Source of the DNA: Clostridia bacterium
GTDB taxonomy: Bacteria; Bacillota; Clostridia; Oscillospirales; CAG-272
Reading direction: 5' to 3'
Length of the DNA stretch: 64,000 bases
Assembly (NCBI GenBank): GCA_017467815.1
Contig: JAFUKI010000057.1
Span: 72,155 to 136,154, forward strand
Position numbers and translations under genes: made by a program. The notes under the pieces were generated by a model. That model did not search any database. It was not told the origin of the DNA and saw only the letters and a program-made list of their open reading frames with translations. This document shows positions 1 to 64,000 of this stretch, piece by piece; positions within the stretch are counted from its first letter, which is position 1; the number at the start of each line of letters is the position of its first letter.

Positions 1-802
1 TGCTTGTTTTTTTGAGAATCACCTTGCTGATGGCACCAAGTCCTATCGAAAACAGCGCTCCGCCCACAAGACAGAGGACCACGTTGATAAGGGTCGAGCC
101 GAGAGGTGTGATCATTCCCACCATCATAAAGAGCAGCATACCGCCGCCAAGGGAACCGCAGATCGAGAGCCACGCCTTATGTTTTGCTGCAATACTGATG
201 AGAGTGAAAATTGATACAAACACAAGCATTAAAAATATCTTTGCCAGTATACACATAACCAGGTTTCCTGCGGTCAGTCCGCGCAGATCAAACGAAAGCC
301 CCGCAATCGCACCGCCGAGAACTGCGCCGATAAAGTAGAAGATCAGCATCAGCGCACCGCAAACGAAGCCGGCGAGTGTTTTTGAAATCACATACTCACT
401 GCGCTTGGCACGAACTGTAAAGAGATTCTTGGCATAGCCGCTTCTGAAGTCATCGGCAATGAACAATCCCACAAATACGCATACACCCATAAACATCATG
501 TTGATATTGCACATACCGAACACGTCCATGCCGCCCATGGATTCACCGCCGGGCAGTGTGCCGATATTCTGCCAGGTGTTCTCCGGTCCCACCATAACAG
601 TTTCAGCTCCGGTTTGGGGATCAACAGATACAGACCCATCCATCATTGTCATCATCACCGTCATAAGGATCGGCATTACGAGTGCGACGGCAAGAATGAT
701 GTAAAAGAGTCTTGATCTGAACATTCGCTTAAAATCCACCGTCAGCATACTTTTTATACGCTGTGCAAAGCAGACGGGTTCAAATTTCACCGATCTTTCC
801 AT
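1..802 (-). CDS. ABC-2 type transporter permease (3' end cut by window edge)
   Basis: Not in the ORF track because it runs off the window. The reverse frame is open from ATG at 802 to position 1. Translation MERSVKFEPVCFAQRIKSMLTVDFKRMFRSRLFYIILAVALVMPIL... is a multi-TM protein paralogous to the 1718..2554 permease (DDFRSGYAKNLF vs HDYKSGYVKQLF). Its start overlaps the upstream ATPase stop by 16 nt. Confidence 0.7.
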   Translation of the reverse strand, partial: MERSVKFEPVCFAQRIKSMLTVDFKRMFRSRLFYIILAVALVMPILMTVMMTMMDGSVSVDPQTGAETVMVGPENTWQNIGTLPGGESMGGMDVFGMCNINMMFMGVCVFVGLFIADDFRSGYAKNLFTVRAKRSEYVISKTLAGFVCGALMLIFYFIGAVLGGAIAGLSFDLRGLTAGNLVMCILAKIFLMLVFVSIFTLISIAAKHKAWLSICGSLGGGMLLFMMVGMITPLGSTLINVVLCLVGGALFSIGLGAISKVILKKTS

Positions 803-1704
803 TCTCTCTTACCTCCGTTCATCAGGTCTATATAATACTCCTCAAGTCCGATCCTGTCCGTTCTGATCTCAGTCACGCAGACGCCGTTTCCGTAAAGATA
901 CGACACGATCTCCTCAGGAGTCGTCAGGTCATACACACGGATGTACCCCGCTTCGTCTGCCTCCACTCTGGAATACCGGCAGCTGAGAAGACTTTTCGTT
1001 CTGCCCATTTCTTCGCTTTGCAGAGCAACGTATGTACGGCAGCTTGCGTCCAGTTCATCAGCGGTCATCTCCACGATCATTTTACCGTGGCGGATGATAC
1101 CGTAGTGCGTCGCCACCTTTTGAAGCTCGCCGAGAAGGTGGGAAGAAACAATGATAGATCGTGTTCCATCCTTTACGATATCGGCAAACACTTCACGCAT
1201 AATACGCATACCGTCCGCATCAAGACCGTTGAGAGGTTCGTCAAGCACAAGAAGGACGGGATCGCCCAAAAGTGCCATAGCGATACCCACTCTCTGCTTC
1301 ATACCAAGGGAGCAGTTCTTATACCTGTTCCCTGCCGCGCCCTCCATTCTGACGGTTTTGAGAACATGGATTACTTCCTTTTCCGCATTCGGGATTGAGA
1401 GATTCGCCGCCTGGAGCATCATGTTATCCCAGACGGTAAGTCCGGGGAAGCATCCGGGGGACTCGATCAGCACGCCCAGCTTTGCTCTGACGTCAGCGTC
1501 GGTGTGATCCTTGCCGTAAAGTTTGATGGATCCGCCGCTTTTGGGAATCAGACCGCAGATCATCTTCTCCGTGGTAGACTTGCCCGATCCGTTCTCGCCG
1601 ATAAAACCGTAGACAGCACCCATTGGCACAGTCATATTCAGTCCGCATACCGCTTGCTTCGCACCAAAGTTTTTTGATAAATTCTTTATTTCAACTGCAT
1701 TCAT
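787..1704 (-). CDS. ABC transporter ATP-binding protein (ABC-2/bacitracin-lantibiotic-export-like)
   Basis: Walker A GENGSGKST, signature SLGMKQR, Walker B LLVLDEP. Start moved to MNAVEIKNL (ATG 1704), which is preceded by AAGGAGG; the track start at 1794 would overlap the upstream permease. Confidence 0.9.
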   Translation of the reverse strand: MNAVEIKNLSKNFGAKQAVCGLNMTVPMGAVYGFIGENGSGKSTTEKMICGLIPKSGGSIKLYGKDHTDADVRAKLGVLIESPGCFPGLTVWDNMMLQAANLSIPNAEKEVIHVLKTVRMEGAAGNRYKNCSLGMKQRVGIAMALLGDPVLLVLDEPLNGLDADGMRIMREVFADIVKDGTRSIIVSSHLLGELQKVATHYGIIRHGKMIVEMTADELDASCRTYVALQSEEMGRTKSLLSCRYSRVEADEAGYIRVYDLTTPEEIVSYLYGNGVCVTEIRTDRIGLEEYYIDLMNGGKREWKDR

Positions 1705-1717
1705 CTTCCCTGCCTCC

Positions 1718-2554
1718 TTAATATACATCGCTCTTTGAGAGGATCTTCGTGCCGAGTACGTTATAGAAAACCGCCCAGGCTGCGGAAACTGCAATGCAGG
1801 TAAGGAGTGTTCCCACGTTGCTTACAAGGCAGGCATTCACTGATGAGCCGTAAAGGAACAGGTTCAGAAAAGCCGTGGGAAGGGAGAGATTCTCAACGAT
1901 TGCAGCAACACCGATAATGAGAATCCCGGTTCCGAAGAAGAAGCTGGAGGCTATGGAAATTCCGAAATATCTTCTGAATATGATGTTGAGGAAGGTATAA
2001 AGGCTTGCCCAGCCGAGAGACATTATCATCTTCCCGAGAATAGCGATAATAAGGGAACCGGCGCTGACGGCTGTTTCATAACCAACGAGCAATCCCCCAA
2101 CCGTACCGCCGATGAAATAAGTCAGGCACATACACGCCATAGCAAAGGCACAGACAAGACTCTTTGAGATCATATAGTCCTGTTTCTTTGCATGAGTGGT
2201 GAAGAGCTGCTTGACATAGCCTGATTTATAGTCATGACCAATGAAAATCGACACCATAATACCGCCGAAGATGAATACCATATTCATATTGGCGTAATCG
2301 GCAATACTGCGGATCACATAAAGAGGCTCGGATGCGGCAATGATCTGCCACACATTGGAGTAGAGGGGTTCCATTGTATTGCCCTGCTGGTCGGGCATCA
2401 TCGTCATGGCTGACACCATCGCAGGAATGATTGCCGCAATTACAAGGAAGATATAGAACATTGGCGTGTGGAACAGTCGGTAAAAGTCCACGCCCAGCAT
2501 ACCCTTGATACGTTTTGTAAAGGTGGGGGACTCAAACTTCAATTCTTTTGTCAT
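1718..2554 (-). CDS. ABC-2 type transporter permease
   Basis: 278-aa hydrophobic multi-TM ORF lying directly between two ABC ATPase genes. Paralogue of the truncated gene at 1..802. Confidence 0.8.
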   Translation of the reverse strand: MTKELKFESPTFTKRIKGMLGVDFYRLFHTPMFYIFLVIAAIIPAMVSAMTMMPDQQGNTMEPLYSNVWQIIAASEPLYVIRSIADYANMNMVFIFGGIMVSIFIGHDYKSGYVKQLFTTHAKKQDYMISKSLVCAFAMACMCLTYFIGGTVGGLLVGYETAVSAGSLIIAILGKMIMSLGWASLYTFLNIIFRRYFGISIASSFFFGTGILIIGVAAIVENLSLPTAFLNLFLYGSSVNACLVSNVGTLLTCIAVSAAWAVFYNVLGTKILSKSDVY

Positions 2555-2555
2555 T

Positions 2556-3470
2556 TCACATATCCTCCTTTACTGTATCCGATGCGGACATCAGTTCAAT
2601 ATAGTATTCTTCCAGTCCGATCTTGTTCTTCTTTATTTCGCTAACAATGTGTCCGTTTTTCATCAAGTGATCCACAATGGCGGCAGTATCATCCACGTCG
2701 TACACACGGATATATTCGCCCTCCCTGCGTACGTCAGCAAACCGTTTCGCAAGCACGTTCTTTGCGCCAGCCATATCCTTCGTTTTGAGTGAAACAAACA
2801 CCTGCACTCTTGTATCCATTTCCGCAGCAGACAATTCCATTATCATCCTGCCCTGACGGATAATGCCGTAATGGGTTGCGATCTTTTCAAGTTCTCCCAG
2901 TATGTGGGAAGAGATCAGCACGGTACAGCCGTAATTCTTCGTAATATCCACAAGGATCTCCCGCATAATTCTCATACCGTCGGTGTCAAGTCCGTTGATG
3001 GGTTCGTCTAAAATGAGAAGCGCAGGGTCGCCGAGAAGCGCCATTGCAATACCGATTCTCTGCTTCATACCGAGAGAACAGCTCTTGAATTTCAGATTTG
3101 CATGCTCCTCCATACGAACAATGCGAAGCACGCGCGCGATCTCCTCGTCGCTTTTTTCAAGTCCGAGATTGATGGTCTGCATACGAAGATTCTGATATAT
3201 ACTTGCGTTCGGGAAGCAGCCTGCGTTCTCAATCAGGGCACCTACACGGACTCGCACCCCCGGGTCGTCGTTGTCTCTGCCGAACAGCTTGATCTCACCG
3301 CATTCGGGAACAAGGTGTCCGCAGATCAGCTTCATTGTAGTGGACTTGCCGGAGCCGTTCTCGCCGATGAAGCCGTATATCGCGCCTTGGGGAACGGTCA
3401 TATCGAGGTGGTCCACCGCATACATCCCGCGAAAGCTTTTGGACAAACCTCTTATTTCAATAGCGTTCAT
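2556..3470 (-). CDS. ABC transporter ATP-binding protein (paralogue of 787..1704)
   Basis: Walker A GENGSGKST, signature SLGMKQR, Walker B LLILDEP. GGAGG lies upstream of ATG 3470. Same domain layout and long collinear similarity to 787..1704. Confidence 0.9.
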   Translation of the reverse strand: MNAIEIRGLSKSFRGMYAVDHLDMTVPQGAIYGFIGENGSGKSTTMKLICGHLVPECGEIKLFGRDNDDPGVRVRVGALIENAGCFPNASIYQNLRMQTINLGLEKSDEEIARVLRIVRMEEHANLKFKSCSLGMKQRIGIAMALLGDPALLILDEPINGLDTDGMRIMREILVDITKNYGCTVLISSHILGELEKIATHYGIIRQGRMIMELSAAEMDTRVQVFVSLKTKDMAGAKNVLAKRFADVRREGEYIRVYDVDDTAAIVDHLMKNGHIVSEIKKNKIGLEEYYIELMSASDTVKEDM

Positions 3471-3491
3471 TTGTTCTTCCTCCTTCTGATA

Positions 3492-5054
3492 TTACAGCAT
3501 TGGTGCAAATATTCTGACTACCGCGCGGATGAACCTCTGCAGCAGGTTCGTTTTCAGCATATCGGGTGTAACCTCGATACTTCTCCCGAAGGTGTCTTCC
3601 ATATCCGCCTTCAGATTCCCCATCGACTCACATTTGTACATCCATACCCCGTTTTCAAAGTGATGGACAAGACTGCGGTAATCAAGGTTGATCGTACCGA
3701 TCATTGCGTATTTGTCATCAACAAGATAACTCTTGGCATGAATAAATCCGGGCGTGTATTCGTATATCCTGACCCCCGCCGCCATAAGCCTGTGATAAAA
3801 GCTGCGGGTCATGCCAAATACGAGCTTTTTGTCGGGAATGTGCGGAACAATAATGCGCACGTCAACACCACGGAGTGCCGCGTTTTCAAGATCGGTGCAC
3901 AGATCATTGTCGATGATCAGATACGGTGAAGTCATCCAGGCATACTGTGCAGCGGCGGAGAGCATATTCTGGATCACGCACTTGCCTACCCTGCGCTCAT
4001 AGATCGGGTGGGGACCGTCACCGAAGGGAATCATATAACCCGATTCGTTCAGCGGAACTGCGGGATACAAGTCATCTCTGACGGTCGGTGTTTTCTTCAC
4101 GTTGATCCCGAAATCCACCAGAAACAGCCTGGTAAGCTCCCATACAGCTTCTCCCTCAAGGCGGATGGCGGTGTCCTTCCAATGCCCGAAACGCACAATT
4201 TCGTTTATGTATTCGTCCGCGATATTTACGCCGCCCGTATAACCGATCCTGCCGTCAATAACCGTGATCTTGCGGTGACTCCGGTTGTTGAATTCACTGT
4301 CGGCATTGCCTCTCAGTCTTGAAAAAGGCGCAGCCTCAATGCCCAACTTCCGCAGGGTCTTATGATAATCCCCGGGAAGCGTTGCCATACAGCCGATGTC
4401 GTCGTAGAGAACCTTGACTTCAACGCCCGCCTCAGCCTTGCGCTTCAGGATCTCCAAAACCGAGTTCCAGAACTTGCCTTCCTCGATGATGAAGTATTCC
4501 ATATAGATGAACTTCTCTGCCGCTTCCAAGTCCTCAAGCATACGGCGGTACATATCCTCGCCAAGGGGAAAATACTCCTGTTTGGTATTCGTGAACAGGT
4601 GTGTATCCGCAATGTTCATCAGCATTCTCGCCTGTGCCGCGGCTGCCAGGCTTTCTTCCCGAAGAATATGCAGAAGCTCGCTGTCGTCTTTCTTGTAGCC
4701 GCGGCTTCGCATTTCGTTCAACCGTCTGATGAACTTCTTCTGGAGCGTTCTCGAATAAAACATAAAGTACAGCATGAACCCTGCCAGCGGAACGATCAGC
4801 ACAAACAGAAGCCACGGAACCTTATAATCCGGGTTATCATCGGAGGCAATAATACGGATAACGCAGAATATTTCCGTTGCCCACGCCGCCAGATAAAAAT
4901 ACGGAACGTAATAGCACAGCGCGATCACGATACCGATTACGGCAAGGATCTCCAAAAGGGTAATAAGAACAGCGGCGATGTAGCGGAAGGGGATATAGTT
5001 AATCTCCCGCTCCACGGTTTTATCGTACACATCGTAGCGAAGCTTCCTTTTCAT
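3492..5054 (-). CDS. cls: cardiolipin synthase (phospholipase D family)
   Basis: N-terminal TM helices plus two HKD motifs (HRKITVIDG and HAKSYLVDD). 520 aa. Confidence 0.9.
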   Translation of the reverse strand: MKRKLRYDVYDKTVEREINYIPFRYIAAVLITLLEILAVIGIVIALCYYVPYFYLAAWATEIFCVIRIIASDDNPDYKVPWLLFVLIVPLAGFMLYFMFYSRTLQKKFIRRLNEMRSRGYKKDDSELLHILREESLAAAAQARMLMNIADTHLFTNTKQEYFPLGEDMYRRMLEDLEAAEKFIYMEYFIIEEGKFWNSVLEILKRKAEAGVEVKVLYDDIGCMATLPGDYHKTLRKLGIEAAPFSRLRGNADSEFNNRSHRKITVIDGRIGYTGGVNIADEYINEIVRFGHWKDTAIRLEGEAVWELTRLFLVDFGINVKKTPTVRDDLYPAVPLNESGYMIPFGDGPHPIYERRVGKCVIQNMLSAAAQYAWMTSPYLIIDNDLCTDLENAALRGVDVRIIVPHIPDKKLVFGMTRSFYHRLMAAGVRIYEYTPGFIHAKSYLVDDKYAMIGTINLDYRSLVHHFENGVWMYKCESMGNLKADMEDTFGRSIEVTPDMLKTNLLQRFIRAVVRIFAPML

Positions 5055-5107
5055 TATGTACCTCCATACAGACCTGCAGCGAGGTACATAAATGCACCTC
5101 GCCCACG

Positions 5108-5503
5108 TTATGAATTCAGCTTTTCACCCGAAAGTTCGGCAGTCAATGCAAGGATCCTCGGCGTGAGTTTCTCCTTGGTCCTGCCGAAAATTCTGCGGTA
5201 CACGGGATAAGCCGCAAACATGCCTGCCATACCGCAAATTCCGAGAAACACGCCGAGTGCCATAAGATATGTGCCGCCGCCAATAACCTCCATAGCAAGG
5301 CACATACCAACGCCAAACACAAGGGAGCCGCCAATGCCTGTGCAAAGTGATTCGACGATTCCGGATCTCTGTACCGTATTGTCCAGACGCTTCAGCTCTT
5401 CCAGCTTGCTTTCCTCACGGGGAAGATATTTGCGGCGGATCTCCTCGATTTCCTTGGTCTCCCTGGCAGAGTATTTATATATAAAGGTTGTTTCCTGCTC
5501 CAT
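5108..5503 (-). CDS. hypothetical membrane protein (charged N-terminal half, two C-terminal TM helices)
   Basis: 131-aa ORF with a coiled, charged N-terminus (REESKLEELKRLD) followed by Gly-rich hydrophobic segments. Co-directional with its neighbours. Confidence 0.6.
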   Translation of the reverse strand: MEQETTFIYKYSARETKEIEEIRRKYLPREESKLEELKRLDNTVQRSGIVESLCTGIGGSLVFGVGMCLAMEVIGGGTYLMALGVFLGICGMAGMFAAYPVYRRIFGRTKEKLTPRILALTAELSGEKLNS

Positions 5504-5529
5504 TGTTTCCTCACTGCATTTGGGGGGGA

Positions 5530-5745
5530 TTATTTGTCACCGGAGAGTCTTTTTTTAGCCTCTTCCACGGTCTCACCATCCTTGGCAAAAACCTTTTCGA
5601 TAATTTTATCATTCACTTTCTGGAAGCCTTCAACGGCACCGTTTTCGATTTTCTTGTAACCCTCTACAACGCCGTCCTCGATCTTCTTGTAACCTTCAAC
5701 TACCTTTTCTGCGATCTTTTCGTTTACTTCTGCAAATTTTGCCAT
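5530..5745 (-). CDS. small hydrophilic repeat protein (3 x ~11-aa VEGYKKIE-type repeats)
   Basis: 71-aa ORF MAKFAEVNEKIAEKVVEGYKKIEDGVVEGYKKIENGAVEGFQKVNDK...; GGAGAA lies upstream of the ATG. Confidence 0.55.
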   Translation of the reverse strand: MAKFAEVNEKIAEKVVEGYKKIEDGVVEGYKKIENGAVEGFQKVNDKIIEKVFAKDGETVEEAKKRLSGDK

Positions 5746-5839
5746 TTTCTATTCTCCTTTTCAGTTTATGAGCATATTATAGTCTGTCAATGTTTTTGCG
5801 ATGTTGGAGAAATGTTTGCGTTTTGTTAAAAAACAATTT

Positions 5840-5884
5840 CAGCTGCGGCCAACTCTGGTCAACCGCAGCTGATTCATTATTTGT
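5840..5884. repeat. 45-nt hairpin repeat, copy A (CAGCTGCGG-N17-CCGCAGCTG + ATTCATnATTTGT)
   Basis: 9-bp stem. 38/45 identical to copy B at 8304..8348, including an uninterrupted 20-mer GTCAACCGCAGCTGATTCAT. Confidence 0.7.
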
Positions 5885-5954
5885 TTGTTATTGGCAACCT
5901 TGCAGAAAAGATTTCACCGAAGTCCCAGTGATTTCAGATATGTATGACTTTTTT

Positions 5955-6257
5955 TCAGGCAGTCAAACGGATTCTCACCATAACAGGTATCCTGTATTTC
6001 AGCCAACAAAAGTCCAGTGTGAAGCCCATCAGGGAAGCCGGGATTTCGTCTGACAGAAATTCCATAATGCTTCTTCCGTCCGCACACTTGCTTTCATATT
6101 CCCAGCTGTGGTTATGATACATCAGTTTTTTTGCAGCTGCTGTCATCATAATGGGTAATCCCACAGGTGAGTTCCGCATTCTTCTGCAGTGTCTCCTGCA
6201 GGTCCTTCAAAGACCGGCAAAGTCATAAACGGTAAATAACTGGGCACCAACACGCAT
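5955..6257 (-). pseudogene. decayed remnant of a gene downstream of the Gfo/Idh/MocA gene (possibly xylose-isomerase-like TIM barrel)
   Basis: Intact AAGGAGA RBS and ATG at 6257 give MRVGAQLFTVYDFAGL, then a stop after 16 codons. A different frame continues as the 74-aa ORF 5955..6179. The N-terminus resembles the MKxGxQLYTxRD starts of sugar phosphate isomerase/epimerases (from memory). Confidence 0.3.
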
Positions 6258-6269
6258 ATGTATTTCTCC

Positions 6270-7322
6270 TTATCGTGTACATTTGTTTTCAAATATGGTT
6301 CCTTTTTTTACATTTTCGATGACATCAATAACCTTAGCTGCCTGATCCAGTGTAACGGGGAACGCCTTCCCATACCGTATGGTTTCATAAAGCGAATCCC
6401 AGATTCTATCGGTACCGTCTCCAAAGGGAACATCTTCTTCACACCAATGCAGTGCTTCCCTGTTGCCGAAACCGGTTCCCGTCCCCGGTGTTGCAGGATC
6501 TACCCGGACCGGTGTAAGTGCAACAGAAGGATCCAGATATCTCAGATGGAAGGTATACCCATCGGATACCATGGCTCCCTTTGAACCGTAAATCAGATAT
6601 TCCGGTGTGGGAAGTGCGGCACCGCCGGAGATCTCCATATCTACAATTCTGCCGTTGACACCGGTAAACACAATCTTAATATGATCCTCACAGTCCCCTG
6701 CAGCAGCCACGTGTTTGATGGAGGAATACATATCCGCATAATCACCGCCGCAGAATCTGAGAGAGTGATCGATAATATGGGGTCCCCAGTTCAAAAGCTG
6801 TCCGCCGCCGTATGCAGAGATGGTCTGCCAGTCATTCCGACGCTGATAACCGTTTCTGGTCAGCTTGATCTCATATACATCGCCAAGCTTTCCGGAATCA
6901 ATGATCCGCATAGCGGTTTCAAAACCATCTTCAAACCGTCTGTTGTGTCGGATATACAGATGGGGACCGCCGGGTTCGCTGCCGAGTGCGATCAGTTCTC
7001 TTGCCTGCTGAGAGGACATGGCGAACGGTTTTTCCAGAAACACATCCTTACCTGCCAGCAGTGCCATTTTTGCGTGCGCAAAGTGATCGGCAGACCGGGT
7101 TGCGATTGTCACCAGTTCCACCTCGGGGTCTTTCAGTAAATCTTCGATTACGGTGTATGGACGGCTTCCGAATTCTTCCACAAACGGCGTTGTCCTTTCT
7201 TCGATACAGTCGCATACAGCTGTGAAATGAAACTTGTCACTTTTCGACCGAAGTTCATTACGATGCATTCCGTTTCCGGCTCTGCCGAGACCGATCAAAC
7301 CGATACGGATAGGTTCAGTCAT
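6270..7322 (-). CDS. Gfo/Idh/MocA family oxidoreductase
   Basis: N-terminal Rossmann motif IRIGLIGLGRAG. 350 aa, with the typical family length and C-terminal alpha/beta domain. Confidence 0.9.
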   Translation of the reverse strand: MTEPIRIGLIGLGRAGNGMHRNELRSKSDKFHFTAVCDCIEERTTPFVEEFGSRPYTVIEDLLKDPEVELVTIATRSADHFAHAKMALLAGKDVFLEKPFAMSSQQARELIALGSEPGGPHLYIRHNRRFEDGFETAMRIIDSGKLGDVYEIKLTRNGYQRRNDWQTISAYGGGQLLNWGPHIIDHSLRFCGGDYADMYSSIKHVAAAGDCEDHIKIVFTGVNGRIVDMEISGGAALPTPEYLIYGSKGAMVSDGYTFHLRYLDPSVALTPVRVDPATPGTGTGFGNREALHWCEEDVPFGDGTDRIWDSLYETIRYGKAFPVTLDQAAKVIDVIENVKKGTIFENKCTR

Positions 7323-7562
7323 ACAAATACCTCCCTGAGTGATACATTTCTTTGATCTTTGCAGTTACTGCGTAAACATGACGGATAGCGTGATATTGTT
7401 ATGAAATATCCCAAATATCTTTTTCCTTTTGTATCTTGTACACAAAAACAAAATGTGATATAATAAATTATAAAAGATTTATCTTCTGTTGTCAACTATA
7501 CATATGAACGCTATTGCTCATCAGATTTATCTTAAACAACGATTCTCAATAGAGGGTATCCT

Positions 7563-8336
7563 ATGAATGTAATCTATTTCACAAGAACCAAACTGCGGAA
7601 GGTGGCAGCACTTCCCGATCAGACACTTTATTATATTGACATCACCATTGTATTGAATGGCGTCATGAGATACAGTCTCAATGATGATGAAGTTGAATTG
7701 CATGCAGGAGACATGATTGTTTTCAAAAAAGGGGATGTCAGGAACCGGAAAGAGGGCAGTTCCGCAGAATACTGCAGTTTTAATGTACTATTGGATGAAA
7801 ACGATATTCTGCCCATATTCAGCGGAGTCCTGCGAAACCAGGTGAACGAGGAAATAAAAACACTGCTTTGTTTATACGAAACATACAGTACCAGTTATTC
7901 CGGGTACGCTGAGGATAAAAGCAGGTATTGTTTTCTGATTCTGTACCATACTCTGTATGAGATGTCGAAGACGCCCCGGGAAAACGGATATATTGTTCAG
8001 ATAAAACAGTATATTGCCGAACATATCCATGAACCGATTACTGTGTCTCAGGTCAGCAAATGTGTTTTTTTATCTCCGAATTACTGCAATTCGTTTTTCA
8101 AGAATCACACAGGTCAGAATATCAACGAATATATCCGTAAAGTGAAAATGGCAAAAGCGCAGTCTATGATCATCAATACAAAAGATCCCCTGAAAGAAAT
8201 CGCTGTTTCATTGGGGTATAAACAATACAGTTATTTTACCAAGGTATTTACCCAGGAATTTCATGTATCACCAGCCGAATACAGAAAAAACAGCGACGTA
8301 TTACAGCTGCGGCAGGCTGCAGTCAACCGCAGCTGA
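7563..8336 (+). CDS. AraC family transcriptional regulator
   Basis: Cupin-like N-terminal half and C-terminal double HTH (VSQVSKCVFLSPNYCNSFFKNHTGQNINEYIRKVKMAKA...). Divergent from the oxidoreductase gene. Confidence 0.85.
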   Translation: MNVIYFTRTKLRKVAALPDQTLYYIDITIVLNGVMRYSLNDDEVELHAGDMIVFKKGDVRNRKEGSSAEYCSFNVLLDENDILPIFSGVLRNQVNEEIKTLLCLYETYSTSYSGYAEDKSRYCFLILYHTLYEMSKTPRENGYIVQIKQYIAEHIHEPITVSQVSKCVFLSPNYCNSFFKNHTGQNINEYIRKVKMAKAQSMIINTKDPLKEIAVSLGYKQYSYFTKVFTQEFHVSPAEYRKNSDVLQLRQAAVNRS

Positions 8337-8348
8337 TTCATGATTTGT
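8304..8348. repeat. 45-nt hairpin repeat, copy B
   Basis: Same element as 5840..5884. It supplies the last ~10 codons (LQLRQAAVNRS) and the stop codon of the AraC gene. Confidence 0.7.
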
Positions 8349-8478
8349 AACGGTATGGGCATAAGCTGCCATACAAGAGCGGGATCACTATTATCCGTAA
8401 ATTCCCTCCATATACTTGAAAATATGCCGGATTTATGACATAATAGATTATATAATTGAAACCAAGGAGCGAAGAGTT

Positions 8479-9486
8479 ATGGAGTACAGAGTATTGGGCA
8501 AAACCGGTCTTAAGATATCACGTTTGGGGTTTGGCGGCATCCCTATTCAGAAAATTACTGCCGAAGGTACGAAGACACTGATGCAGCAGCTGCTGAAAGA
8601 GGGTGTCAACTACATCGATACCGCACGTGGCTATACGGTCAGTGAAGAATACCTGGGTTATGCTATAGAGGGTATACGGGAACATTTCGTTCTTGCCACC
8701 AAAAGCATGGCACGTACCAGGGAAGCCATGGAACAGGATATCGCCATCAGCCTCCGGAACCTCCGCACCGATTACATCGATCTGTATCAGGTACATAATC
8801 CGACTCCCGGCGATCTGGAACGGGTTATAGCCCCCGGCGGTGCACTGGAAGCCCTGCAGGAAGCCAAAGCACAGGGGAAAATCGGTCATATCGGGATTAC
8901 CCTTCACAGCGTTGACCTATTCCGTCAGGCATTGGAATTTCCCTGGGTGGAAACCATAATGTTCCCGTATAACATCGTGGAAACCCAGGGGGAGGAACTG
9001 ATTGCCCGGTGTACGGAAAAGAACATCGGTTTTATTTGCATGAAGCCTATGGCGGGCGGAGCCATTGAGGATCCGGTTACTGCATTGCGGTTTGTGGTAA
9101 GCAATCCCCATGTAACCGTTGTCATTCCCGGTATGGCGGATGCAGAAGAAATTGCCCAGAATGTATCGGCAGCAGCGGACACAGCACCGTTGAGTGACCG
9201 GGAACTGGAAAAAGCTGCAGAGATCCGGTCGTTTTTAGGTACCAATTTCTGCCGGCGCTGCAATTACTGCGCCCCTTGTACCGCAGGGATCAACATTCCG
9301 ACGGTTTTTCTGCTTGAAGGTTATTACAGCCGTTACGATCTGAAGGACTGGGCAGTAAATCGTTATGCACAGTTGGCGAAAACCGCCTCCGACTGTATGG
9401 AATGCGGTGCTTGCGAAAGCCGTTGTCCCTACAATCTTCCGATCCGGCAGATGCTGAAAAATGCGGTTCAGGTAATGGGAAAATAA
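8479..9486 (+). CDS. aldo/keto reductase with C-terminal 4Fe-4S cluster domain
   Basis: Starts MEYRVLGKTGLKISRLGFGG, typical of AKRs. C-terminal Cys clusters CRRCNYCAPC and CMECGACESRCP. Start moved to ATG 8479 behind AAGGAG; the track start 8416 is a TTG. Confidence 0.85.
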   Translation: MEYRVLGKTGLKISRLGFGGIPIQKITAEGTKTLMQQLLKEGVNYIDTARGYTVSEEYLGYAIEGIREHFVLATKSMARTREAMEQDIAISLRNLRTDYIDLYQVHNPTPGDLERVIAPGGALEALQEAKAQGKIGHIGITLHSVDLFRQALEFPWVETIMFPYNIVETQGEELIARCTEKNIGFICMKPMAGGAIEDPVTALRFVVSNPHVTVVIPGMADAEEIAQNVSAAADTAPLSDRELEKAAEIRSFLGTNFCRRCNYCAPCTAGINIPTVFLLEGYYSRYDLKDWAVNRYAQLAKTASDCMECGACESRCPYNLPIRQMLKNAVQVMGK

Positions 9487-9551
9487 TGCACCAATGTAAT
9501 CTCAGAATAGTGATTCCATCAAGGCAAAAAGAGCTATTTTATCAAGATAAC

Positions 9552-9588
9552 AAAACAGGACACCCGCAGATGTCCTGTTTTCTTTTTC
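9552..9588. terminator. hairpin terminator between convergent genes
   Basis: AAAACAGGACA-CCCGCAGA-TGTCCTGTTTT followed by CTTTTTCTC. Confidence 0.5.
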
Positions 9589-11379
9589 TCAATAAAGTTC
9601 TCTGAACATTTCAATCGCTTCTTTAAAATCTGTAATAGCTGCATCCACAACGGACGGGTCGGCCATGTCAATACCTGCAACCTTCAGGCTGTCAATAGGA
9701 CTGATTCTGCCACCGCAGGAAAGGAAGGCAAGGTACTGTTCGATATATGCTTCCCCTTCATTCTCAATTCTGCGGACAATGGCAGATGCTGCGGAAATAC
9801 AGGTAGCGTACTTGTATACATAGAAGGAACGATAGAAGTGGGGAATTCTCATCCACTCAAGGGCGATCTCCTTATCGCATACAACATTCTTGCCGAAATA
9901 TTTCTTTACAATATTGTAGTATGTGTCGCAAAGGCTCTCCTGGGTGAGTGTGATGCCCGACTCGGTCATGGCGTGGATGTCACGTTCAAATTCCGCAAAC
10001 ATGGTCTGACGGTAGAGCGTTCCCTTATAGGTTTCCATCAGCTGGTTGAGAATGGACAGCTTTTCTTCCCTGCTGCCAGACTCACGAAGCATCTTGTGGC
10101 AGAAGAGCAATTCGTTTACAGTGGAAGCAACTTCTGCTACGAAAATCGTGTAGCTCGACTCCTGAGGAGTGTTGTTCTTGCAGGAGTAGTAGGAGTGCAT
10201 GGAGTGTCCCGCTTCGTGGGCAAGGGTGGAAACATCATCAATCTTCTCATTGTAGTTCAGTAGAATGTAAGGCTGTGTATCATAGCAGCCTGCACTGTAT
10301 GCACCGCCGCGCTTACCCTTGGTGGGATATACGTCAACCCAGTTTTTGTTCTTGATCCCGTCCTCCAGTGTGCCTGCATACTCGGCGCCAAGGATCTTTA
10401 CCGTGTCGATAACCGTTTCAACCGCCTCGTCAAAGCTGTATTCCTTGGTACAATCGGGAATCAGGGGCGTGTACAGGTCATACATATGCAAAGCGGGAAG
10501 TTCCAGAACCGACTTCTTCAGGTCAAAATAGTCGTAAATAACCTGCATATTGCGGTTGACAGTGTCAATGAGGTTGTTGTAGATAACGGGAGTTACCTCG
10601 TCGCTGTATGTGGAAGCCTCAAGGCTGGAGCCAAAACCTCTGATCTTTGCCAGAGTGGTTCTCTCCTTTACGGTATTGCCGAGCAGAGACGCAAAGGTGT
10701 TGCCGAACTGCTTGTAGGTGGCATAGAGCTTCTTGAATGCGGCACGGCGCACACGTCTGTCTTTGCTGGTCAGGCGGAGTACATAGGTGGAATCGGTCAG
10801 CTCAACCAACTTCCCTTCTTCGTCACGGATCTTGCCGAAGGTCAGGTCTGCGTTGGAGAAAACACCCTCCACCTTGGCGTTGGTACCAAGGCAGATGCCA
10901 ATGTCTGCCAGAAGCTGTTCCTTATCGTCGGAGAGTGTATACTTGCGATAACGGCGGCTCAGTTCGATGGTACGCCGGAACTCCTCAAGCTTGGGCAGTT
11001 CTGTGTACCATGCGTCAAGGGTCTTATCCTTGATCTTGACCAGCATGGGCGAGAGGAAGAAGGAGGCGGAATTTGCCTCGTTTGCCAGATTCATGATCTT
11101 GCCGCTGAGCGCCAGATACTTGTTGTCCGACTTGTCCAGATCGGAAGAAAGGAATGCATATTCATAAAGCTTTGTGATCACGCGGTCCAGATCGGTACTT
11201 GCCTGCAGAGCATCGTAAAGTCCTTCGGCAGATTTGGACATAGTATCACGGTGACGCGGAAAATCTGCGATACAGGCTTTTGCGCGCTCAAAATCAGCCT
11301 CGAATTCCGCTTCTGTCTTGTAGATACCTGTCAGATCCCACTTATATTTGGCTGGGATTTCGCTTCTTACATGTGTCAT
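9589..11379 (-). CDS. pepF: oligoendopeptidase F (M3B family)
   Basis: 596 aa, with zinc motif HEAGHSMH and family-typical length and architecture. Confidence 0.9.
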   Translation of the reverse strand: MTHVRSEIPAKYKWDLTGIYKTEAEFEADFERAKACIADFPRHRDTMSKSAEGLYDALQASTDLDRVITKLYEYAFLSSDLDKSDNKYLALSGKIMNLANEANSASFFLSPMLVKIKDKTLDAWYTELPKLEEFRRTIELSRRYRKYTLSDDKEQLLADIGICLGTNAKVEGVFSNADLTFGKIRDEEGKLVELTDSTYVLRLTSKDRRVRRAAFKKLYATYKQFGNTFASLLGNTVKERTTLAKIRGFGSSLEASTYSDEVTPVIYNNLIDTVNRNMQVIYDYFDLKKSVLELPALHMYDLYTPLIPDCTKEYSFDEAVETVIDTVKILGAEYAGTLEDGIKNKNWVDVYPTKGKRGGAYSAGCYDTQPYILLNYNEKIDDVSTLAHEAGHSMHSYYSCKNNTPQESSYTIFVAEVASTVNELLFCHKMLRESGSREEKLSILNQLMETYKGTLYRQTMFAEFERDIHAMTESGITLTQESLCDTYYNIVKKYFGKNVVCDKEIALEWMRIPHFYRSFYVYKYATCISAASAIVRRIENEGEAYIEQYLAFLSCGGRISPIDSLKVAGIDMADPSVVDAAITDFKEAIEMFRELY

Positions 11380-11696
11380 ATTGATACCTTTTCTTTCTTG
11401 GATAGTATTTTGATTTAATTATACCCGTATAATCTGTTTTTGTCAATGAAATTGGCGCTTGTTTTTATAAAAATACCGGAATCTTCCCGACAGAAGAAAA
11501 TTTCACAACTATAAGCTGATATTTTAAACCTGTTTTCATATACTATTGCTGTTTTTGTGCCAAATTGTACACCCAGCGGCTGTTACCGGAAAAGAATGTT
11601 CGGGCACTTTTATTCGATATGCACGCCAAACTGCATGAATTCCCCGCAAAAGGTCGCAATGATGTGCTGTATTGACAAATGTTTACAGAAAAAGGC

Positions 11697-11725
11697 TTGA
11701 CAAATATCTGTCCGGCACTGATAAT
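11697..11725 (+). promoter_or_regulatory. putative sigma-A promoter of the ABC exporter operon
   Basis: TTGACA (11697-11702), 17-nt spacer, GATAAT (11720-11725), about 70 nt upstream of the start codon. Confidence 0.35.
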
Positions 11726-11794
11726 ATATAATAGTTTGTTTACGAAAGAAAATATTGCCTGTAAAGGCTGTTTTATTTGAAATGAGGTGATCTT

Positions 11795-13600
11795 TTGCTT
11801 TTCGGAAAGCATATCAACCGTTACTATCTGAAGTATCTGCCCGCCATCCTGTTCGGTATCGCGGCGCTGATTCTTGTGGATTATATGCAGCTTGTGATCC
11901 CCGAGTTTTACCGCTCGGTCATCAACGGGCTCATCGACGGGACTGTGACGGAAAACGGTGCTGTCCTTCCCTTTGACATGGACTATCTCCTGGATAAGAT
12001 CTGCCTGCCGATGATTATCGTTATCCTCTGCATGGTGTTCGGGCGTTTCCTGTGGCGTGTCTGCTTCCGCGGCTCCGCCATCCGTATGGAAACCCATTTG
12101 CGCGGTCTTATGTTTGACCGGTGCAAGGATCTCTCTCAGCAGTATTACCAGGTCAACAAGGTCGGCAATCTTATGACACTGTTTACCAATGACCTGGAAA
12201 CAGTGCAGGAATGCTTCGGCTGGGGGGTTCTCATGTTCTGTGACGCCCTGTTCCTCGGTCTCCTTGCCATTATCAAAATGTACGCCATGAATCCTCTGCT
12301 GACGCTCTTCTCCATGATCCCCATGCTGTTCCTCTTCGGTATCGGTGCGGTTCTGGATCACCATCTGGAAAAAAGATGGGATGCACGTCAGGCGGCATTC
12401 TCTTCCCTCTCCGACTTTTCTCAGGAAACCTTTTCCGGCATCGCGGTGGTCAAGGCATTTGTCAAGGAAACCGTGAAACTGATGGGGTTCCGTGAGATCA
12501 ATAAAACCAACGAGGACACCAATGTGGCACACACCAAGCTCTCCACATTGCTGACGGTTCTGGTAACCCTGTTTGTGGAATCAGTGGTCTGCGTCATCCT
12601 CGGTTACGGCGGGTATCTGGTACTGAACGGTACCTTCGATGCGGGACAGCTGGTGGAGTTTATCGGCTATTTTACCGCAATAATCTGGCCGGTTATGGCT
12701 GTCTCCCAGCTTATTGAAATGCGCTCCCGCGGAAAAGCATCCCTGAAACGTATCGGTGAACTGCTGGATGCCAAGCCCGATGTGGTTGACCGACCCGGTG
12801 TACGGGAATCGGCTCCCCTGAAGGGTGACATCGAATTCCGCCATCTCACCTTCCGCTATCCCGACGGAGAATACGATGCCCTTTCGGATATTTCTTTCAA
12901 GATCAAAGCCGGCGAAAATGTGGGTATCATCGGAAAAACGGGATCGGGCAAGACCACGCTGGTGGATCTGATCCTGCGTACCTACAATGTCCCCGACGGA
13001 ACCCTGTACATGGACGGTCAGGACATCAACACCATTCCCATCCGCACGGTCCGTCAGTTCTGTGCCTACGTACCCCAGGATAATTTCCTGTTCAGCGACA
13101 CCATCGCCAACAATATCGCTTTTGCACGCGGAGAAGCGGATGGGGAGATCATCCGTGAAGCGGCAAAAATGGCGGATATCCACGACAACATCGAAGAATT
13201 CGCCGAAGGTTACGAAACCGTTCTCGGCGAGCGCGGCGTAACCGTATCGGGCGGTCAGAAGCAGCGGATCTCCATTGCCCGTGCCCTTCTGAAAGATGCA
13301 GGGATTCTGATTCTGGACGACTCCGTATCCGCCGTTGACGTAAAAACCGAAAAAGCGATTCTCGGCAATCTGCGCGCGATAAGAAAGGGCAAAACCACCA
13401 TTCTCATTGCCCACAGAATTTCCACCATTGAAGGCATGGACAAGATCGTGTTTATCGACGACGGCAAAGTAACAGCTGTCGGCACACACAGCGAACTTTA
13501 TGAAACCTGTCCCCCGTATCGCAATATGGTGGATCTTCAGCGGCTGGATGAGGAACAATCCAAAGAGGATGCTGCAGAGGAGGTGACAGAAAATGTTTGA
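11795..13600 (+). CDS. ABC transporter permease/ATP-binding protein (type I exporter half-transporter)
   Basis: Six-TM N-terminal domain, Walker A GKTGSGKTT, signature VSGGQKQR, Walker B ILILDD. TTG start behind GAGGTGA. Confidence 0.9.
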   Translation: MLFGKHINRYYLKYLPAILFGIAALILVDYMQLVIPEFYRSVINGLIDGTVTENGAVLPFDMDYLLDKICLPMIIVILCMVFGRFLWRVCFRGSAIRMETHLRGLMFDRCKDLSQQYYQVNKVGNLMTLFTNDLETVQECFGWGVLMFCDALFLGLLAIIKMYAMNPLLTLFSMIPMLFLFGIGAVLDHHLEKRWDARQAAFSSLSDFSQETFSGIAVVKAFVKETVKLMGFREINKTNEDTNVAHTKLSTLLTVLVTLFVESVVCVILGYGGYLVLNGTFDAGQLVEFIGYFTAIIWPVMAVSQLIEMRSRGKASLKRIGELLDAKPDVVDRPGVRESAPLKGDIEFRHLTFRYPDGEYDALSDISFKIKAGENVGIIGKTGSGKTTLVDLILRTYNVPDGTLYMDGQDINTIPIRTVRQFCAYVPQDNFLFSDTIANNIAFARGEADGEIIREAAKMADIHDNIEEFAEGYETVLGERGVTVSGGQKQRISIARALLKDAGILILDDSVSAVDVKTEKAILGNLRAIRKGKTTILIAHRISTIEGMDKIVFIDDGKVTAVGTHSELYETCPPYRNMVDLQRLDEEQSKEDAAEEVTENV

Positions 13601-15500
13601 GTTTTATCCCCTTTTGGCTGTAGGCGCGGTTCTTGGCGTACTTTCTGTCATATTTATTGCCGCCTATCTGACCATTCGTAAGCAGAAGGAAGCCATCGGG
13701 TTTGACCGGAACATGAAAGACAGCGAGATCGCCCGCCGTCTGTTGGTTTACGCCAAGCCGTATTGGAAAAACTTCCTCTTTGTGCTCTGCGTTATGCTGT
13801 TTTCCGTGGCATACGATATTATCTCCCCCATTCTCCTCGGTGAGATCATCGAAGTGATCAAGGCGGACAGCAGTGCAGCCGCCGATGCTGTTTCCAAACT
13901 GTTCGGGTTGGTTGTGCTGTACGGTTCCATTCTGATTGTCTCCCTGATCTGCACCTATGTTCAGGCAATCGTCCTGCAGCGGACCGGTCAGAAGATCATT
14001 TCCCGCATCCGCGAGGATCTGTTCGATCATATCCAGCAGCTGTCCCACAATCAGCACAACGAAATCCCCGTGGGCAAGCTGGTGACACGTGTGACAAACG
14101 ATACAGCGGCTATCTCCATGATGTTCACCAATCTGATTGTGAACCTGATCAAGAACTGCTTTATCATCATCGGTGTACTTATAGCCATGATATGCCTCAA
14201 CTATATGCTGACTCTCATGGTTCTCTGCTTTGTACCCTTTATCGTACTGTTTACGGTAGTGTTCCGCAAATTCTCCCGGAAAGCCTACCGCAGAGTAAAG
14301 GACGGCACCACCGATATCAACACTTTCCTTTCCGAAAATCTGTCCGGCATGAAGATCATCCAGATCTTCAACCGTGAAGAGTGGAAAAAGGATGAATTCG
14401 AGAGAAAGAATCAGGCTCTCGGCAAGTCCAAGCAGGGGGAAATGTTTGTGTTCAGCATTTTCCGTCCCCTTGTGTATATGCTGTACATCTCCTCCATCCT
14501 CTGCCTTCTGTATCTGGCAGGTCGGGGATATATCAGGGATGTTACCTTCCTGGGTCAGACAGTGACCAGCGGCATTGCCGTTACATTCTATTCCTACATC
14601 AACAAATTCTTCAACCCCATTCAGAACCTTGCGGAACAGTTCAACTGGCTGCAGTCCGCCTTTGCCTCCGCTGAGAAAATCTTCACCATTTTCGATATGG
14701 AGCCTGAAGTGACCGATGTCCCTGATGCCGTAGAACTGGATTCCATCGAAGGCAATATCGAATTCCGCGACGTGTGGTTTGCGTACAATCCCGATGAATG
14801 GATCCTCAAGGGCGTATCTTTCACGGTAAAAGCCGGAGATACTGTAGCCTTTGTCGGTGCAACAGGGTCGGGGAAAACCACCATTCTCAGCCTGCTGTGC
14901 CGGAACTACGACATTCAGAAAGGACAGATTCTGGTGGACGGACGGGATATCCGCACCATCAAAATCTCCTGCCTCCGCCGTCATTTCGGGCAGATGCTGC
15001 AGGATGTATTCCTGTTCTCCGGCACCATCCGTTCCAATATTCTTCTCGGACTGGAAGGTGTGGATGACGACACGGTAATGGAAGCGTGCCGTTATGTCAA
15101 CGCGGATCATTTCATCGACAAATTGTCGGGCGGTCTTGATGAAGTTGTGCGTGACAGAGGCAACAACTTCTCCGCCGGTCAGCGTCAGCTTCTGTCCTTT
15201 GCAAGAACCATCGTCCACAAGCCCACCGTCATGATTCTTGATGAAGCAACGGCGAACATTGACACGGAGACGGAACTTCTGATTCAGGATTCCTTAGAAA
15301 AAATGATGAATATCGGCACCATGCTCATGGTTGCCCACCGGTTGTCCACCATTCAGCACGCGGACAAGATCATCGTGCTCTCCCACGGAAAGATCATAGA
15401 AGAAGGCAATCACGCCGAACTTCTGGAAAAGAGGGGGCGGTATTACGATCTGTACCGGATGCAGTTTGAGAAGGAACGGCTCAGTAAGTCCAATGCGTAA
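13593..15500 (+). CDS. ABC transporter permease/ATP-binding protein (heterodimer partner)
   Basis: TM domain plus Walker A GATGSGKTT, signature FSAGQRQL, Walker B VMILDE. 8-nt overlap with the upstream gene. Confidence 0.9.
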   Translation: MFEFYPLLAVGAVLGVLSVIFIAAYLTIRKQKEAIGFDRNMKDSEIARRLLVYAKPYWKNFLFVLCVMLFSVAYDIISPILLGEIIEVIKADSSAAADAVSKLFGLVVLYGSILIVSLICTYVQAIVLQRTGQKIISRIREDLFDHIQQLSHNQHNEIPVGKLVTRVTNDTAAISMMFTNLIVNLIKNCFIIIGVLIAMICLNYMLTLMVLCFVPFIVLFTVVFRKFSRKAYRRVKDGTTDINTFLSENLSGMKIIQIFNREEWKKDEFERKNQALGKSKQGEMFVFSIFRPLVYMLYISSILCLLYLAGRGYIRDVTFLGQTVTSGIAVTFYSYINKFFNPIQNLAEQFNWLQSAFASAEKIFTIFDMEPEVTDVPDAVELDSIEGNIEFRDVWFAYNPDEWILKGVSFTVKAGDTVAFVGATGSGKTTILSLLCRNYDIQKGQILVDGRDIRTIKISCLRRHFGQMLQDVFLFSGTIRSNILLGLEGVDDDTVMEACRYVNADHFIDKLSGGLDEVVRDRGNNFSAGQRQLLSFARTIVHKPTVMILDEATANIDTETELLIQDSLEKMMNIGTMLMVAHRLSTIQHADKIIVLSHGKIIEEGNHAELLEKRGRYYDLYRMQFEKERLSKSNA

Positions 15501-15514
15501 GGCACTTTGAATTT

Positions 15515-15856
15515 ATGAAAAAAGCTGTTATACTTTTCGGTTTTTCTCTTGCCTATGGGCTTCTGTTCAGTCTCGGTTCTGAATGTATGCTGAGTCTGCT
15601 GGGCATATCCATGGCACTTTCGCTGGACGGCGGGATAATAAACCAGTATCCGCGGTTTATTCCCTTCTGTATGCTTGCCGGTCTTCTGGCTCTGGCGGCG
15701 ACAGTGATTCTATTTATTTACCATCTTCGTACGGCAGAAAAGCTGGGTTTTACCAAAGGTCTGTGGTACGTACAGTTCCTTTCCGCTGTTGCTGTCTCGA
15801 TTCCCATGATCGAACTGTGGGAAAGGCTGTTTGCGTTTTTGCGGGAGACATTTTGA
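15515..15856 (+). CDS. hypothetical membrane protein
   Basis: 113-aa ORF with 3-4 hydrophobic segments, 15 nt after the ABC gene. Weak RBS. Confidence 0.5.
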   Translation: MKKAVILFGFSLAYGLLFSLGSECMLSLLGISMALSLDGGIINQYPRFIPFCMLAGLLALAATVILFIYHLRTAEKLGFTKGLWYVQFLSAVAVSIPMIELWERLFAFLRETF

Positions 15857-15924
15857 GGATATACGGACTGTATCGCATAGATTGAACATCACTTTGAAAA
15901 CAGAAATATTTTTCCAAATACAGA

Positions 15925-15953
15925 TTTACAAATGGTTTTGTTTATGCTATAAT
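15925..15953 (+). promoter_or_regulatory. putative sigma-A promoter upstream of the GH31 gene
   Basis: TTTACA (15925-15930), 17 nt, TATAAT (15948-15953), followed by a ~115-nt leader. Confidence 0.35.
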
Positions 15954-16070
15954 GGTGAAAACACCCTCTGCCGGGATCGGAGAGTAGTGTGAAAATACCG
16001 AAATCGAAACCGTAAGTGTACCTATTTCACACTTTGTTCGTCGCATAAATGCGACAGATGGAGGATTACT

Positions 16071-17639
16071 ATGGTATATCGTATCAAATTTTTGGAAAAT
16101 GAATATTTCTGGGGCGGGGCGGTTGCTGGTGGGACGGATATGCCCATTCATGCCGCCAGCACATACGTCCGGGATTACAGAAAGGGCGGCAGAAATCAGA
16201 TGATGCCGCTTTTTCTCTCCAGTAAGGGCAGATACATCTGGAGCAATTCCCTTTTTAAGGTGTGGGTAGAAAACCGTGAGCTTTGCTTTGAAGGCGGGGA
16301 TTTCGAGCTTTACGAAGAAGGCAAATGCCTCAAAGATGCTTATCTGGCGGCAATGGAACGGCATTTCCCTTTTACGGAAACACGCGAAAACGGCAAAAGA
16401 ATGCCGCGAAAGTTCTTTGAAACCGCGCAATACAACACTTGGATGGAATTCACCTATGATCCCCATCAGCAGGGGGTTCTGGATTATGCCCATGCCATCA
16501 TCGACAACGGCTTTGAACCGGGTATTCTGATCATTGACGAAGGCTGGCACACACGTTACGGCTTGTGGCAGTTCGATTTTCACAAATTCCCCGACCCTAA
16601 GGGAATGATAGACGAACTGCACGCCCTCGGCTTTACGGTAATGTTGTGGGTCACACCGCTGCATACCGCTGACGGTCAGGAATTTATCCGTACATATATG
16701 GAAAATCTCAATCCGGACGGCGACAGAAATCTTTTCCTCCGTACCGCAGAAGGAAACATCGCGCTCGTTTCATGGTGGAACGGGTATTCTGCCATTCTTG
16801 ATTTTCGGAAAGAAAGTGACAGAGCCTTTCTGGATGAAAAACTGCAGTTCCTCATGAAAGAATACGGTGTGGACGGCTTCAAGTTTGACGGCGGCAGTTA
16901 TGCCATGTATCATCCGGACAACATCTGCAACGGAAAAGCCGCAGCGGATCACGATCCGGAAGCACTCAATATTGCCTGGAATGAGTTCGGCGCACGGTAT
17001 ACCTTCCACGAATACAAGGATACATACAAAGGCGGCGGAAAGGCAACCATACAGCGGTTGGTGGATCGCAATCACACCTGGGATTCCAACGGTATCAATA
17101 CGCTTCTTCCCTGCTCGATGCTTCAGGGACTTTTCGGTCACCCCTTTGTCTGCCCCGACATGGTAGGCGGCGGTGAGTGGTCTTACAATATTATCCCCGG
17201 CTTCAAGGTGGATGAAGAACTGTTTATCCGTATGGCACAGGCTTCTGCACTTTTTCCCATGATGCAGTTTTCCTGGGCACCCTGGAGAGTGTTGTCAAAA
17301 GATTCCTTCGATATTGTGTTAAAGGCAGCCCAGCTGCATAAAACCATGGCACCGGAGATTATCGAACTGGTGGCGGATGCCGAAAAAACAGGCGAACCCA
17401 TTATCCGTACGTTGGAATACAACGATCCGCATCAGGGGTATGAAGAAATCACGGATGAGTTTATGCTGGGTGAAAACATCCTCGTTTGCCCCGTTGTCAC
17501 CAAAGGCACTTTTGAAAAAGACATCACCTTCCCGGAAGGTACCTGGAAAGATGAAGACGGAAATGTATACGAAGGCAGACAAACCCTGCATTTGCCTACA
17601 CCTTTAACGCATCTTCTTTGGTTCAGACGGGTTAAGTAA
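16071..17639 (+). CDS. glycoside hydrolase family 31 protein (NET37-like subgroup)
   Basis: 522 aa with motifs IIDEGWH, FDFHKFPDPKGMIDELHALGF, GVDGFKFDGG. GGAGG RBS. Confidence 0.75.
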   Translation: MVYRIKFLENEYFWGGAVAGGTDMPIHAASTYVRDYRKGGRNQMMPLFLSSKGRYIWSNSLFKVWVENRELCFEGGDFELYEEGKCLKDAYLAAMERHFPFTETRENGKRMPRKFFETAQYNTWMEFTYDPHQQGVLDYAHAIIDNGFEPGILIIDEGWHTRYGLWQFDFHKFPDPKGMIDELHALGFTVMLWVTPLHTADGQEFIRTYMENLNPDGDRNLFLRTAEGNIALVSWWNGYSAILDFRKESDRAFLDEKLQFLMKEYGVDGFKFDGGSYAMYHPDNICNGKAAADHDPEALNIAWNEFGARYTFHEYKDTYKGGGKATIQRLVDRNHTWDSNGINTLLPCSMLQGLFGHPFVCPDMVGGGEWSYNIIPGFKVDEELFIRMAQASALFPMMQFSWAPWRVLSKDSFDIVLKAAQLHKTMAPEIIELVADAEKTGEPIIRTLEYNDPHQGYEEITDEFMLGENILVCPVVTKGTFEKDITFPEGTWKDEDGNVYEGRQTLHLPTPLTHLLWFRRVK

Positions 17640-17660
17640 CATCCAATACTACATCACAGA

Positions 17661-17697
17661 AAAAAGCCCTGGGATCATGTGTTCCAAGGCTTTTTTG
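17661..17697 (+). terminator. hairpin terminator after GH31
   Basis: AAAAAGCCCTGG-loop-CCAAGGCTTTTTT. Confidence 0.5.
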
Positions 17698-18201
17698 TAT
17701 TTATGATCCGTTTATCCCCACGGAGATCATTCCGTATACAGCAGCACAGGACCATACAGACCGCCGGAAGCAGTATCTCCTTTGCCTGCTTTCTTTCCCC
17801 CGCCAGATAGGAAGACACTTCACAGGTCTCCCATTTATCGAAATGATCCGTATGAACATACCAGTTTGCCGCAGTATTGGTCACAACTACTTTCAGCGTA
17901 TTTTCCGCATCCAGTACACCGGCGGGGACTTTCAACCGATAGGGCGGTATCAATACGTGTCCGTCCGTCGGTCGTTACGATATATGCAGACGGAATATTT
18001 ACGCAGGGTGCTTGTGGTTCGTCCGTGAATACAGCGGTTACGTTTCCGACAAGGGCATTTCCCAAAAGCGGATGCATATTTTTCGTGGGGAACTTCAAGG
18101 AGATATTCCGTTGACGTCTTGTTCATCCGGCCGGGATGATCGGCATATCCTTCGGTCAGGTGGGAAAAATCATCGCCCAGGGTCATACTGTATTCCGTCA
18201 C
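17675..18201 (-). pseudogene. frameshifted remnant of a glycoside-hydrolase C-terminal jelly-roll domain
   Basis: Three overlapping minus-strand ORFs in three frames (17950..18201, 17835..18098, 17675..17953). The pieces join as ...KFPTKNMHPLLGNALVGNVTAVFTDE...PPYRLKVPAGVLDAENTLKVVVTNTAANWY, resembling the xGxNxLxVxVTNxxxN motif of GH2/GH106-type sugar-binding domains. No N-terminal catalytic part is present. Confidence 0.45.
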
Positions 18202-18336
18202 AACAGAATCCTCAGTAAAAATATATGGTTTGGCAAAATGAAAGAATAATACAAATTACATATTTATTGACGCAAAATACTATTTACCCCATGTAAAAAT
18301 TATGATATAATGTAAGAAAAAACGGAGGAAACCGAT

Positions 18337-19422
18337 ATGTCATCATTTGGAATAAATGTTTTTGATTTCGGCGCAAAAGGAGACGGTATCACCGATGATA
18401 CTGCCGCCATTCAGAGAGCCATTGATTTTGCTGCAGAACGGGGCGGAGGAAAAATACTGTTTCCCTATACCAAGGGAGGTTACCGGGTCGCGTCCCCCGG
18501 CATCGAAGAAGTGAACGGGAAACCGGTACGTGCACAGCTTGTAATTCCCGCCGGTGATACCAATATTCAACTGGAGGGAGAAATGCCCTGCCGTCTTCTG
18601 AATTCTTATATTGTACGTACCCTGGATGCGGTACAGTACAACTTCAAACCCACCACCTTCGGTACGATGCGCACGGACAACACCAGGATCTTCTCCGACT
18701 GGGAAGCCCCGGAAGAACACGATCCCACTGCCCGTCCCTGGGCTATTCTTGCCGCACCGGAAGGCACTTCCTGTAAGGGAAAATTCAGCGTAAGCCATTT
18801 TTCCATTACCAACCTGGAATTCAGAGTACCCCTGAACACAGAAAAAATGTATCCCACCCAGACCGCTGTGAATCTGCAGAATGTGTCCCGTATACAGGTT
18901 ACCGACTCTCAGTTCTGTCTGAATGAACAGGTGGGTGATACGGTCCTGGGAAAGGAACTGCAGCCCAATCCCTGTCACACAGCCGGTCTGATCACATCGG
19001 GAGATCAGAACGACGACAATGTTTTACGCAATGTAGCGGTACAGGGTTTTCGCTATGGTTTCGTCTGCGGCGAGCACGTTGTTGCGGATTATCTGTACAT
19101 ACACAACTGCGAGGAGGGCATCACCTTCCACGATTGTTCCCATCTTTCCGTGATCGGTCATATTGTAGCGCAGCATAACAGGATCATCCTGTCCACCACC
19201 ACTGCCGATCTGTTCGGTATGCCGAAAGGTCCCTGCAACGTACTGGTGGAAACCGTCAATTTCGAATGCGGTTCCGGGCATAAACCGGCAGTCTGCGTTT
19301 TGAAATACGGTGTTCACGACCCCGAAAACCGTCTCCACGGATCCCTGACATGGCATAAACCCTGGGGAAGTCAGAAATTCCCCACAGTATGCGGCGACAG
19401 TTTTGCTATCAGACATTTCTGA
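18337..19422 (+). CDS. pectate-lyase-superfamily (right-handed beta-helix) glycosidase-like protein
   Basis: N-terminus INVFDFGAKGDGITDDTAAIQRAIDFAAERGGGKILFP is the Pectate_lyase_3/GH28-GH55-like signature. 361 aa, GGAGG RBS, no signal peptide seen. Confidence 0.75.
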   Translation: MSSFGINVFDFGAKGDGITDDTAAIQRAIDFAAERGGGKILFPYTKGGYRVASPGIEEVNGKPVRAQLVIPAGDTNIQLEGEMPCRLLNSYIVRTLDAVQYNFKPTTFGTMRTDNTRIFSDWEAPEEHDPTARPWAILAAPEGTSCKGKFSVSHFSITNLEFRVPLNTEKMYPTQTAVNLQNVSRIQVTDSQFCLNEQVGDTVLGKELQPNPCHTAGLITSGDQNDDNVLRNVAVQGFRYGFVCGEHVVADYLYIHNCEEGITFHDCSHLSVIGHIVAQHNRIILSTTTADLFGMPKGPCNVLVETVNFECGSGHKPAVCVLKYGVHDPENRLHGSLTWHKPWGSQKFPTVCGDSFAIRHF

Positions 19423-19591
19423 TACAGATACCCTCCCGCTGTGCCTTACTGCCTGCATATCCTGATCCCTTTTCACAAAAGAAATATCCTTATAAGATTG
19501 ACTTATCTGAAATTTGTGGTAAAATTAATTTTATACAGAACATTTTATTTTTTATTCCCGAATGACAAAATGTTTTTCCGGAGGCAGATCT

Positions 19592-22309
19592 ATGAACGCT
19601 AACAAAACCAGACTCATCAAGAACAGCATTGCATTCATCCTGGTAATACTGATGGGATTGGGTCTTGTGCCCCTCAGTGCTGTAACTCCCACAGAAGATA
19701 CAGCCATTCCAACCGCTGATGTCAGTCAGAGATTCCCCACAAACACGCCAAGACCGGTATTCATGCTGCTTTCGTCGGACATTTCTGCGGAAAGTGTGGC
19801 ATTGTCCAATGAATTATATAACGGTTTTCTGGGATATGATCCCGAACTGTTTTTGCTGACCGATGAAGGTATCAAGGACCTGGGTTGGTCCGACGTCGGT
19901 ACAGATGAAGATCTGAAATATATGGAAGAGATCGCTTACAGTATTGTCGCAGACTGCAGCAGTACGGACGAGATGATCTTTGCCGTTACCAAGTACATTG
20001 CCCGGAACATCGGTTACGATCACGATTATCTGAACGGGAAAAAGGAATATACCGAGATGGCGCTGAACCCCTGGGATGTTCTGGAGTTCGGAGCTACAGT
20101 ATGTGAAGGATATGCCAGAACAACCGCGGCGCTTCTCCAGATTCTGGATATCCCCTGTATCTACGTACTTGCCCCCGATCATGCCTGGAATATGGCATAC
20201 AACGGCGAAAGATGGATGCTGATCGACACCACCTGGATTTCCGGAAGTACTTTCGAGGACGGTATACTGACAAAATCCGACGATCTGTGGCTGGATTGGT
20301 ATGACTTCACCATCGAACAGGCCAATGCAGACGCCAACCATACGATCCAAGAACTGGCAATGTCCGTTGTGGACGGTGTACTGACGAAATTCCCCTATTT
20401 TACAAAACAGACGGAAGTCACCATTCCCGCAAGTGTACATACGATTGACACTTACGTTACCTATCCCGGCGGCATTATCGAAACGGTTCATCTGCCGAAA
20501 TCCGTAACCTGCATCCGTGAGACTTCCTTCTATTTCGGAGAAACATTGGAAACGGTATATTATGGCGGTTCTTCTGCCGATTTCTCCGCTATCGAAATGG
20601 AAAACTGGAATCAGGATCTTACGGAATGTACGGATATCCGGTACCTTGATGAAGTTTCCGCACCGTATATTACCGAGCATCCTGCGGATACATTTACTGC
20701 TGTCGGAACATCCGTTACACTTTCAGCCGGTGCATCCTGCCATTCGGGGACCCTTACCTATCAGTGGTATGAAACAACAAGCCGTACCAACGAAAACGGA
20801 ACACCCGTTGCCGGTGCTGTAACCGCCTCTCTTACCATCGCACCGGATACCGTCGGTGAAATCTATTATTATCTGAAAGCAACGGTAACCGACCCTTCCT
20901 GTACCGGTACCGATACCAAATCGGCAAAGACAGCCCCGTGCCAAGTCCGTGTTTTTGAAGAAGCACCTTCTTCCGTAAAACGGATCGGACCTAACGCAGT
21001 GATGTACGTTTTTGATACCGCCAACACTGTACGTATGGAAGGTTCCGGCGAAGTTTCCGTAAACTGGTGGGATATCCCGTATCAGAGTACGATATACATC
21101 GACAAAGATATCACCGCGATTGCCGATGCAGGTTATTCTCTGGGACATTCTGCAAAAATTGTTGTGGAAGACGGCAGTTCGGCTTACAGAAGCGATGATG
21201 CCGGTGCATTGTATGATCTGAAAGAATCCGCACTGCTGGTATTGCCGGAATATTCTTCCGCAACCGATTACGAAGTACCGGAAGGTACAAAAATCATAGC
21301 CGAAGATGCAATCAACGTACCTTTGACTACCCTCTCTCTGCCGGGAAGTCTGGAAGTGATTGAAGGGTCTCTCGCAATGCCCCTGTATCTTACAGAGATT
21401 ACCGTCAGCCCCGACAATCAGAATTTTTACATTGACAGTTATGGCGCACTGATTGACAAAGCCGGCAAGAGAATCGTTCTGTATCCCGGCAGCGCATCCA
21501 TAATTTCGGAATATGTCGTTCCGGATGGTATAGAGTATATCGAAGAACGTGCATTCATGTATGCGGATATCCGCTCCATCATATTCAATGACGATCTGAT
21601 ATCCATCGGTGATTACGCATTTTTCAACAGCAATTATTTCTCCGAACTTGAATTTCCCTATTCCCTGAAGTCCATCGGTTCTTTTGCTTTCAAAGCCGAC
21701 TACAGTCTGACAGATGTGTATTTCAGAGGAAATGTTCCGGAAGAGTGGGGAGCCGATGTTTTCACTCCCTACGGTGACAACGAGCCGGTAACCATCCATT
21801 ACGCAGACACTGCCTCCGGCTGGAGTACCCCTACCTGGAAACACCCCGATGATACAACCACATATACCGTACTGCCCTTTGAAAGCGGGGATATTCAGGT
21901 AATCAGCATCGGTGCTGAGTATACTGTATACAAGCAGGTTGTAACTGTTAAAAATGCCGCTTCCGCCTGCCGAGTCGGTTACCTTGCCAATAACGGGTAT
22001 ATCGCCGTTGATGCAGTGAAGAACACAGACGGCAGCTACAGCTTTACTGTTCCCGAGGGAATTGACAGTGCTTATCTGGTAATCATCGGAGATGTCAATC
22101 AGGACGGCAAACTGGATACTACCGATGCAGAACTTCTTGCCCACGCTCTACTGCCTTCCCATTTCGCAACCCATGAAGACTTGACCAGTGCACAGATTTT
22201 TGCAGCCGATATCAACGGAAACGGCAAATTGAACTCTGCGGACAAAACATTGCTTGCACGCAGTTTCCTGAATGAATCCCATGCAATGCATAAAGCGCTG
22301 GAATGGTGA
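19592..22309 (+). CDS. secreted multidomain protein: transglutaminase-like cysteine protease core + Ig-like + BspA-type leucine-rich repeats + C-terminal dockerin
   Basis: - Signal peptide: MNANKTRLIKNSIAFILVILMGLGLVPLSA.
- Cys/His/Asp core: VCEGYARTTAALLQILDIPCIYVLAPDHAWNMAY...WMLIDTTW.
- LRR-type repeats in the central/C-terminal region.
- Two Ca-binding dockerin loops: DVNQDGKLDTTD and DINGNGKLNSAD (about nt 22088-22270).
- Start set at ATG 19592 behind GGAGG. Confidence 0.85.
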   Translation: MNANKTRLIKNSIAFILVILMGLGLVPLSAVTPTEDTAIPTADVSQRFPTNTPRPVFMLLSSDISAESVALSNELYNGFLGYDPELFLLTDEGIKDLGWSDVGTDEDLKYMEEIAYSIVADCSSTDEMIFAVTKYIARNIGYDHDYLNGKKEYTEMALNPWDVLEFGATVCEGYARTTAALLQILDIPCIYVLAPDHAWNMAYNGERWMLIDTTWISGSTFEDGILTKSDDLWLDWYDFTIEQANADANHTIQELAMSVVDGVLTKFPYFTKQTEVTIPASVHTIDTYVTYPGGIIETVHLPKSVTCIRETSFYFGETLETVYYGGSSADFSAIEMENWNQDLTECTDIRYLDEVSAPYITEHPADTFTAVGTSVTLSAGASCHSGTLTYQWYETTSRTNENGTPVAGAVTASLTIAPDTVGEIYYYLKATVTDPSCTGTDTKSAKTAPCQVRVFEEAPSSVKRIGPNAVMYVFDTANTVRMEGSGEVSVNWWDIPYQSTIYIDKDITAIADAGYSLGHSAKIVVEDGSSAYRSDDAGALYDLKESALLVLPEYSSATDYEVPEGTKIIAEDAINVPLTTLSLPGSLEVIEGSLAMPLYLTEITVSPDNQNFYIDSYGALIDKAGKRIVLYPGSASIISEYVVPDGIEYIEERAFMYADIRSIIFNDDLISIGDYAFFNSNYFSELEFPYSLKSIGSFAFKADYSLTDVYFRGNVPEEWGADVFTPYGDNEPVTIHYADTASGWSTPTWKHPDDTTTYTVLPFESGDIQVISIGAEYTVYKQVVTVKNAASACRVGYLANNGYIAVDAVKNTDGSYSFTVPEGIDSAYLVIIGDVNQDGKLDTTDAELLAHALLPSHFATHEDLTSAQIFAADINGNGKLNSADKTLLARSFLNESHAMHKALEW

Positions 22310-22400
22310 CAGCTTTATCCTTTTACAGACTGAATTTCACCGATCAGAGGATAAACCTTTGTCCCCCAACCTTAACAGTAGAATATGGAGGAAAAACATT

Positions 22401-23198
22401 ATGTATATTGAAGTAGCTGCCCACAGAGGCAACGTGGCACTCTGCCCGGAAAATACCATGCCTGCATTCCGTTCCGCTTATGATATCGGCGCGGATATGA
22501 TCGAATTGGATCTGCACATGACCAAGGACGGAGAAATCGTGCTGATCCATGACGGAGATCTTGCCCGTACCGCCGATGTTGCCGGTAAGATCCGTGATCT
22601 GACACTGGAAGAAATCCGCCGTGCCGATGTAGGCATCAAAAAAGGCGAGGAATTCAAAGGTACCCGTGTACCGACGCTCCGGGAATTCTGCGAATATGTG
22701 GCTGCCAAGGACAATACCATGCAGTTCAATTTTGAGTTCAAGGATTACTTCCGTGACGGTGAAGAATGGGCAAAGGAATCCGCTGATAAAGCCATCGCCA
22801 TGATCGACAGCTATGGTCTCTGGGAACGCAGTTTTGTCAACAGCTTTGACGGAAGACTTCTTTCCTATATTGAAGAAAAATACGACAGCCGCTTCCGTCT
22901 CCACGGTTTTTACCCCTATAGTATTCTGGGTGATGTACTGCCGAAAAAGCTGTACTGCGCCTGCCTCTGGAAATACAAAAATCCCGACGGTACCCCTGCC
23001 TTTGAAGGTGTGATCAATCCCAAGAAGGATTTTGATGCCCTTATGGAACAGGGTGTTCACGTATGGGTCGGTGCTTCTGTTCGCACTATTGAAGATATGG
23101 CACGGGCGGCGGAAATGGGTGCGGAACTGATCACATCCAACGAACCTGCCTTCATGATAGCAGAACTGGAAAAAGCCGGTCTGCGTGTAAAGGAGTAA
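22401..23198 (+). CDS. glycerophosphodiester phosphodiesterase family protein
   Basis: Motifs VAAHRGN and IELDLHMTKDGEIVLIHD. Start moved to ATG 22401 behind TGGAGG; the track start 22272 lies inside the upstream gene. Confidence 0.85.
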   Translation: MYIEVAAHRGNVALCPENTMPAFRSAYDIGADMIELDLHMTKDGEIVLIHDGDLARTADVAGKIRDLTLEEIRRADVGIKKGEEFKGTRVPTLREFCEYVAAKDNTMQFNFEFKDYFRDGEEWAKESADKAIAMIDSYGLWERSFVNSFDGRLLSYIEEKYDSRFRLHGFYPYSILGDVLPKKLYCACLWKYKNPDGTPAFEGVINPKKDFDALMEQGVHVWVGASVRTIEDMARAAEMGAELITSNEPAFMIAELEKAGLRVKE

Positions 23199-23202
23199 AA
23201 CA

Positions 23203-23922
23203 ATGATCAAAGTATTTGCATTCGACCTTGACGGCACCCTCACCCAGCACAAAACCCCGCTGGATGACACAAACCGCAGTATTCTGGAAAAGCTGGCTTC
23301 AAAGTACACGCTGCTCATGGTAGGCGCCGGCGGCTGTATGCGGATTCACAATCAGATGGGCGGATTTCCCGTGGACATTATCGGGAATTACGGTATGCAG
23401 TATGCGAAATTCACTGACGGCGAACTGAAGCTGGTTCGGGATAATGTTTCCCCCTGTGCTGACAGAGCTGCGGTGGAAGAAAAGGTAACCATGCTTCGTG
23501 AAAAGTACGGTTTTACGGATTTTGCCGGGGATAATGTGGAATACCACGCATCCGGCTGTCTGACTTTCCCTCTGCTCGGTACCAAAGCGGCGCCGGCAGA
23601 CAAGCTGGCATTTGACCCGGACAGAAAGAAACGCCGTGCTTTTTATGGGGAAGTATGTGAACTTTTCTCCGATTACAATGTATTTGTAGGCGGTTCCTCC
23701 TCCTTTGACATGGCGCCCAAGCCGTTCAACAAGTATTACGCGCTGGATCTCTGGTGCCGTGAGAACGGATATGACCACAGTGAGGTGGTATTTGTCGGTG
23801 ACGATTACGGTGTCGGCGGCAATGATGAAAGTGTGTATCTGTCCGATTTCCACTTCGTCTGCACAGATGATTATACCCGTCTGGGAGAAGTTCTGGCTCC
23901 CTGGCTGGATGAATTGAAGTAA
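23203..23922 (+). CDS. HAD-IIB family hydrolase
   Basis: DxDGT motif FAFDLDGTL and C-terminal GDDYGVGGND motif. 4 nt after the GDPD gene. Confidence 0.8.
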   Translation: MIKVFAFDLDGTLTQHKTPLDDTNRSILEKLASKYTLLMVGAGGCMRIHNQMGGFPVDIIGNYGMQYAKFTDGELKLVRDNVSPCADRAAVEEKVTMLREKYGFTDFAGDNVEYHASGCLTFPLLGTKAAPADKLAFDPDRKKRRAFYGEVCELFSDYNVFVGGSSSFDMAPKPFNKYYALDLWCRENGYDHSEVVFVGDDYGVGGNDESVYLSDFHFVCTDDYTRLGEVLAPWLDELK

Positions 23923-24015
23923 GATGTATAAATAAGCTGTTGCACTAAGGAACCAGATCTGTAAAACACAAAAACCCATAATCGTTAGGGGGCGGTGCGC
24001 CGTCCCCTACTTGTT

Positions 24016-24050
24016 GGTGAGCGATTTAAAATAAAGCTCACCATTTTTTA
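24016..24050 (+). terminator. rho-independent terminator
   Basis: GGTGAGC-loop-GCTCACC followed by ATTTTTTATTT. Confidence 0.55.
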
Positions 24051-24122
24051 TTTCCACTAAAGTTCCATCCATCTAAAGTTGATTTTTCAACCGGCAGTTG
24101 ATCTGTTTTGCAATCCGGTTGA

Positions 24123-24167
24123 TTGCATTTCGCGATACCACGTGATATACTAATATTGACCGGTCAA
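24123..24167 (+). promoter_or_regulatory. putative promoter plus palindromic operator of the XRE-family gene
   Basis: TTGCAT (24123-24128), 17 nt, TATACT (24146-24151), then the perfect 12-nt palindrome TTGACCGGTCAA (24156-24167) at the expected transcription start. Confidence 0.35.
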
Positions 24168-24198
24168 GAATAATCCATCTAAAGGAGGTGCTGCTCTA

Positions 24199-25299
24199 AT
24201 GAATGAATTTTGCCAAAGATTAAAAACTTTACGTCTGTCCCGTAATTTGACACAATCAGAAGTAGCTGCTGCACTCAATGTTACAACACAAGCTGTTTCA
24301 AAATGGGAATCACAAATTTGTCTACCCGACATTGCACTTCTGATTCCAATTGCTGACTTTTATGGGGTAACAGTTGACTATCTTCTTGGACATGATATAA
24401 CAGAAAAAGAAAAGGAAATTTCTGATTATCTCACATACTATGATTCAAATTTTGCGTTTTATCATTCTGAAGAATGGAACGATGAAATGCAAAAAGCAAG
24501 AAAGATGCTGAGAAAATATCCAAGTGATCACAGACTTATGTTGGTATTGTGCAGTACACTGCTCATGTTTTACAAAAGATGCGATCCCGATTCCAAATAT
24601 CTCACAGAACTTCTTGAATTGTGTGAACATATAATCAGTCAAAACACAGACACACCCATTCGCCATCAGGCAACCCAATGGATGATTTACGCTTACTATG
24701 AACTGGGATTATATGAAAATGTCAAAAAGATCGTGGATACGATGCCGGATTTGTCTCTTTCCAAAGAAGCCCTTCAGTATTACTGCTCCAAATATGGTAC
24801 AAAAGAAAACCTGGTAAGTGAACAGCTTTTCGTATACAAATGCTTCTCAGAATTATGTGAAAGAATGCTGAAATACGGCACTGATGCAGATTCTCAGATG
24901 AACACACTGGATGAAAAAGTATCACTTTGTCAAACAGTAGCAGATATGGTCAAAGCATATCACCCCGATGCAGATTATGATGGATATACCTTGGAATACT
25001 TGTATCGTTCTGAAATGTATCTTGCCCTGTACGCTGCGACGGAAAATGATATGAAAAAATCTATTAATCATTTAGAAAATGCACTCGTACCTTTTGAAAA
25101 AAACAACTATTTTACCGAATCCGAAATGCAACATTCATATACATCACCGTTCTTAAATGAATTGTCTGCACCACTCGGATGTAACAAAAGTCATTATCAG
25201 AAATTGTTTCGAGAAATCACTTGCCATACTGCTTTTGATGTGTTACGTAAAGATGCCGCATTTAAAAATATTGCAATGAGAGTTCTTGACGAATTATGA
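24199..25299 (+). CDS. XRE-family HTH transcriptional regulator with long helical (TPR-like) C-terminal domain
   Basis: N-terminal HTH_3 region LKTLRLSRNLTQSEVAAALNVTTQAVSKWESQICLPDIALLIPIADFYGVTVDYLLG. AAAGGAGG RBS. Visibly AT-rich coding sequence. Confidence 0.8.
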   Translation: MNEFCQRLKTLRLSRNLTQSEVAAALNVTTQAVSKWESQICLPDIALLIPIADFYGVTVDYLLGHDITEKEKEISDYLTYYDSNFAFYHSEEWNDEMQKARKMLRKYPSDHRLMLVLCSTLLMFYKRCDPDSKYLTELLELCEHIISQNTDTPIRHQATQWMIYAYYELGLYENVKKIVDTMPDLSLSKEALQYYCSKYGTKENLVSEQLFVYKCFSELCERMLKYGTDADSQMNTLDEKVSLCQTVADMVKAYHPDADYDGYTLEYLYRSEMYLALYAATENDMKKSINHLENALVPFEKNNYFTESEMQHSYTSPFLNELSAPLGCNKSHYQKLFREITCHTAFDVLRKDAAFKNIAMRVLDEL

Positions 25300-25378
25300 G
25301 TCTCCTGTTCGATTTGATCTAAACAATCGTTTGTCATCCAGTTGCTGAATAACCCTGCTAATCAGCAGCAGTAACCCC

Positions 25379-25427
25379 AAACCGCCCGTGACGTCAGAAT
25401 AAAACCTGTCACCACGGGCGGTTTTCT
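25379..25427 (+). terminator. rho-independent terminator
   Basis: AAACCGCCCGTG...CACGGGCGGTTTTCTT. Confidence 0.5.
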
Positions 25428-25590
25428 TATAGCAATCTTCTCCTGCTGATACTCACGCAGATGCATTTGTGCAAATACAATAAATCCGCCACACAAACCC
25501 CGCTTCCATATATTACAGTTTGACAAACGCTGCCGAATCTGTTAGAATAGTAACAGCCGATACAGGCAAAAAAGACACAGGAGATTGTAT

Positions 25591-26199
25591 ATGAAAAAGT
25601 TATGTATAAACGTATTTGCATCTTTGCTTATCCTCTCAGCCATGATCCTCGGTGTATCCGCCGCACAGCCGGTACATACGGTTGTTAAGGGAGATACACT
25701 CTGGAAAATCGCATCACGGTATCAGGTAGGTACCGGCGAAATTATCACTGCCAATCCCCAGATTTCCAATCCCGATCTGATCTATCCCGGTCAGAAGGTT
25801 ACCATTCCCATGGTCGATTCCGCTGTCCTTTCCTATGAACAGCAGGTGGTCGATCTTGTCAACCGGATCCGGGTACAGAACGGTTTGAAAGAACTGAAAC
25901 ACAACTGGGAACTCAGCCGTGTGGCACGGTTTAAATCCCAGGATATGTGTGACAACCGGTATTTTTCCCACACCAGTCCTACCTACGGCTCTCCTTTCAC
26001 CATGATCCGGAACTTCGGCATCTCTTTCCGTACTGCGGGTGAAAACATTGCCAAAGGATACACCTCCCCGGAAGCCGTGGTCAATGGCTGGATGAATTCG
26101 ACCGGTCACCGGCAAAACATCCTGAACCCTTCTTACACACAGATCGGTGTGGGATATGTTGCCAACGGCAGGTACTGGACGCAGATGTTCATCGGATAA
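25591..26199 (+). CDS. LysM domain + CAP/SCP (YkwD-like) domain secreted protein
   Basis: Signal peptide, LysM (HTVVKGDTLWKIASRYQV...IYPGQKVTIP), CAP motif GHRQNILNPSYTQIGVG. ATG 25591 behind AGGAG. Confidence 0.85.
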   Translation: MKKLCINVFASLLILSAMILGVSAAQPVHTVVKGDTLWKIASRYQVGTGEIITANPQISNPDLIYPGQKVTIPMVDSAVLSYEQQVVDLVNRIRVQNGLKELKHNWELSRVARFKSQDMCDNRYFSHTSPTYGSPFTMIRNFGISFRTAGENIAKGYTSPEAVVNGWMNSTGHRQNILNPSYTQIGVGYVANGRYWTQMFIG

Positions 26200-26275
26200 A
26201 TCCCTTTCTGCAGGGGTAATCCGGGGAGCCGATTCCTTTGCAAAAACTGCATAATGTGCTGTTCTGAAAACACAG

Positions 26276-26327
26276 AAAAAGACGTATCGCATTTACATGG
26301 AAAATGTACTTTGCAATACGTCTTTTT
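26276..26327. terminator. long hairpin between convergent genes
   Basis: AAAAAGACGTATCGCA...TGCAATACGTCTTTTT with A/T runs on both sides. Confidence 0.45.
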
Positions 26328-26332
26328 GTTAT

Positions 26333-27097
26333 TTATCTGTCGCTGTCAACCGTCCCAAAATGCTTCCGGTACATCCGATAGAAATTGCTGTAATTCTCAT
26401 ACCCGACCCGCTTTGCCGCTGCGGTGACCGACATTCCGTCACGGATCAGTTTATTGGCAAGAGCCATTCTTTTCTGGAGGATGTATTGTTTCGGAGATAT
26501 GTTCATTTTCCGCTGAAATATATGGCAGACGGAAGATTTGGACTGGGGAATACAGGCAGCCAGGTCGGACAGGAGGATCTTCTCACACAGATGCTCGTCG
26601 ATATAGGAGATCAGTTTCTCCAGCCACTTATCCACCTCGTCGCTGTGGGAAATGTGCTCCCCCTGTATACTGTCGTAGAATGCCCGGATCATCAGGCTCT
26701 CTGCCAGCGGTTCGTAAAACGCAGGCTGTTCCGACAGGCAGATTTCCCTGAGTCCGCTGAGAGAATGGCAGTAAAAAACCGGAATTTCCATATGGTTTTC
26801 CGGAAAATGTCCCCGCAGGACTTCCGGAATCGCGCTGCGGTCAAACATCACCGTAACCCTGCGGTACAGGCATTTCCGGTTGGTCTCCACCGTATGGTAA
26901 CACAGCGGCGGAATGATTATGGTCTGGTCCAGTCTGAGGTGATACAGCCGTCCTTCCACAGCTATGGTGATCTCCCCTTCCAGAACCGTGATCAGTTCAT
27001 ACAGTGCATGACAGTGCTGTTCCCACAGTACCGTATTGTCCACATAGCTTTCCAGATATTCAAACGCAAACCGGTCGTTATGCAGGCAGTTTCCCAT
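26333..27097 (-). CDS. AraC family transcriptional regulator
   Basis: Cupin-like N-terminal domain plus C-terminal double HTH (SKSSVCHIFQRKMNISPKQYILQKRMALA...VGYENYSNFYRMYRKHFG). Start moved to ATG 27097 behind GGAGGGGAG. Confidence 0.85.
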   Translation of the reverse strand: MGNCLHNDRFAFEYLESYVDNTVLWEQHCHALYELITVLEGEITIAVEGRLYHLRLDQTIIIPPLCYHTVETNRKCLYRRVTVMFDRSAIPEVLRGHFPENHMEIPVFYCHSLSGLREICLSEQPAFYEPLAESLMIRAFYDSIQGEHISHSDEVDKWLEKLISYIDEHLCEKILLSDLAACIPQSKSSVCHIFQRKMNISPKQYILQKRMALANKLIRDGMSVTAAAKRVGYENYSNFYRMYRKHFGTVDSDR

Positions 27098-27242
27098 ACG
27101 CTCCCCTCCTTTTTCCTTATTGTACCGCAAATTTGCAAGAAAAGCAATATAAAAATCCACAAAAAGTAATATAAATTGCTTTTATTTTATGTTATAATAA
27201 AATTATGGAGATTATTTGAAACTCTGCTGAGGCGGAAATATC

Positions 27243-27545
27243 ATGAACCATAATGAAATGCTGAGATATCTGCTGAAAGTGGCGGATCCGATTGTGCATA
27301 CCTACACTGAAGACCAGCTGCTGGCAAATTTGCCCCATTTCCACAAAGAAAGAATACGGCGAACTCTGCCGCAGAATGATCCGCAATCAGGTGCTTCCGG
27401 ATGTCCTTCTCCCCCTCGGACTTTCCGACACCGACCCCTTCTGGACAGACGAAGATATGCCGTGGACCCAGAAGCGCATCTGGAACAGAGAAGATGTACC
27501 GGGCGATTATCCGAAGCATTCAGTTATCGTTTGCCGATGCCATAA
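27243..27545 (+). pseudogene. short frameshifted gene remnant (possibly DUF2264-like C-terminus)
   Basis: Two overlapping frames: 27243.. gives MNHNEMLRYLLKVADPIVHTY...; 27292.. gives ...EYGELCRRMIRNQVLPDVLLPLGLSDTDPFWTDEDMPWTQKRIWN. The second piece resembles the LGLxxxHPFWTxxExPWT C-terminal signature of DUF2264 proteins (from memory). The total length is far too short for that family. Confidence 0.3.
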
Positions 27546-27613
27546 GGTAAAGCATTCCCCTGTTATTCTGCATTCCATGAAGTACACTATCATATATAAA
27601 AAGGAATTCGTTT

Positions 27614-28828
27614 ATGGAGAAAATGATCAACACACCGATAGCCGTAAACGGGAAGGAATTTCCCAACCGTGTGGTTTTTCAGCCGATGGAAGGCTGTGAC
27701 TGCAATGAAGACGGCAGCCCCACGGAACTGACCATTGCAAAATATCTTTCCGCTGCCAGAGGCGGTGCCGGGATCATATGGATCGAAGCCACTGCCGTAT
27801 GTCCCGAAGGAAGGACCAATTCCCGGCAGATGATGCTGACCGAAGAAACCCTGCCTGCCTACAAAAAGCTGGTAGCGGATATGCGAAAAGCCGCTATGGA
27901 AGAATGCGGCATCTCCCCCGTCCTGATCATACAGCTGACCCATTCCGGCAGACAGAGCATCGTCCCCATGATCGCTTACCGCCATCCCATCTATGAAGAA
28001 AGACGGCCTGCGACGGACGAAAACATTGTATCGGATGAATATCTTGACACCATTCCCGCCATGTACGCCAAAACCGCCAGGCTTGCTGTGGAAGCCGGTT
28101 TTGACGGTGTGGATATCAAGTCCTGCCACGGCTATCTGTTCCAGGAACTTCTGTCCGCCTTTGACCGTCCGGGCAGATACGGCGGCAGTCTGGAAAACCG
28201 TACGAGACTGTATCTGGATTGTTTCCGCGCGGTCAGAGAAGCCGTTTCGCCGGATATTCTGCTGACCTCCCGGCTGAGTGTTGCGGATATGGTGCCGAAA
28301 CCCTACGGTTTTGGAACTACGGAGCAGAACGAACTGGATTTCACCGAGCCGGATCTGCTGATCGAAAAGCTGATCGGAGAAGGCATGCAGATTCTGAACG
28401 TGACCATCGGCAACCCCTATTACAATCCCCACATCAACCGTCCCTACCGCAAAGGCGGATACATTCCCCCGGAATTGCCCGAAGAAGGTCTTGCCCGTTT
28501 TATCACGGTGGAAAAGCACATCAAGGAAAAATTCCCCGGTCTTTCTGTTGTGGGTTCGGGACTTTCCTATTACCGCAACGATTTGCTGGAACAGAGTGAA
28601 CGGCAGCTGCAGGAAGGTGTATGTGATTTTGTGGGATACGGCAGAATGTGGCTTGCATACCCCATGTTCTACAGAGAATACAAGGACGGACAGTTTGCCG
28701 CGAAGAAATGCTGTCTTGCCTGCTCCAAGTGTACTGAGCTGATGCGGAACAAGCAGGTTTCGGGATGCGCGATATTCAATGAATATTACAGAGAACTGTA
28801 CCGTCAGAAAGTCCAGCAGAAAAACTGA
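27614..28828 (+). CDS. NADH:flavin oxidoreductase (Old Yellow Enzyme family)
   Basis: 404 aa with motifs HSGRQS and DGVDIKSCHGYLFQELLSAFDRPGRYGGSLENRTR. Confidence 0.85.
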   Translation: MEKMINTPIAVNGKEFPNRVVFQPMEGCDCNEDGSPTELTIAKYLSAARGGAGIIWIEATAVCPEGRTNSRQMMLTEETLPAYKKLVADMRKAAMEECGISPVLIIQLTHSGRQSIVPMIAYRHPIYEERRPATDENIVSDEYLDTIPAMYAKTARLAVEAGFDGVDIKSCHGYLFQELLSAFDRPGRYGGSLENRTRLYLDCFRAVREAVSPDILLTSRLSVADMVPKPYGFGTTEQNELDFTEPDLLIEKLIGEGMQILNVTIGNPYYNPHINRPYRKGGYIPPELPEEGLARFITVEKHIKEKFPGLSVVGSGLSYYRNDLLEQSERQLQEGVCDFVGYGRMWLAYPMFYREYKDGQFAAKKCCLACSKCTELMRNKQVSGCAIFNEYYRELYRQKVQQKN

Positions 28829-28857
28829 TCCAAAATATACATATATAAGGTGAAATT

Positions 28858-29589
28858 ATGAGTATTGCAGTTGTAACCGGTGTGGCAGGCGGAATCGGAA
28901 AAGCGAGCGCCATACTGCTTGCCCGGAAAGGGTATACGGTGGTGGGAATGGGACGGAGTTCCTCTCCCGATCTCACGGATTTTGAAGGTTTGGATATTGC
29001 CTATGTACAGGGGGACGTTTCCTGCCCCGAAGACCGTGCCAAACTGCTGGAAACAGCGGCGGATGCAGGGGATATCACTGTGCTGGTGAATGTAGCGGGA
29101 GTTGCGCCCAAGGTACGTCGGGATATTCTGGAAATGACAGAAGAAAGCTATGATTTCGTTATGGGCATCAACACCAAAGGCACGCTGTTCCTGACTCAGG
29201 CGGCTGCCAACATGATGCTGAAGCATGGCAAGGGCGGTGCGATTGTCAACATTTCCTCCTGCTCGGCTTATACCAGCTCCACCAGCCGCGGCGAATATTG
29301 TATTTCCAAAGCCGGCGTATCCATGATCACGAAGCTGTTTGCCGACCGTCTGGCAGGCACGGGAATCACAGTCAATGAAGTCTGTCCCGGTATCATCGCC
29401 ACCGGTATGACGGAAGCGGTCAAGGAAAAATACGATCGACTGATTGCAGACGGACTGGTTCCCATGGGTCGATGGGGAACCCCCGAAGACGTAGCCAAAA
29501 CCGTTGTCGCGCTGTGTGACGGCACTTTCGGCTACACGACCGGCACATCGCTGATCGTTGACGGCGGTATGCACATCAGAAGCTTATGA
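28858..29589 (+). CDS. SDR family oxidoreductase
   Basis: TGxxxGIG (VVTGVAGGIGKA), NISS, YxxxK (YCISKAG). Confidence 0.9.
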   Translation: MSIAVVTGVAGGIGKASAILLARKGYTVVGMGRSSSPDLTDFEGLDIAYVQGDVSCPEDRAKLLETAADAGDITVLVNVAGVAPKVRRDILEMTEESYDFVMGINTKGTLFLTQAAANMMLKHGKGGAIVNISSCSAYTSSTSRGEYCISKAGVSMITKLFADRLAGTGITVNEVCPGIIATGMTEAVKEKYDRLIADGLVPMGRWGTPEDVAKTVVALCDGTFGYTTGTSLIVDGGMHIRSL

Positions 29590-31385
29590 AAAAGAATTAT
29601 CATACACTCATTATCGGAACCGGATGTGCCGGGTACAATGCGGCTGACCGTTTGTATGATCTCGGTATCCGGGACATTGCCATCATCACCGAAGGCAGAT
29701 CTATGGGTACCTCCCGGAACACGGGAAGCGACAAACAGACCTATTACAAATTATCCCTGTGCGGCAGTGACGGTGACAGTGTCCGTGAAATGGCGGATAC
29801 CCTCTACTCCGGCGGCGGTGTCATGGGGGAACACGCCCTGTGCGAAGCGGCTTATTCCACCAGATGCTTCATGCGTCTTGTGGAGCTGGGTGTCCCCTTT
29901 CCTACCAACGAATACGGTGAATACGCCGGATACAAAACCGACCATGATCCCCGCAGCCGTGCTACCTCCTGCGGTCCGCTGACATCCCGGTATATGACCG
30001 AGGCACTGGAAAAATCCGTACTGAACAAAGGAATCGAAATCATTGATTTCCAGCGTGTAATCAAAATTCTCACCGACGACAACGGTGTTTGCGGCATTGC
30101 CTGCGCTTCCACGGTTACGGGCAGTATTACCGTGATCGGCTGTCAGAATGTGGTTCTCTGCACCGGTGGACCTGCCGGGATTTACAAAAACACTGTATAT
30201 CCTGAAAGTCAGCATGGCGCAACGGGACTTGCCATTGATGCCGGCGCTTCTCTTGTCAATATGGAACAATGGCAGTACGGTATCGCCAGTACGAAATTCC
30301 GCTGGAATCTGTCCGGTACATATCAGCAGGTACTGCCCCGGTATATTTCCGTGGATGAAGAAGGAAACGAGAGAGAATTTCTCTATGATGCGCTCGGCAC
30401 CGACTCTCTGGGACTAATTTTCCTCAAGGGATATCAGTGGCCTTTTGACACAAGGAAAACCGAAGGCTCCTCCAAGGTGGATCTTCTGGTTGCCGCCGAG
30501 GTCAAAAAGGGAAATCGCGTGTATCTTGATTTTCTCCGCAATCCCAAGGGTCTGGAAGAGGGATTTGCCCTTCTCCCCCCTGAAGCATACAACTATCTTG
30601 AACGCTCCGGCGCGCTGTTCGGCACCCCCATTGAACGGCTGCAGAAAATGAACAGCGGTGCCATTGAGCTTTATGCGGATCACGGTATTGATCTGTATAC
30701 GGAAAAACTGGAAATTGCCGTCTGCGCACAGCATTGTAACGGCGGCGTATTGGTGGACGGGCACTGGCAGAGCGATGTGGCAGGTCTGTACACCGCCGGT
30801 GAAGCTGCCGGAACCTTCGGGGTATACCGTCCGGGCGGAAGTGCGCTGAACTCCACCCAGGTGGGCAGTCTTCGTGCGGCGGAACATATTGCCGGACAGA
30901 CAAGAGCTGTCGGTACACTTCCCGCCTATACACCGCCCCGGATTCGTTACGGCAAATCCAATCTGGCGGAAATCCGGGATCTTCTGCAGACCGAAATGAG
31001 CCGTGCTGCCGATTTTGACAGAGACACGGCAGGGATGCGGAATCTTTTCGGCAGAGTATGTGAACTGTACGAACATTTTTTTGAGAATGTAATGATTGAC
31101 GACGCCTCCCAGGTCGCGGAACTGTTCAAGCTGTACGATATGGTGATTACCCAGCGTTCCGTACTCTCATCCATGCTTTGTTCGGCGGAAGCTGTGGGAA
31201 CGCACGGTTCGGCACTGGTTGACCGGAAACCGGATCAAAGCGGCGGCGTGCCGAGACAGAATCGTACCGTAACAAAGGGAGCCATATCCGAGATCCTGCC
31301 GATCTCCCCCATGCCCGATCCCGAACTCTGGTTTGAAACACTTCTGGCAAGACAAAAAAATCACTCTCAAGGAGGATTACGATGA
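29586..31385 (+). CDS. FAD-binding oxidoreductase (fumarate reductase/aspartate oxidase flavoprotein-like)
   Basis: N-terminal dinucleotide fold TLIIGTGCAGYNAADRL. 599 aa. Later motif GLYTAGEAAG. ATGA overlap with the SDR gene. Confidence 0.8.
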   Translation: MKKNYHTLIIGTGCAGYNAADRLYDLGIRDIAIITEGRSMGTSRNTGSDKQTYYKLSLCGSDGDSVREMADTLYSGGGVMGEHALCEAAYSTRCFMRLVELGVPFPTNEYGEYAGYKTDHDPRSRATSCGPLTSRYMTEALEKSVLNKGIEIIDFQRVIKILTDDNGVCGIACASTVTGSITVIGCQNVVLCTGGPAGIYKNTVYPESQHGATGLAIDAGASLVNMEQWQYGIASTKFRWNLSGTYQQVLPRYISVDEEGNEREFLYDALGTDSLGLIFLKGYQWPFDTRKTEGSSKVDLLVAAEVKKGNRVYLDFLRNPKGLEEGFALLPPEAYNYLERSGALFGTPIERLQKMNSGAIELYADHGIDLYTEKLEIAVCAQHCNGGVLVDGHWQSDVAGLYTAGEAAGTFGVYRPGGSALNSTQVGSLRAAEHIAGQTRAVGTLPAYTPPRIRYGKSNLAEIRDLLQTEMSRAADFDRDTAGMRNLFGRVCELYEHFFENVMIDDASQVAELFKLYDMVITQRSVLSSMLCSAEAVGTHGSALVDRKPDQSGGVPRQNRTVTKGAISEILPISPMPDPELWFETLLARQKNHSQGGLR

Positions 31386-32134
31386 ATAATGCATATAAGT
31401 TAGGGCTGGTCTCCATCTCCTTCCGGCAGCACAACCCACTGGAGATCCTGCAAGCCGTACAGAAAGCCGGTTTGTCCTGTATCGAATGGGGCAGTGACGT
31501 ACACGCACCGGCACACGAAATCGAAAAAGTCAAGGAAATTGCCGCCCTGCAGAAACAGTACGGCATCGAATGTTCCTCTTACGGGACCTATTTCCGTCTC
31601 ATGGTAACACCCATGGAAGAACTGCTCCCCCACATCGAAGCGGCTAAGATACTGGGTACAGACATTCTGCGTCTCTGGTGCGGTCCCCAAAGATCCGGTG
31701 CGGATCTGACACCTGCGGAAAAAGAAGAACTGTTCGATATTTGCCGTCAGGCGGAAAAGATCGCAGCAGAACATGGTGTGACGCTTTGTATGGAATGCCA
31801 CCAGAACACCTTCACTGAACGTGTGAGTGATGCTGTGGAACTGATGCAAGCTCTGTATTCTCCCCATTTCCAGATGTACTGGCAGCCTCTGCACGATGAT
31901 CCGGCGAAGAATGTGGCATCCGCCAGAGCAATCGCGCCCTACAGCAGCCATCTGCACGTATACAACTGGAATAGTCATGCACGTTATACCCTTGCCGATG
32001 CAGTGGATACATGGCGTTCCTATGTGAAAGAATTCACCACCCCCCGCACGCTTCTGCTGGAATTTATGCCGGACAACCGTCTGGAAACCCTTGTTACGGA
32101 AGCCGATGCACTGAGAAAAATTATCGGAGGTTAA
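31382..32134 (+). CDS. sugar phosphate isomerase/epimerase (xylose isomerase-like TIM barrel)
   Basis: 250 aa with family-typical layout (GLSCIEWGSDVH..., LCMECHQNTF). 4-nt overlap with the upstream gene. Confidence 0.75.
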   Translation: MNNAYKLGLVSISFRQHNPLEILQAVQKAGLSCIEWGSDVHAPAHEIEKVKEIAALQKQYGIECSSYGTYFRLMVTPMEELLPHIEAAKILGTDILRLWCGPQRSGADLTPAEKEELFDICRQAEKIAAEHGVTLCMECHQNTFTERVSDAVELMQALYSPHFQMYWQPLHDDPAKNVASARAIAPYSSHLHVYNWNSHARYTLADAVDTWRSYVKEFTTPRTLLLEFMPDNRLETLVTEADALRKIIGG

Positions 32135-32135
32135 G

Positions 32136-33137
32136 ATGAAAGCTATATTTTTGAACAAAAGTGCAGGTACAGTCCGCAATGTATACGGAAGTGAAACCAT
32201 CGCCGCTTTGCAGGCACGCTGTGAACTTTCCGATACTGTGTATAAAAAAGAGGATATTCTTGCCAATCCCGGACAGTTCGCCGATACGGAAGTTGCCTTC
32301 TCCACCTGGGGGATGCCTGTCTTCACGGAAGAAGAAATCAAAAGCTGTCTCCCCAATCTGAAATGCGTATTCTACGGTGCAGGCAGTGTACAGTTCTTTG
32401 CCCGTCCCTTCCTTGCCTGCGGTGTGAGAGTGGTCAGTGCGTGGGCAGCCAATGCGGTTCCCGTTGCGGAAATGACGGTTGCACAGATTATTCTCGGCAA
32501 TAACGGTTATTTCCCCAGCAGCAGATATTACAGCACGGGAGATCACAACGGTGCCTGTAACGCTGCCGACAGCTGCAGAGGGAACTATGGCGAAACCGTT
32601 GGTATCATCGGTGCCGGCATGATCGGTCGTCTGGTCATTCAGATGCTGAAGCAGTATGAACTGAAGGTGATTGTTTTCGACCCCTTCCTTCCCGACGAAA
32701 AAGCCGCCGAACTGGGTGTGGAAAAATGCGATCTGCCGACTCTGTTCGAGCGTGCTTTCGTGGTCTCCAACCATCTGGCAAACAATGCACAGACCAAGGG
32801 TATGCTGAATTACGATCTGTTCCGCCGTATGAGACATTACGGTGTATTCATCAATACCGGACGCGGTGCACAGGTCGTTGAGGATGATCTGGTTAGGATC
32901 CTGACAGAACGCCCTGACCTGACCGCTCTTCTGGACGTTACCCTCCCCGAACCGGTTGAACCCGGTCATGCTTTCTATTCCCTCCCGAACTGCCTCCTGA
33001 CACCCCACATTGCAGGAAGCAAGGGTGACGAAATCCGCCGTATGGGTAAGTATATGCTGAATGAATTTGATGCGTATCTTGCCGGAGAAGCTTTGAAGTA
33101 TGAAGTTTCCGAAGCAATGCTGGAGACGATGGCGTAA
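32136..33137 (+). CDS. D-isomer-specific 2-hydroxyacid dehydrogenase family protein
   Basis: NAD motif VGIIGAGMIGRLV, catalytic-region motifs INTGRGAQV and LTPHIAGS. Confidence 0.85.
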   Translation: MKAIFLNKSAGTVRNVYGSETIAALQARCELSDTVYKKEDILANPGQFADTEVAFSTWGMPVFTEEEIKSCLPNLKCVFYGAGSVQFFARPFLACGVRVVSAWAANAVPVAEMTVAQIILGNNGYFPSSRYYSTGDHNGACNAADSCRGNYGETVGIIGAGMIGRLVIQMLKQYELKVIVFDPFLPDEKAAELGVEKCDLPTLFERAFVVSNHLANNAQTKGMLNYDLFRRMRHYGVFINTGRGAQVVEDDLVRILTERPDLTALLDVTLPEPVEPGHAFYSLPNCLLTPHIAGSKGDEIRRMGKYMLNEFDAYLAGEALKYEVSEAMLETMA

Positions 33138-33180
33138 TAGAGCTGATATACGTTTTTTCAAAAGTCTCACATAAATGAGA

Positions 33181-33220
33181 AAATACCCCGACAGATTTTT
33201 TCAGTCTGTTGGGGTATTTT
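33181..33220. terminator. bidirectional hairpin terminator
   Basis: AAATACCCCGACAGA-loop-TCTGTTGGGGTATTTT between convergent genes. Confidence 0.5.
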
Positions 33221-33239
33221 CATTCCAATACGTTTATCA

Positions 33240-34112
33240 CTATTTTTGAAATTGTGTTTTTTCTTCGGTAAAGGTTAAAAATTCCTGATAAATATCATCG
33301 ATCTGCAGTCTGATCAGCTGGGCAAAGCTATGTTTACCGCATAGATATTGAACAAACTTTGCTCCAAGATAATATCCGACATCTCCTCTTCCGCAATAGT
33401 TCGCCCAATCACCGAAATACCTTTGATCAAATCTTGTCATTGTTGGCAAATCAGAATAAAAGTCCGATAGTATTTGCTTGAAATGATCATCACACCAATT
33501 CAGCCAGCCATTTTTGTCTTGGTGATAGTAATTCAGGTCATGAATCAGAACCTGTTCAAAGTACATTGCTATACCCTCGGTAAATAACTGCCAAACAAAA
33601 TTCTGGCTGCTGTTATCACAAGATTGATCCAATATACCATATTGTTTATGATATACGTGTCCTAATTCGTGATAAATCAGTCCATACATTGAATCCTCAT
33701 CGTACCAGTTCAGCTCAAGAATCTTTTCCATTCCTAACAGTATTACATCACGTCCATGAATATTGGTAACCCATCCCGCTGCATTGCAAAGTCCAAGATA
33801 TAAAACAATGTCAGCATCTAATTCATGTTCAAAGCAATCAATGATTCTTTCGTTTAAGCCATTTGTAACTTTTTGGAAGGAAATATGCATGGCTTCCAAT
33901 GCTGTATGACCGTGGACAGCGTTGATGATCGGTAAGATATCTTTTTCAAAAATGTAGTTTCCACTGTCCAGACATTCTTTTAAATCATCTTTGAAAATAT
34001 CAGCTGATCTTTCATAAATAAAATTCATATATTTTTCCCACATTACCAAATTGAATGTTCCATTATCGAACAAAGAATCAATCTGAGAAAATGTATCAAT
34101 GATTCTTATCAT
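33240..34112 (-). CDS. putative zinc-dependent peptidase (HExxH; DUF2268-like)
   Basis: 290-aa ORF with IYHELGHVYH. AT-rich coding sequence. The family call is from memory only. Confidence 0.55.
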   Translation of the reverse strand: MIRIIDTFSQIDSLFDNGTFNLVMWEKYMNFIYERSADIFKDDLKECLDSGNYIFEKDILPIINAVHGHTALEAMHISFQKVTNGLNERIIDCFEHELDADIVLYLGLCNAAGWVTNIHGRDVILLGMEKILELNWYDEDSMYGLIYHELGHVYHKQYGILDQSCDNSSQNFVWQLFTEGIAMYFEQVLIHDLNYYHQDKNGWLNWCDDHFKQILSDFYSDLPTMTRFDQRYFGDWANYCGRGDVGYYLGAKFVQYLCGKHSFAQLIRLQIDDIYQEFLTFTEEKTQFQK

Positions 34113-34476
34113 GTCAAGTACCTCGTAAACCCTAATTTATCGTTCCATTTTTCCTGTTTCCACATCTGCCGTAAGGGAGGGGGCGTTGTCAAGAGAGACA
34201 CCTCCCCTACAATGACAGAGAGAATATTTTTCTATTCTGCGTACATATCGCTATAAAATATGCGCCTGTTCTACTATAATCATAGCCATTTTATCGAAGT
34301 TCTTTTCTATTTGGCAGTTCCCTATCTTCTCCCATTCCTATCACCCAACAGTATTATACCACAAACTCTACAAAGAGACAATATCTCTACTGTCCTTTGC
34401 CTCCATACTTATGAAAGCAACCATATGTAGCCATTCTTCGCCTGAATTTCCATTCGTAACAAAATTATGAACTCTA

Positions 34477-34529
34477 TTGACAACTCCATTCTAACGTGTT
34501 AGAATATAAACACAATCTAATGCATTAGA
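34477..34529 (+). promoter_or_regulatory. promoter with two BlaI-type palindromic operators
   Basis: TTGACA (34477-34482), 17 nt, TAGAAT (34500-34505). Palindrome ATTCTAACGTGTTAGAAT (34488-34505) covers the spacer and -10. The second palindrome TCTAATGCATTAGA (34516-34529) lies just downstream. Confidence 0.5.
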
Positions 34530-34554
34530 ATGAAATTCGGAAAGGAGTATCCCA

Positions 34555-34926
34555 ATGGAAACACCGAAAATTTTTGAAAGTGAATATCGCTTCTGTCTGA
34601 TTCTGTGGGAACATGAACCCATCAAAAGTCCGCTTCTGGCGAAACTTTGTGCGGAACAGCTGGGGTGGAAAACCAGTACCACGTATACTGTCATCAAACG
34701 GCTTTCCGACAGAGGAATTCTGAAAAACGAAAATACCGTTGTCACATCTCTGGTATCCAAGGATGAAGTACAGGCGTCCGAGATTGATGAACTGGTGGAG
34801 AAAAAATTTGAAGGATCGCTGCCTGCATTCATTGCGGCGTTTACGAAGCATCAGAAATTGTCCGGGAAGGAGATTGACGAAATCCAGCGGATGATTGACC
34901 GGATGCGTGAAGGAGGGGCGGAATGA
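34555..34926 (+). CDS. BlaI/MecI/CopY family transcriptional repressor
   Basis: 123-aa winged-helix protein (SEYRFCLILWEHEPIKSPLLAKL...TVIKRLSDRGIL) with a C-terminal dimerisation helix. AAAGGAG RBS. Confidence 0.9.
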   Translation: METPKIFESEYRFCLILWEHEPIKSPLLAKLCAEQLGWKTSTTYTVIKRLSDRGILKNENTVVTSLVSKDEVQASEIDELVEKKFEGSLPAFIAAFTKHQKLSGKEIDEIQRMIDRMREGGAE

Positions 34927-37900
34927 GTGAAGTTTTTCTGAAAATGATAAACATGAGTATAACCGCAAGCTGGCTTGTTCTGGCGGTGTTCATACTCCGG
35001 TTTGTTCTGAAAAAAGCGCCGAAATGGGGGAATGTCCTGCTTTGGGGTATTGTGGCGGTACGGCTTCTGTTCCCCTTCTCCATCGAAAGTGCATTGAGTC
35101 TGATTCCCAGCACCCAGACCATCCCGCTGAATATTGAACTGAATACTGTCCCCGCTATCAACAGTGGTATTCCGGTGATCAACAATGTGGTAAATCCCAT
35201 CATCGTTGAATCCAACACACCGGCACCGGGCACAAGCGTCAATCCCCTGCAGATCGCCGTTGCAGTCTGTGCGAACATCTGGATTCTGGGCATTGCCGCT
35301 ATGCTGCTCTATACCACGGTCAGTTATCTGCACCTGCGGCGCCGGGTGGGGAGTGCTGTTCTGTACCGGGACAATATTTTCCAGAGTGAAAATGTGGACT
35401 CCCCCTTTGTACTGGGCATTGTGAAGCCGCGGATTTATACGCCCTTCGGACTGGATGACCACAGTCTGGAATACGTTATTGCCCATGAGCAGGCACATAT
35501 CCGCCGCCGGGATCACTGGTGGAAGCCTTTCGGATTTCTGCTGCTGGCGGTACATTGGTTCAACCCCATTCTTTGGCTGGCGTATGTGCTGTTCTGCCGG
35601 GATATTGAACTGGCCTGCGATGAAAAGGTGATCCGGGAAATGGATGACAGAGAACGTGCGAACTATTCCCAGGCACTCTTGGACTGCAGTGTGAACCGGC
35701 GTCTGATTTCCGCTTGTCCGCTGGCATTCGGTGAAGTCGGTGTCCGGGCGCGGATCAAGTCCGTTCTGCATTACAAGAAACCAGCATTCTGGATTATTCT
35801 GCTGGCACTTCTCGTCTGCGCGGTAACGGCGGTATGTTTTCTGACCGATCCCGTTACGGTGCGGAATCCCTGGGTACAGGAATATGAACCCGGCGCGGAA
35901 AACTCCATCGGCAGTGTGGACAAAGAGAAGTACGAAAGCATCAGTGCAGATTTTTCCATCGGGGCAGACAAGTACGGCAGGGCGGTGTTCAAGGACCCGG
36001 AAAAAGCCTTTGACACACTGAAGATCCTGTATGCCGAAGGGATCGCTTTGATCCGGGAAGAACAGGGACTGGGCGCGCTGTCCCACAGGAATTTTGATCT
36101 GTACAAAAAATTCGGTTGGCAGGTGACAGGCGGTACAGAAGAAGCCAGAGAACAGGCGGCTTTTGTATCCCGGTTTTTGGATATATACGAAAACAGTTTT
36201 ACAAAGGACACGCCAAATACCGATCTGCCGGAAGTGACACGTGAATATGAGTGGGAAATCGAAATGCTTCTGGTATCCAATATTTCCCCCAGACACCTTA
36301 CCTATGAGGAACTGAAAAATCAGCAGGAAGAAATCTGGGAATACACCAATGCCACAGTCAGTGCCTCTCAGATTATTGAATATCAGCAGAAAATCGAATC
36401 GGTGGATTACAGGTCCGGGGACCAGTATGTGACTGTGTATGTACGGGATTTCACCGATGAGGATATACAAAGATTTGAAAAAACATTCGGGCATTTCTCC
36501 TATGTACTGGTGCAAATACCAATGGAATGGATCCGTGGTACCGCCTGGGAGTGGGCACAGCAGATCGCTGAAGAGAAAGGACTTACGCTGGACAGAAGTA
36601 CGGAACACATCGTTTTCATCGAAACCGGCAGACATATGGGGGCAATGTATGTGGATTATTCCGTGGCAGACAGTATCTCTTGGATCAGGGTATACTTTTA
36701 CCGGGATGAAAATGGCAATTATGTTCCCGATCTGCTCAACCAGCGTCCCTGGGTTCCCAATACTCTCGTTGATGCGACCATTTCCGTCACGCTGGATGTT
36801 CCCTACGCCGTCCCCGAAGCGGTTCTGTCCTTGGGCGCCGGTCTTGTCAAGCAGGAAGTTTACGACTATAACCAATATGCCACCTCCCCCTACTCCCTGA
36901 CCGGTGCAAAAATCACAGCTCTGGAACGAATCGCGGAAGTGGAAACCGAACCGGACTGTGCAGTAGAGATGTACCGTCTGGAGTACAAGGTCATCCCCGA
37001 CGACCCGGATACGGCTCTGGAATACGGCAGAACTATGGACAATGGCTGTATCAACGAACCCATCACTGCCGGTCAGCCTTATCTGGTCATGTACCGCAGC
37101 TCGGCAGACGGTACGGATGTCTACACACGGATTTCCATCTCTGATTCTTTGCTGCTGCCTGATTATGAGACGGCGGAAATGCTGACGGAATACGGTGATC
37201 CATATACCGCCATGGCTATGGAGTTATATGAGAGATTTATCAGTATGCAGGAAGTGACCTTTCCTGACGATATCACAGATACAACTGAATTCAATGAAGA
37301 AAACCAACAACTCCTGTTCGGCACACCCACATCGTGGTTCTACGATACCGCCTGGGCAATCGCCATGCAGACCGCCGCAGAACAGGGACTGACGCTGGAT
37401 AAAGAAACCGGTACCATCACGCACAGCGAAAACGGCGAATATGTGGGTGTAGAGTATTACGAAGCCGATGGGGTCAAGCACGTACGTGTTGCCTTTTTCC
37501 GGGATGAAAACGGAGAATACAGCACCCAGCCGACTCCGTCTTCCGATGTCCCCGCTTCCCTGCTTCAGGCGGCATACGAAACAGCCTGTGGTGTGTATGA
37601 TGGGGTTCTGTCGGATACGCCCTATGCTATCCGCGGAAGCGTGAATGAAAATTATCTGGAGATCATCTTTCAGGCAGCAGACAAAACCATGTATGTGGGT
37701 GCGCTCTACGTCCGTAACAGTGAGAAGGATGACTGGATTCCCATGCCCGGTACGCCGACGGTTATCTACGATCCGACACGATGGGACAATACGGAATCCA
37801 TGATTATCTCCATTGATTTTGATTACGCTGTTCCCCAGGCGGTCACGGACTGGGCGGCAGAGCTTGTAAAACAGGAGATCGACAACCATAATATTCTGAA

Positions 37901-38711
37901 CAGTCAGCCGGATGTTACGACCAATGCCGCTTACTCTATTGTTGGTGCAAAGATAACAGGATTACGGAAACTGGCAGAAGCGGATACTTCAACAGAGGAA
38001 GACTGTGCTGTGGAAATCTATCTGCTGGAATACCGACTCAAACCCGACCATCCGGAAAATGTCCCGGCGATCGAAGGTATGGTTATGGAAGACGGCTGGA
38101 TCACGGAATCCTTCCGCGGCTGTCAGCCTTATCTGATCCTGTACCGGAACTCAACAAGCGGCACGGATGTATATACACGAATCACCACCGCAGATTCCGG
38201 TATGATTCTCGAATCCGCTGATGAAGAAACTATGCAGTGGTATTATGCTGAACTGGCAAAGGATCTGTACGAAGCATGGCGTCGGACGCAGGAGGTGACG
38301 TTCACAGGCATTATCACGGATTGGAATATTGTTTCTCCTGATGAAGATGGTGTCAGTATTCTGGATCTGAACATGGTAGAATTCATCACCTCGGAAGACA
38401 CGGAGCGTATTAAAGAACTGGAATTAAACTGGCAGGATATGCCCAACGGATACTATATCCATGATCCGGATGATCAGATGACAACACTGAAACTTCCCGA
38501 AAACACGGAATTTGTTTTCTACGACTGGTGGGATATATTTAATACTGTGGAAGATCCGCGGTATACAGTTACGGACGGGCGATGGATCACCACATCGGAT
38601 AGTGCCACATTTGCAGAGTATCTGAAAACCTATGACCCACATCCGGGTATGCCTTTCATCTTTACCGCAACGGAAGAAAGACTGACGATACAGGAAATTT
38701 TCGTACCCTGA
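34923..38711 (+). CDS. BlaR1/MecR1-like M56 family membrane metalloprotease with ~950-aa non-canonical ectodomain
   Basis: ATGA overlap with the repressor gene. TM helices and HEQAH zinc motif (aa 188-192). Last TM around aa 288-307. A long C-terminal region contains two related modules (aa ~539-780 and ~808-1127). Confidence 0.85.
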   Translation: MSEVFLKMINMSITASWLVLAVFILRFVLKKAPKWGNVLLWGIVAVRLLFPFSIESALSLIPSTQTIPLNIELNTVPAINSGIPVINNVVNPIIVESNTPAPGTSVNPLQIAVAVCANIWILGIAAMLLYTTVSYLHLRRRVGSAVLYRDNIFQSENVDSPFVLGIVKPRIYTPFGLDDHSLEYVIAHEQAHIRRRDHWWKPFGFLLLAVHWFNPILWLAYVLFCRDIELACDEKVIREMDDRERANYSQALLDCSVNRRLISACPLAFGEVGVRARIKSVLHYKKPAFWIILLALLVCAVTAVCFLTDPVTVRNPWVQEYEPGAENSIGSVDKEKYESISADFSIGADKYGRAVFKDPEKAFDTLKILYAEGIALIREEQGLGALSHRNFDLYKKFGWQVTGGTEEAREQAAFVSRFLDIYENSFTKDTPNTDLPEVTREYEWEIEMLLVSNISPRHLTYEELKNQQEEIWEYTNATVSASQIIEYQQKIESVDYRSGDQYVTVYVRDFTDEDIQRFEKTFGHFSYVLVQIPMEWIRGTAWEWAQQIAEEKGLTLDRSTEHIVFIETGRHMGAMYVDYSVADSISWIRVYFYRDENGNYVPDLLNQRPWVPNTLVDATISVTLDVPYAVPEAVLSLGAGLVKQEVYDYNQYATSPYSLTGAKITALERIAEVETEPDCAVEMYRLEYKVIPDDPDTALEYGRTMDNGCINEPITAGQPYLVMYRSSADGTDVYTRISISDSLLLPDYETAEMLTEYGDPYTAMAMELYERFISMQEVTFPDDITDTTEFNEENQQLLFGTPTSWFYDTAWAIAMQTAAEQGLTLDKETGTITHSENGEYVGVEYYEADGVKHVRVAFFRDENGEYSTQPTPSSDVPASLLQAAYETACGVYDGVLSDTPYAIRGSVNENYLEIIFQAADKTMYVGALYVRNSEKDDWIPMPGTPTVIYDPTRWDNTESMIISIDFDYAVPQAVTDWAAELVKQEIDNHNILNSQPDVTTNAAYSIVGAKITGLRKLAEADTSTEEDCAVEIYLLEYRLKPDHPENVPAIEGMVMEDGWITESFRGCQPYLILYRNSTSGTDVYTRITTADSGMILESADEETMQWYYAELAKDLYEAWRRTQEVTFTGIITDWNIVSPDEDGVSILDLNMVEFITSEDTERIKELELNWQDMPNGYYIHDPDDQMTTLKLPENTEFVFYDWWDIFNTVEDPRYTVTDGRWITTSDSATFAEYLKTYDPHPGMPFIFTATEERLTIQEIFVP

Positions 38712-38724
38712 ATAAGCACAAACC

Positions 38725-38768
38725 AAAACAGACCGACACCATTTTTCCGTGATGCCGGTCTGTTTTTC
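38725..38768. terminator. bidirectional hairpin terminator
   Basis: AAAACAGACCG...CGGTCTGTTTTT between convergent genes. Confidence 0.5.
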
Positions 38769-38775
38769 TATTCAC

Positions 38776-39192
38776 TTATCCGATCTTCTTATTAAACCGT
38801 TCTGCGGCGGCTTTTACGGAGAAATACACCGCCAGCCAGATCACAAAATAGCATACAACAAATATTACGCTGAAAATCACCAGTACCATCGGCTCAAAGG
38901 GAATCCAGGAGTTCAGCAGATAGCATCCTGCATAAGTGATATACAGAATCGTCAGGTGGAAAAACAGGGACTTTCCCACGGACCAATGCTCGATCTGGTT
39001 GAACACGCTGACTCCTGCCTGTACGAATGCGAGGATGTATGTGGAGACCACCGCGGTCAGCACTTCTCCCCCTGTCAGGGAAAAATCCTGTATGGTACAG
39101 CCCAGTATGGCGAAAACGATAGCGGCAACAATCGGACCGAATCCCCCGAAAAGCATACCGCGGTGCAAAAATGATTTTACATATGGATTCAT
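38776..39192 (-). CDS. DUF3021-like membrane protein
   Basis: 138 aa with four TM segments, immediately downstream (1-nt gap) of a LytTR regulator. This is the usual LytTR/DUF3021 pairing. Confidence 0.7.
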   Translation of the reverse strand: MNPYVKSFLHRGMLFGGFGPIVAAIVFAILGCTIQDFSLTGGEVLTAVVSTYILAFVQAGVSVFNQIEHWSVGKSLFFHLTILYITYAGCYLLNSWIPFEPMVLVIFSVIFVVCYFVIWLAVYFSVKAAAERFNKKIG

Positions 39193-39193
39193 A

Positions 39194-39712
39194 TTAAATA
39201 CCTAACCTTTCTTTGACCGATCTCATTTGTCTCCGGGACACGTAATCCCGGTATCCGTTTTTGAGGATCACCACCAGGGAGCCGCCGATGGATACGTCAA
39301 ACTTCCTGATCTGGGATATATTTACGAGACAGGACTGGTTGACTTTAAGAAAATCATCGGGATACAGTTCTTCCAGGCTGTAGAGTCTTTCCCTGACCTG
39401 GTATTTTCCCTCTTTCGCAGAAGCAAACACCTTATTCCCCTCCGTGAAAAAGCAATACACATTTTCTGTCCCGAGCTTCACAATGTCCTGCCCGGAATAA
39501 CCGTAGAGAACATCTGCCGGTCCTTTCAGCAGGGCTTCCATCCTGTCCAGTATCTCTGAGGTTTGTCTGGCAGATATGAGAATGTCCTCCTTCTGCTTTG
39601 GATTGATTTCAATTCTGTATTTCATTCTTTCCGCAGCACGGCAGTCGTCAGTCCGTATCAACGATTCATGAAACTGTTTGTTTTGTGCCCGCTCACTGTT
39701 TGTTTTATCCAT
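39194..39712 (-). CDS. LytTR family DNA-binding protein (no receiver domain)
   Basis: C-terminal LytTR domain (VYCFFTEGNKVFASAKEGKYQVRERLYSLEE...FLKVNQSCLVNISQIRKF). AGGAGA RBS before ATG 39712. An alternative internal start (MKYRIEI, 39625) is possible. Confidence 0.8.
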   Translation of the reverse strand: MDKTNSERAQNKQFHESLIRTDDCRAAERMKYRIEINPKQKEDILISARQTSEILDRMEALLKGPADVLYGYSGQDIVKLGTENVYCFFTEGNKVFASAKEGKYQVRERLYSLEELYPDDFLKVNQSCLVNISQIRKFDVSIGGSLVVILKNGYRDYVSRRQMRSVKERLGI

Positions 39713-39843
39713 TTTAAACTTTTCTCCTGTTTTCTGTTCACGCGTGATACCGGTCCCTCCCGGTATTTACATTGTATCGCAGATCATCCGTGAAGTCAAT
39801 GGTTTTGACGTATGCGGCAGTTTTGTCATAATATCCGGCAAAC

Positions 39844-39890
39844 AGAAAAATCCCACCCTGACCTTCCGGGAAAGAAAGTCGGGGTGGGGT
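39844..39890 (-). terminator. rho-independent terminator of the mannitol-dehydrogenase-family gene
   Basis: On the minus strand: ACCCCACCCCGAC-loop-GTCAGGGTGGGAT followed by TTTTTCT. Confidence 0.5.
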
Positions 39891-39907
39891 TTGTGTTTCG
39901 TTTGGGT

Positions 39908-41074
39908 TTATTCCAGAATCGCATCCGCTGCCGCAACGATTTCCATATAATCCGCACCGGCAGAGAATTTTTCGTACAGTGCCAACGCAGTTTCTTTATA
40001 GGCACCTTCGGATACACCGGTCAGTTCCGCGAATACCTTATCCGCATCACCGCCGTTTTCACGGATGTATACACACAGGGCAGCGGCGGCACCTGCGGCA
40101 ATATACACCGGTTTGCCCCCTGCTTCCATTACGGAAAGGGATGCGCCGGTCAGTCTGTCGGCATTCGCCAGTTTTCTCGGAATGTCCGCGCCAACTCTGG
40201 CACAGGTATCTCCAAGGGCTGTATTGCCGAAACGACGGATCAGGTCGTTGGTATGTTCGATCAGCACTTCGAAGGGCTGGCTGAAGCGCTTTGCCAGAGC
40301 AACGGCACTTTCCGTCATGGCTTCTCTGACGATCAGACGGATTTTGGGGTCAGCAATCGCTTCGCTGATGTAGGTATATCCTTTCAGCATCCCCAGATAG
40401 GCGCAGATGGCGTGTCCCATATTGTGGATGTACAGCTTCCGTTCAATAATAAAGCGGAAAGGGGCGATGGGGGACAGGGCGGGCATAACGGGAATCTCAC
40501 CCTTGAAAGCATCCTTATCGCAGGGGAGATCCAGAAAACTTTCCGCACGAACCAGCAGAGGATCGATTTTCGCCAGTTCCGGATCCGGTACGGGTACCAT
40601 ACGTCCTACGGAAGTTTCGATCAGTCCTACATTTGCCAGTTCGTCCGGTGTCAGTTCCGGTTCCAGCAGAGAATGGATGTATTTGTCCGCATCCATCAGG
40701 TTTTCGCAGATCAGGAGATTGAAGGGTCTGCCGGTTTCTCCGTGACGCAGTCTGATACCGCCTGCCAGATTGGGAATGATGTACTTCAGCGCTTTTGCCC
40801 CTACGCAGGTAACGCAGATATCCGAGTCCGCGATCACACGGCAGGCTTTTTCCCTGTCATTTCCGTTGACGGCGGAAACATTGCGGATCATAACCCGATG
40901 GGAAGCGCCGGTTTTTACAATTTCAACAGGATATTCATGCCGCTCATTCAGGGCATTCACAATTACTTCGGATACATCCACAAAACACACATTGTATCCG
41001 CCTTCATACAGAATCTGCGCCGCAAAACCGCGTCCGATATTGCCGGCACCGATGATTACCGCATTTTTAGTCAT
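39908..41074 (-). CDS. mannitol dehydrogenase family protein (mannitol-1-phosphate 5-dehydrogenase-like)
   Basis: N-terminus AVIIGAGNIGRGFAAQIL...FVDV, as in MtlD. 388 aa. Confidence 0.75.
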   Translation of the reverse strand: MTKNAVIIGAGNIGRGFAAQILYEGGYNVCFVDVSEVIVNALNERHEYPVEIVKTGASHRVMIRNVSAVNGNDREKACRVIADSDICVTCVGAKALKYIIPNLAGGIRLRHGETGRPFNLLICENLMDADKYIHSLLEPELTPDELANVGLIETSVGRMVPVPDPELAKIDPLLVRAESFLDLPCDKDAFKGEIPVMPALSPIAPFRFIIERKLYIHNMGHAICAYLGMLKGYTYISEAIADPKIRLIVREAMTESAVALAKRFSQPFEVLIEHTNDLIRRFGNTALGDTCARVGADIPRKLANADRLTGASLSVMEAGGKPVYIAAGAAAALCVYIRENGGDADKVFAELTGVSEGAYKETALALYEKFSAGADYMEIVAAADAILE

Positions 41075-41102
41075 AGTCGTATTCTCCGTTTAGTATTTTC
41101 CT

Positions 41103-42113
41103 TTATGCAAGTTTGCCGTTTTCCACGATCTTCCGGATTTCCTCTGCCGTACGCATACCGCTGATGGAATCGGCTGCGGTCAGGTTACACACAGCGGCAG
41201 CAGATGCAAAATCAAGGAGATCGTCATTGTCAATACCGGTGTACAGACCGTACAGACAGCCTGCACAGAACGCATCGCCTGCGCCCACTTTTCCGGCAAT
41301 CAGAGCAGGATCAATGTCAACCGCAGGAGCATAGGTAAACGCTCCGTTGGCATCCAGCATGAAACCTGCTTCCTTACTGTGCAGGATCACGCGGTCTTTT
41401 ACCCCAAGATCCATCATCATCTTCATGGTTGCATACATATTGTCCGGATCCATGGAACCGTCCTCTTTGCGGGGATTCAGTCCGGACACGCCGCAGCCTT
41501 CGATTTCGTTCATGATGGCGTAATTGCAGTATTTCAGAGCAGGTACGATTTTTTCCTTGAAGCGGAGAGAAGAATCGCTTACCACGTCAATGGAAGTTTT
41601 GATCCCCTTCGCCTGGATTTTCGCCAGCAAACGCGCCAGTCTTGTACCGTATTCTTCATCAGCTTCGTCCATGGTGTCCAACAGCAGGATATAACCGATG
41701 TGGAAAATATCGCAGTCCAGTGCGTCCACATCAATATCTTCCGGGGCAAACAGGGCATTGGCGCCTCTTGCGTGGAAGAAGGTACGTTCTCCGGTGGAAA
41801 CATCACTCATAACATCGGAAAAGCTGGTGGGGGCATCGGGAGTAACGATCACTCCGTCGGTATTGATTCCATGCGCCTGCATCATGGCGGTGACATACTG
41901 ACCGTAGGCATCATCGCCCACTCTGCCCAGTGCAGTGATCGGGATATTCGGATCTATTTTTGCAAGGTCGATGGCTGTATTGGGTACGGCGCCGCCGACT
42001 GCCTGTTTAACGGAAGTGATGGTGGCCAGCATCCCCACCTGCGGAAAGCCGGTGATGTTTTTCACAACGTCCACTAAGATATTCCCGGCAAACACAATTC
42101 CGGATCTTGACAT
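41103..42113 (-). CDS. PfkB family carbohydrate kinase
   Basis: Ribokinase-like fold motifs GGAVPNTAIDL and C-terminal GAGDAFCAG. 336 aa. Confidence 0.85.
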   Translation of the reverse strand: MSRSGIVFAGNILVDVVKNITGFPQVGMLATITSVKQAVGGAVPNTAIDLAKIDPNIPITALGRVGDDAYGQYVTAMMQAHGINTDGVIVTPDAPTSFSDVMSDVSTGERTFFHARGANALFAPEDIDVDALDCDIFHIGYILLLDTMDEADEEYGTRLARLLAKIQAKGIKTSIDVVSDSSLRFKEKIVPALKYCNYAIMNEIEGCGVSGLNPRKEDGSMDPDNMYATMKMMMDLGVKDRVILHSKEAGFMLDANGAFTYAPAVDIDPALIAGKVGAGDAFCAGCLYGLYTGIDNDDLLDFASAAAVCNLTAADSISGMRTAEEIRKIVENGKLA

Positions 42114-42432
42114 AACAAACCTCCTGGCTATATGTAAAAAAATGTATTTTGGATTTCCTGCACATATTATATCACATATCCCAAAGGGAAGTCAAGGTCA
42201 TTCCCCTTCCATCACGCCGTCATGAGAATATTTTCCGTCATGTATATACACAAAATTCCCCCATTATCTTATTATATTTACACAAACTTGTTGAAAAAAC
42301 AACCGATTTGTGGTATCATATCTCTATACTATTGAAAAACCGGAAACAGTGCGGAGATCACAAAGCATCCGATACGGTTTCCGGCATATCTGCAGCAATA
42401 CAAATTCAAATCTATGGAGGAAACGAACACCA

Positions 42433-44502
42433 ATGAATCAGATGGACAAAAAATACGAAGCGTTGTTTACCCCGTGGAAGATCGGTAATGTGGAGATCAA
42501 AAACCGAATCGTGATGTGCCCGATGGGCGGCACTTCCCTGTTCGGCTGGTTTGAGCTGGGCGGCTGCCACTTCGACAGAGAAGCCGCAAAACTCTTTCTG
42601 GAAAGAGCAAACAACAATGTAGGTCTTATCATCCCCGGTATTGCCCCCCTGAGAGATACCTTCTGGGGTAAGTGGCTGTGGCAGAATCCGAAGATGTTTG
42701 ACGAGCTGAAAGTGTTTATGGAGGAGATCCACAAAACCGGTGCCAAACTGTTTATTCAGCTGACTGCCGGTATGGGCCGTTCCTGGGCGATCACCGAACT
42801 GGTAGCTCCCCTCCACAAAAACAAATTCACCCGCGCACTGATCAAGCCCATCATCGACACCTCCCACGAACTGGCATGCCCCAGTGAACAGCCCTCCCGC
42901 TGGGCACACGATATTATCTGTCCCGAAATGACGGTGGAACAGATTCACGAAATCATCGAAGCCTTTGCCAAGACCGCAAAGCTGTGCAAGGAAGCCGGTG
43001 TTGATGGTGTGGAAGTCCACGCTGTACACGAAGGATATCTGCTGGACCAGTTCTCTATCGAATTCTTCAACAAACGAACCGACGATTACGGCGGAAGCTT
43101 TGAAAACCGTTACCGTTTTGCGGCAGAAGTTGTCAAAGCCATCAAAGAAGCCTGCGGTACGGAATATCCTGTATCCCTGCGTTATTCCGTAGAATCCAAG
43201 ATGAAAGGATTCTGTGAAGGTGCGATGCCGGGCGAAACATACACCGAAGTGGGCAGAAACATGGAAGAATCCGAAAAGGCGGTAAAGTATCTGCAGGATG
43301 CCGGATACGATATGCTCAATGCGGACAACGGTACCTACGACTCCTGGTACTGGGCGCATCCGCCGATGTATATGCCGGAAAACTGCAACCTGGACGATGT
43401 TGCCCATATCAAGCAATTCGTGGACATTCCCGTGGTATGCGCCGGCAGAATGGATGCGGAAACCGGTGCAAAAGCCGTTGCGGAAGGCAGAATTGACGCT
43501 GTGGGTGTTGCCCGTCAGTTCCTCACCGACCCGGAATGGATCACCAAGCTGATCGAAAACAGATTGGAAGACATCAAACCCTGCATCTGCTGTCACAGCG
43601 GCTGTTTCAATTTCTCCTCCTCCAAGGGTCACGCCAACACCCAGGATCTGACGGATACCATGGGTCTGGCGCGCTGTGCCCTCAATCCCGAAACCATGCA
43701 GTCCACAAAATACTTTGTTGAACCCGCCAAGGTGCAGAAGAATATTGCCATCATCGGCGGCGGTATCGGCGGTATGGAAGCAGCCATTCTCTGTGCAAAG
43801 CGCGGACATAAGGTTACCCTTTACGAAAAAACCGGTGAACTGGGCGGTGTATTCATTGCGGCTGCTGCGCCTTCCTTCAAGGAAAAAGACCGCGCACTGA
43901 TCGCCTGGTACATCCGCGAGCTGTCCAAGCATCCCATTACAGTGAAACTGAACACCGAAATCACCGATGTGAAATCCCTTGATGCTGACGAAATCATTGT
44001 GGCAACCGGCGCAAAAGCCAAGAAGATTCCCGTAAAGGGGGCAGAGAGTGCCATTGAAGCGGTTGATTTCCTGCTGGGCAAGGCGGAAGTCGGCGAAAAT
44101 GTCACCATCATCGGCGGCGGTCTGACCGGCTGTGAAATCGCTTACGAACTGTATCTCCGGGGTAAAAAGCCTACCATTGTGGAAATGCAGGATGACCTGA
44201 TCACCACAAAGGGTATTTGCCTTGCCAACACCAGTTACCTCCGTGATTTCTTCAAGACCAACAAAGTTCCCGTACATCTGGAAACTTCCCTGTGCGAAAT
44301 CGGCAGCGGTGCGGTCACCGTAAAGGACAAGGATGGCAAAACATTCGATATTCCTGCGGATTCCGTCATTCTGTCCGTTGGTTACACCCCCGATCCCGTG
44401 TCCCCCAAGGGCAAGCATATTCACGTTGTCGGCGATGCTTCCCAGGTGGGCAACCTGAGAACGGTTATCTGGGGCGCATGGAATGTGTGCATGAAACTCT
44501 GA
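42433..44502 (+). CDS. 2-enoate reductase / 2,4-dienoyl-CoA reductase-like flavoprotein (OYE domain + Fe-S + FAD/NAD(P) domain)
   Basis: OYE-like N-terminus (IKNRIVMCPMGG, VEVHAVHEGYLLDQF...YGGSFENRYR), Cys cluster CICCHSGC...C, dinucleotide motifs IIGGGIGG and IIGGGLTG. Start moved to ATG 42433 behind GGAGGA. Confidence 0.85.
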   Translation: MNQMDKKYEALFTPWKIGNVEIKNRIVMCPMGGTSLFGWFELGGCHFDREAAKLFLERANNNVGLIIPGIAPLRDTFWGKWLWQNPKMFDELKVFMEEIHKTGAKLFIQLTAGMGRSWAITELVAPLHKNKFTRALIKPIIDTSHELACPSEQPSRWAHDIICPEMTVEQIHEIIEAFAKTAKLCKEAGVDGVEVHAVHEGYLLDQFSIEFFNKRTDDYGGSFENRYRFAAEVVKAIKEACGTEYPVSLRYSVESKMKGFCEGAMPGETYTEVGRNMEESEKAVKYLQDAGYDMLNADNGTYDSWYWAHPPMYMPENCNLDDVAHIKQFVDIPVVCAGRMDAETGAKAVAEGRIDAVGVARQFLTDPEWITKLIENRLEDIKPCICCHSGCFNFSSSKGHANTQDLTDTMGLARCALNPETMQSTKYFVEPAKVQKNIAIIGGGIGGMEAAILCAKRGHKVTLYEKTGELGGVFIAAAAPSFKEKDRALIAWYIRELSKHPITVKLNTEITDVKSLDADEIIVATGAKAKKIPVKGAESAIEAVDFLLGKAEVGENVTIIGGGLTGCEIAYELYLRGKKPTIVEMQDDLITTKGICLANTSYLRDFFKTNKVPVHLETSLCEIGSGAVTVKDKDGKTFDIPADSVILSVGYTPDPVSPKGKHIHVVGDASQVGNLRTVIWGAWNVCMKL

Positions 44503-44522
44503 TTTGATAAGGAGAATGGATC

Positions 44523-45797
44523 ATGATATTGACAAAAGAACAACAGGCAATCCTGGACGGCGAAAAAGGGGAAACTCTTGCCAAAGTAATGAAAACCCTG
44601 GTAATGTACGGCGAGGCTTTTGAAGCGGAAAAGCTGGTGCCCATTACCTCCAAGTACAACCATCTGGTTACTTCCTTCGGTCTGAAGGTCATGTCCCCTG
44701 TATACGATCTGATGCAGCAGCTTCTGGACGCAGGTGTTTTCTCGGAACAGAAATTCTCCGTAGACCCCCGTCCTCTTGATAATAACGTACCTGCCAACTT
44801 CTTACAGAATCTGGTATTCCGTAAGTTCATGTACACCAAGCAGAATTTCTATGAAGGACAGCTGGAAAAGTTAGGTCTGATGGATAAGGATGCCTTCAGC
44901 TGTACCTGTTACATGGACGAAATGGGCAACAAGCCGCAGAAGGGTGACGTACTCTCCTGGGCAGAATCCAGCGCAGTTGTATATGCCAACTCCGTACTGG
45001 GTGCAAGATGCAACCGTAATTCCGGTATTCTGGACATTATGGGTTCCATCGTAGGCTATGTTCCCTATTTCGGACTTCTGACGGACGAAGGCAGAAAAGC
45101 CACCTGGGTAATCAAGGTACAGACCACCAAAATGCCCGAGGCACAGCTGCTGGGTTCTGCCATCGGTATGAAGGTTATGGAAGATGTACCTTACGTTGTG
45201 GGACTTGACAAATGGATCGGTACCGAACTGAACGATTCTGTCTGCGCTTATCTGAAGGATTTCGGCGCTGCGACCGCATCCAACGGTGCTGTAGGTCTTT
45301 ACCATATCGCAAACCTGACCCCCGAAGCAGTGGAACTGGGGGAAAGCCTCATTGCAGAAGGTGCGCAGGAATACATCATTGACGATGCGGAACTGGAAAG
45401 AGTAAAGAACAATTATCCCGTAATCTGGAAGAATCCCGATGCTTCTCCCAAGCTCTGCTTTGTAGGATGTCCCCATCTTTCCCTGGAACAGCTCAAGGAC
45501 TGGACGGACAAGATCGAAGCCGGACTGAAAAAGAACGGTAAGAAAAAAGTCGGTATTCCCACTGTATTCACAGCTGCTCCCAAGGTACTGGAAGCCTTTG
45601 AGAAAACCGAATATGCGCCCCGTCTGAAGGCTGCCGGCGTAATCACTTCCTATATCTGTCCGCTGATGTACATGAACAATCCCCTTTGCAAGAAGATGCC
45701 TGTCATCACTTCTTCCAACAAGCTGCGTACCTACACCAGCGCAAGATACTACACCGATGAAGAAATTTTGACTGCGATCACAGGAGGTAAGAAGTAA
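44523..45797 (+). CDS. aconitase X catalytic (large) subunit, DUF521
   Basis: 424 aa. N-terminus MILTKEQQAILDGEKGETLAKVMKTLVMYGEAF is typical of DUF521/AcnX. Followed by the small swivel subunit. Confidence 0.8.
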   Translation: MILTKEQQAILDGEKGETLAKVMKTLVMYGEAFEAEKLVPITSKYNHLVTSFGLKVMSPVYDLMQQLLDAGVFSEQKFSVDPRPLDNNVPANFLQNLVFRKFMYTKQNFYEGQLEKLGLMDKDAFSCTCYMDEMGNKPQKGDVLSWAESSAVVYANSVLGARCNRNSGILDIMGSIVGYVPYFGLLTDEGRKATWVIKVQTTKMPEAQLLGSAIGMKVMEDVPYVVGLDKWIGTELNDSVCAYLKDFGAATASNGAVGLYHIANLTPEAVELGESLIAEGAQEYIIDDAELERVKNNYPVIWKNPDASPKLCFVGCPHLSLEQLKDWTDKIEAGLKKNGKKKVGIPTVFTAAPKVLEAFEKTEYAPRLKAAGVITSYICPLMYMNNPLCKKMPVITSSNKLRTYTSARYYTDEEILTAITGGKK

Positions 45798-46243
45798 TGA
45801 AACAATTCCAAGGACGCGTAATCACCCCCGGTGAAGTTACGGCAGAAGCTGTCGTAACCACCCAGGGCTTCAATACATTGGCTTCTCTCCAGATGGCACT
45901 GCAGTTCGGTGACAAGGATGTAAAATGCGGTGACCAGAATAACGAAGAACTCCACGGCAAGCCTCTGATCGGCAAAGCCCTTTGTCTCCCGCAGACCATC
46001 GGTTCCACCACCGGCGGTCTTCTACTGTACTGCGCCTGCGCAATGGAAAAGAATCCTGCGTGTATGCTGTTTGCCAACCACATTGACTCTCTGGCAGCAG
46101 CCGGTGCGGTTCTGGCGGATGTCTGGGTGGATGGCGTTTCCATGCCCGTTGTGGATTCTCTGGGCGATAAATTCCTGCAGTATGTAAAGGACGGCATGAA
46201 GATCACCGTAAAGGCAAACGGTATCGTGGAAGTGGACGGCTAA
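45797..46243 (+). CDS. aconitase X swivel (small) subunit, DUF126
   Basis: 148 aa starting MKQFQGRVITPGEVTAEAVVTTQGF. 1-nt overlap with the large subunit. Confidence 0.8.
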   Translation: MKQFQGRVITPGEVTAEAVVTTQGFNTLASLQMALQFGDKDVKCGDQNNEELHGKPLIGKALCLPQTIGSTTGGLLLYCACAMEKNPACMLFANHIDSLAAAGAVLADVWVDGVSMPVVDSLGDKFLQYVKDGMKITVKANGIVEVDG

Positions 46244-46295
46244 CCCCTCCGTTTGGCAAAACAAATACAAAGAAGTAGTCACAAATATAATTTTC

Positions 46296-46335
46296 GGGGG
46301 AAGGAACACTTTTTGAAAAAAGTTTTCCTTCCCCC
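46296..46335. repeat. palindromic hairpin element 1
   Basis: GGGGGAAGGAA-CACTTTTTGAAAAAAGTT-TTCCTTCCCCC: 11-bp outer stem plus an inner A/T stem. Confidence 0.7.
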
Positions 46336-46446
46336 AAAGATTTGCGCCGCAATTCTTCCGTCCCCAAACTTTTCCAAAACCTGAAAAAGGGCGCAAGTTT
46401 ATTATTCCAAAAACGACATCCTTAAAGCAATCCAATATTTCTGTTG

Positions 46447-46486
46447 CCCCTCCCTCTTTTCGAAGTTTTTTGAAAAGAGGGAGGGG
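46447..46486. repeat. palindromic hairpin element 2
   Basis: CCCCTCCCTCTTTTC-GAAGTTTTTT-GAAAAGAGGGAGGGG: perfect 15-bp stem. Confidence 0.7.
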
Positions 46487-46517
46487 GTGCAGTTGAGAAT
46501 TGCTTCGCAAATCTCAT

Positions 46518-46556
46518 GAGGGAGAAATACTTTTTCGCAAAAAGTGTTTCTCCCTC
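46518..46556. repeat. palindromic hairpin element 3
   Basis: GAGGGAGAAATACTTTTT-CGC-AAAAAGTGTTTCTCCCTC: ~18-bp stem with one G.U pair. Lies 20 nt downstream of spoVM on the minus strand. Confidence 0.7.
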
Positions 46557-46575
46557 CCCTGCTTTAATTTATTGT

Positions 46576-46653
46576 TCAGTTTTTTCCCATGCGGAAGAAC
46601 CGGCGTAAAAGGGGTATGACAAACCTTGGGCTTTTCCATATTACAACTTTCAT
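46576..46653 (-). CDS. spoVM: stage V sporulation protein M-like micro-protein (25 aa)
   Basis: - Below the ORF-track cutoff.
- GGAG RBS 7 nt before ATG 46653.
- Translation MKVVIWKSPRFVIPLLRRFFRMGKN aligns without gaps to B. subtilis SpoVM MKFYTIKLPKFLGGIVRAMLGSFRKD (M1, K2, K7, P9, F11, R17 identical; basic residues at 10 and 24).
- Sits directly after thiN, as in B. subtilis. Confidence 0.6.
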   Translation of the reverse strand: MKVVIWKSPRFVIPLLRRFFRMGKN

Positions 46654-46734
46654 GTGTATCCTCCATACTGCTGCATATCGGACAGTCGTTCTGCCCTCCG
46701 ACACTTACAGTATATGTACAATGCGCCCGTGCAG

Positions 46735-47364
46735 TTACTTTTTGGATTCCATGATCACTGCGTATCCCGTCAAAGTAATAACGGCTTCCTCACCGACTAC
46801 CTCGTTGCTTACCGCATAGGGCATGGCTCTTTCCAGTTTCGCATCCGTCAGCGGATATTTGCATCCGGTCAGTGTCACCACGCAGGTATCCAAAGCAAAC
46901 ACAGAAAAGTATCCCTTCCGATCCGGCAGTTTTACTGTACAGTCGTGCCGTACCTGAATGCGGTTTTCCCCATCGGTCAGCAGGACACGGATACCCCGTC
47001 TGTCCAGGTTTTCCAGATACAGAATATTGGATAAGCCATGATCCGCTCTTCCGCCCGTACCGCCGATGATGAGTATTTCCTCCGCACCGGCTTCCACGGC
47101 GATCTCACACGCCAGCATGGTATCCGTTTCATCCTTTTCACAGGGGGATTGGTATATCTCCATCCCTTCCGGCAACGCTTCTGCCTGCCTTCCGTCGAAC
47201 AGGGAATCGAAATCCCCTACCAGCTTGTGAGGCTTTATGCCAAGCGCCGCTGCTTTGTGGTAACCGCTGTCCGCCGCAAGAATCATGTCCGCGTTTTCCG
47301 GCAGTGTGATGTTGTCCAGATTGCACGCGCCGCCGGTGAAAACCACTGCTATTTTGCTGCCCAT
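46735..47364 (-). CDS. thiN: thiamine diphosphokinase
   Basis: 209 aa with motifs LAADSGY and GDFDS, plus C-terminal thiamine-binding domain. Confidence 0.85.
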   Translation of the reverse strand: MGSKIAVVFTGGACNLDNITLPENADMILAADSGYHKAAALGIKPHKLVGDFDSLFDGRQAEALPEGMEIYQSPCEKDETDTMLACEIAVEAGAEEILIIGGTGGRADHGLSNILYLENLDRRGIRVLLTDGENRIQVRHDCTVKLPDRKGYFSVFALDTCVVTLTGCKYPLTDAKLERAMPYAVSNEVVGEEAVITLTGYAVIMESKK

Positions 47365-47370
47365 ATTCTC

Positions 47371-48390
47371 CTACCGTCTCCGTTTTCCGGGTGTTTTTCC
47401 TTCTGCTTCCTTCTGCCGTTTCCATTCGGGTTTCTTCAGAATCTCCTCACGGATGGCAATATAATTCTGATGTCTGCCTTCTTCCATTTTTCCCCGCTGC
47501 ACTTTTTCCAGCACCGCACATCCTTCCTCTCTGGTATGGGTGCATTTGGTATACCGGCAGTTTCCGATGCAGTCTGCAAACTCCGGAAAACTCTCCGGCA
47601 GTTCTTCTGCGGTCAGAAAATTGAATCGGGTGAAGTCCAGCATGGAAAAGCCGGGGGTGTCAGCCAGGAAGTACGTATATTTCCCCGCCTTTACCGGATA
47701 CAGCTCCACGTGTCTTGTGGTATGCCGTCCTCTTTCGATCTTGGCACTGACTGTATTGGTTTTCAGCTGCAGATCCGGGTATAGTCGGGTCATCAGTGTG
47801 GACTTGCCCGCACCGGATACACCGGCAAAAGCGGCACGCATATGAGAACCAGCTTCTTCGGCTTTTTTCGCTTCCGTCTCCAGGTACATCTCCAATGCTT
47901 CCACGCCCTCTCCGGTTGCCGCACTCAGCGCAAATACGGGGAATCCCGCCAGCGCATACATCCGGCAGATCCGTTCATTCATTTCCGGATCCATATCCAT
48001 CTTGTTGATTACGAACACAGGTGTGATATTCTTATGCACCGCAATGCAGATCAACTTATCCGCCATCAGCAGGTCCGGCTTCGGACTGGCGCAGGGTACA
48101 ACCACGAAAAGGTGACTCAGATTCGCCATGGGTGGACGGATCATGTCGTTTTTACGCGGCAGTATGTCCGTGATCACCCATCCGGCGTCCCGTTCTTCTT
48201 TGTTCAGTCCTTCTTCCTCAATACCGTTTGCAGGACTGACCAGTACATCATCTCCGGCAAGGGGAGAAATACCTTCCAGCCGAAAAATCCCTCTGGCACG
48301 GCAAAGAAATGTTTCTTTTTCCCCATCCGACGGCAGTACTTCATACAGACCGCCGACACCTTTAATGAGTATCCCTTTGTATTTCTCCAC
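47371..48390 (-). CDS. rsgA: ribosome small subunit-dependent GTPase A
   Basis: Circularly permuted GTPase: NKMD, then GVSGAGKSTLM. Zinc knuckle CRYTKCTHTREEGC. Basic C-terminal tail. Confidence 0.9.
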   Translation of the reverse strand: MEKYKGILIKGVGGLYEVLPSDGEKETFLCRARGIFRLEGISPLAGDDVLVSPANGIEEEGLNKEERDAGWVITDILPRKNDMIRPPMANLSHLFVVVPCASPKPDLLMADKLICIAVHKNITPVFVINKMDMDPEMNERICRMYALAGFPVFALSAATGEGVEALEMYLETEAKKAEEAGSHMRAAFAGVSGAGKSTLMTRLYPDLQLKTNTVSAKIERGRHTTRHVELYPVKAGKYTYFLADTPGFSMLDFTRFNFLTAEELPESFPEFADCIGNCRYTKCTHTREEGCAVLEKVQRGKMEEGRHQNYIAIREEILKKPEWKRQKEAEGKTPGKRRR

Positions 48391-48400
48391 AGTTGTCTCC

Positions 48401-50275
48401 TCAGTTTATAATGCCCCAGGGGAAGTTGGATTTTCTATCCTCTGTTTCGCTCGAACCGACCCAATTATCTTCTTCCTCTGCGGTGTCTTCCTCGTCATCC
48501 CAGGGATACCCTTCATCATAATACGGATCGGTCTCCGGCTCTGTTTCCGGCGGATCCGTTTCCGGCTCTTTTTCCGTATAATCCCAATAAGTCGGGATCG
48601 CCGTACCGTCACCGCTGTAGAAGGCACCGCCGCTTACCACAAAATCGATCTCGGCATACTGATCGATCTCCTTCATGGCGTCCGCGCTTTGATCAATGAC
48701 CGTACCCGGCGTTCTGGTGGATTTCTGATACGTGATCTTGCCGGGGCGCAGGTCGTTTTCCATCAGCTTGATCAGCGCTTCGGCTTCCGTCAGTCCGGAG
48801 AAATTGGGTACCAGAACCTTTACCGTATCCTTACCGTAATTCACATACAGCGTAACCGTATCCCCGATATTTACAACGGTACCGGGTTCGGGGGACATAC
48901 GGACCACATACCCGATGTTCAGGAAATCGTCTTCCGTCTCCTCCAGAGCCACCGTCATGCCCAGCATTCTCAGTTCCGCTTCCGCTTCCCGGTAGTCTCT
49001 TACCGTATAGTCTGCCAGAACTGTGGTTTCCGTTCCCTTACTCACCACCAGGGTCATGGTACATTTCTGTTTGCCTGCCAGAATCTTTTTGGCTTCTTCC
49101 GCTTTCGGGGTTTGGGAAATGATGACCCCTTCTTCGTAATCATCGTTGTACTCATAAATCACATTGGCAAGGGTATACTGTACCGACTCGTCAAACCATG
49201 TTTTCAGCCTGTCCGTGTATTCCGTACCGACGAAATTCTGGACGGATATGGTCTGGTAATTGTTCATGGTAGAGTTGATGAACAGCTTATCAATGATATA
49301 GAAACCGCTTACCCCGGCAACGATCAGGAATGCCACCGTTACACCCATAATGATCGGGAACATGGAACGGCTTCCCTTTTTCGCATTTTTACCGCCGGAT
49401 CTTCTGGTCACACGGGCATTTTCACGGAATACGACCCGCGGATTTTCCTTCAGCCGCATCAGGTGTGCAAGCATATCCTCTGCACTCTGGTAACGGCTTT
49501 CTTTTTCCTTTTCCATGGCTCTGCGGATGATCTGCTCCAGTCCCACCGGGATCTGGGAATTGACCTCTCTCGGCGGAACAGCCACATCATTGACCTGCAT
49601 CAATGCCACGGACACAGGCGTTTCTGCCGTAAAGGGCAGCTGTCCCGTTGCCATTTCGTACATCATAACGCCCAGTGCATACAAATCGCTCCGCGCGTCG
49701 ATCTGGGTACCGCTGACCTGTTCGGGGCTGATATAGTATACCGTGCCGATGGCTTTATCGGTCATGGTTACCGTTTCTGCATTGGGCAGTTTGGCAATAC
49801 CGAAGTCCATGACTTTGATCACGCCGTTTTTCAGCAGCATGATATTCTGGGGTTTGATATCTCTGTGAATGATTCCCTTCTTATGGGCGTGCATCAGGGC
49901 TTTCAGAATCTGGGTTGTATAACTGATGATCTCTCTCAAATTCAGCACTTCCCTGTGGCGCATATAGTTTTTCAGGGTGATTCCATCCACATATTCCATA
50001 ACAATATACTTGATGTTATCCCGGACGGATACATCATAGATATTGACAATATTGGGGTGGGACAGCATAGCGACGGCTTTGGATTCGTTGATGAATCGTT
50101 TCACCGACTGTTCGTCTCCTGCAATCTCATCCTTCAGAATCTTTACAGCAACCAGACGGCGCATCAGCAGGTCGGTTGCCTTGAACACGATCGCCATTCC
50201 GCCGATACCGATCACCTTCTCGATCCGATAGCGATTGTCGAAGATCTGACCCACGTATTTTTCATATATATCCAT
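48401..50275 (-). CDS. prkC: Ser/Thr protein kinase with PASTA repeats
   Basis: Hanks kinase motifs (VAVKIL, HRDIKPQN, DFGIA, SPEQ), one TM, three PASTA-like repeats, acidic C-terminal tail. Confidence 0.9.
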   Translation of the reverse strand: MDIYEKYVGQIFDNRYRIEKVIGIGGMAIVFKATDLLMRRLVAVKILKDEIAGDEQSVKRFINESKAVAMLSHPNIVNIYDVSVRDNIKYIVMEYVDGITLKNYMRHREVLNLREIISYTTQILKALMHAHKKGIIHRDIKPQNIMLLKNGVIKVMDFGIAKLPNAETVTMTDKAIGTVYYISPEQVSGTQIDARSDLYALGVMMYEMATGQLPFTAETPVSVALMQVNDVAVPPREVNSQIPVGLEQIIRRAMEKEKESRYQSAEDMLAHLMRLKENPRVVFRENARVTRRSGGKNAKKGSRSMFPIIMGVTVAFLIVAGVSGFYIIDKLFINSTMNNYQTISVQNFVGTEYTDRLKTWFDESVQYTLANVIYEYNDDYEEGVIISQTPKAEEAKKILAGKQKCTMTLVVSKGTETTVLADYTVRDYREAEAELRMLGMTVALEETEDDFLNIGYVVRMSPEPGTVVNIGDTVTLYVNYGKDTVKVLVPNFSGLTEAEALIKLMENDLRPGKITYQKSTRTPGTVIDQSADAMKEIDQYAEIDFVVSGGAFYSGDGTAIPTYWDYTEKEPETDPPETEPETDPYYDEGYPWDDEEDTAEEEDNWVGSSETEDRKSNFPWGIIN

Positions 50276-50372
50276 ACGTATAAGCGCAAATTACCAATCC
50301 GCAGTTTCCTTAAAGGAAGCGCATATTGGCTTTGCATCCTTTCTTTTCAATCTGATTCCCGCAACAATCGTT

Positions 50373-51140
50373 TTATACGGCTACCATAACTGCCGTAATA
50401 TTATCGCTTCCGCCTCTTTCGTTTGCCATGCGGACCAGTTCTTCGCACGCCATGCGCAGGATATCCTCGCCTTCATCCGTAAACTTTTCCACAACGGCAC
50501 AGATCTCTTCCGGTTCCACATAATTGGTCAGCCCGTCGGAACACAGCAGCAGGTATTCCCCGCTGTATTCTTCTCTCGGTGTGGTAAAGACATCCGCATT
50601 TACGGTACGCTCGGTCCCCACGGCTCTGGTGATGATATTGCGGTTATTGGACTGCTTTGCCTGTTCCGGTGTCAGCTTGCCCGTATCCACAAGGAACTGC
50701 ACATAGGAGTGATCGTGGGTTACCTGACAAAGATTACCCTTCTCCGTCAGGTACATACGGCTGTCACCGATATTTACCGTATAAATGGTATCCGGCAGAA
50801 CCAGACAGCCTACCAGAGTTGTACCCATGCCGGCGAGGGATTCTTCAATGCTGCTTTTCCGGTAGATCACCCGGTTCGCTTCCACCGATGCTTCCACCAG
50901 CATATCACAGATTTCTTCCTCGCTCATGCCCTTGAACAAAGGATACTTCTCCTGTTTGTCCTCTATCACATTCATAAAGGAATCCGTAGCCATGGTACTG
51001 GCAACACTTCCTCCTTTGGCACCGCCCATACCGTCGCATACCACCGCAGCCAGCACCTCACTGCTGTAGGAACGAATCATAAAATAATCCTGATTCACGG
51101 CACGCTTCATGCCGATATCTGTTTTTCCATAGAATAGCAT
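50373..51140 (-). CDS. stp: PP2C family Ser/Thr phosphatase
   Basis: Motifs TDIGMKRAVNQD, VCDGMGG, LCSDGL, GGSDNIT. Start moved to ATG 51140 behind GGAGA. Confidence 0.9.
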   Translation of the reverse strand: MLFYGKTDIGMKRAVNQDYFMIRSYSSEVLAAVVCDGMGGAKGGSVASTMATDSFMNVIEDKQEKYPLFKGMSEEEICDMLVEASVEANRVIYRKSSIEESLAGMGTTLVGCLVLPDTIYTVNIGDSRMYLTEKGNLCQVTHDHSYVQFLVDTGKLTPEQAKQSNNRNIITRAVGTERTVNADVFTTPREEYSGEYLLLCSDGLTNYVEPEEICAVVEKFTDEGEDILRMACEELVRMANERGGSDNITAVMVAV

Positions 51141-51267
51141 ATGTGTCTCCTCTGTTCTTAGGGCGTGATTGATGAAAAGTCCCATCAATCGTATGTGTTT
51201 ATATATAGTATACTACGTATACAGCGTATATTCTATCCTGAATTTCTGAACATTCTGCAACGGAATG

Positions 51268-52335
51268 TCACATTTTGTCTTCTGCCGCCTGTTTGCGCCG
51301 CAGTCTGAGCTGTCCGCAGGATGCATCAATATCCCCGCCCAGCTTACGACGGATGGTGGCATTGATCCCTCTTGCTTCCAGCTGTTTCCGGAATGCTTCC
51401 GCCCGCTGTCTGCCCGGTCGCTCCAGACCCGTTTCCGCTACTTCGTTCAGGGGTATGAGATTTACATGACAGGGACAGCGCATTTCTTTTTTCAGCACCG
51501 CCGCCAATGCATCTGCCTGTGCCGGTGTATCGTTTTTCCCGGCAATCAGGGTATACTCGAAGGACACCCGTCTGCCCGTTTTCACAAAGTACTGACGGCA
51601 GGCACCGAGCAGTACGGAAATGGGGTATTTTTTATTGATCGGCATCAAGGCGGAACGGGTCTCGTCATCTGCCGCGTGAAGGGATACGGACAATGTTACC
51701 GGCAGTCCTTCTTCTGCAAGATCATGAATTTTCGGAACGATGCCGCAGGTGGACAGGGATATATGTCTGAGTCCGATATTCAGTCCTGCCGGATCGCTGA
51801 CCAGGCGGAGAAAACGCACCACATTATCGTAATTGTCCAGCGGCTCACCGATTCCCATCATCACAATGCCGTCCACACGTTCTCCCGTGTCCCGTCCTAC
51901 GGTGATTACCTGACCCAGAATTTCCGATGCGGTCAGATTTCGGACCTGTCCGTTCAGAGTGGAGGCACAGAACCGGCATCCCATGCGGCATCCTGCCTGA
52001 GAAGATACGCACAGGGTACTGCCGTGGTGGTATTTCATGAATACACATTCCACACATTCTCCATCCTTCAGGGACAGGAGATATTTGACCGTACCGTCTT
52101 CTGCGGATATGTATTTTTCTTCAATCTGCGGGAGACGCCAATCGGTATGCGCCTCGATTTTCTCGCGAAAAGCTTTGGGCAGATTGGTCATTTCCCCGAA
52201 GGATGCGCCTTTATGCAGCCATGTGAACAGCTGTCCCGCACGATATCCGGGTTCTCCCATGGAAACCACGAAGGCTTTCATTTCGTCCGGAGTCATGGAC
52301 AGTATATCCGTTTTCTGCTGTACATCACTCGTCAT
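51268..52335 (-). CDS. rlmN: 23S rRNA (adenine2503-C2)-methyltransferase, radical SAM
   Basis: CxxxCxxC motif (CRMGCRFC), GMGEPL, 355 aa, conserved position next to rsmB. Confidence 0.92.
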   Translation of the reverse strand: MTSDVQQKTDILSMTPDEMKAFVVSMGEPGYRAGQLFTWLHKGASFGEMTNLPKAFREKIEAHTDWRLPQIEEKYISAEDGTVKYLLSLKDGECVECVFMKYHHGSTLCVSSQAGCRMGCRFCASTLNGQVRNLTASEILGQVITVGRDTGERVDGIVMMGIGEPLDNYDNVVRFLRLVSDPAGLNIGLRHISLSTCGIVPKIHDLAEEGLPVTLSVSLHAADDETRSALMPINKKYPISVLLGACRQYFVKTGRRVSFEYTLIAGKNDTPAQADALAAVLKKEMRCPCHVNLIPLNEVAETGLERPGRQRAEAFRKQLEARGINATIRRKLGGDIDASCGQLRLRRKQAAEDKM

Positions 52336-52344
52336 ATATACTCC

Positions 52345-53649
52345 TTATGCTTTTCTGACCATACGGGCAATGAAGAAGCCGTCCGTATGGTGGATGTGGG
52401 GAAACAGGGTAATCATCCCTTCCGCCTTCACGCCGCCCACAGCAAAGGGGGACAAAGTAAAGTCCGGATGGGTTTCCAGAAAGGCATTCACTACCTCTTC
52501 ATTTTCTTTTTTGTGCAGTGTACAGGTGGAATACACCAGCACTCCGCCCGGTTTTACATAACGGGAAGCACCCTCCAGCACTTCTCTCTGAATCCGAGGC
52601 AGATTTTCGATATCCGAGATATCCTTATAACGGATATCCGGTTTTTTGGCAATAACGCCAAGTCCCGAACAGGGTGCGTCGCAAAGCACTCTGTCCGCTG
52701 TATCCACCAACGCTGTATCCGGATTTCTGGCATCCCGTACACCGGTGTGAATGATGTCAAGACCCAGTCTGCCGGCGGTTTTGTCAATCAGTGTCAGTTT
52801 ATTGCCGTGGAGATCGAAGGAAAATACTTCGCCCCGATCCTGCATATCCAGTGCCGCCGAGAAGCTCTTTCCGCCGGGACAGGCACAGGTATCCACAAGT
52901 CTTTCGCCCGGCATGGCACCGAGAATCATGGTACACAGTCTGGATGCGCCGTCCTGTACAAAATACAGCCCATCTTCAAGACCCTTCCGCACACTTTCCG
53001 TAACACTTTCCACCCGGATCATACCGGTGAACCGTTCATCCACCGTACCGCCGGTCTGTGCAGCCGCATCCTCCGGAGTGATCCGTTCCGTATTGCACCG
53101 CAGATACACATCCGGCTCCCCATTCACGCAGGAAAGGATTTTTTCAGCCGTTTCCCAACCGTAGGAATCCACAAACAATTTCACCAGCGCTGCAGGCATG
53201 GAATAATATATGGAGGCGTAGTAAAAAGGATCCTTTTCCTTATCGGGATACACGATCTTCTTCCCATCTCTGAGAAAGGAACGCAGAATGGCGTTGACAA
53301 AACCGCCTTTCCCTCTGTTCACCAGCGATACCGATTCCGATACTGCCGCAAATTCCGGGATTCTGTCCATATAGCACATCTGATACAGACCGATCCGCAA
53401 TGCTGTACGCACATCCGGATCCAGTTCTGCGGCTTTGGTGTTCTTAGCGTAACGGTCGATGATATAGTCAAGGGTCATCCGTCTTTCGGATACGCCGTAC
53501 ACCAATCTTGTGTACAGGCCTTTATCCGCATCCGACATACCGGCTCCCCGGATCCCGGCGTCAATTTCCAGATTGGTATATTTTCCGCACTTTTCGCAAG
53601 CCAACAGGGACTGCATGGCAAGCCGGCGGGGAGTCGTTTTTGTTTCCAT
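52345..53649 (-). CDS. rsmB: 16S rRNA (cytosine967-C5)-methyltransferase
   Basis: NusB-like N-terminus. SAM motif DTCACPGGKS and catalytic DAPCSGLG/YSTCT. Confidence 0.9.
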   Translation of the reverse strand: METKTTPRRLAMQSLLACEKCGKYTNLEIDAGIRGAGMSDADKGLYTRLVYGVSERRMTLDYIIDRYAKNTKAAELDPDVRTALRIGLYQMCYMDRIPEFAAVSESVSLVNRGKGGFVNAILRSFLRDGKKIVYPDKEKDPFYYASIYYSMPAALVKLFVDSYGWETAEKILSCVNGEPDVYLRCNTERITPEDAAAQTGGTVDERFTGMIRVESVTESVRKGLEDGLYFVQDGASRLCTMILGAMPGERLVDTCACPGGKSFSAALDMQDRGEVFSFDLHGNKLTLIDKTAGRLGLDIIHTGVRDARNPDTALVDTADRVLCDAPCSGLGVIAKKPDIRYKDISDIENLPRIQREVLEGASRYVKPGGVLVYSTCTLHKKENEEVVNAFLETHPDFTLSPFAVGGVKAEGMITLFPHIHHTDGFFIARMVRKA

Positions 53650-53667
53650 ATACTTACCTTACTTCAA

Positions 53668-54366
53668 TTATCTCCGTCTGCTTCTGTTTGCCAGAGAAAG
53701 GAGTCTCAGCATATTGCCCAGTGCCACAGCCAGTGCTGCCACATAGGTCATAGCCGCTGCTTTCAGTACCTTTCCGGCTGCTGTCAATCCTTGTGAGGAC
53801 ACCCGTCCCGATGCTTTCAGGGCATTTACCGCCCGTCTGCTGGCATTGAATTCCACCGGCAGTGTCACCAGCTGAAATACAACCGATGCGCCGAAGAAAA
53901 TCACGCCGAGATAGGCAAGTGCCGGGATGGAAAACAAAATGCCCAAAAGTACCAGCGGTACCGCCAGATTGGAACCGATATTGGTTACCGGAATAATCGC
54001 ACTGCGGATCTTCATGGGAAAATATCCTTGGGCATACTGTACCGCATGACCGGCTTCATGTGCCGCAACACCTACCGCGGCGGCAGAAGAAACCCCGTAT
54101 ACCGACTGTGACAGCCGTATTACATTGGATTTCGGATCAAAATGGTCCGTCAGTTCCCCGGCGACTTCCGTTACCGTTACATGATACAGTCCGTTGGCAT
54201 CGAGAATCAGCCTTGCCGCATCCCTGCCGGTCATTCCCCCATCGGAGGGCATTTTCGAATACTTTGCAAAAGTGGATTTTACCATACCCTGCGCGATCAA
54301 AGCAAAAATCAGCGCGGGCAGTACATAAATCAGATAACTGGTATCTATTCCGTAAAACAAAGGCAT
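53668..54366 (-). CDS. putative neutral zinc metallopeptidase (YugP-like, Zn_peptidase_2)
   Basis: 232 aa, TM helices at both ends, HEAGHAVQ motif. Confidence 0.8.
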   Translation of the reverse strand: MPLFYGIDTSYLIYVLPALIFALIAQGMVKSTFAKYSKMPSDGGMTGRDAARLILDANGLYHVTVTEVAGELTDHFDPKSNVIRLSQSVYGVSSAAAVGVAAHEAGHAVQYAQGYFPMKIRSAIIPVTNIGSNLAVPLVLLGILFSIPALAYLGVIFFGASVVFQLVTLPVEFNASRRAVNALKASGRVSSQGLTAAGKVLKAAAMTYVAALAVALGNMLRLLSLANRSRRR

Positions 54367-54392
54367 TCCGTTTTAACCTCTTTCTTCAGAAA

Positions 54393-55355
54393 TCAGCCAA
54401 TGTCGTCTTTGCCCAGTACGTCACCGACGGCAATTTTTCTGCCGCGGATATAGTCCATTGCCGCCATTCTGCTCTTGCCTTCCGGAACAACGCCGGTGAA
54501 CAGCAATGTTTTCCCGTCACCGCAGACCACGCGGATTCCTTCCGACAGATCCACAACCGTTCCGGGGGCTTCATTATAAGTTTTCTCCGCTTTGTCCCGT
54601 TTTACTGTGGTAATTTTCAGAATTTTTCCGTCCGGGGTGTGGGTCATGGCGTAGGGCATGGGAGAAAGGCCCCGGATCTGACAGAACAGTTTTTCCGCAC
54701 TTTCCGCAAAGGACAGCAGTGTATCCGCCTTTTCGATTTTTGCGGCATAGGTAACGCCTTCTTCCGGCTGTACGGTTCTGTTGTCGTCCACTGTACCGTC
54801 CAAGATTTTATCAATCACCTGACACATGGCTTTTCCTGCCAGGTCTGCCAGCGTATCATGCAGGGTACCGAAATCATCTTCATCGGTAATGGGGCAGGTC
54901 AGCTTCAGGATCATATCTCCCGTATCCAGACCTTCGTTCATATACATCGCCGTAATACCCGTTTCCGTTTCCCCGTCCATAATGGCTCTCTGAATGGGAG
55001 AAGCGCCTCTGTACTTCGGCAGGAGGGAGCCGTGAGCGTTTACACAGCCGTATTTCGGATACTCCAGTACATAGGCAGGCAGGATTTTGCCGTATGCCGC
55101 TACGATGATCAGTTCCGGATCCAGCTTCGCCAACTCCTCCGCAAATGCACCGTCCTTCAGTGTCACGGGCTGGTATACAGGAAGACCTTTTTCTTCCGCA
55201 AATACTTTCACCGGCGGTGCAACCATTTTCATACCCCGTCCCTTTGGCTTATCCGGCTGTGTCAGCACACCTACGATCTCAGCCGCAGGATGGGCGTACA
55301 CTGCTTCCAGACAAACTTTTGCAAGGTCGGGTGTTCCCATAAATACTATACGCAT
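54393..55355 (-). CDS. fmt: methionyl-tRNA formyltransferase
   Basis: MRIVFMGTPD start and HGSLLPKYRGASPIQ motif. Confidence 0.92.
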   Translation of the reverse strand: MRIVFMGTPDLAKVCLEAVYAHPAAEIVGVLTQPDKPKGRGMKMVAPPVKVFAEEKGLPVYQPVTLKDGAFAEELAKLDPELIIVAAYGKILPAYVLEYPKYGCVNAHGSLLPKYRGASPIQRAIMDGETETGITAMYMNEGLDTGDMILKLTCPITDEDDFGTLHDTLADLAGKAMCQVIDKILDGTVDDNRTVQPEEGVTYAAKIEKADTLLSFAESAEKLFCQIRGLSPMPYAMTHTPDGKILKITTVKRDKAEKTYNEAPGTVVDLSEGIRVVCGDGKTLLFTGVVPEGKSRMAAMDYIRGRKIAVGDVLGKDDIG

Positions 55356-55358
55356 CTT

Positions 55359-55850
55359 TTATTCCTCGTCGTCCTTGCCGAACATTTCTTCCACTTCTTC
55401 GGGGGTATAGATGTGTACAGCATTGTCGATGAACAGAATCCCTTCCAGATGATCCAGTTCATGACAGAATGCTCTTGCGGTCAGACCTTCTCCGGTGATG
55501 GTAAATTCTTCCCCGTCCATATTGAGGGCACGAACCGTTACCTTGGCGGGACGATGGGTAACCCCCCACACATCCGGCACAGAGAGACAGCCTTCCATTT
55601 CTTCCTGTTCTCCTTCGGCTTCGATGATTTCAGGGTTGATCAGGGGAACGATCTCGTCATCCACCACAACCAGTACGATCCGACGCATAATGCCTACCTG
55701 AGGCGCCGCCAGACCTGCACCGTTGGCATCGTCCAGAGTATCCGCCATATCTTCGATCAGTTGACGGATACGGGGCGTAATTTCGGTAACGGGGCGGCAT
55801 TTTTTCCGCAGAATCGGGTCGCCTTCCTTAACAATATTCAAAATAGCCAT
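55359..55850 (-). CDS. def: peptide deformylase
   Basis: Motifs GAGLAAPQVG, EGCLS, HELDH. Start moved to ATG 55850 behind GGAGA. Confidence 0.92.
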   Translation of the reverse strand: MAILNIVKEGDPILRKKCRPVTEITPRIRQLIEDMADTLDDANGAGLAAPQVGIMRRIVLVVVDDEIVPLINPEIIEAEGEQEEMEGCLSVPDVWGVTHRPAKVTVRALNMDGEEFTITGEGLTARAFCHELDHLEGILFIDNAVHIYTPEEVEEMFGKDDEE

Positions 55851-55909
55851 TGTAATCTCCATTCCACCGCAATGCGGCTGATCCATATGTAAATTTCAGT
55901 ATTTTCCAT

Positions 55910-58495
55910 TCAAATTGTGGACGGGTTCAGATCCACCGTCACATACAGTCGTCTGTCCGACGGATTGCCGTCCACCGGCATTTTGGTTCCGGGTGCATGG
56001 GTGATGCCCTTCCCGAAAACACACATAAGCTGGTCGATAAAGGACCGGGTCCGTTTGTTCAGCCGGCACTTCATGACAAAACGCATACGGCACAGATTCT
56101 GCACTCTGTAGACCGGTGCTTCAAACGGTCCGTAGAGAACCATCTGCACATCCCGGAATTCCACATTGATGTAATCCCGTATCTGGCTCTGCATACGTAC
56201 TACCGCCTGTCCCAGATAGCCTTCATCGTAAGCCGACAGGGTGATCACCGCCATATCACAGAAGGGCGGATAGCAAAGAGCTTCACGCAGGCGGATTTCA
56301 CCTTCGTAGAATGTTTGATAATCCTGCTTCGCCGCCTGACGCAGAACCTCATTGTCGGGATTCCATGTCTGTATGATCGCTTTACCCGGTATCTCACCCC
56401 GGCCTGCTCTGCCGATCACCTGTGTCAGCATGGCGAAGGTACGCTCGTTTGCCCGGTAATCGTCCACGTACAGGGAACCGTCCGCATTCAGCACACCGAC
56501 CGTTGCCACTTTCGGGAAATCATGTCCTTTGGTGACCATCTGCGTACCGAGCAGTACATCCGCTTCCCCTTCACGGAACTGTTTCAGCAGGGCTTCGTGA
56601 GAGAATTTCGCCTGGGTGGTGTCAAAATCCATACGCAGAACACGCAGTTCCGGGAACATGGCTTCGATATCGTCCTCGGCTTTCTGTGTTCCGCATCCCA
56701 TGAACAGGAAATGGGGTTTTCCGCAGATCGGACAGGTATCCGGTACTGCTGTCCGGTAGCCGCACATATGACACACCAAAACCCCGTTCTGTTGTCTGGT
56801 ATGCAGGTATCCGTCTTCCTCCGATGCGCTGTTCAGGCTGCCTCTGCGTACCGTATGGTAGGTCAGGGACACGGAACAGTGGGGGCATTGGATACTCTTT
56901 CCGCAGCTTCGGCAGGATACAAACTTATTATACCCTCTCCGATTCAGAAACAGTACCGACTGATTGCCGGATTTTTTATCCTCCCGCAGTCTTTCCGCCA
57001 GCACCTCCCCGATGGGTGTTGCCGATGATTCGCCGCGCATATCGCAGATTTCCACTTCCGGCAGACGGGCATTCCCGTACCGGTTTTTCAGTTCCACCAA
57101 TGTATACTGCCCTTTTTTCGCCTTATAGTAAGAAGCAACCGACGGTGTCGCCGATGCCAGCAGCATAACCGCTTTGTGGTCCCGGCACCGGTATCTGGCT
57201 ATATCGTGGGCATGATACTTGGGATCGGTTTCCGATTTGTAGGTATATTCATGTTCCTCGTCAATGAGGATCATACCGATATTGGGCAGCGGTGCGAATA
57301 CGGCGGATCTTGTCCCGATCACCACATCTGCCAGTCCGTCCCGTATCCTTCTCCATGCGTCAAACCGTTCGCCGGCGGACAGGGAGGAATGGATCACCGC
57401 GATTCTGTCTCCGAACCGGGCGCTGAAAATCCGGACCGTCTGGGGTGTGAGAGCAATTTCGGGTACCAGAAGAATCACGCCGCGTCCGTCTGCCAGCACC
57501 CGGTCAATGGCTGCCAGCATAACATTGGTTTTGCCCGAACCGGTAACGCCATGGAGGAGTACTGCTTTGGGTTCGCCGGTTTCATACAGGTCGGTTATGG
57601 TTTCCAGTGCCTGTTTCTGTTCGTCGGACAACGGGGACGGTGCGGCAGGTCTGCTGACTTCCCCCTCCTCCGCAAAAGGATTCCGGTATACTTCCTCCGA
57701 AGCGGTCATGGCGTATTCTCTTTCCAGCAATACTTTCAGACAGCTTTTCCCGGTCTGGTGAGAGACGCCGCACAACGTGTACAGTTCCTTCTCCTCGATC
57801 CAGCTGCTTTCCGTCAGACGCTGGAGCATATGTCTCTGATTATCACTCCGCAAAGAATGGGACAAAGCAAGAATACCGCTGTCGTCCCCTGCCCTTTCCG
57901 CAATTCGCGGATGCAGGGATACCAGTGTTCTGGTTTTTCCGACGGACGGTGTCTTGCTTTCCGTACATTTCTCGATCAGTTCCAGTTTTATCAGCTGCTG
58001 CAGGGCTGCCGTAAAATCAAAAGAAAACTCCGCCGTCAACTGCTGTCTCGATACCTTCTTTTTATCCCGCATGAACAAAAAGATCTCTCTGGCACGCAGA
58101 CTGAGGGAGTCGGGCAATGTGTGCATATCGGCTTCCGGTTTGACTTTATAATACTGCACCACCGCGGAAAGTGCCGCCGAAGGGACAGCTGCCCGTACCG
58201 CATCGCCGTATGTACACAGTGTATATTCCTTTACAAAGAGACAAAGACCCAGCATTTCCGCCGACAGCACATCTTCTGCCGTCACTGCGGAAACGGGTTT
58301 CATGGATTCCGTGATTTCTCCTTCGTCCAGCTGAAACACCACTGCTGTCATCCGCCTGTTGCCTTTGCCGAAGGGAACTTCCACCAGATCTCCCCGCTGT
58401 ATTTTGTTTTCCATATCGCCGGGTACATAGTAGGTGTACTGCCGGTCTGCGTGATACGGTACATCAAAGATATACACATATGCCAGTTTTGCCAC
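55910..58495 (-). CDS. priA: primosomal protein N' (replication restart helicase)
   Basis: Walker A GVTGSGKT, DEEH box, Cys-rich zinc region (CRSCGKSIQCPHCSVSLTYH...CHMCGY...CPICG). 861 aa. Confidence 0.92.
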   Translation of the reverse strand: MAKLAYVYIFDVPYHADRQYTYYVPGDMENKIQRGDLVEVPFGKGNRRMTAVVFQLDEGEITESMKPVSAVTAEDVLSAEMLGLCLFVKEYTLCTYGDAVRAAVPSAALSAVVQYYKVKPEADMHTLPDSLSLRAREIFLFMRDKKKVSRQQLTAEFSFDFTAALQQLIKLELIEKCTESKTPSVGKTRTLVSLHPRIAERAGDDSGILALSHSLRSDNQRHMLQRLTESSWIEEKELYTLCGVSHQTGKSCLKVLLEREYAMTASEEVYRNPFAEEGEVSRPAAPSPLSDEQKQALETITDLYETGEPKAVLLHGVTGSGKTNVMLAAIDRVLADGRGVILLVPEIALTPQTVRIFSARFGDRIAVIHSSLSAGERFDAWRRIRDGLADVVIGTRSAVFAPLPNIGMILIDEEHEYTYKSETDPKYHAHDIARYRCRDHKAVMLLASATPSVASYYKAKKGQYTLVELKNRYGNARLPEVEICDMRGESSATPIGEVLAERLREDKKSGNQSVLFLNRRGYNKFVSCRSCGKSIQCPHCSVSLTYHTVRRGSLNSASEEDGYLHTRQQNGVLVCHMCGYRTAVPDTCPICGKPHFLFMGCGTQKAEDDIEAMFPELRVLRMDFDTTQAKFSHEALLKQFREGEADVLLGTQMVTKGHDFPKVATVGVLNADGSLYVDDYRANERTFAMLTQVIGRAGRGEIPGKAIIQTWNPDNEVLRQAAKQDYQTFYEGEIRLREALCYPPFCDMAVITLSAYDEGYLGQAVVRMQSQIRDYINVEFRDVQMVLYGPFEAPVYRVQNLCRMRFVMKCRLNKRTRSFIDQLMCVFGKGITHAPGTKMPVDGNPSDRRLYVTVDLNPSTI

Positions 58496-58533
58496 GAAAG
58501 TTCCCTCCTTTCAGAGAAACTGCAGTTTTATTC

Positions 58534-59004
58534 TTATTCGGCGTCGTCTTCGTCGTCAGCTGCCAGAATGCCAGCAAACAATTCGCTGATGTCTGCGTCC
58601 AGTTCGGTTTCAACCATTTCTTCGGATTCTTCTTCGTCTGCTTCTTCCGCTTCCAGAGCTGCAGCGGTTTCCAGTTCTTTTCTTGCCTGAGCCAGACGTG
58701 CTTCGTCCTCTTCCGTCTGACGCTTGATTTCGGCTTCTTCGGGAGACAGGATACGGAATTCGCCGCTGTACAGACCGTTGATGGCATTCTTTACGGCTTT
58801 TTCGTCTCTGTATTCCTTCTTGATGAAATTGGCAAGGTTCTTAGCCTTTTCGCTGTCCTTGCTCATGGTAACTTTTTTTGCATATTCACGCTGTTTTACA
58901 TATTCATCGGTGATGATTCTAGCGGATTTTGCAGTAGCAACAACAAGTGTATAACGGTTGATCTTTCCGTCCTGGGTCAGTTCGCTGATAGAAGGCTTAA
59001 TCAT
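58534..59004 (-). CDS. rpoZ: DNA-directed RNA polymerase subunit omega with long acidic C-terminal extension
   Basis: N-terminus MIKPSISELTQDGKINRYTLVVATAKSARII is omega-like, and the position gmk-rpoZ-priA is conserved. About 85 extra C-terminal residues rich in E/D/A. Confidence 0.8.
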   Translation of the reverse strand: MIKPSISELTQDGKINRYTLVVATAKSARIITDEYVKQREYAKKVTMSKDSEKAKNLANFIKKEYRDEKAVKNAINGLYSGEFRILSPEEAEIKRQTEEDEARLAQARKELETAAALEAEEADEEESEEMVETELDADISELFAGILAADDEDDAE

Positions 59005-59055
59005 GATAATAATTCCTTTCCGTATTCTGTGATGTATCTACAGTATGATGTATGT

Positions 59056-59676
59056 TTAGTCAAAATAGTGATCCGTCACCGTACGCATTCTGGAAACGGT
59101 GTAGTGGGATGCATTTATTATGTGCAAAATATCGTTTGCACATTCCAGTGTTTTGCCGGTTTCATTGAGTACAATATAATCGTACTGGGGTGCCATAGCC
59201 ACTTCGATCTTCGCCTTGGCAAGACGTCCGGCAATGGCTTCTTCGGTATCGGTATTCCGGTCTCTCAGACGTCTTTCCTGTTCCGCCGCCGTGGGAGCCA
59301 GCAGCATGATCAGCACGCAGTCATCACCCATGAGATTCCGTACCTGACTGCCGCCGTCCACTTCAATCTCAAGGATCAGATCCTTGCCGCTGTCGATGAT
59401 CTTTCTGGCTTCTCTTTTCAGTGTACCGTAATAATTTCCGTTATATTCGGTATGTTCCAGAATTTCTCCTTCCGCCAGCAGTTTTTCAAATTGTTCTCTG
59501 GTCATATAGTGGTAATTCACGCCGTCCACTTCGCCTTCACGGGGTTTTCTTGTAGTAGCCGACACAGACACACCCACATCCGTGCAGATCTTCCGCAGTT
59601 CATCCACAACAGTACCTTTGCCGCTGCCGGAAGGTCCGGAAATTACGAAAACCAATCCCTTATTTTTCATCTTCAC
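59056..59676 (-). CDS. gmk: guanylate kinase
   Basis: P-loop GPSGSGKGT and TTRKPREGEVDGVNYHY motif. Confidence 0.92.
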   Translation of the reverse strand: MKMKNKGLVFVISGPSGSGKGTVVDELRKICTDVGVSVSATTRKPREGEVDGVNYHYMTREQFEKLLAEGEILEHTEYNGNYYGTLKREARKIIDSGKDLILEIEVDGGSQVRNLMGDDCVLIMLLAPTAAEQERRLRDRNTDTEEAIAGRLAKAKIEVAMAPQYDYIVLNETGKTLECANDILHIINASHYTVSRMRTVTDHYFD

Positions 59677-59938
59677 TGTCCTCCCCGCTCTCTGCAGTAT
59701 CTGTTTCGCCTGCCAGTCTGGACGCCAACGTTTCCGTCTGGATCGCCGACAGAATCACATGGTCGCTGTCGGTGATCACCACGGAACGGGTCTTCCTGCC
59801 GCTGGTACAGTCAATGGCACGACCCATATCCTTGGCATCCTGCACCAGTCGTTTTGCCGGTGCGGAATCGGAGGCAATAACGGCGATGATCCGTTCTGCA
59901 TTCAGTATATTATTGAATCCTACGTTTACAAACTTCAT
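59660..59938 (-). CDS. remA: RemA/DUF370 family regulator
   Basis: MKFVNVGFNNILNAERIIAVI...AKRLVQDAKDMGRAIDCTSGRKTRSVVITDSDHVILSAIQTETL is the DUF370 signature. 17-nt overlap with gmk. Confidence 0.85.
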   Translation of the reverse strand: MKFVNVGFNNILNAERIIAVIASDSAPAKRLVQDAKDMGRAIDCTSGRKTRSVVITDSDHVILSAIQTETLASRLAGETDTAESGEDSEDEK

Positions 59939-60014
59939 GTATATCCATGCGGTTTTCCTTTATTCTGCACAGCCAAAGAAATACCGCATCCTTTCCTCTG
60001 TTTTTCCTGTGAAA

Positions 60015-60908
60015 TTACTCCAGATTCTGGATCTGTTCTCTGATTTTTTCCAGTTCGGTCTTGATATCCACAACCATATGAGCGATCTCCGTATTGCCTG
60101 CTTTGGAACCGATGGTGTTGGTTTCCCGGTTCATTTCCTGCAGAAGGAAGTCCAGCTTTCTGCCCACCGCTTCGTCGGAGGCAAGAATTTCGTCCATGGC
60201 GGTGAAGTGGGATGCCAGACGCACCAGTTCTTCATCAATGGCGGCGCGGTCTGCATAAATGGCAGCTTCCGTCAGGATTCGCTGTTCTGCCACTTCCGCA
60301 TCAAAATCTGCCAGGAACTGACGGATACGCTGTTCCAGTTTCGCCGAATATCCGGAAATATCCGCCTCGGACAAGACTTTGATCTTTCCGGTCAGCACCT
60401 TGATGTTTTCCACTTTTCCCTTGATATCCCGGCAGAGATTTTCCCCTTCCTTGGCTCTCTGAATCAGGAAAGCATCCACAGCCTGGGCAAGTACGGCTTT
60501 TACATCCGCCCAGTCCTTTTCCATATCGTCTTCGGGCTTTTTCACCGTAAACAGTTCCCGCATCTGGGCAACACGCATTACGGAAATATCATCCCTCAGT
60601 CCGAAGGTATCCCGGAGATTGTACAGGGCATCAATATAGGATTTGGCTGCCGCAGTATCCAGGGCATATTCCACGCCTTCCTGCTCTACCACACCCACAC
60701 CGATGTAGACTTCGATTTTCCCTCTGGAGATTCCTCTCTCAGACAAATAATTCTTTACCCGTTCTTCCAGAAAACTGTAGTTCCGAGGCAGTTTTACGGT
60801 AACATCCAGATATCTGCCGTTGACACTTTTCAATTCGGCAGTAATGTCTCTGGAACCGTCCGCAGTGCATTCTCTTGCTCTGCCGAAGGCAGTCATACTT
60901 TTAGGCAT
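60015..60908 (-). CDS. yicC: YicC family stress-induced protein
   Basis: Starts MPKSMTAFGRA (YicC_N). C-terminal DUF1732 motif EMNRETNTIGSKA. Start set at ATG 60908. Confidence 0.85.
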   Translation of the reverse strand: MPKSMTAFGRARECTADGSRDITAELKSVNGRYLDVTVKLPRNYSFLEERVKNYLSERGISRGKIEVYIGVGVVEQEGVEYALDTAAAKSYIDALYNLRDTFGLRDDISVMRVAQMRELFTVKKPEDDMEKDWADVKAVLAQAVDAFLIQRAKEGENLCRDIKGKVENIKVLTGKIKVLSEADISGYSAKLEQRIRQFLADFDAEVAEQRILTEAAIYADRAAIDEELVRLASHFTAMDEILASDEAVGRKLDFLLQEMNRETNTIGSKAGNTEIAHMVVDIKTELEKIREQIQNLE

Positions 60909-60999
60909 TTTGCTCCACCATTCACTTCTGTTTGTATTTTTTACTGACAAATGCAGTGTCCTTCGTTTCCTTCGATCCTCTGCACTGCATTCATATTAT

Positions 61000-61029
61000 A
61001 TTATACAATAAAAATGACCCCATTGTCAA
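61000..61029 (-). promoter_or_regulatory. putative sigma-A promoter of the yicC-remA-gmk-rpoZ block
   Basis: Minus strand: TTGACA (61029-61024), 18 nt, TATAAT (61005-61000). The -35 lies in the loop of the upstream terminator hairpin. Confidence 0.3.
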
Positions 61030-61043
61030 CGAAATGGAGTCAT
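61007..61043 (-). terminator. rho-independent terminator after the membrane-protein gene
   Basis: Minus strand: ATGACTCCATT-TCGTTGAC-AATGGGGTCAT followed by TTTTATT. Confidence 0.5.
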
Positions 61044-61059
61044 ATTCGGTATATTTGCA

Positions 61060-61623
61060 CTAAAATAACTTTTTCAGTCCCAGTCTCTTACGCAGTTTTA
61101 CTATATAAAAAGTAACACATCCGGTCAGCGCCATATCGTACACCGCCAGAAACAAAAGTCCGATCAGAATCACGGGTATACTCATGTCGAAATAGGTTTC
61201 TTCCGCCGTGAAAACCAACTTGGACAAAACGATGAGTGCAAGGAGCATCGTACCCATGGCGGACATTTTGAGCAGCCACGCAAAAGAGGAACGGAACTGT
61301 TCAAAACGGGCTTTCAGGATGGGGTAAATGCCGCCGATCAGGAAATATGTCAGAGCAATCAGCTTTGACGGCAGCAGTACAAACGCCAGCACACCGGAAA
61401 CACATACCAGAAGCCAGGCATATTTTTTCCCCAACTCCACCACCACCAGCATGACAAACAGTGCACAGACCACAACAGCCGTCAGATCCAGCACGGTCAG
61501 AGAACCGATGTACAGAAGCACCACACTCAGCGCCGTCAGCAGACCACAGATTGCCACTGCTCTGGTATTCTTGTTTTTCTGATTTCCGGAGGGTTCGGAT
61601 GTTTGTTTCTTCCATGATTTCAT
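61060..61623 (-). CDS. hypothetical polytopic membrane protein
   Basis: 187 aa with about five hydrophobic helices and basic N- and C-termini. 11 nt downstream of the J-domain gene. Confidence 0.6.
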   Translation of the reverse strand: MKSWKKQTSEPSGNQKNKNTRAVAICGLLTALSVVLLYIGSLTVLDLTAVVVCALFVMLVVVELGKKYAWLLVCVSGVLAFVLLPSKLIALTYFLIGGIYPILKARFEQFRSSFAWLLKMSAMGTMLLALIVLSKLVFTAEETYFDMSIPVILIGLLFLAVYDMALTGCVTFYIVKLRKRLGLKKLF

Positions 61624-61634
61624 AACACATTACC

Positions 61635-62261
61635 TCAACAGCAGGGGATCAGGTCGCCGCCGCAGCATTCGCAGAACATATCCGCACACAACAGTTTTGT
61701 GCAAAGTCCGCACATATCCGTATCTCCCTGTCCTCTGTTCATACGGTAGGGAGAACCGTAGGAGGAGGAACGGACGTTCATGCGGTTTTTCGCTTCTCTG
61801 TATTCCGCATTGTTCGGATCCAGATAACACGCAACTTCAATATATTTCAGCGCATCGTAGTAATACCCTCTCTGTACCAGAAGACAGCCTTTCAGGTAAT
61901 TCCATTCCGCGCCTCTGTCTCCGGCAGGGGTAGCGTCAATCTTCAGTTCCGCTTCCACATACCTGCCGTTCCGGATCATCTCCCGTATTTCGGCGAAAGA
62001 TGTGGTACCGGAGGAAGAATAGGAGGAATACGTGCTTCCGGATCCGCCGTAGGAGCTGCCGGATGTCTGTCCCTGCCGTTCCTTCTGCACGAAATCGTAA
62101 GCCTCGTTGATTTCCTTCATTTTTTCTTCCGCAACTTCCGCCAGATTGGTACCTGCGTAATTGTCCGGATGGTATTTTCTTGCCAGTTCTCTGTATGCTT
62201 TTTTTATTTCGTCCTCAGTTGCATCCCGGCTCACGCCCAGCACGCTATACGGATCTTTCAT
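61635..62261 (-). CDS. J-domain protein with TPR-like segment and Cys-rich C-terminus
   Basis: J domain [33 protein letters not shown] (HPD motif), G/S/Y-rich linker, and tail [25 protein letters not shown]. Start set at ATG 62261; the track start 62288 is a TTG. Confidence 0.8.
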
Positions 62262-62299
62262 GCCTGTTTTTCTCCCGAATACCGCCAATCTGCGGTGTA

Positions 62300-63253
62300 T
62301 TATTGCTTTTCAGCATCTGTAATTTCTCCGATTGCACCCGGAGATATTTCATAAAGCCGTCTTTTTCCCGGATTCCCGTTTTTTCCTGCCAGAATCCGTG
62401 TCAATGTGTACGGCATTCCCTGATATACGATATTTTTCAGTATCCGCGTCAGTATCCCGTCCGGCAGCAGCTCCACCGCCCGTCCGAGTCCTTCCAGATC
62501 CACAATGGCGGCGGTGCGGAATGCACTTTTCAGCATTTCCGAAGGTTTGCCTTCTTCATTCAGTGCCAGATCCCCCCAAAGTCCTGCCAGAGGATTGAAC
62601 CGGTGATTCCGGATATCGTCACACAGGTCGTCCATGGCGTCGCAGATATAGATGAATCTTCCCGTACGCAGACCGAACTCTCCGGCGATTGCCCGCTTGG
62701 TACTGTCCGTCAGTCCTTCCGTGAATACATCCTGCATGAGAAGCCCGAACACCTGCGCGGTCTCCTCTGCGGATGTGCATCCTGCTTTTTCCAGATCCGA
62801 CAATTCTGCCAGTCGGTTCCGGATTTTTTCAGCCAGTGCTTCCGTGGGATAATGTTTCTGCACATGATGCTGCATGGACCGGCACAGAGGGGTCAGTGCA
62901 TAGGGTTTCAGACGTGCGGTACCGGTTTCGTCCTGCAGGTCATCCAGCCGTTTCCCATCGGTCAGACAGGCAGCGGCGGCGGCAGTATACACAAGGGCAG
63001 GATTGGTTTCCGCCATGAACCGGGATCTCGTAAAATGGACGGGGCAGCGATGCTGTTCATATGCCACTTCCCTGCTGTCCAGAAATGCCATCCGGAGTGC
63101 AGCCAGAAAACAAAAATCATAACTCAGGGTCAATCTGGAGGCTTGTCCTGTGACCTCGCCCATGGTTCTGCATAATCCGCAGTATACCGCGCGGTAGATT
63201 TCATATTCCTGCACCTGCAGAGACGGTACATACGGTCTTACGTATCCAAACAT
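62300..63253 (-). CDS. DUF5685-like protein
   Basis: 317 aa. N-terminus [32 protein letters not shown] matches my memory of DUF5685 family proteins of Firmicutes. Confidence 0.65.
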
Positions 63254-63559
63254 ATATGTGTCATCCTGTTTTTTGTATATTGATATATTATACCTTACGG
63301 CGGATTTTTACAAGAAACTTTTTGTAAATAAAAAAGCAACAATATTCATATTGTCGTTTTCAGGCTGTTTTTCGGCGGTATCCGGGCAAAAAACAGGCTG
63401 CCGCTTCGGGGATGGAGTTTCATCCTTCTCCGATACGACAGCCTTGAGCGCTATCATGCTATGGGTCTGACGTTAGTCTGTCCGGTACATTTCATTAGTA
63501 CACTATGGCGCAGACTTGGCTTTCTGCAGAGCAGTGCACAAACCTGTACTTGCGAAAAA

Positions 63560-64000
63560 TTACAGATCCTTCGCCAGCTTCAGAATACGTTCTTCCGCGG
63601 CAGGGCACCACAGACCGCCGGCATCCTTACAGATCTTGTCCAGATCCGCAAACAGGTCGCCCAGTTCAGTACCCTTGTTTTCTTCCGCTGCCTTACCGAA
63701 ATCCGCAATCGCAGTCAGGGGCAGTTCGATGTGGGTGTAGATCAGTTTCTTGCCGCCGGGAATCTTGGGCAGGTTCAGGGTGGTTTCCGCAACTGCGTTC
63801 AGACCGCCTACGTGTGTGATCATACCTGCCGGATTGATCTTGCCTTCGGTCATCAGCTTGATGGATTCTCTCATGTCATCCGTGTTGCCGCCGCTGGTAC
63901 CAACGATGTGGGTGGAACCGTAGTGAACATTGTAGAAGTTGAACATAGCGGAGAATTCGGGATTGGTGGGACCGGCGAAGAAGTTCAGACAGCCGTCACG
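63560..64000 (-). CDS. zinc-type alcohol/polyol dehydrogenase family protein (C-terminal part only; 5' end outside window)
   Basis: The frame is open from the window end to the stop at 63560. The C-terminal region (...FNFYNVHYGSTHIVGTSGGNTDDMRESIKLMTEGKINPAGMITHVGGLNA...) resembles sorbitol/L-sorbose-1-phosphate reductase-type MDR enzymes. Confidence 0.65.
   Translation of the reverse strand, partial: RDGCLNFFAGPTNPEFSAMFNFYNVHYGSTHIVGTSGGNTDDMRESIKLMTEGKINPAGMITHVGGLNAVAETTLNLPKIPGGKKLIYTHIELPLTAIADFGKAAEENKGTELGDLFADLDKICKDAGGLWCPAAEERILKLAKDL

Follow-up and report, generated by a model that had tools for sequence, protein, structure and literature searches.

The two genes at positions 34555–38711 of the window, a 64-kb stretch of DNA from an uncultured gut Oscillospiraceae-type bacterium (Clostridia), probably constitute a chromosomal, autorepressed BlaI/BlaR (M56) signalling module that acts by signal-induced proteolysis and belongs to the non-beta-lactam majority of its family. 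The pair is a clean, not unprecedented, case of BlaR-like sensors detecting something other than penicillins. A sequence-only reading had described a gene pair whose metalloprotease lacks a penicillin-binding domain and carries duplicated modules that could not be placed in any family; this reading was supported overall, with its wording adjusted. Coordinates below are those of the window. The genes, protein domains, promoter and ribosome-binding site are on the plus strand, and the operator dyads and terminator are given without a strand.

Gene pair, promoter and operators

The first gene (34555–34926) encodes a 123-aa BlaI-like repressor containing a winged helix followed by C-terminal dimerization helices. 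The repressor matched Pfam Penicillinase_R (PF03965) with an E-value of 1.3e-19 (71 bits vs a cut-off of 22.6), and residues 3–116 aligned to the structures of MecI (1sd6/1okr) and BlaI (1sd4). In this alignment A95–F96 is the equivalent of the MecI/BlaI cleavage site N101–F102; the P1 residue at the expected scissile bond is Ala, whereas it is Asn in the canonical N–F bond of BlaI and MecI. The second gene (34923–38711) encodes a 1262-aa protein consisting of an M56 part and an ectodomain. The junction reads GGAATGAGT, in which the blaI stop codon TGA and the start codon ATG of the long gene overlap (ATGA); the open reading frames and their junction were as previously claimed for a BlaI/MecI/CopY-type repressor gene overlapping a 1262-aa gene. 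BlaI is an obligatory partner of the M56 gene. In 79 of 80 related loci the M56 gene was directly preceded by a BlaI homolog, with 77–93% identity among the best-matching loci listed, and the other neighbours at these 80 loci were not conserved. A hairpin terminator (38725–38766) with a 17-bp stem between A and T runs lies directly 3' of the long gene; it is bidirectional and common to the operon and a convergent DUF3021 gene. This terminator closes the operon at two genes.

The sigma-70-type promoter of the blaI-blaR operon (34477–34505) consists of TTGACA (34477–34482), a 17-nt spacer and TAGAAT (34500–34505) with an extended TG, and was the top promoter match of the 6-kb region (11 of 12 positions). 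Operator dyad 1 (34490–34503; TCTAAC-GT-GTTAGA) is an exact match to the pattern TCTAAY-NN-RTTAGA, and its extended arms, ATTCTAAC and GTTAGAAT (34488–34505), form an inverted repeat that is 100% complementary. The right arm of this dyad is the −10 box, a position kept in related loci; among 31 of these, TTGACA was invariant and the −10 box lay inside an operator arm. Dyad 2 (34516–34529; TCTAAT-GC-ATTAGA), located between the −10 box and the ribosome-binding site, is a perfect palindrome of 14 bp. Its position 26 bp 3' of dyad 1 corresponds to the modal spacing (22 of the 30 loci with two dyads). The ribosome-binding site read from the sequence, AAGGAG (34542–34547), is 7 nt 5' of the blaI ATG and was kept across the aligned upstream regions of related loci. 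Because this strong promoter carries two TCTAAY-NN-RTTAGA dyads that are conserved in 31 related loci, the blaI-blaR operon is very probably autorepressed via these predicted operators. Searching the 64-kb window and about 0.9 Mb of sequence flanking related loci identified no operator site beyond the operon's own, and hence no output gene outside the operon. The predicted circuit would thus be a purely autoregulatory loop without an obvious physiological effect.

The M56 protease and the C-terminal region

The M56 membrane metalloprotease part (34923–35840) comprises residues 1–306 of the long protein. Residues 7–279 matched Pfam Peptidase_M56 (PF05569) with an E-value of 4.8e-52 (177 bits vs a cut-off of 31), and residues 148–283 aligned to S. 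aureus BlaR1 (8exs). The zinc-binding motif HEQAH (35484–35498; aa 188–192), followed by D197, aligned with HEYAH of BlaR1, and the EXXXD motif E229-L-A-C-D233 (35607–35621), the region of the third zinc ligand, aligned with the E..EAD stretch of BlaR1. These results confirmed the claim that the first ~300 residues form a BlaR1/MecR1-type M56 protease with HEQAH at aa 188–192. The published M56 signature comprises HEXXH, an Asp at +5 and EXXXD (10.64898/2026.08.03.742534); the corresponding HEQAH, D197 and E229xxxD233 are intact. Hydropathy analysis placed hydrophobic spans of the M56 part at aa 4–31, 36–61, 106–134, 205–225 and 284–306. On the basis of four hydrophobic spans and a YKK motif before the last span, the C-terminus of the long protein is predicted to be extracytoplasmic.

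The long protein contained no PF00905 match in Pfam and no K[TS]G motif across aa 308–1262, and NCBIfam blaR1_generic, which matched the protease part alone, scored 71 against a cut-off of 400. These data bear out the claim that the class D beta-lactamase-like sensor is missing, but not the view that its absence is anomalous. A 2026 survey of about 15,000 M56 proteins found a transpeptidase domain in only ~6% (PMC13492132). In that survey non-beta-lactam members were the majority of the family, and the commonest architecture, the class to which our protein belongs, was M56 followed by an unannotated C-terminal region (PMC13492132). The mechanism shared within the family is regulated proteolysis of BlaI driven by the cognate M56 protease (PMC13492132).

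Domains of the ectodomain and their relatives

The layout of the long protein is M56-J1-J2-A-B-A-A'-B-C, in which the 955-residue ectodomain is made up of eight predicted folded domains from five families. AlphaFold was confident for aa 305–540 (pLDDT 86) and aa 801–1262 (pLDDT 83). The juxtamembrane domain J1 (35844–36242; aa 308–440) is mainly helical, with pLDDT mostly >90, and is the most conserved extracytoplasmic part. It was present in all 103 homology-search matches at 55–70% identity, with invariant DF-IGAD-YGR-VFK-P and FLDIYENSF, and had no match in Pfam, PDB or Foldseek. J2 (36255–36527; aa 445–535), a small alpha/beta domain common to about 30 of these 103 matches, has the predicted order strand-helix-strand-strand-helix-strand (pLDDT about 90). 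The C-terminal domain C (38304–38708; aa 1128–1262) is beta-rich (model pLDDT 82–93) and was shared by P0002-5, 7, 9, 11-13, 26 and 148 at 41–67% identity.

BLASTP of aa 521–800 against aa 791–1140 yielded an E-value of 2e-41 (38% identity over 227 columns) and a second HSP with E=2e-16, indicating that the internal duplication previously proposed is real. The module of 250–320 aa described in that proposal is duplicated, but it actually consists of two independent domains, A (~75 aa) and B (~165 aa), which were found apart from each other in other proteins. Copy 1 comprises A1 (36519–36743; aa 533–607; domain HMM E=3.9e-25), a single helix and a three-stranded sheet, and B1 (36786–37262; aa 622–780; E=1.7e-52). 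Copy 2 comprises A2 (37326–37541; aa 802–873; E=5.1e-33), modelled as a helix at 3–20 and strands at 25–34, 40–47 and 53–60 (pLDDT about 90), and B2 (37806–38303; aa 962–1127; E=2.6e-53), modelled as a long helix, a five-stranded antiparallel sheet and a long C-terminal helix (pLDDT about 90). The ~90-aa insertion noted in copy 2 is also real (aa 876–960), but rather than a mere insert it is a further divergent A, termed A' (37548–37802). The predicted order of A', a helix and three strands, matches that of A, and hhalign of A versus A' gave a probability of 78% (E=1.7e-5, 64 columns). The strings quoted as shared by the two copies occurred once per copy as placed, except for FRDENG[NE]Y, which was found once; copy 1 reads YRDENGNY, and the string common to both is RDENG[NE]Y. 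A1 and A2 are 48% identical. The closest relative of B1 among all retrieved proteins was B2 of the same protein (44% identity), and B2 was 60% identical to the single B of ortholog P0002. The extra A-B module, relative to the single-module ortholog, was either produced by an ancient internal duplication or kept from such an event.

None of the ectodomain pieces matched Pfam, NCBIfam, PDB sequences, or PDB/BFVD folds, consistent with the earlier statement that the module could not be placed in any family; a Foldseek search for a penicillin-binding, class D or other known sensor fold likewise returned none. As no ligand-binding fold was recognized in the ectodomain, its "sensor" role is an assumption made by analogy.

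A syntenic ortholog locus contains the same gene pair with one module alone. The B domain matched 193 protein clusters and was confined to Clostridia. Fusion of B to M56 domains was usual but not invariable: an M56 domain was detected in 99 of the 149 B matches listed, and B and M56 were within one ORF in 23 of 33 genomic loci. J1, J2 and C are three further families that recur, differently combined, in other M56 proteins, and in P0033-P0038 J1 is followed by A' alone. In one M56 subclade the membrane-proximal ectodomain is usually B, which makes B the best candidate for a ligand-binding unit; J1 marks a different subclade. A PBP5-like carboxypeptidase is encoded a few genes from one B-domain locus.

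Proposed mechanism, alternatives and known systems

In the mechanism that we favour, a BlaI dimer would bind both dyads, the one that provides the −10 box and the one immediately 3' of it, and so shut the blaI-blaR promoter. The 1262-aa protein would be held in the membrane by four TM helices, with its gluzincin site (HEQAH, D197, E229xxxD233) on the cytoplasmic side and its C-terminal 955 residues, the J1-J2-A-B-A-A'-B-C string, facing outward. An extracytoplasmic cue acting on the ectodomain would switch on the protease, which would cut BlaI near A95–F96 and derepress the operon, as well as any other dyad-bearing promoters. In this scheme the topology, the proteolysis upon signal and the site of cleavage are modelled on S. 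aureus BlaR1/BlaI. Points that weigh against the scheme are the Ala at P1, the lack of any operator site outside the operon in the window and the related-locus flanks, and the absence of a recognized ligand-binding fold in the ectodomain.

A tentative alternative is that J1 receives the signal, the remaining J2-A-B-A-A'-B-C being a stalk across the wall, or an array for anchoring or adhesion, that positions or tethers the protein without binding inducer. J1 is the only ectodomain piece common to the whole subclade, the rest being variable or absent, and it adjoins TM4, the place of the sensor domain in BlaR1. The distal modules are freely swapped among relatives, and the ortholog operates with a single module. 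However, such variability is expected of specificity determinants, and no SLH, LysM, CWB or PG_binding match was found. Moreover, in another M56 subclade J1 is missing and B follows closely on the membrane part: of the 140 B proteins with a TM helix ahead of B, 64 had B starting at most 60 aa after that helix, and therefore B can couple directly to the protease.

It is unlikely that signalling has been lost, the protease being constitutively silent or acting on other substrates and the ectodomain being a surface protein kept low by BlaI. Other genomes carry deletion derivatives from which the protease core is gone while BlaI and a B ectodomain are retained, and hence the ectodomain may have value without proteolysis; the lack of a visible regulon beyond the operon in the window and related-locus flanks also fits this idea. 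Against it, the catalytic motifs are intact in both the long protein and the ortholog, the M56 part and ectodomain stay in one ORF at most loci, and operon architecture is tightly conserved.

A cryptic sensor in which a domain missed by our searches binds beta-lactams or peptidoglycan fragments is very improbable, although BlaR1 and MecR1 provide family precedent and the carboxypeptidase gene near one B-domain locus is weak, circumstantial support. In addition to the absence of PF00905 and a KTG triad, the only SxxK strings sit in unrelated helical regions, and every domain differs in predicted secondary structure from the ~250-aa class D fold and is far smaller. Foldseek returned no significant PBP or beta-lactamase match (a single PBP2a row had a TM of 0.09), and no beta-lactamase or PBP gene is present within or next to the operon. 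Least credible is a CopY-type repressor released by metal binding, with the M56 protein accessory or unrelated: the BlaI/MecI/CopY family shares one fold and the repressor weakly matched NCBIfam CopY/TcrY (E=3.8e-11), but this match scored 43 against a cut-off of 122, the only Cys residues are C14 and C32 with no C-terminal CxCxxxxCxC (the tail is ...DRMREGGAE), neither a copper ATPase gene nor a chaperone gene lies in the vicinity, and the repressor gene is translationally coupled to the M56 protease in 79 of 80 loci.

The favoured BlaI/BlaR module resembles S. aureus BlaR1/BlaI and MecR1/MecI, and also Bacillus licheniformis BlaR/BlaI, in that a single autoregulated operon contains a repressor gene and, after it, a sensor-protease gene. 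Also shared with the two S. aureus systems are a winged-helix repressor and a pair of operator dyads that overlap and immediately follow the promoter, and BlaR1 is likewise an M56 gluzincin whose HEXXH and EXXXD motifs lie between TM3 and TM4. Unlike BlaR1 and MecR1, which have a single ectodomain of ~250 aa, our protein lacks the class D beta-lactamase-like acyl-serine sensor and carries an ectodomain of 955 residues in eight domains. The operators have TCTAAY/RTTAGA half-sites in place of the classical TACA/TGTA, and no resistance gene is linked.

Clostridioides difficile CenIR and its transpeptidase-less BlaR-like class also pair a Clostridial M56 protease with a BlaI-like repressor, and also have no beta-lactam-binding domain and a C-terminal region without an identifiable database domain (PMC13492132). 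CenIR is the only studied non-canonical Clostridial system, and its inducing signal could not be found (PMC13492132). CenR has a tail of ~125 aa that is predicted to lack structure over most of its length (PMC13492132), whereas the tail described here is 955 aa and confidently folded in AlphaFold models. The C. difficile tails are reportedly non-homologous to each other (PMC13492132), whereas J1, A, B and C are recurring families; the targets of CenI are a linked exported protein and enzymes of the cell wall (PMC13492132), whereas our operator search found no such target. The sensor-less BlaR/BlaI systems of Mycobacterium tuberculosis and M. abscessus and PvmSR of Pseudomonas aeruginosa retain the M56 signature and a BlaI-type regulator partner, likewise with no link to beta-lactam resistance (10.64898/2026.08.03.742534). 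Their M56 proteins have essentially no sequence beyond the protease and the last TM helix (10.64898/2026.08.03.742534), and the very large ectodomain here is the opposite extreme. The gene order of PvmSR also differs from the blaI-then-M56 order described here (10.64898/2026.08.03.742534).

Repressor and protease of the operon

The 1262-aa product of the long gene (blaR, 34923..38711) matched Peptidase_M56 (PF05569) over aa 7–279 (E = 4.8e-52; 177.4 bits, cut-off 31), and a Pfam scan of the protein gave no other significant match. The active-site signature of M56 enzymes comprises HEXXH with an Asp five residues beyond its second His, and EXXXD (10.64898/2026.08.03.742534). The full signature was present as H188-E-Q-A-H192, D197 and E229-L-A-C-D233, and the Pfam match bears out the sequence-only reading of this part as an M56 membrane metalloprotease with HEQAH at aa 188–192 (nt 35484–35498). 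S. aureus BlaR1 (cryo-EM entry 8exs) aligned with the same region. Hydropathy analysis, which gives no orientation, identified spans at aa 4–31, 36–61, 106–134 and 284–306 and an embedded helix at aa 205–225. This pattern is consistent with the topology of BlaR1, hence aa 308–1262, hereafter the ectodomain, would lie outside the cell.

The upstream gene, blaI (34555..34926), overlaps the long gene through an ATGA, both genes being on the + strand, as had been read from the sequence. Its 123-aa product matched Penicillinase_R (PF03965) over aa 9–115 (E = 1.3e-19; 71.1 bits, cut-off 22.6), in agreement with its earlier designation as a BlaI/MecI/CopY-type repressor. The MecI structures 1sd6 and 1okr aligned with aa 3–116 (E = 2.6e-5 and 4.8e-5), covering the winged-helix and dimerisation parts, and the BlaI structure 1sd4 aligned with E = 1.6e-4. 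A95-F96 is the aligned equivalent of N101-F102 in the dimerisation helix, the Asn-Phe scissile bond of S. aureus BlaI and MecI; the P1' Phe is retained and the P1 Asn is replaced by Ala. The CopY/TcrY subgroup was rejected for this repressor, as TIGR02698 scored 43.3 against a cut-off of 121.95 and the C-terminal CxCxxxxCxC metal site was missing, C14 and C32 being the only Cys residues.

The acyl-serine sensor expected at the C-terminus of a BlaR1-type protein had been reported as missing. Profile searches agreed with this view: Pfam gave no match in the long protein to the C-terminal penicillin-binding (class D beta-lactamase-like) domain PF00905, and the ectodomain contained no K[TS]G motif. 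The NCBIfam model blaR1_generic reached 71.3, below its cut-off of 400, and the MecR1/BlaR1 exception models reached 54 and 20, below a cut-off of 1200, in each case with the match restricted to the protease part. No PBP-like fold was found among the AlphaFold models and Foldseek results for the ectodomain, and neither sequence, profile nor Foldseek searches assigned it to a PBP/class D fold or another known sensor. The observation that the operon lacks a resistance gene also held; no linked beta-lactamase or PBP2a-type gene was found under the same operators, the neighbours being metabolic genes and a LytTR pair with no further dyads. The domain that defines such proteins was looked for and is missing, and we therefore conclude that the long protein is not a BlaR1/MecR1 beta-lactam sensor.

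The combination found here, an M56 domain with a BlaI partner and a C-terminal region in which no known domain was recognised, places the locus in family M56 and in the non-canonical BlaIR class (M56 without a transpeptidase domain). In a survey of about 15,000 M56 proteins, published in 2026 with work on C. difficile CenIR, only ~6% carried a transpeptidase sensor, the commonest architecture was M56 followed by a C-terminal region to which no domain could be assigned, and a BlaI-like gene was nearby for about 96% (PMC13492132). Sensor-less M56 members are also known in mycobacteria and Pseudomonas (10.64898/2026.08.03.742534). Given the ~6% figure and these further members, the missing beta-lactam sensor is the rule and not an anomaly. 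The original finding is therefore real and was correctly read, yet is less exceptional than it first appeared.

Promoter, operators and gene neighbourhood

The best match to a sigma-70-type promoter in the region (34477–34505) precedes blaI and consists of TTGACA, a 17-nt spacer and TAGAAT with an extended TG. The right arm of a first dyad, TCTAAC-GT-GTTAGA (34490–34503), forms the −10 box, and a second dyad, TCTAAT-GC-ATTAGA (34516–34529), lies downstream of the −10 box and ahead of the AAGGAG ribosome-binding site. At up to one mismatch these were the only matches to the dyad in the 64-kb window, where 0.4 were expected by chance; a two-mismatch search of the window gave five matches against 5.9 expected and added nothing to the two true sites. 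Of 80 related loci, 38 had the exact pattern ahead of blaI, and their flanks contained no other copy. We aligned 31 two-dyad promoters, that of the window and those of 30 loci. TTGACA was invariant, the −10 box was supplied by dyad 1, and in 22 of the 30 loci the start of dyad 2 lay 26 bp downstream of that of dyad 1. The palindromes are thus candidate operators that overlap the predicted target promoter of the window BlaI, an arrangement conserved in 31 loci. A hairpin with a 17-bp stem (38725–38766) closes the operon as a terminator, and an Rfam scan of 33000–40000 found no RNA element. An all-genome scan with the dyad pattern was rejected as a guide to the regulon: the matches listed included chance palindromes from archaea, Planctomycetes and others, and the scan was useless for this purpose because it could not be confined to one genome.

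The reading best supported by the observed domain identities, motifs, operator architecture, BlaI partnership and modular, folded ectodomain is a self-repressed BlaI/M56 proteolytic switch of a non-beta-lactam type, with predicted topology, cleavage and induction. BlaI would block the blaI-blaR promoter. An extracytoplasmic cue would act on the ectodomain and switch on the gluzincin at the cytoplasmic face, which would cleave BlaI, near A95-F96 by prediction, and so derepress the operon.

Paralogous blaI-blaR pairs with identical promoter and operator sequences were seen within one genome (L020 and L023, from the same MAG, JBMNNB01, and L022). BlaI was 77–93% identical among the best-matching loci listed, compared with 55–68% for the M56 part. 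Because paralogs have identical operators and BlaI is conserved above the M56 part, paralogous repressors may cross-regulate each other's operons. Another M56 subclade, with the N-terminus MTE..SS.LIL...LRH.LKG.ISLRLQYALW, has a blaI promoter with different dyads, TGTAAAC/GTTTACA (locus L205, 5290–5345), which are nearer than the window dyads to the classical TACA/TGTA BlaI box.

The BlaI gene was directly upstream of the M56 gene in 79 of 80 related loci. As the other neighbours were not conserved, BlaI is the sole conserved partner of the long gene. Carbohydrate and redox genes flank the operon in the window (29586–33137 and 39908–45797), namely FAD_binding_2, AP_endonuc_2, 2-Hacid_dh, mannitol dehydrogenase, PfkB kinase, Oxidored_FMN and AcnX. 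The even GC content and the lack of mobile-element signs point to a chromosomal setting and not an island. The locus of P0002, the single-module ortholog of the long protein, is syntenic with the window: FAD oxidoreductase, AP_endonuc_2 and 2-Hacid_dh genes precede blaI and blaR, and DUF3021, LytTR, mannitol dehydrogenase and PfkB genes follow.

Two neighbours were considered as functional partners and rejected. The first is a two-gene unit convergent with blaR (38776–39712, − strand), which encodes a 138-aa DUF3021 membrane protein (PF11457, E = 2.6e-18) and a 172-aa LytTR DNA-binding protein (PF04397, E = 1e-20) devoid of a receiver domain. The pair resembles LytTR regulatory systems that combine a LytTR activator with a membrane inhibitor; among the 80 related loci it occurred in the ortholog only. 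The second is a 290-aa ORF divergent from blaI (33240–34112, − strand) with an HELGH motif (YHELGHVYH) and no Pfam or NCBIfam match, which was missing from all 80 related loci. Its absence from these loci and from the syntenic ortholog identifies it as a lineage-specific insertion between 2-Hacid_dh and blaI, and its product may be an unannotated zinc hydrolase.

A mosaic ectodomain

The internal duplication noted in the ectodomain was confirmed by BLASTP, in which aa 521–800 aligned with aa 791–1140 at 38% identity (E = 2e-41) and a second HSP had E = 2e-16. All of the strings listed as shared were present in both copies, except that FRDENGNY is wrong for copy 1, which reads YRDENGNY. The insertion of ~90 aa described for copy 2 is also present and is a third A domain (A').

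A search with aa 308–1262 retrieved 103 proteins, all with M56. In local BLAST against the window protein, aa 1 to about 436 were common to all 103, about 30 matched up to about aa 531–557, and about a dozen matched only the last ~140 residues. The duplicated module was found in P0002 alone, where it is present as a single copy. Sub-domain boundaries obtained by iterative local search divide the ectodomain into J1 (aa 308–440), J2 (aa 445–535), A1 (aa 533–607), B1 (aa 622–780), A2 (aa 802–873), A' (aa 876–960), B2 (aa 962–1127) and C (aa 1128–1262). Domain HMMs gave the order M56-J1-J2-A-B-A-A'-B-C for the window protein and M56-J1-J2-A-A'-B-C for P0002. We conclude from these data that the mosaic ectodomain comprises eight domains, drawn from five families.

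AlphaFold2 models had a mean pLDDT of 86 for aa 305–540 and 83 for aa 801–1262. J1 was modelled as mostly helical, J2 as a small alpha/beta sandwich and C as beta-rich; B ran from a long helix through a five-stranded antiparallel sheet to a second long helix at its C-terminus. The A and A' models were alike, one helix followed by a three-stranded sheet, and hhalign of A with A' gave a probability of 78% (E = 1.7e-5). The shared predicted fold and the hhalign result are the basis for identifying the insertion as a third A domain. A string of eight globular domains could span the thick Gram-positive wall. The ectodomain (window 35844–38708) is strongly acidic, with 172 Asp+Glu and 67 Lys+Arg, and has only five Cys among its 955 residues.

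The sequence-only reading could not place the module in any family, and searches of Pfam, NCBIfam, PDB and, with Foldseek, PDB and BFVD were likewise without a match. Pfam and NCBIfam recognised no ectodomain family in the whole long protein or in single segments, and no family recurred when the 55 and 31 members of the alignments were scanned one by one with Pfam (E up to 1). Among 20 B-domain relatives, Pfam detected M56, one DUF5301 match, one weak TPR_19 match and nothing further. PDB sequence and profile searches with the ectodomain gave no match. Foldseek comparison of the ectodomain models with PDB and BFVD gave no TM-score above about 0.2, and the best E-value for aa 305–540 was 0.27. 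The only recurring Foldseek matches were those of J2, to generic small alpha/beta sandwiches (DUF59, alpha-lytic protease pro-region). As aa 801–1262 were searched as one four-domain model and not domain by domain, a distant fold match may exist, above all for the 75-residue A domain. A PepSY-like identity of A was considered in view of its helix-plus-three-strand topology and sequence pattern and was set aside, as Pfam gave no PepSY match. A likeness of the four-domain model to beta-propellers or tail fibres was dismissed, since it consisted of long low-TM alignments (TM 0.15 or lower, PDB and BFVD).

Domain shuffling and a possible ligand-binding role

At E up to 1e-3, an exhaustive search of 1.84 billion cluster representatives with a profile of the module alignment retrieved 193 clusters; in almost all of them the match was limited to profile positions ~155–325. 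In reference genomes the typical B form was found in Clostridia only. Relatives of the whole protein come from Clostridia of the gut and rumen whose genomes carry several paralogs each, and the groups represented include Oscillospiraceae, Faecousia, Acutalibacteraceae, Lachnospiraceae and Hominicoprocola. Whether the module is always fused to M56 had been raised as a check. B and M56 were in one ORF at 23 of 33 genomic loci, most of the remaining loci being cut by contig ends, and M56 was detected in 99 of 149 B matches among those listed.

Among the B-domain representatives listed, J1 was found in P0002 only. In 64 of the 140 B-domain proteins with a preceding TM helix, B starts within 60 residues of that helix. 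We therefore conclude that in a different M56 subclade B is normally the ectodomain piece next to the membrane. In the window lineage the J1-J2 subclade carries A/B modules, which is a rare combination. The signal may be received by J1, the conserved juxtamembrane element, or by B, which in other proteins lies directly on the protease. Tandem B copies were detected by domain HMMs in eight other proteins. The ortholog has no A1-B1 module; the nearest relative of B1 among all retrieved proteins was B2 of the same protein (44%), and B2 was 60% identical to the single B of the ortholog. These identities indicate that the extra module is an old internal duplication, either lost in the ortholog lineage or fast-diverged in the window lineage. 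What distinguishes the locus, besides the size and foldedness of its ectodomain, is that the ectodomain pieces recur as shuffled families, with B both widespread and all but specific to M56, and that one module is duplicated relative to the ortholog.

A tentative and, in our judgement, rather doubtful reading is that B, possibly with A, represents a previously undescribed extracytoplasmic ligand-binding family dedicated to the M56 sensor-proteases of Oscillospirales, with multivalent A-B-A-A'-B arrays. Arrays of this type would then recognise a polymeric or wall-associated cue such as a glycan, an envelope polymer or a phage or host surface, and paralogous pairs could cross-talk via their shared operator. 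If this were true, the window locus and the ~190 B-domain clusters would together constitute a receptor class new to BlaR-type signalling. Should a ligand be found, it would offer an initial clue to what is sensed by the many BlaR-like proteins of abundant gut Clostridia; otherwise the locus is one further member of a large unannotated class.

BlaI/BlaR signalling has only lately been seen as a general transmembrane signal route beyond a penicillin alarm. The C. difficile tails are short and largely unstructured (PMC13492132), in contrast to the 955-aa window ectodomain with its eight confident domains. The short disordered tails studied so far offer little to work with, whereas the folded, recurring domains J1, A, B and C are suited to expression, crystallisation and ligand screening. 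The value of the locus thus lies in tractable, structured candidate sensor domains combined with a sharply defined operator. The promoter and operator, being well delimited and conserved, could serve directly in a reporter construct, and experiments are feasible because B is present in the cultured strains Evtepia gabavorous and Oscillibacter valericigenes Sjm18-20, the latter with an M56-B gene and BlaI at AP012044 493532–500011.

Standalone B lipoproteins beside BlaI, as targets of BlaI or protease-free sensors, were rejected as a primary reading because both cases (loci L205 and L084) are deletion derivatives of M56-B genes. These could be assembly errors, pseudogenes or functional protease-free forms. 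In L205 (5744–6627) blaI is followed by an M56 N-terminal stub and then by B in another frame, and in L084 (327–1768) it is directly followed by a TM4-B tail. The derivatives are recurrent, and in both the protease core is lost while a TM segment and the B ectodomain are retained.
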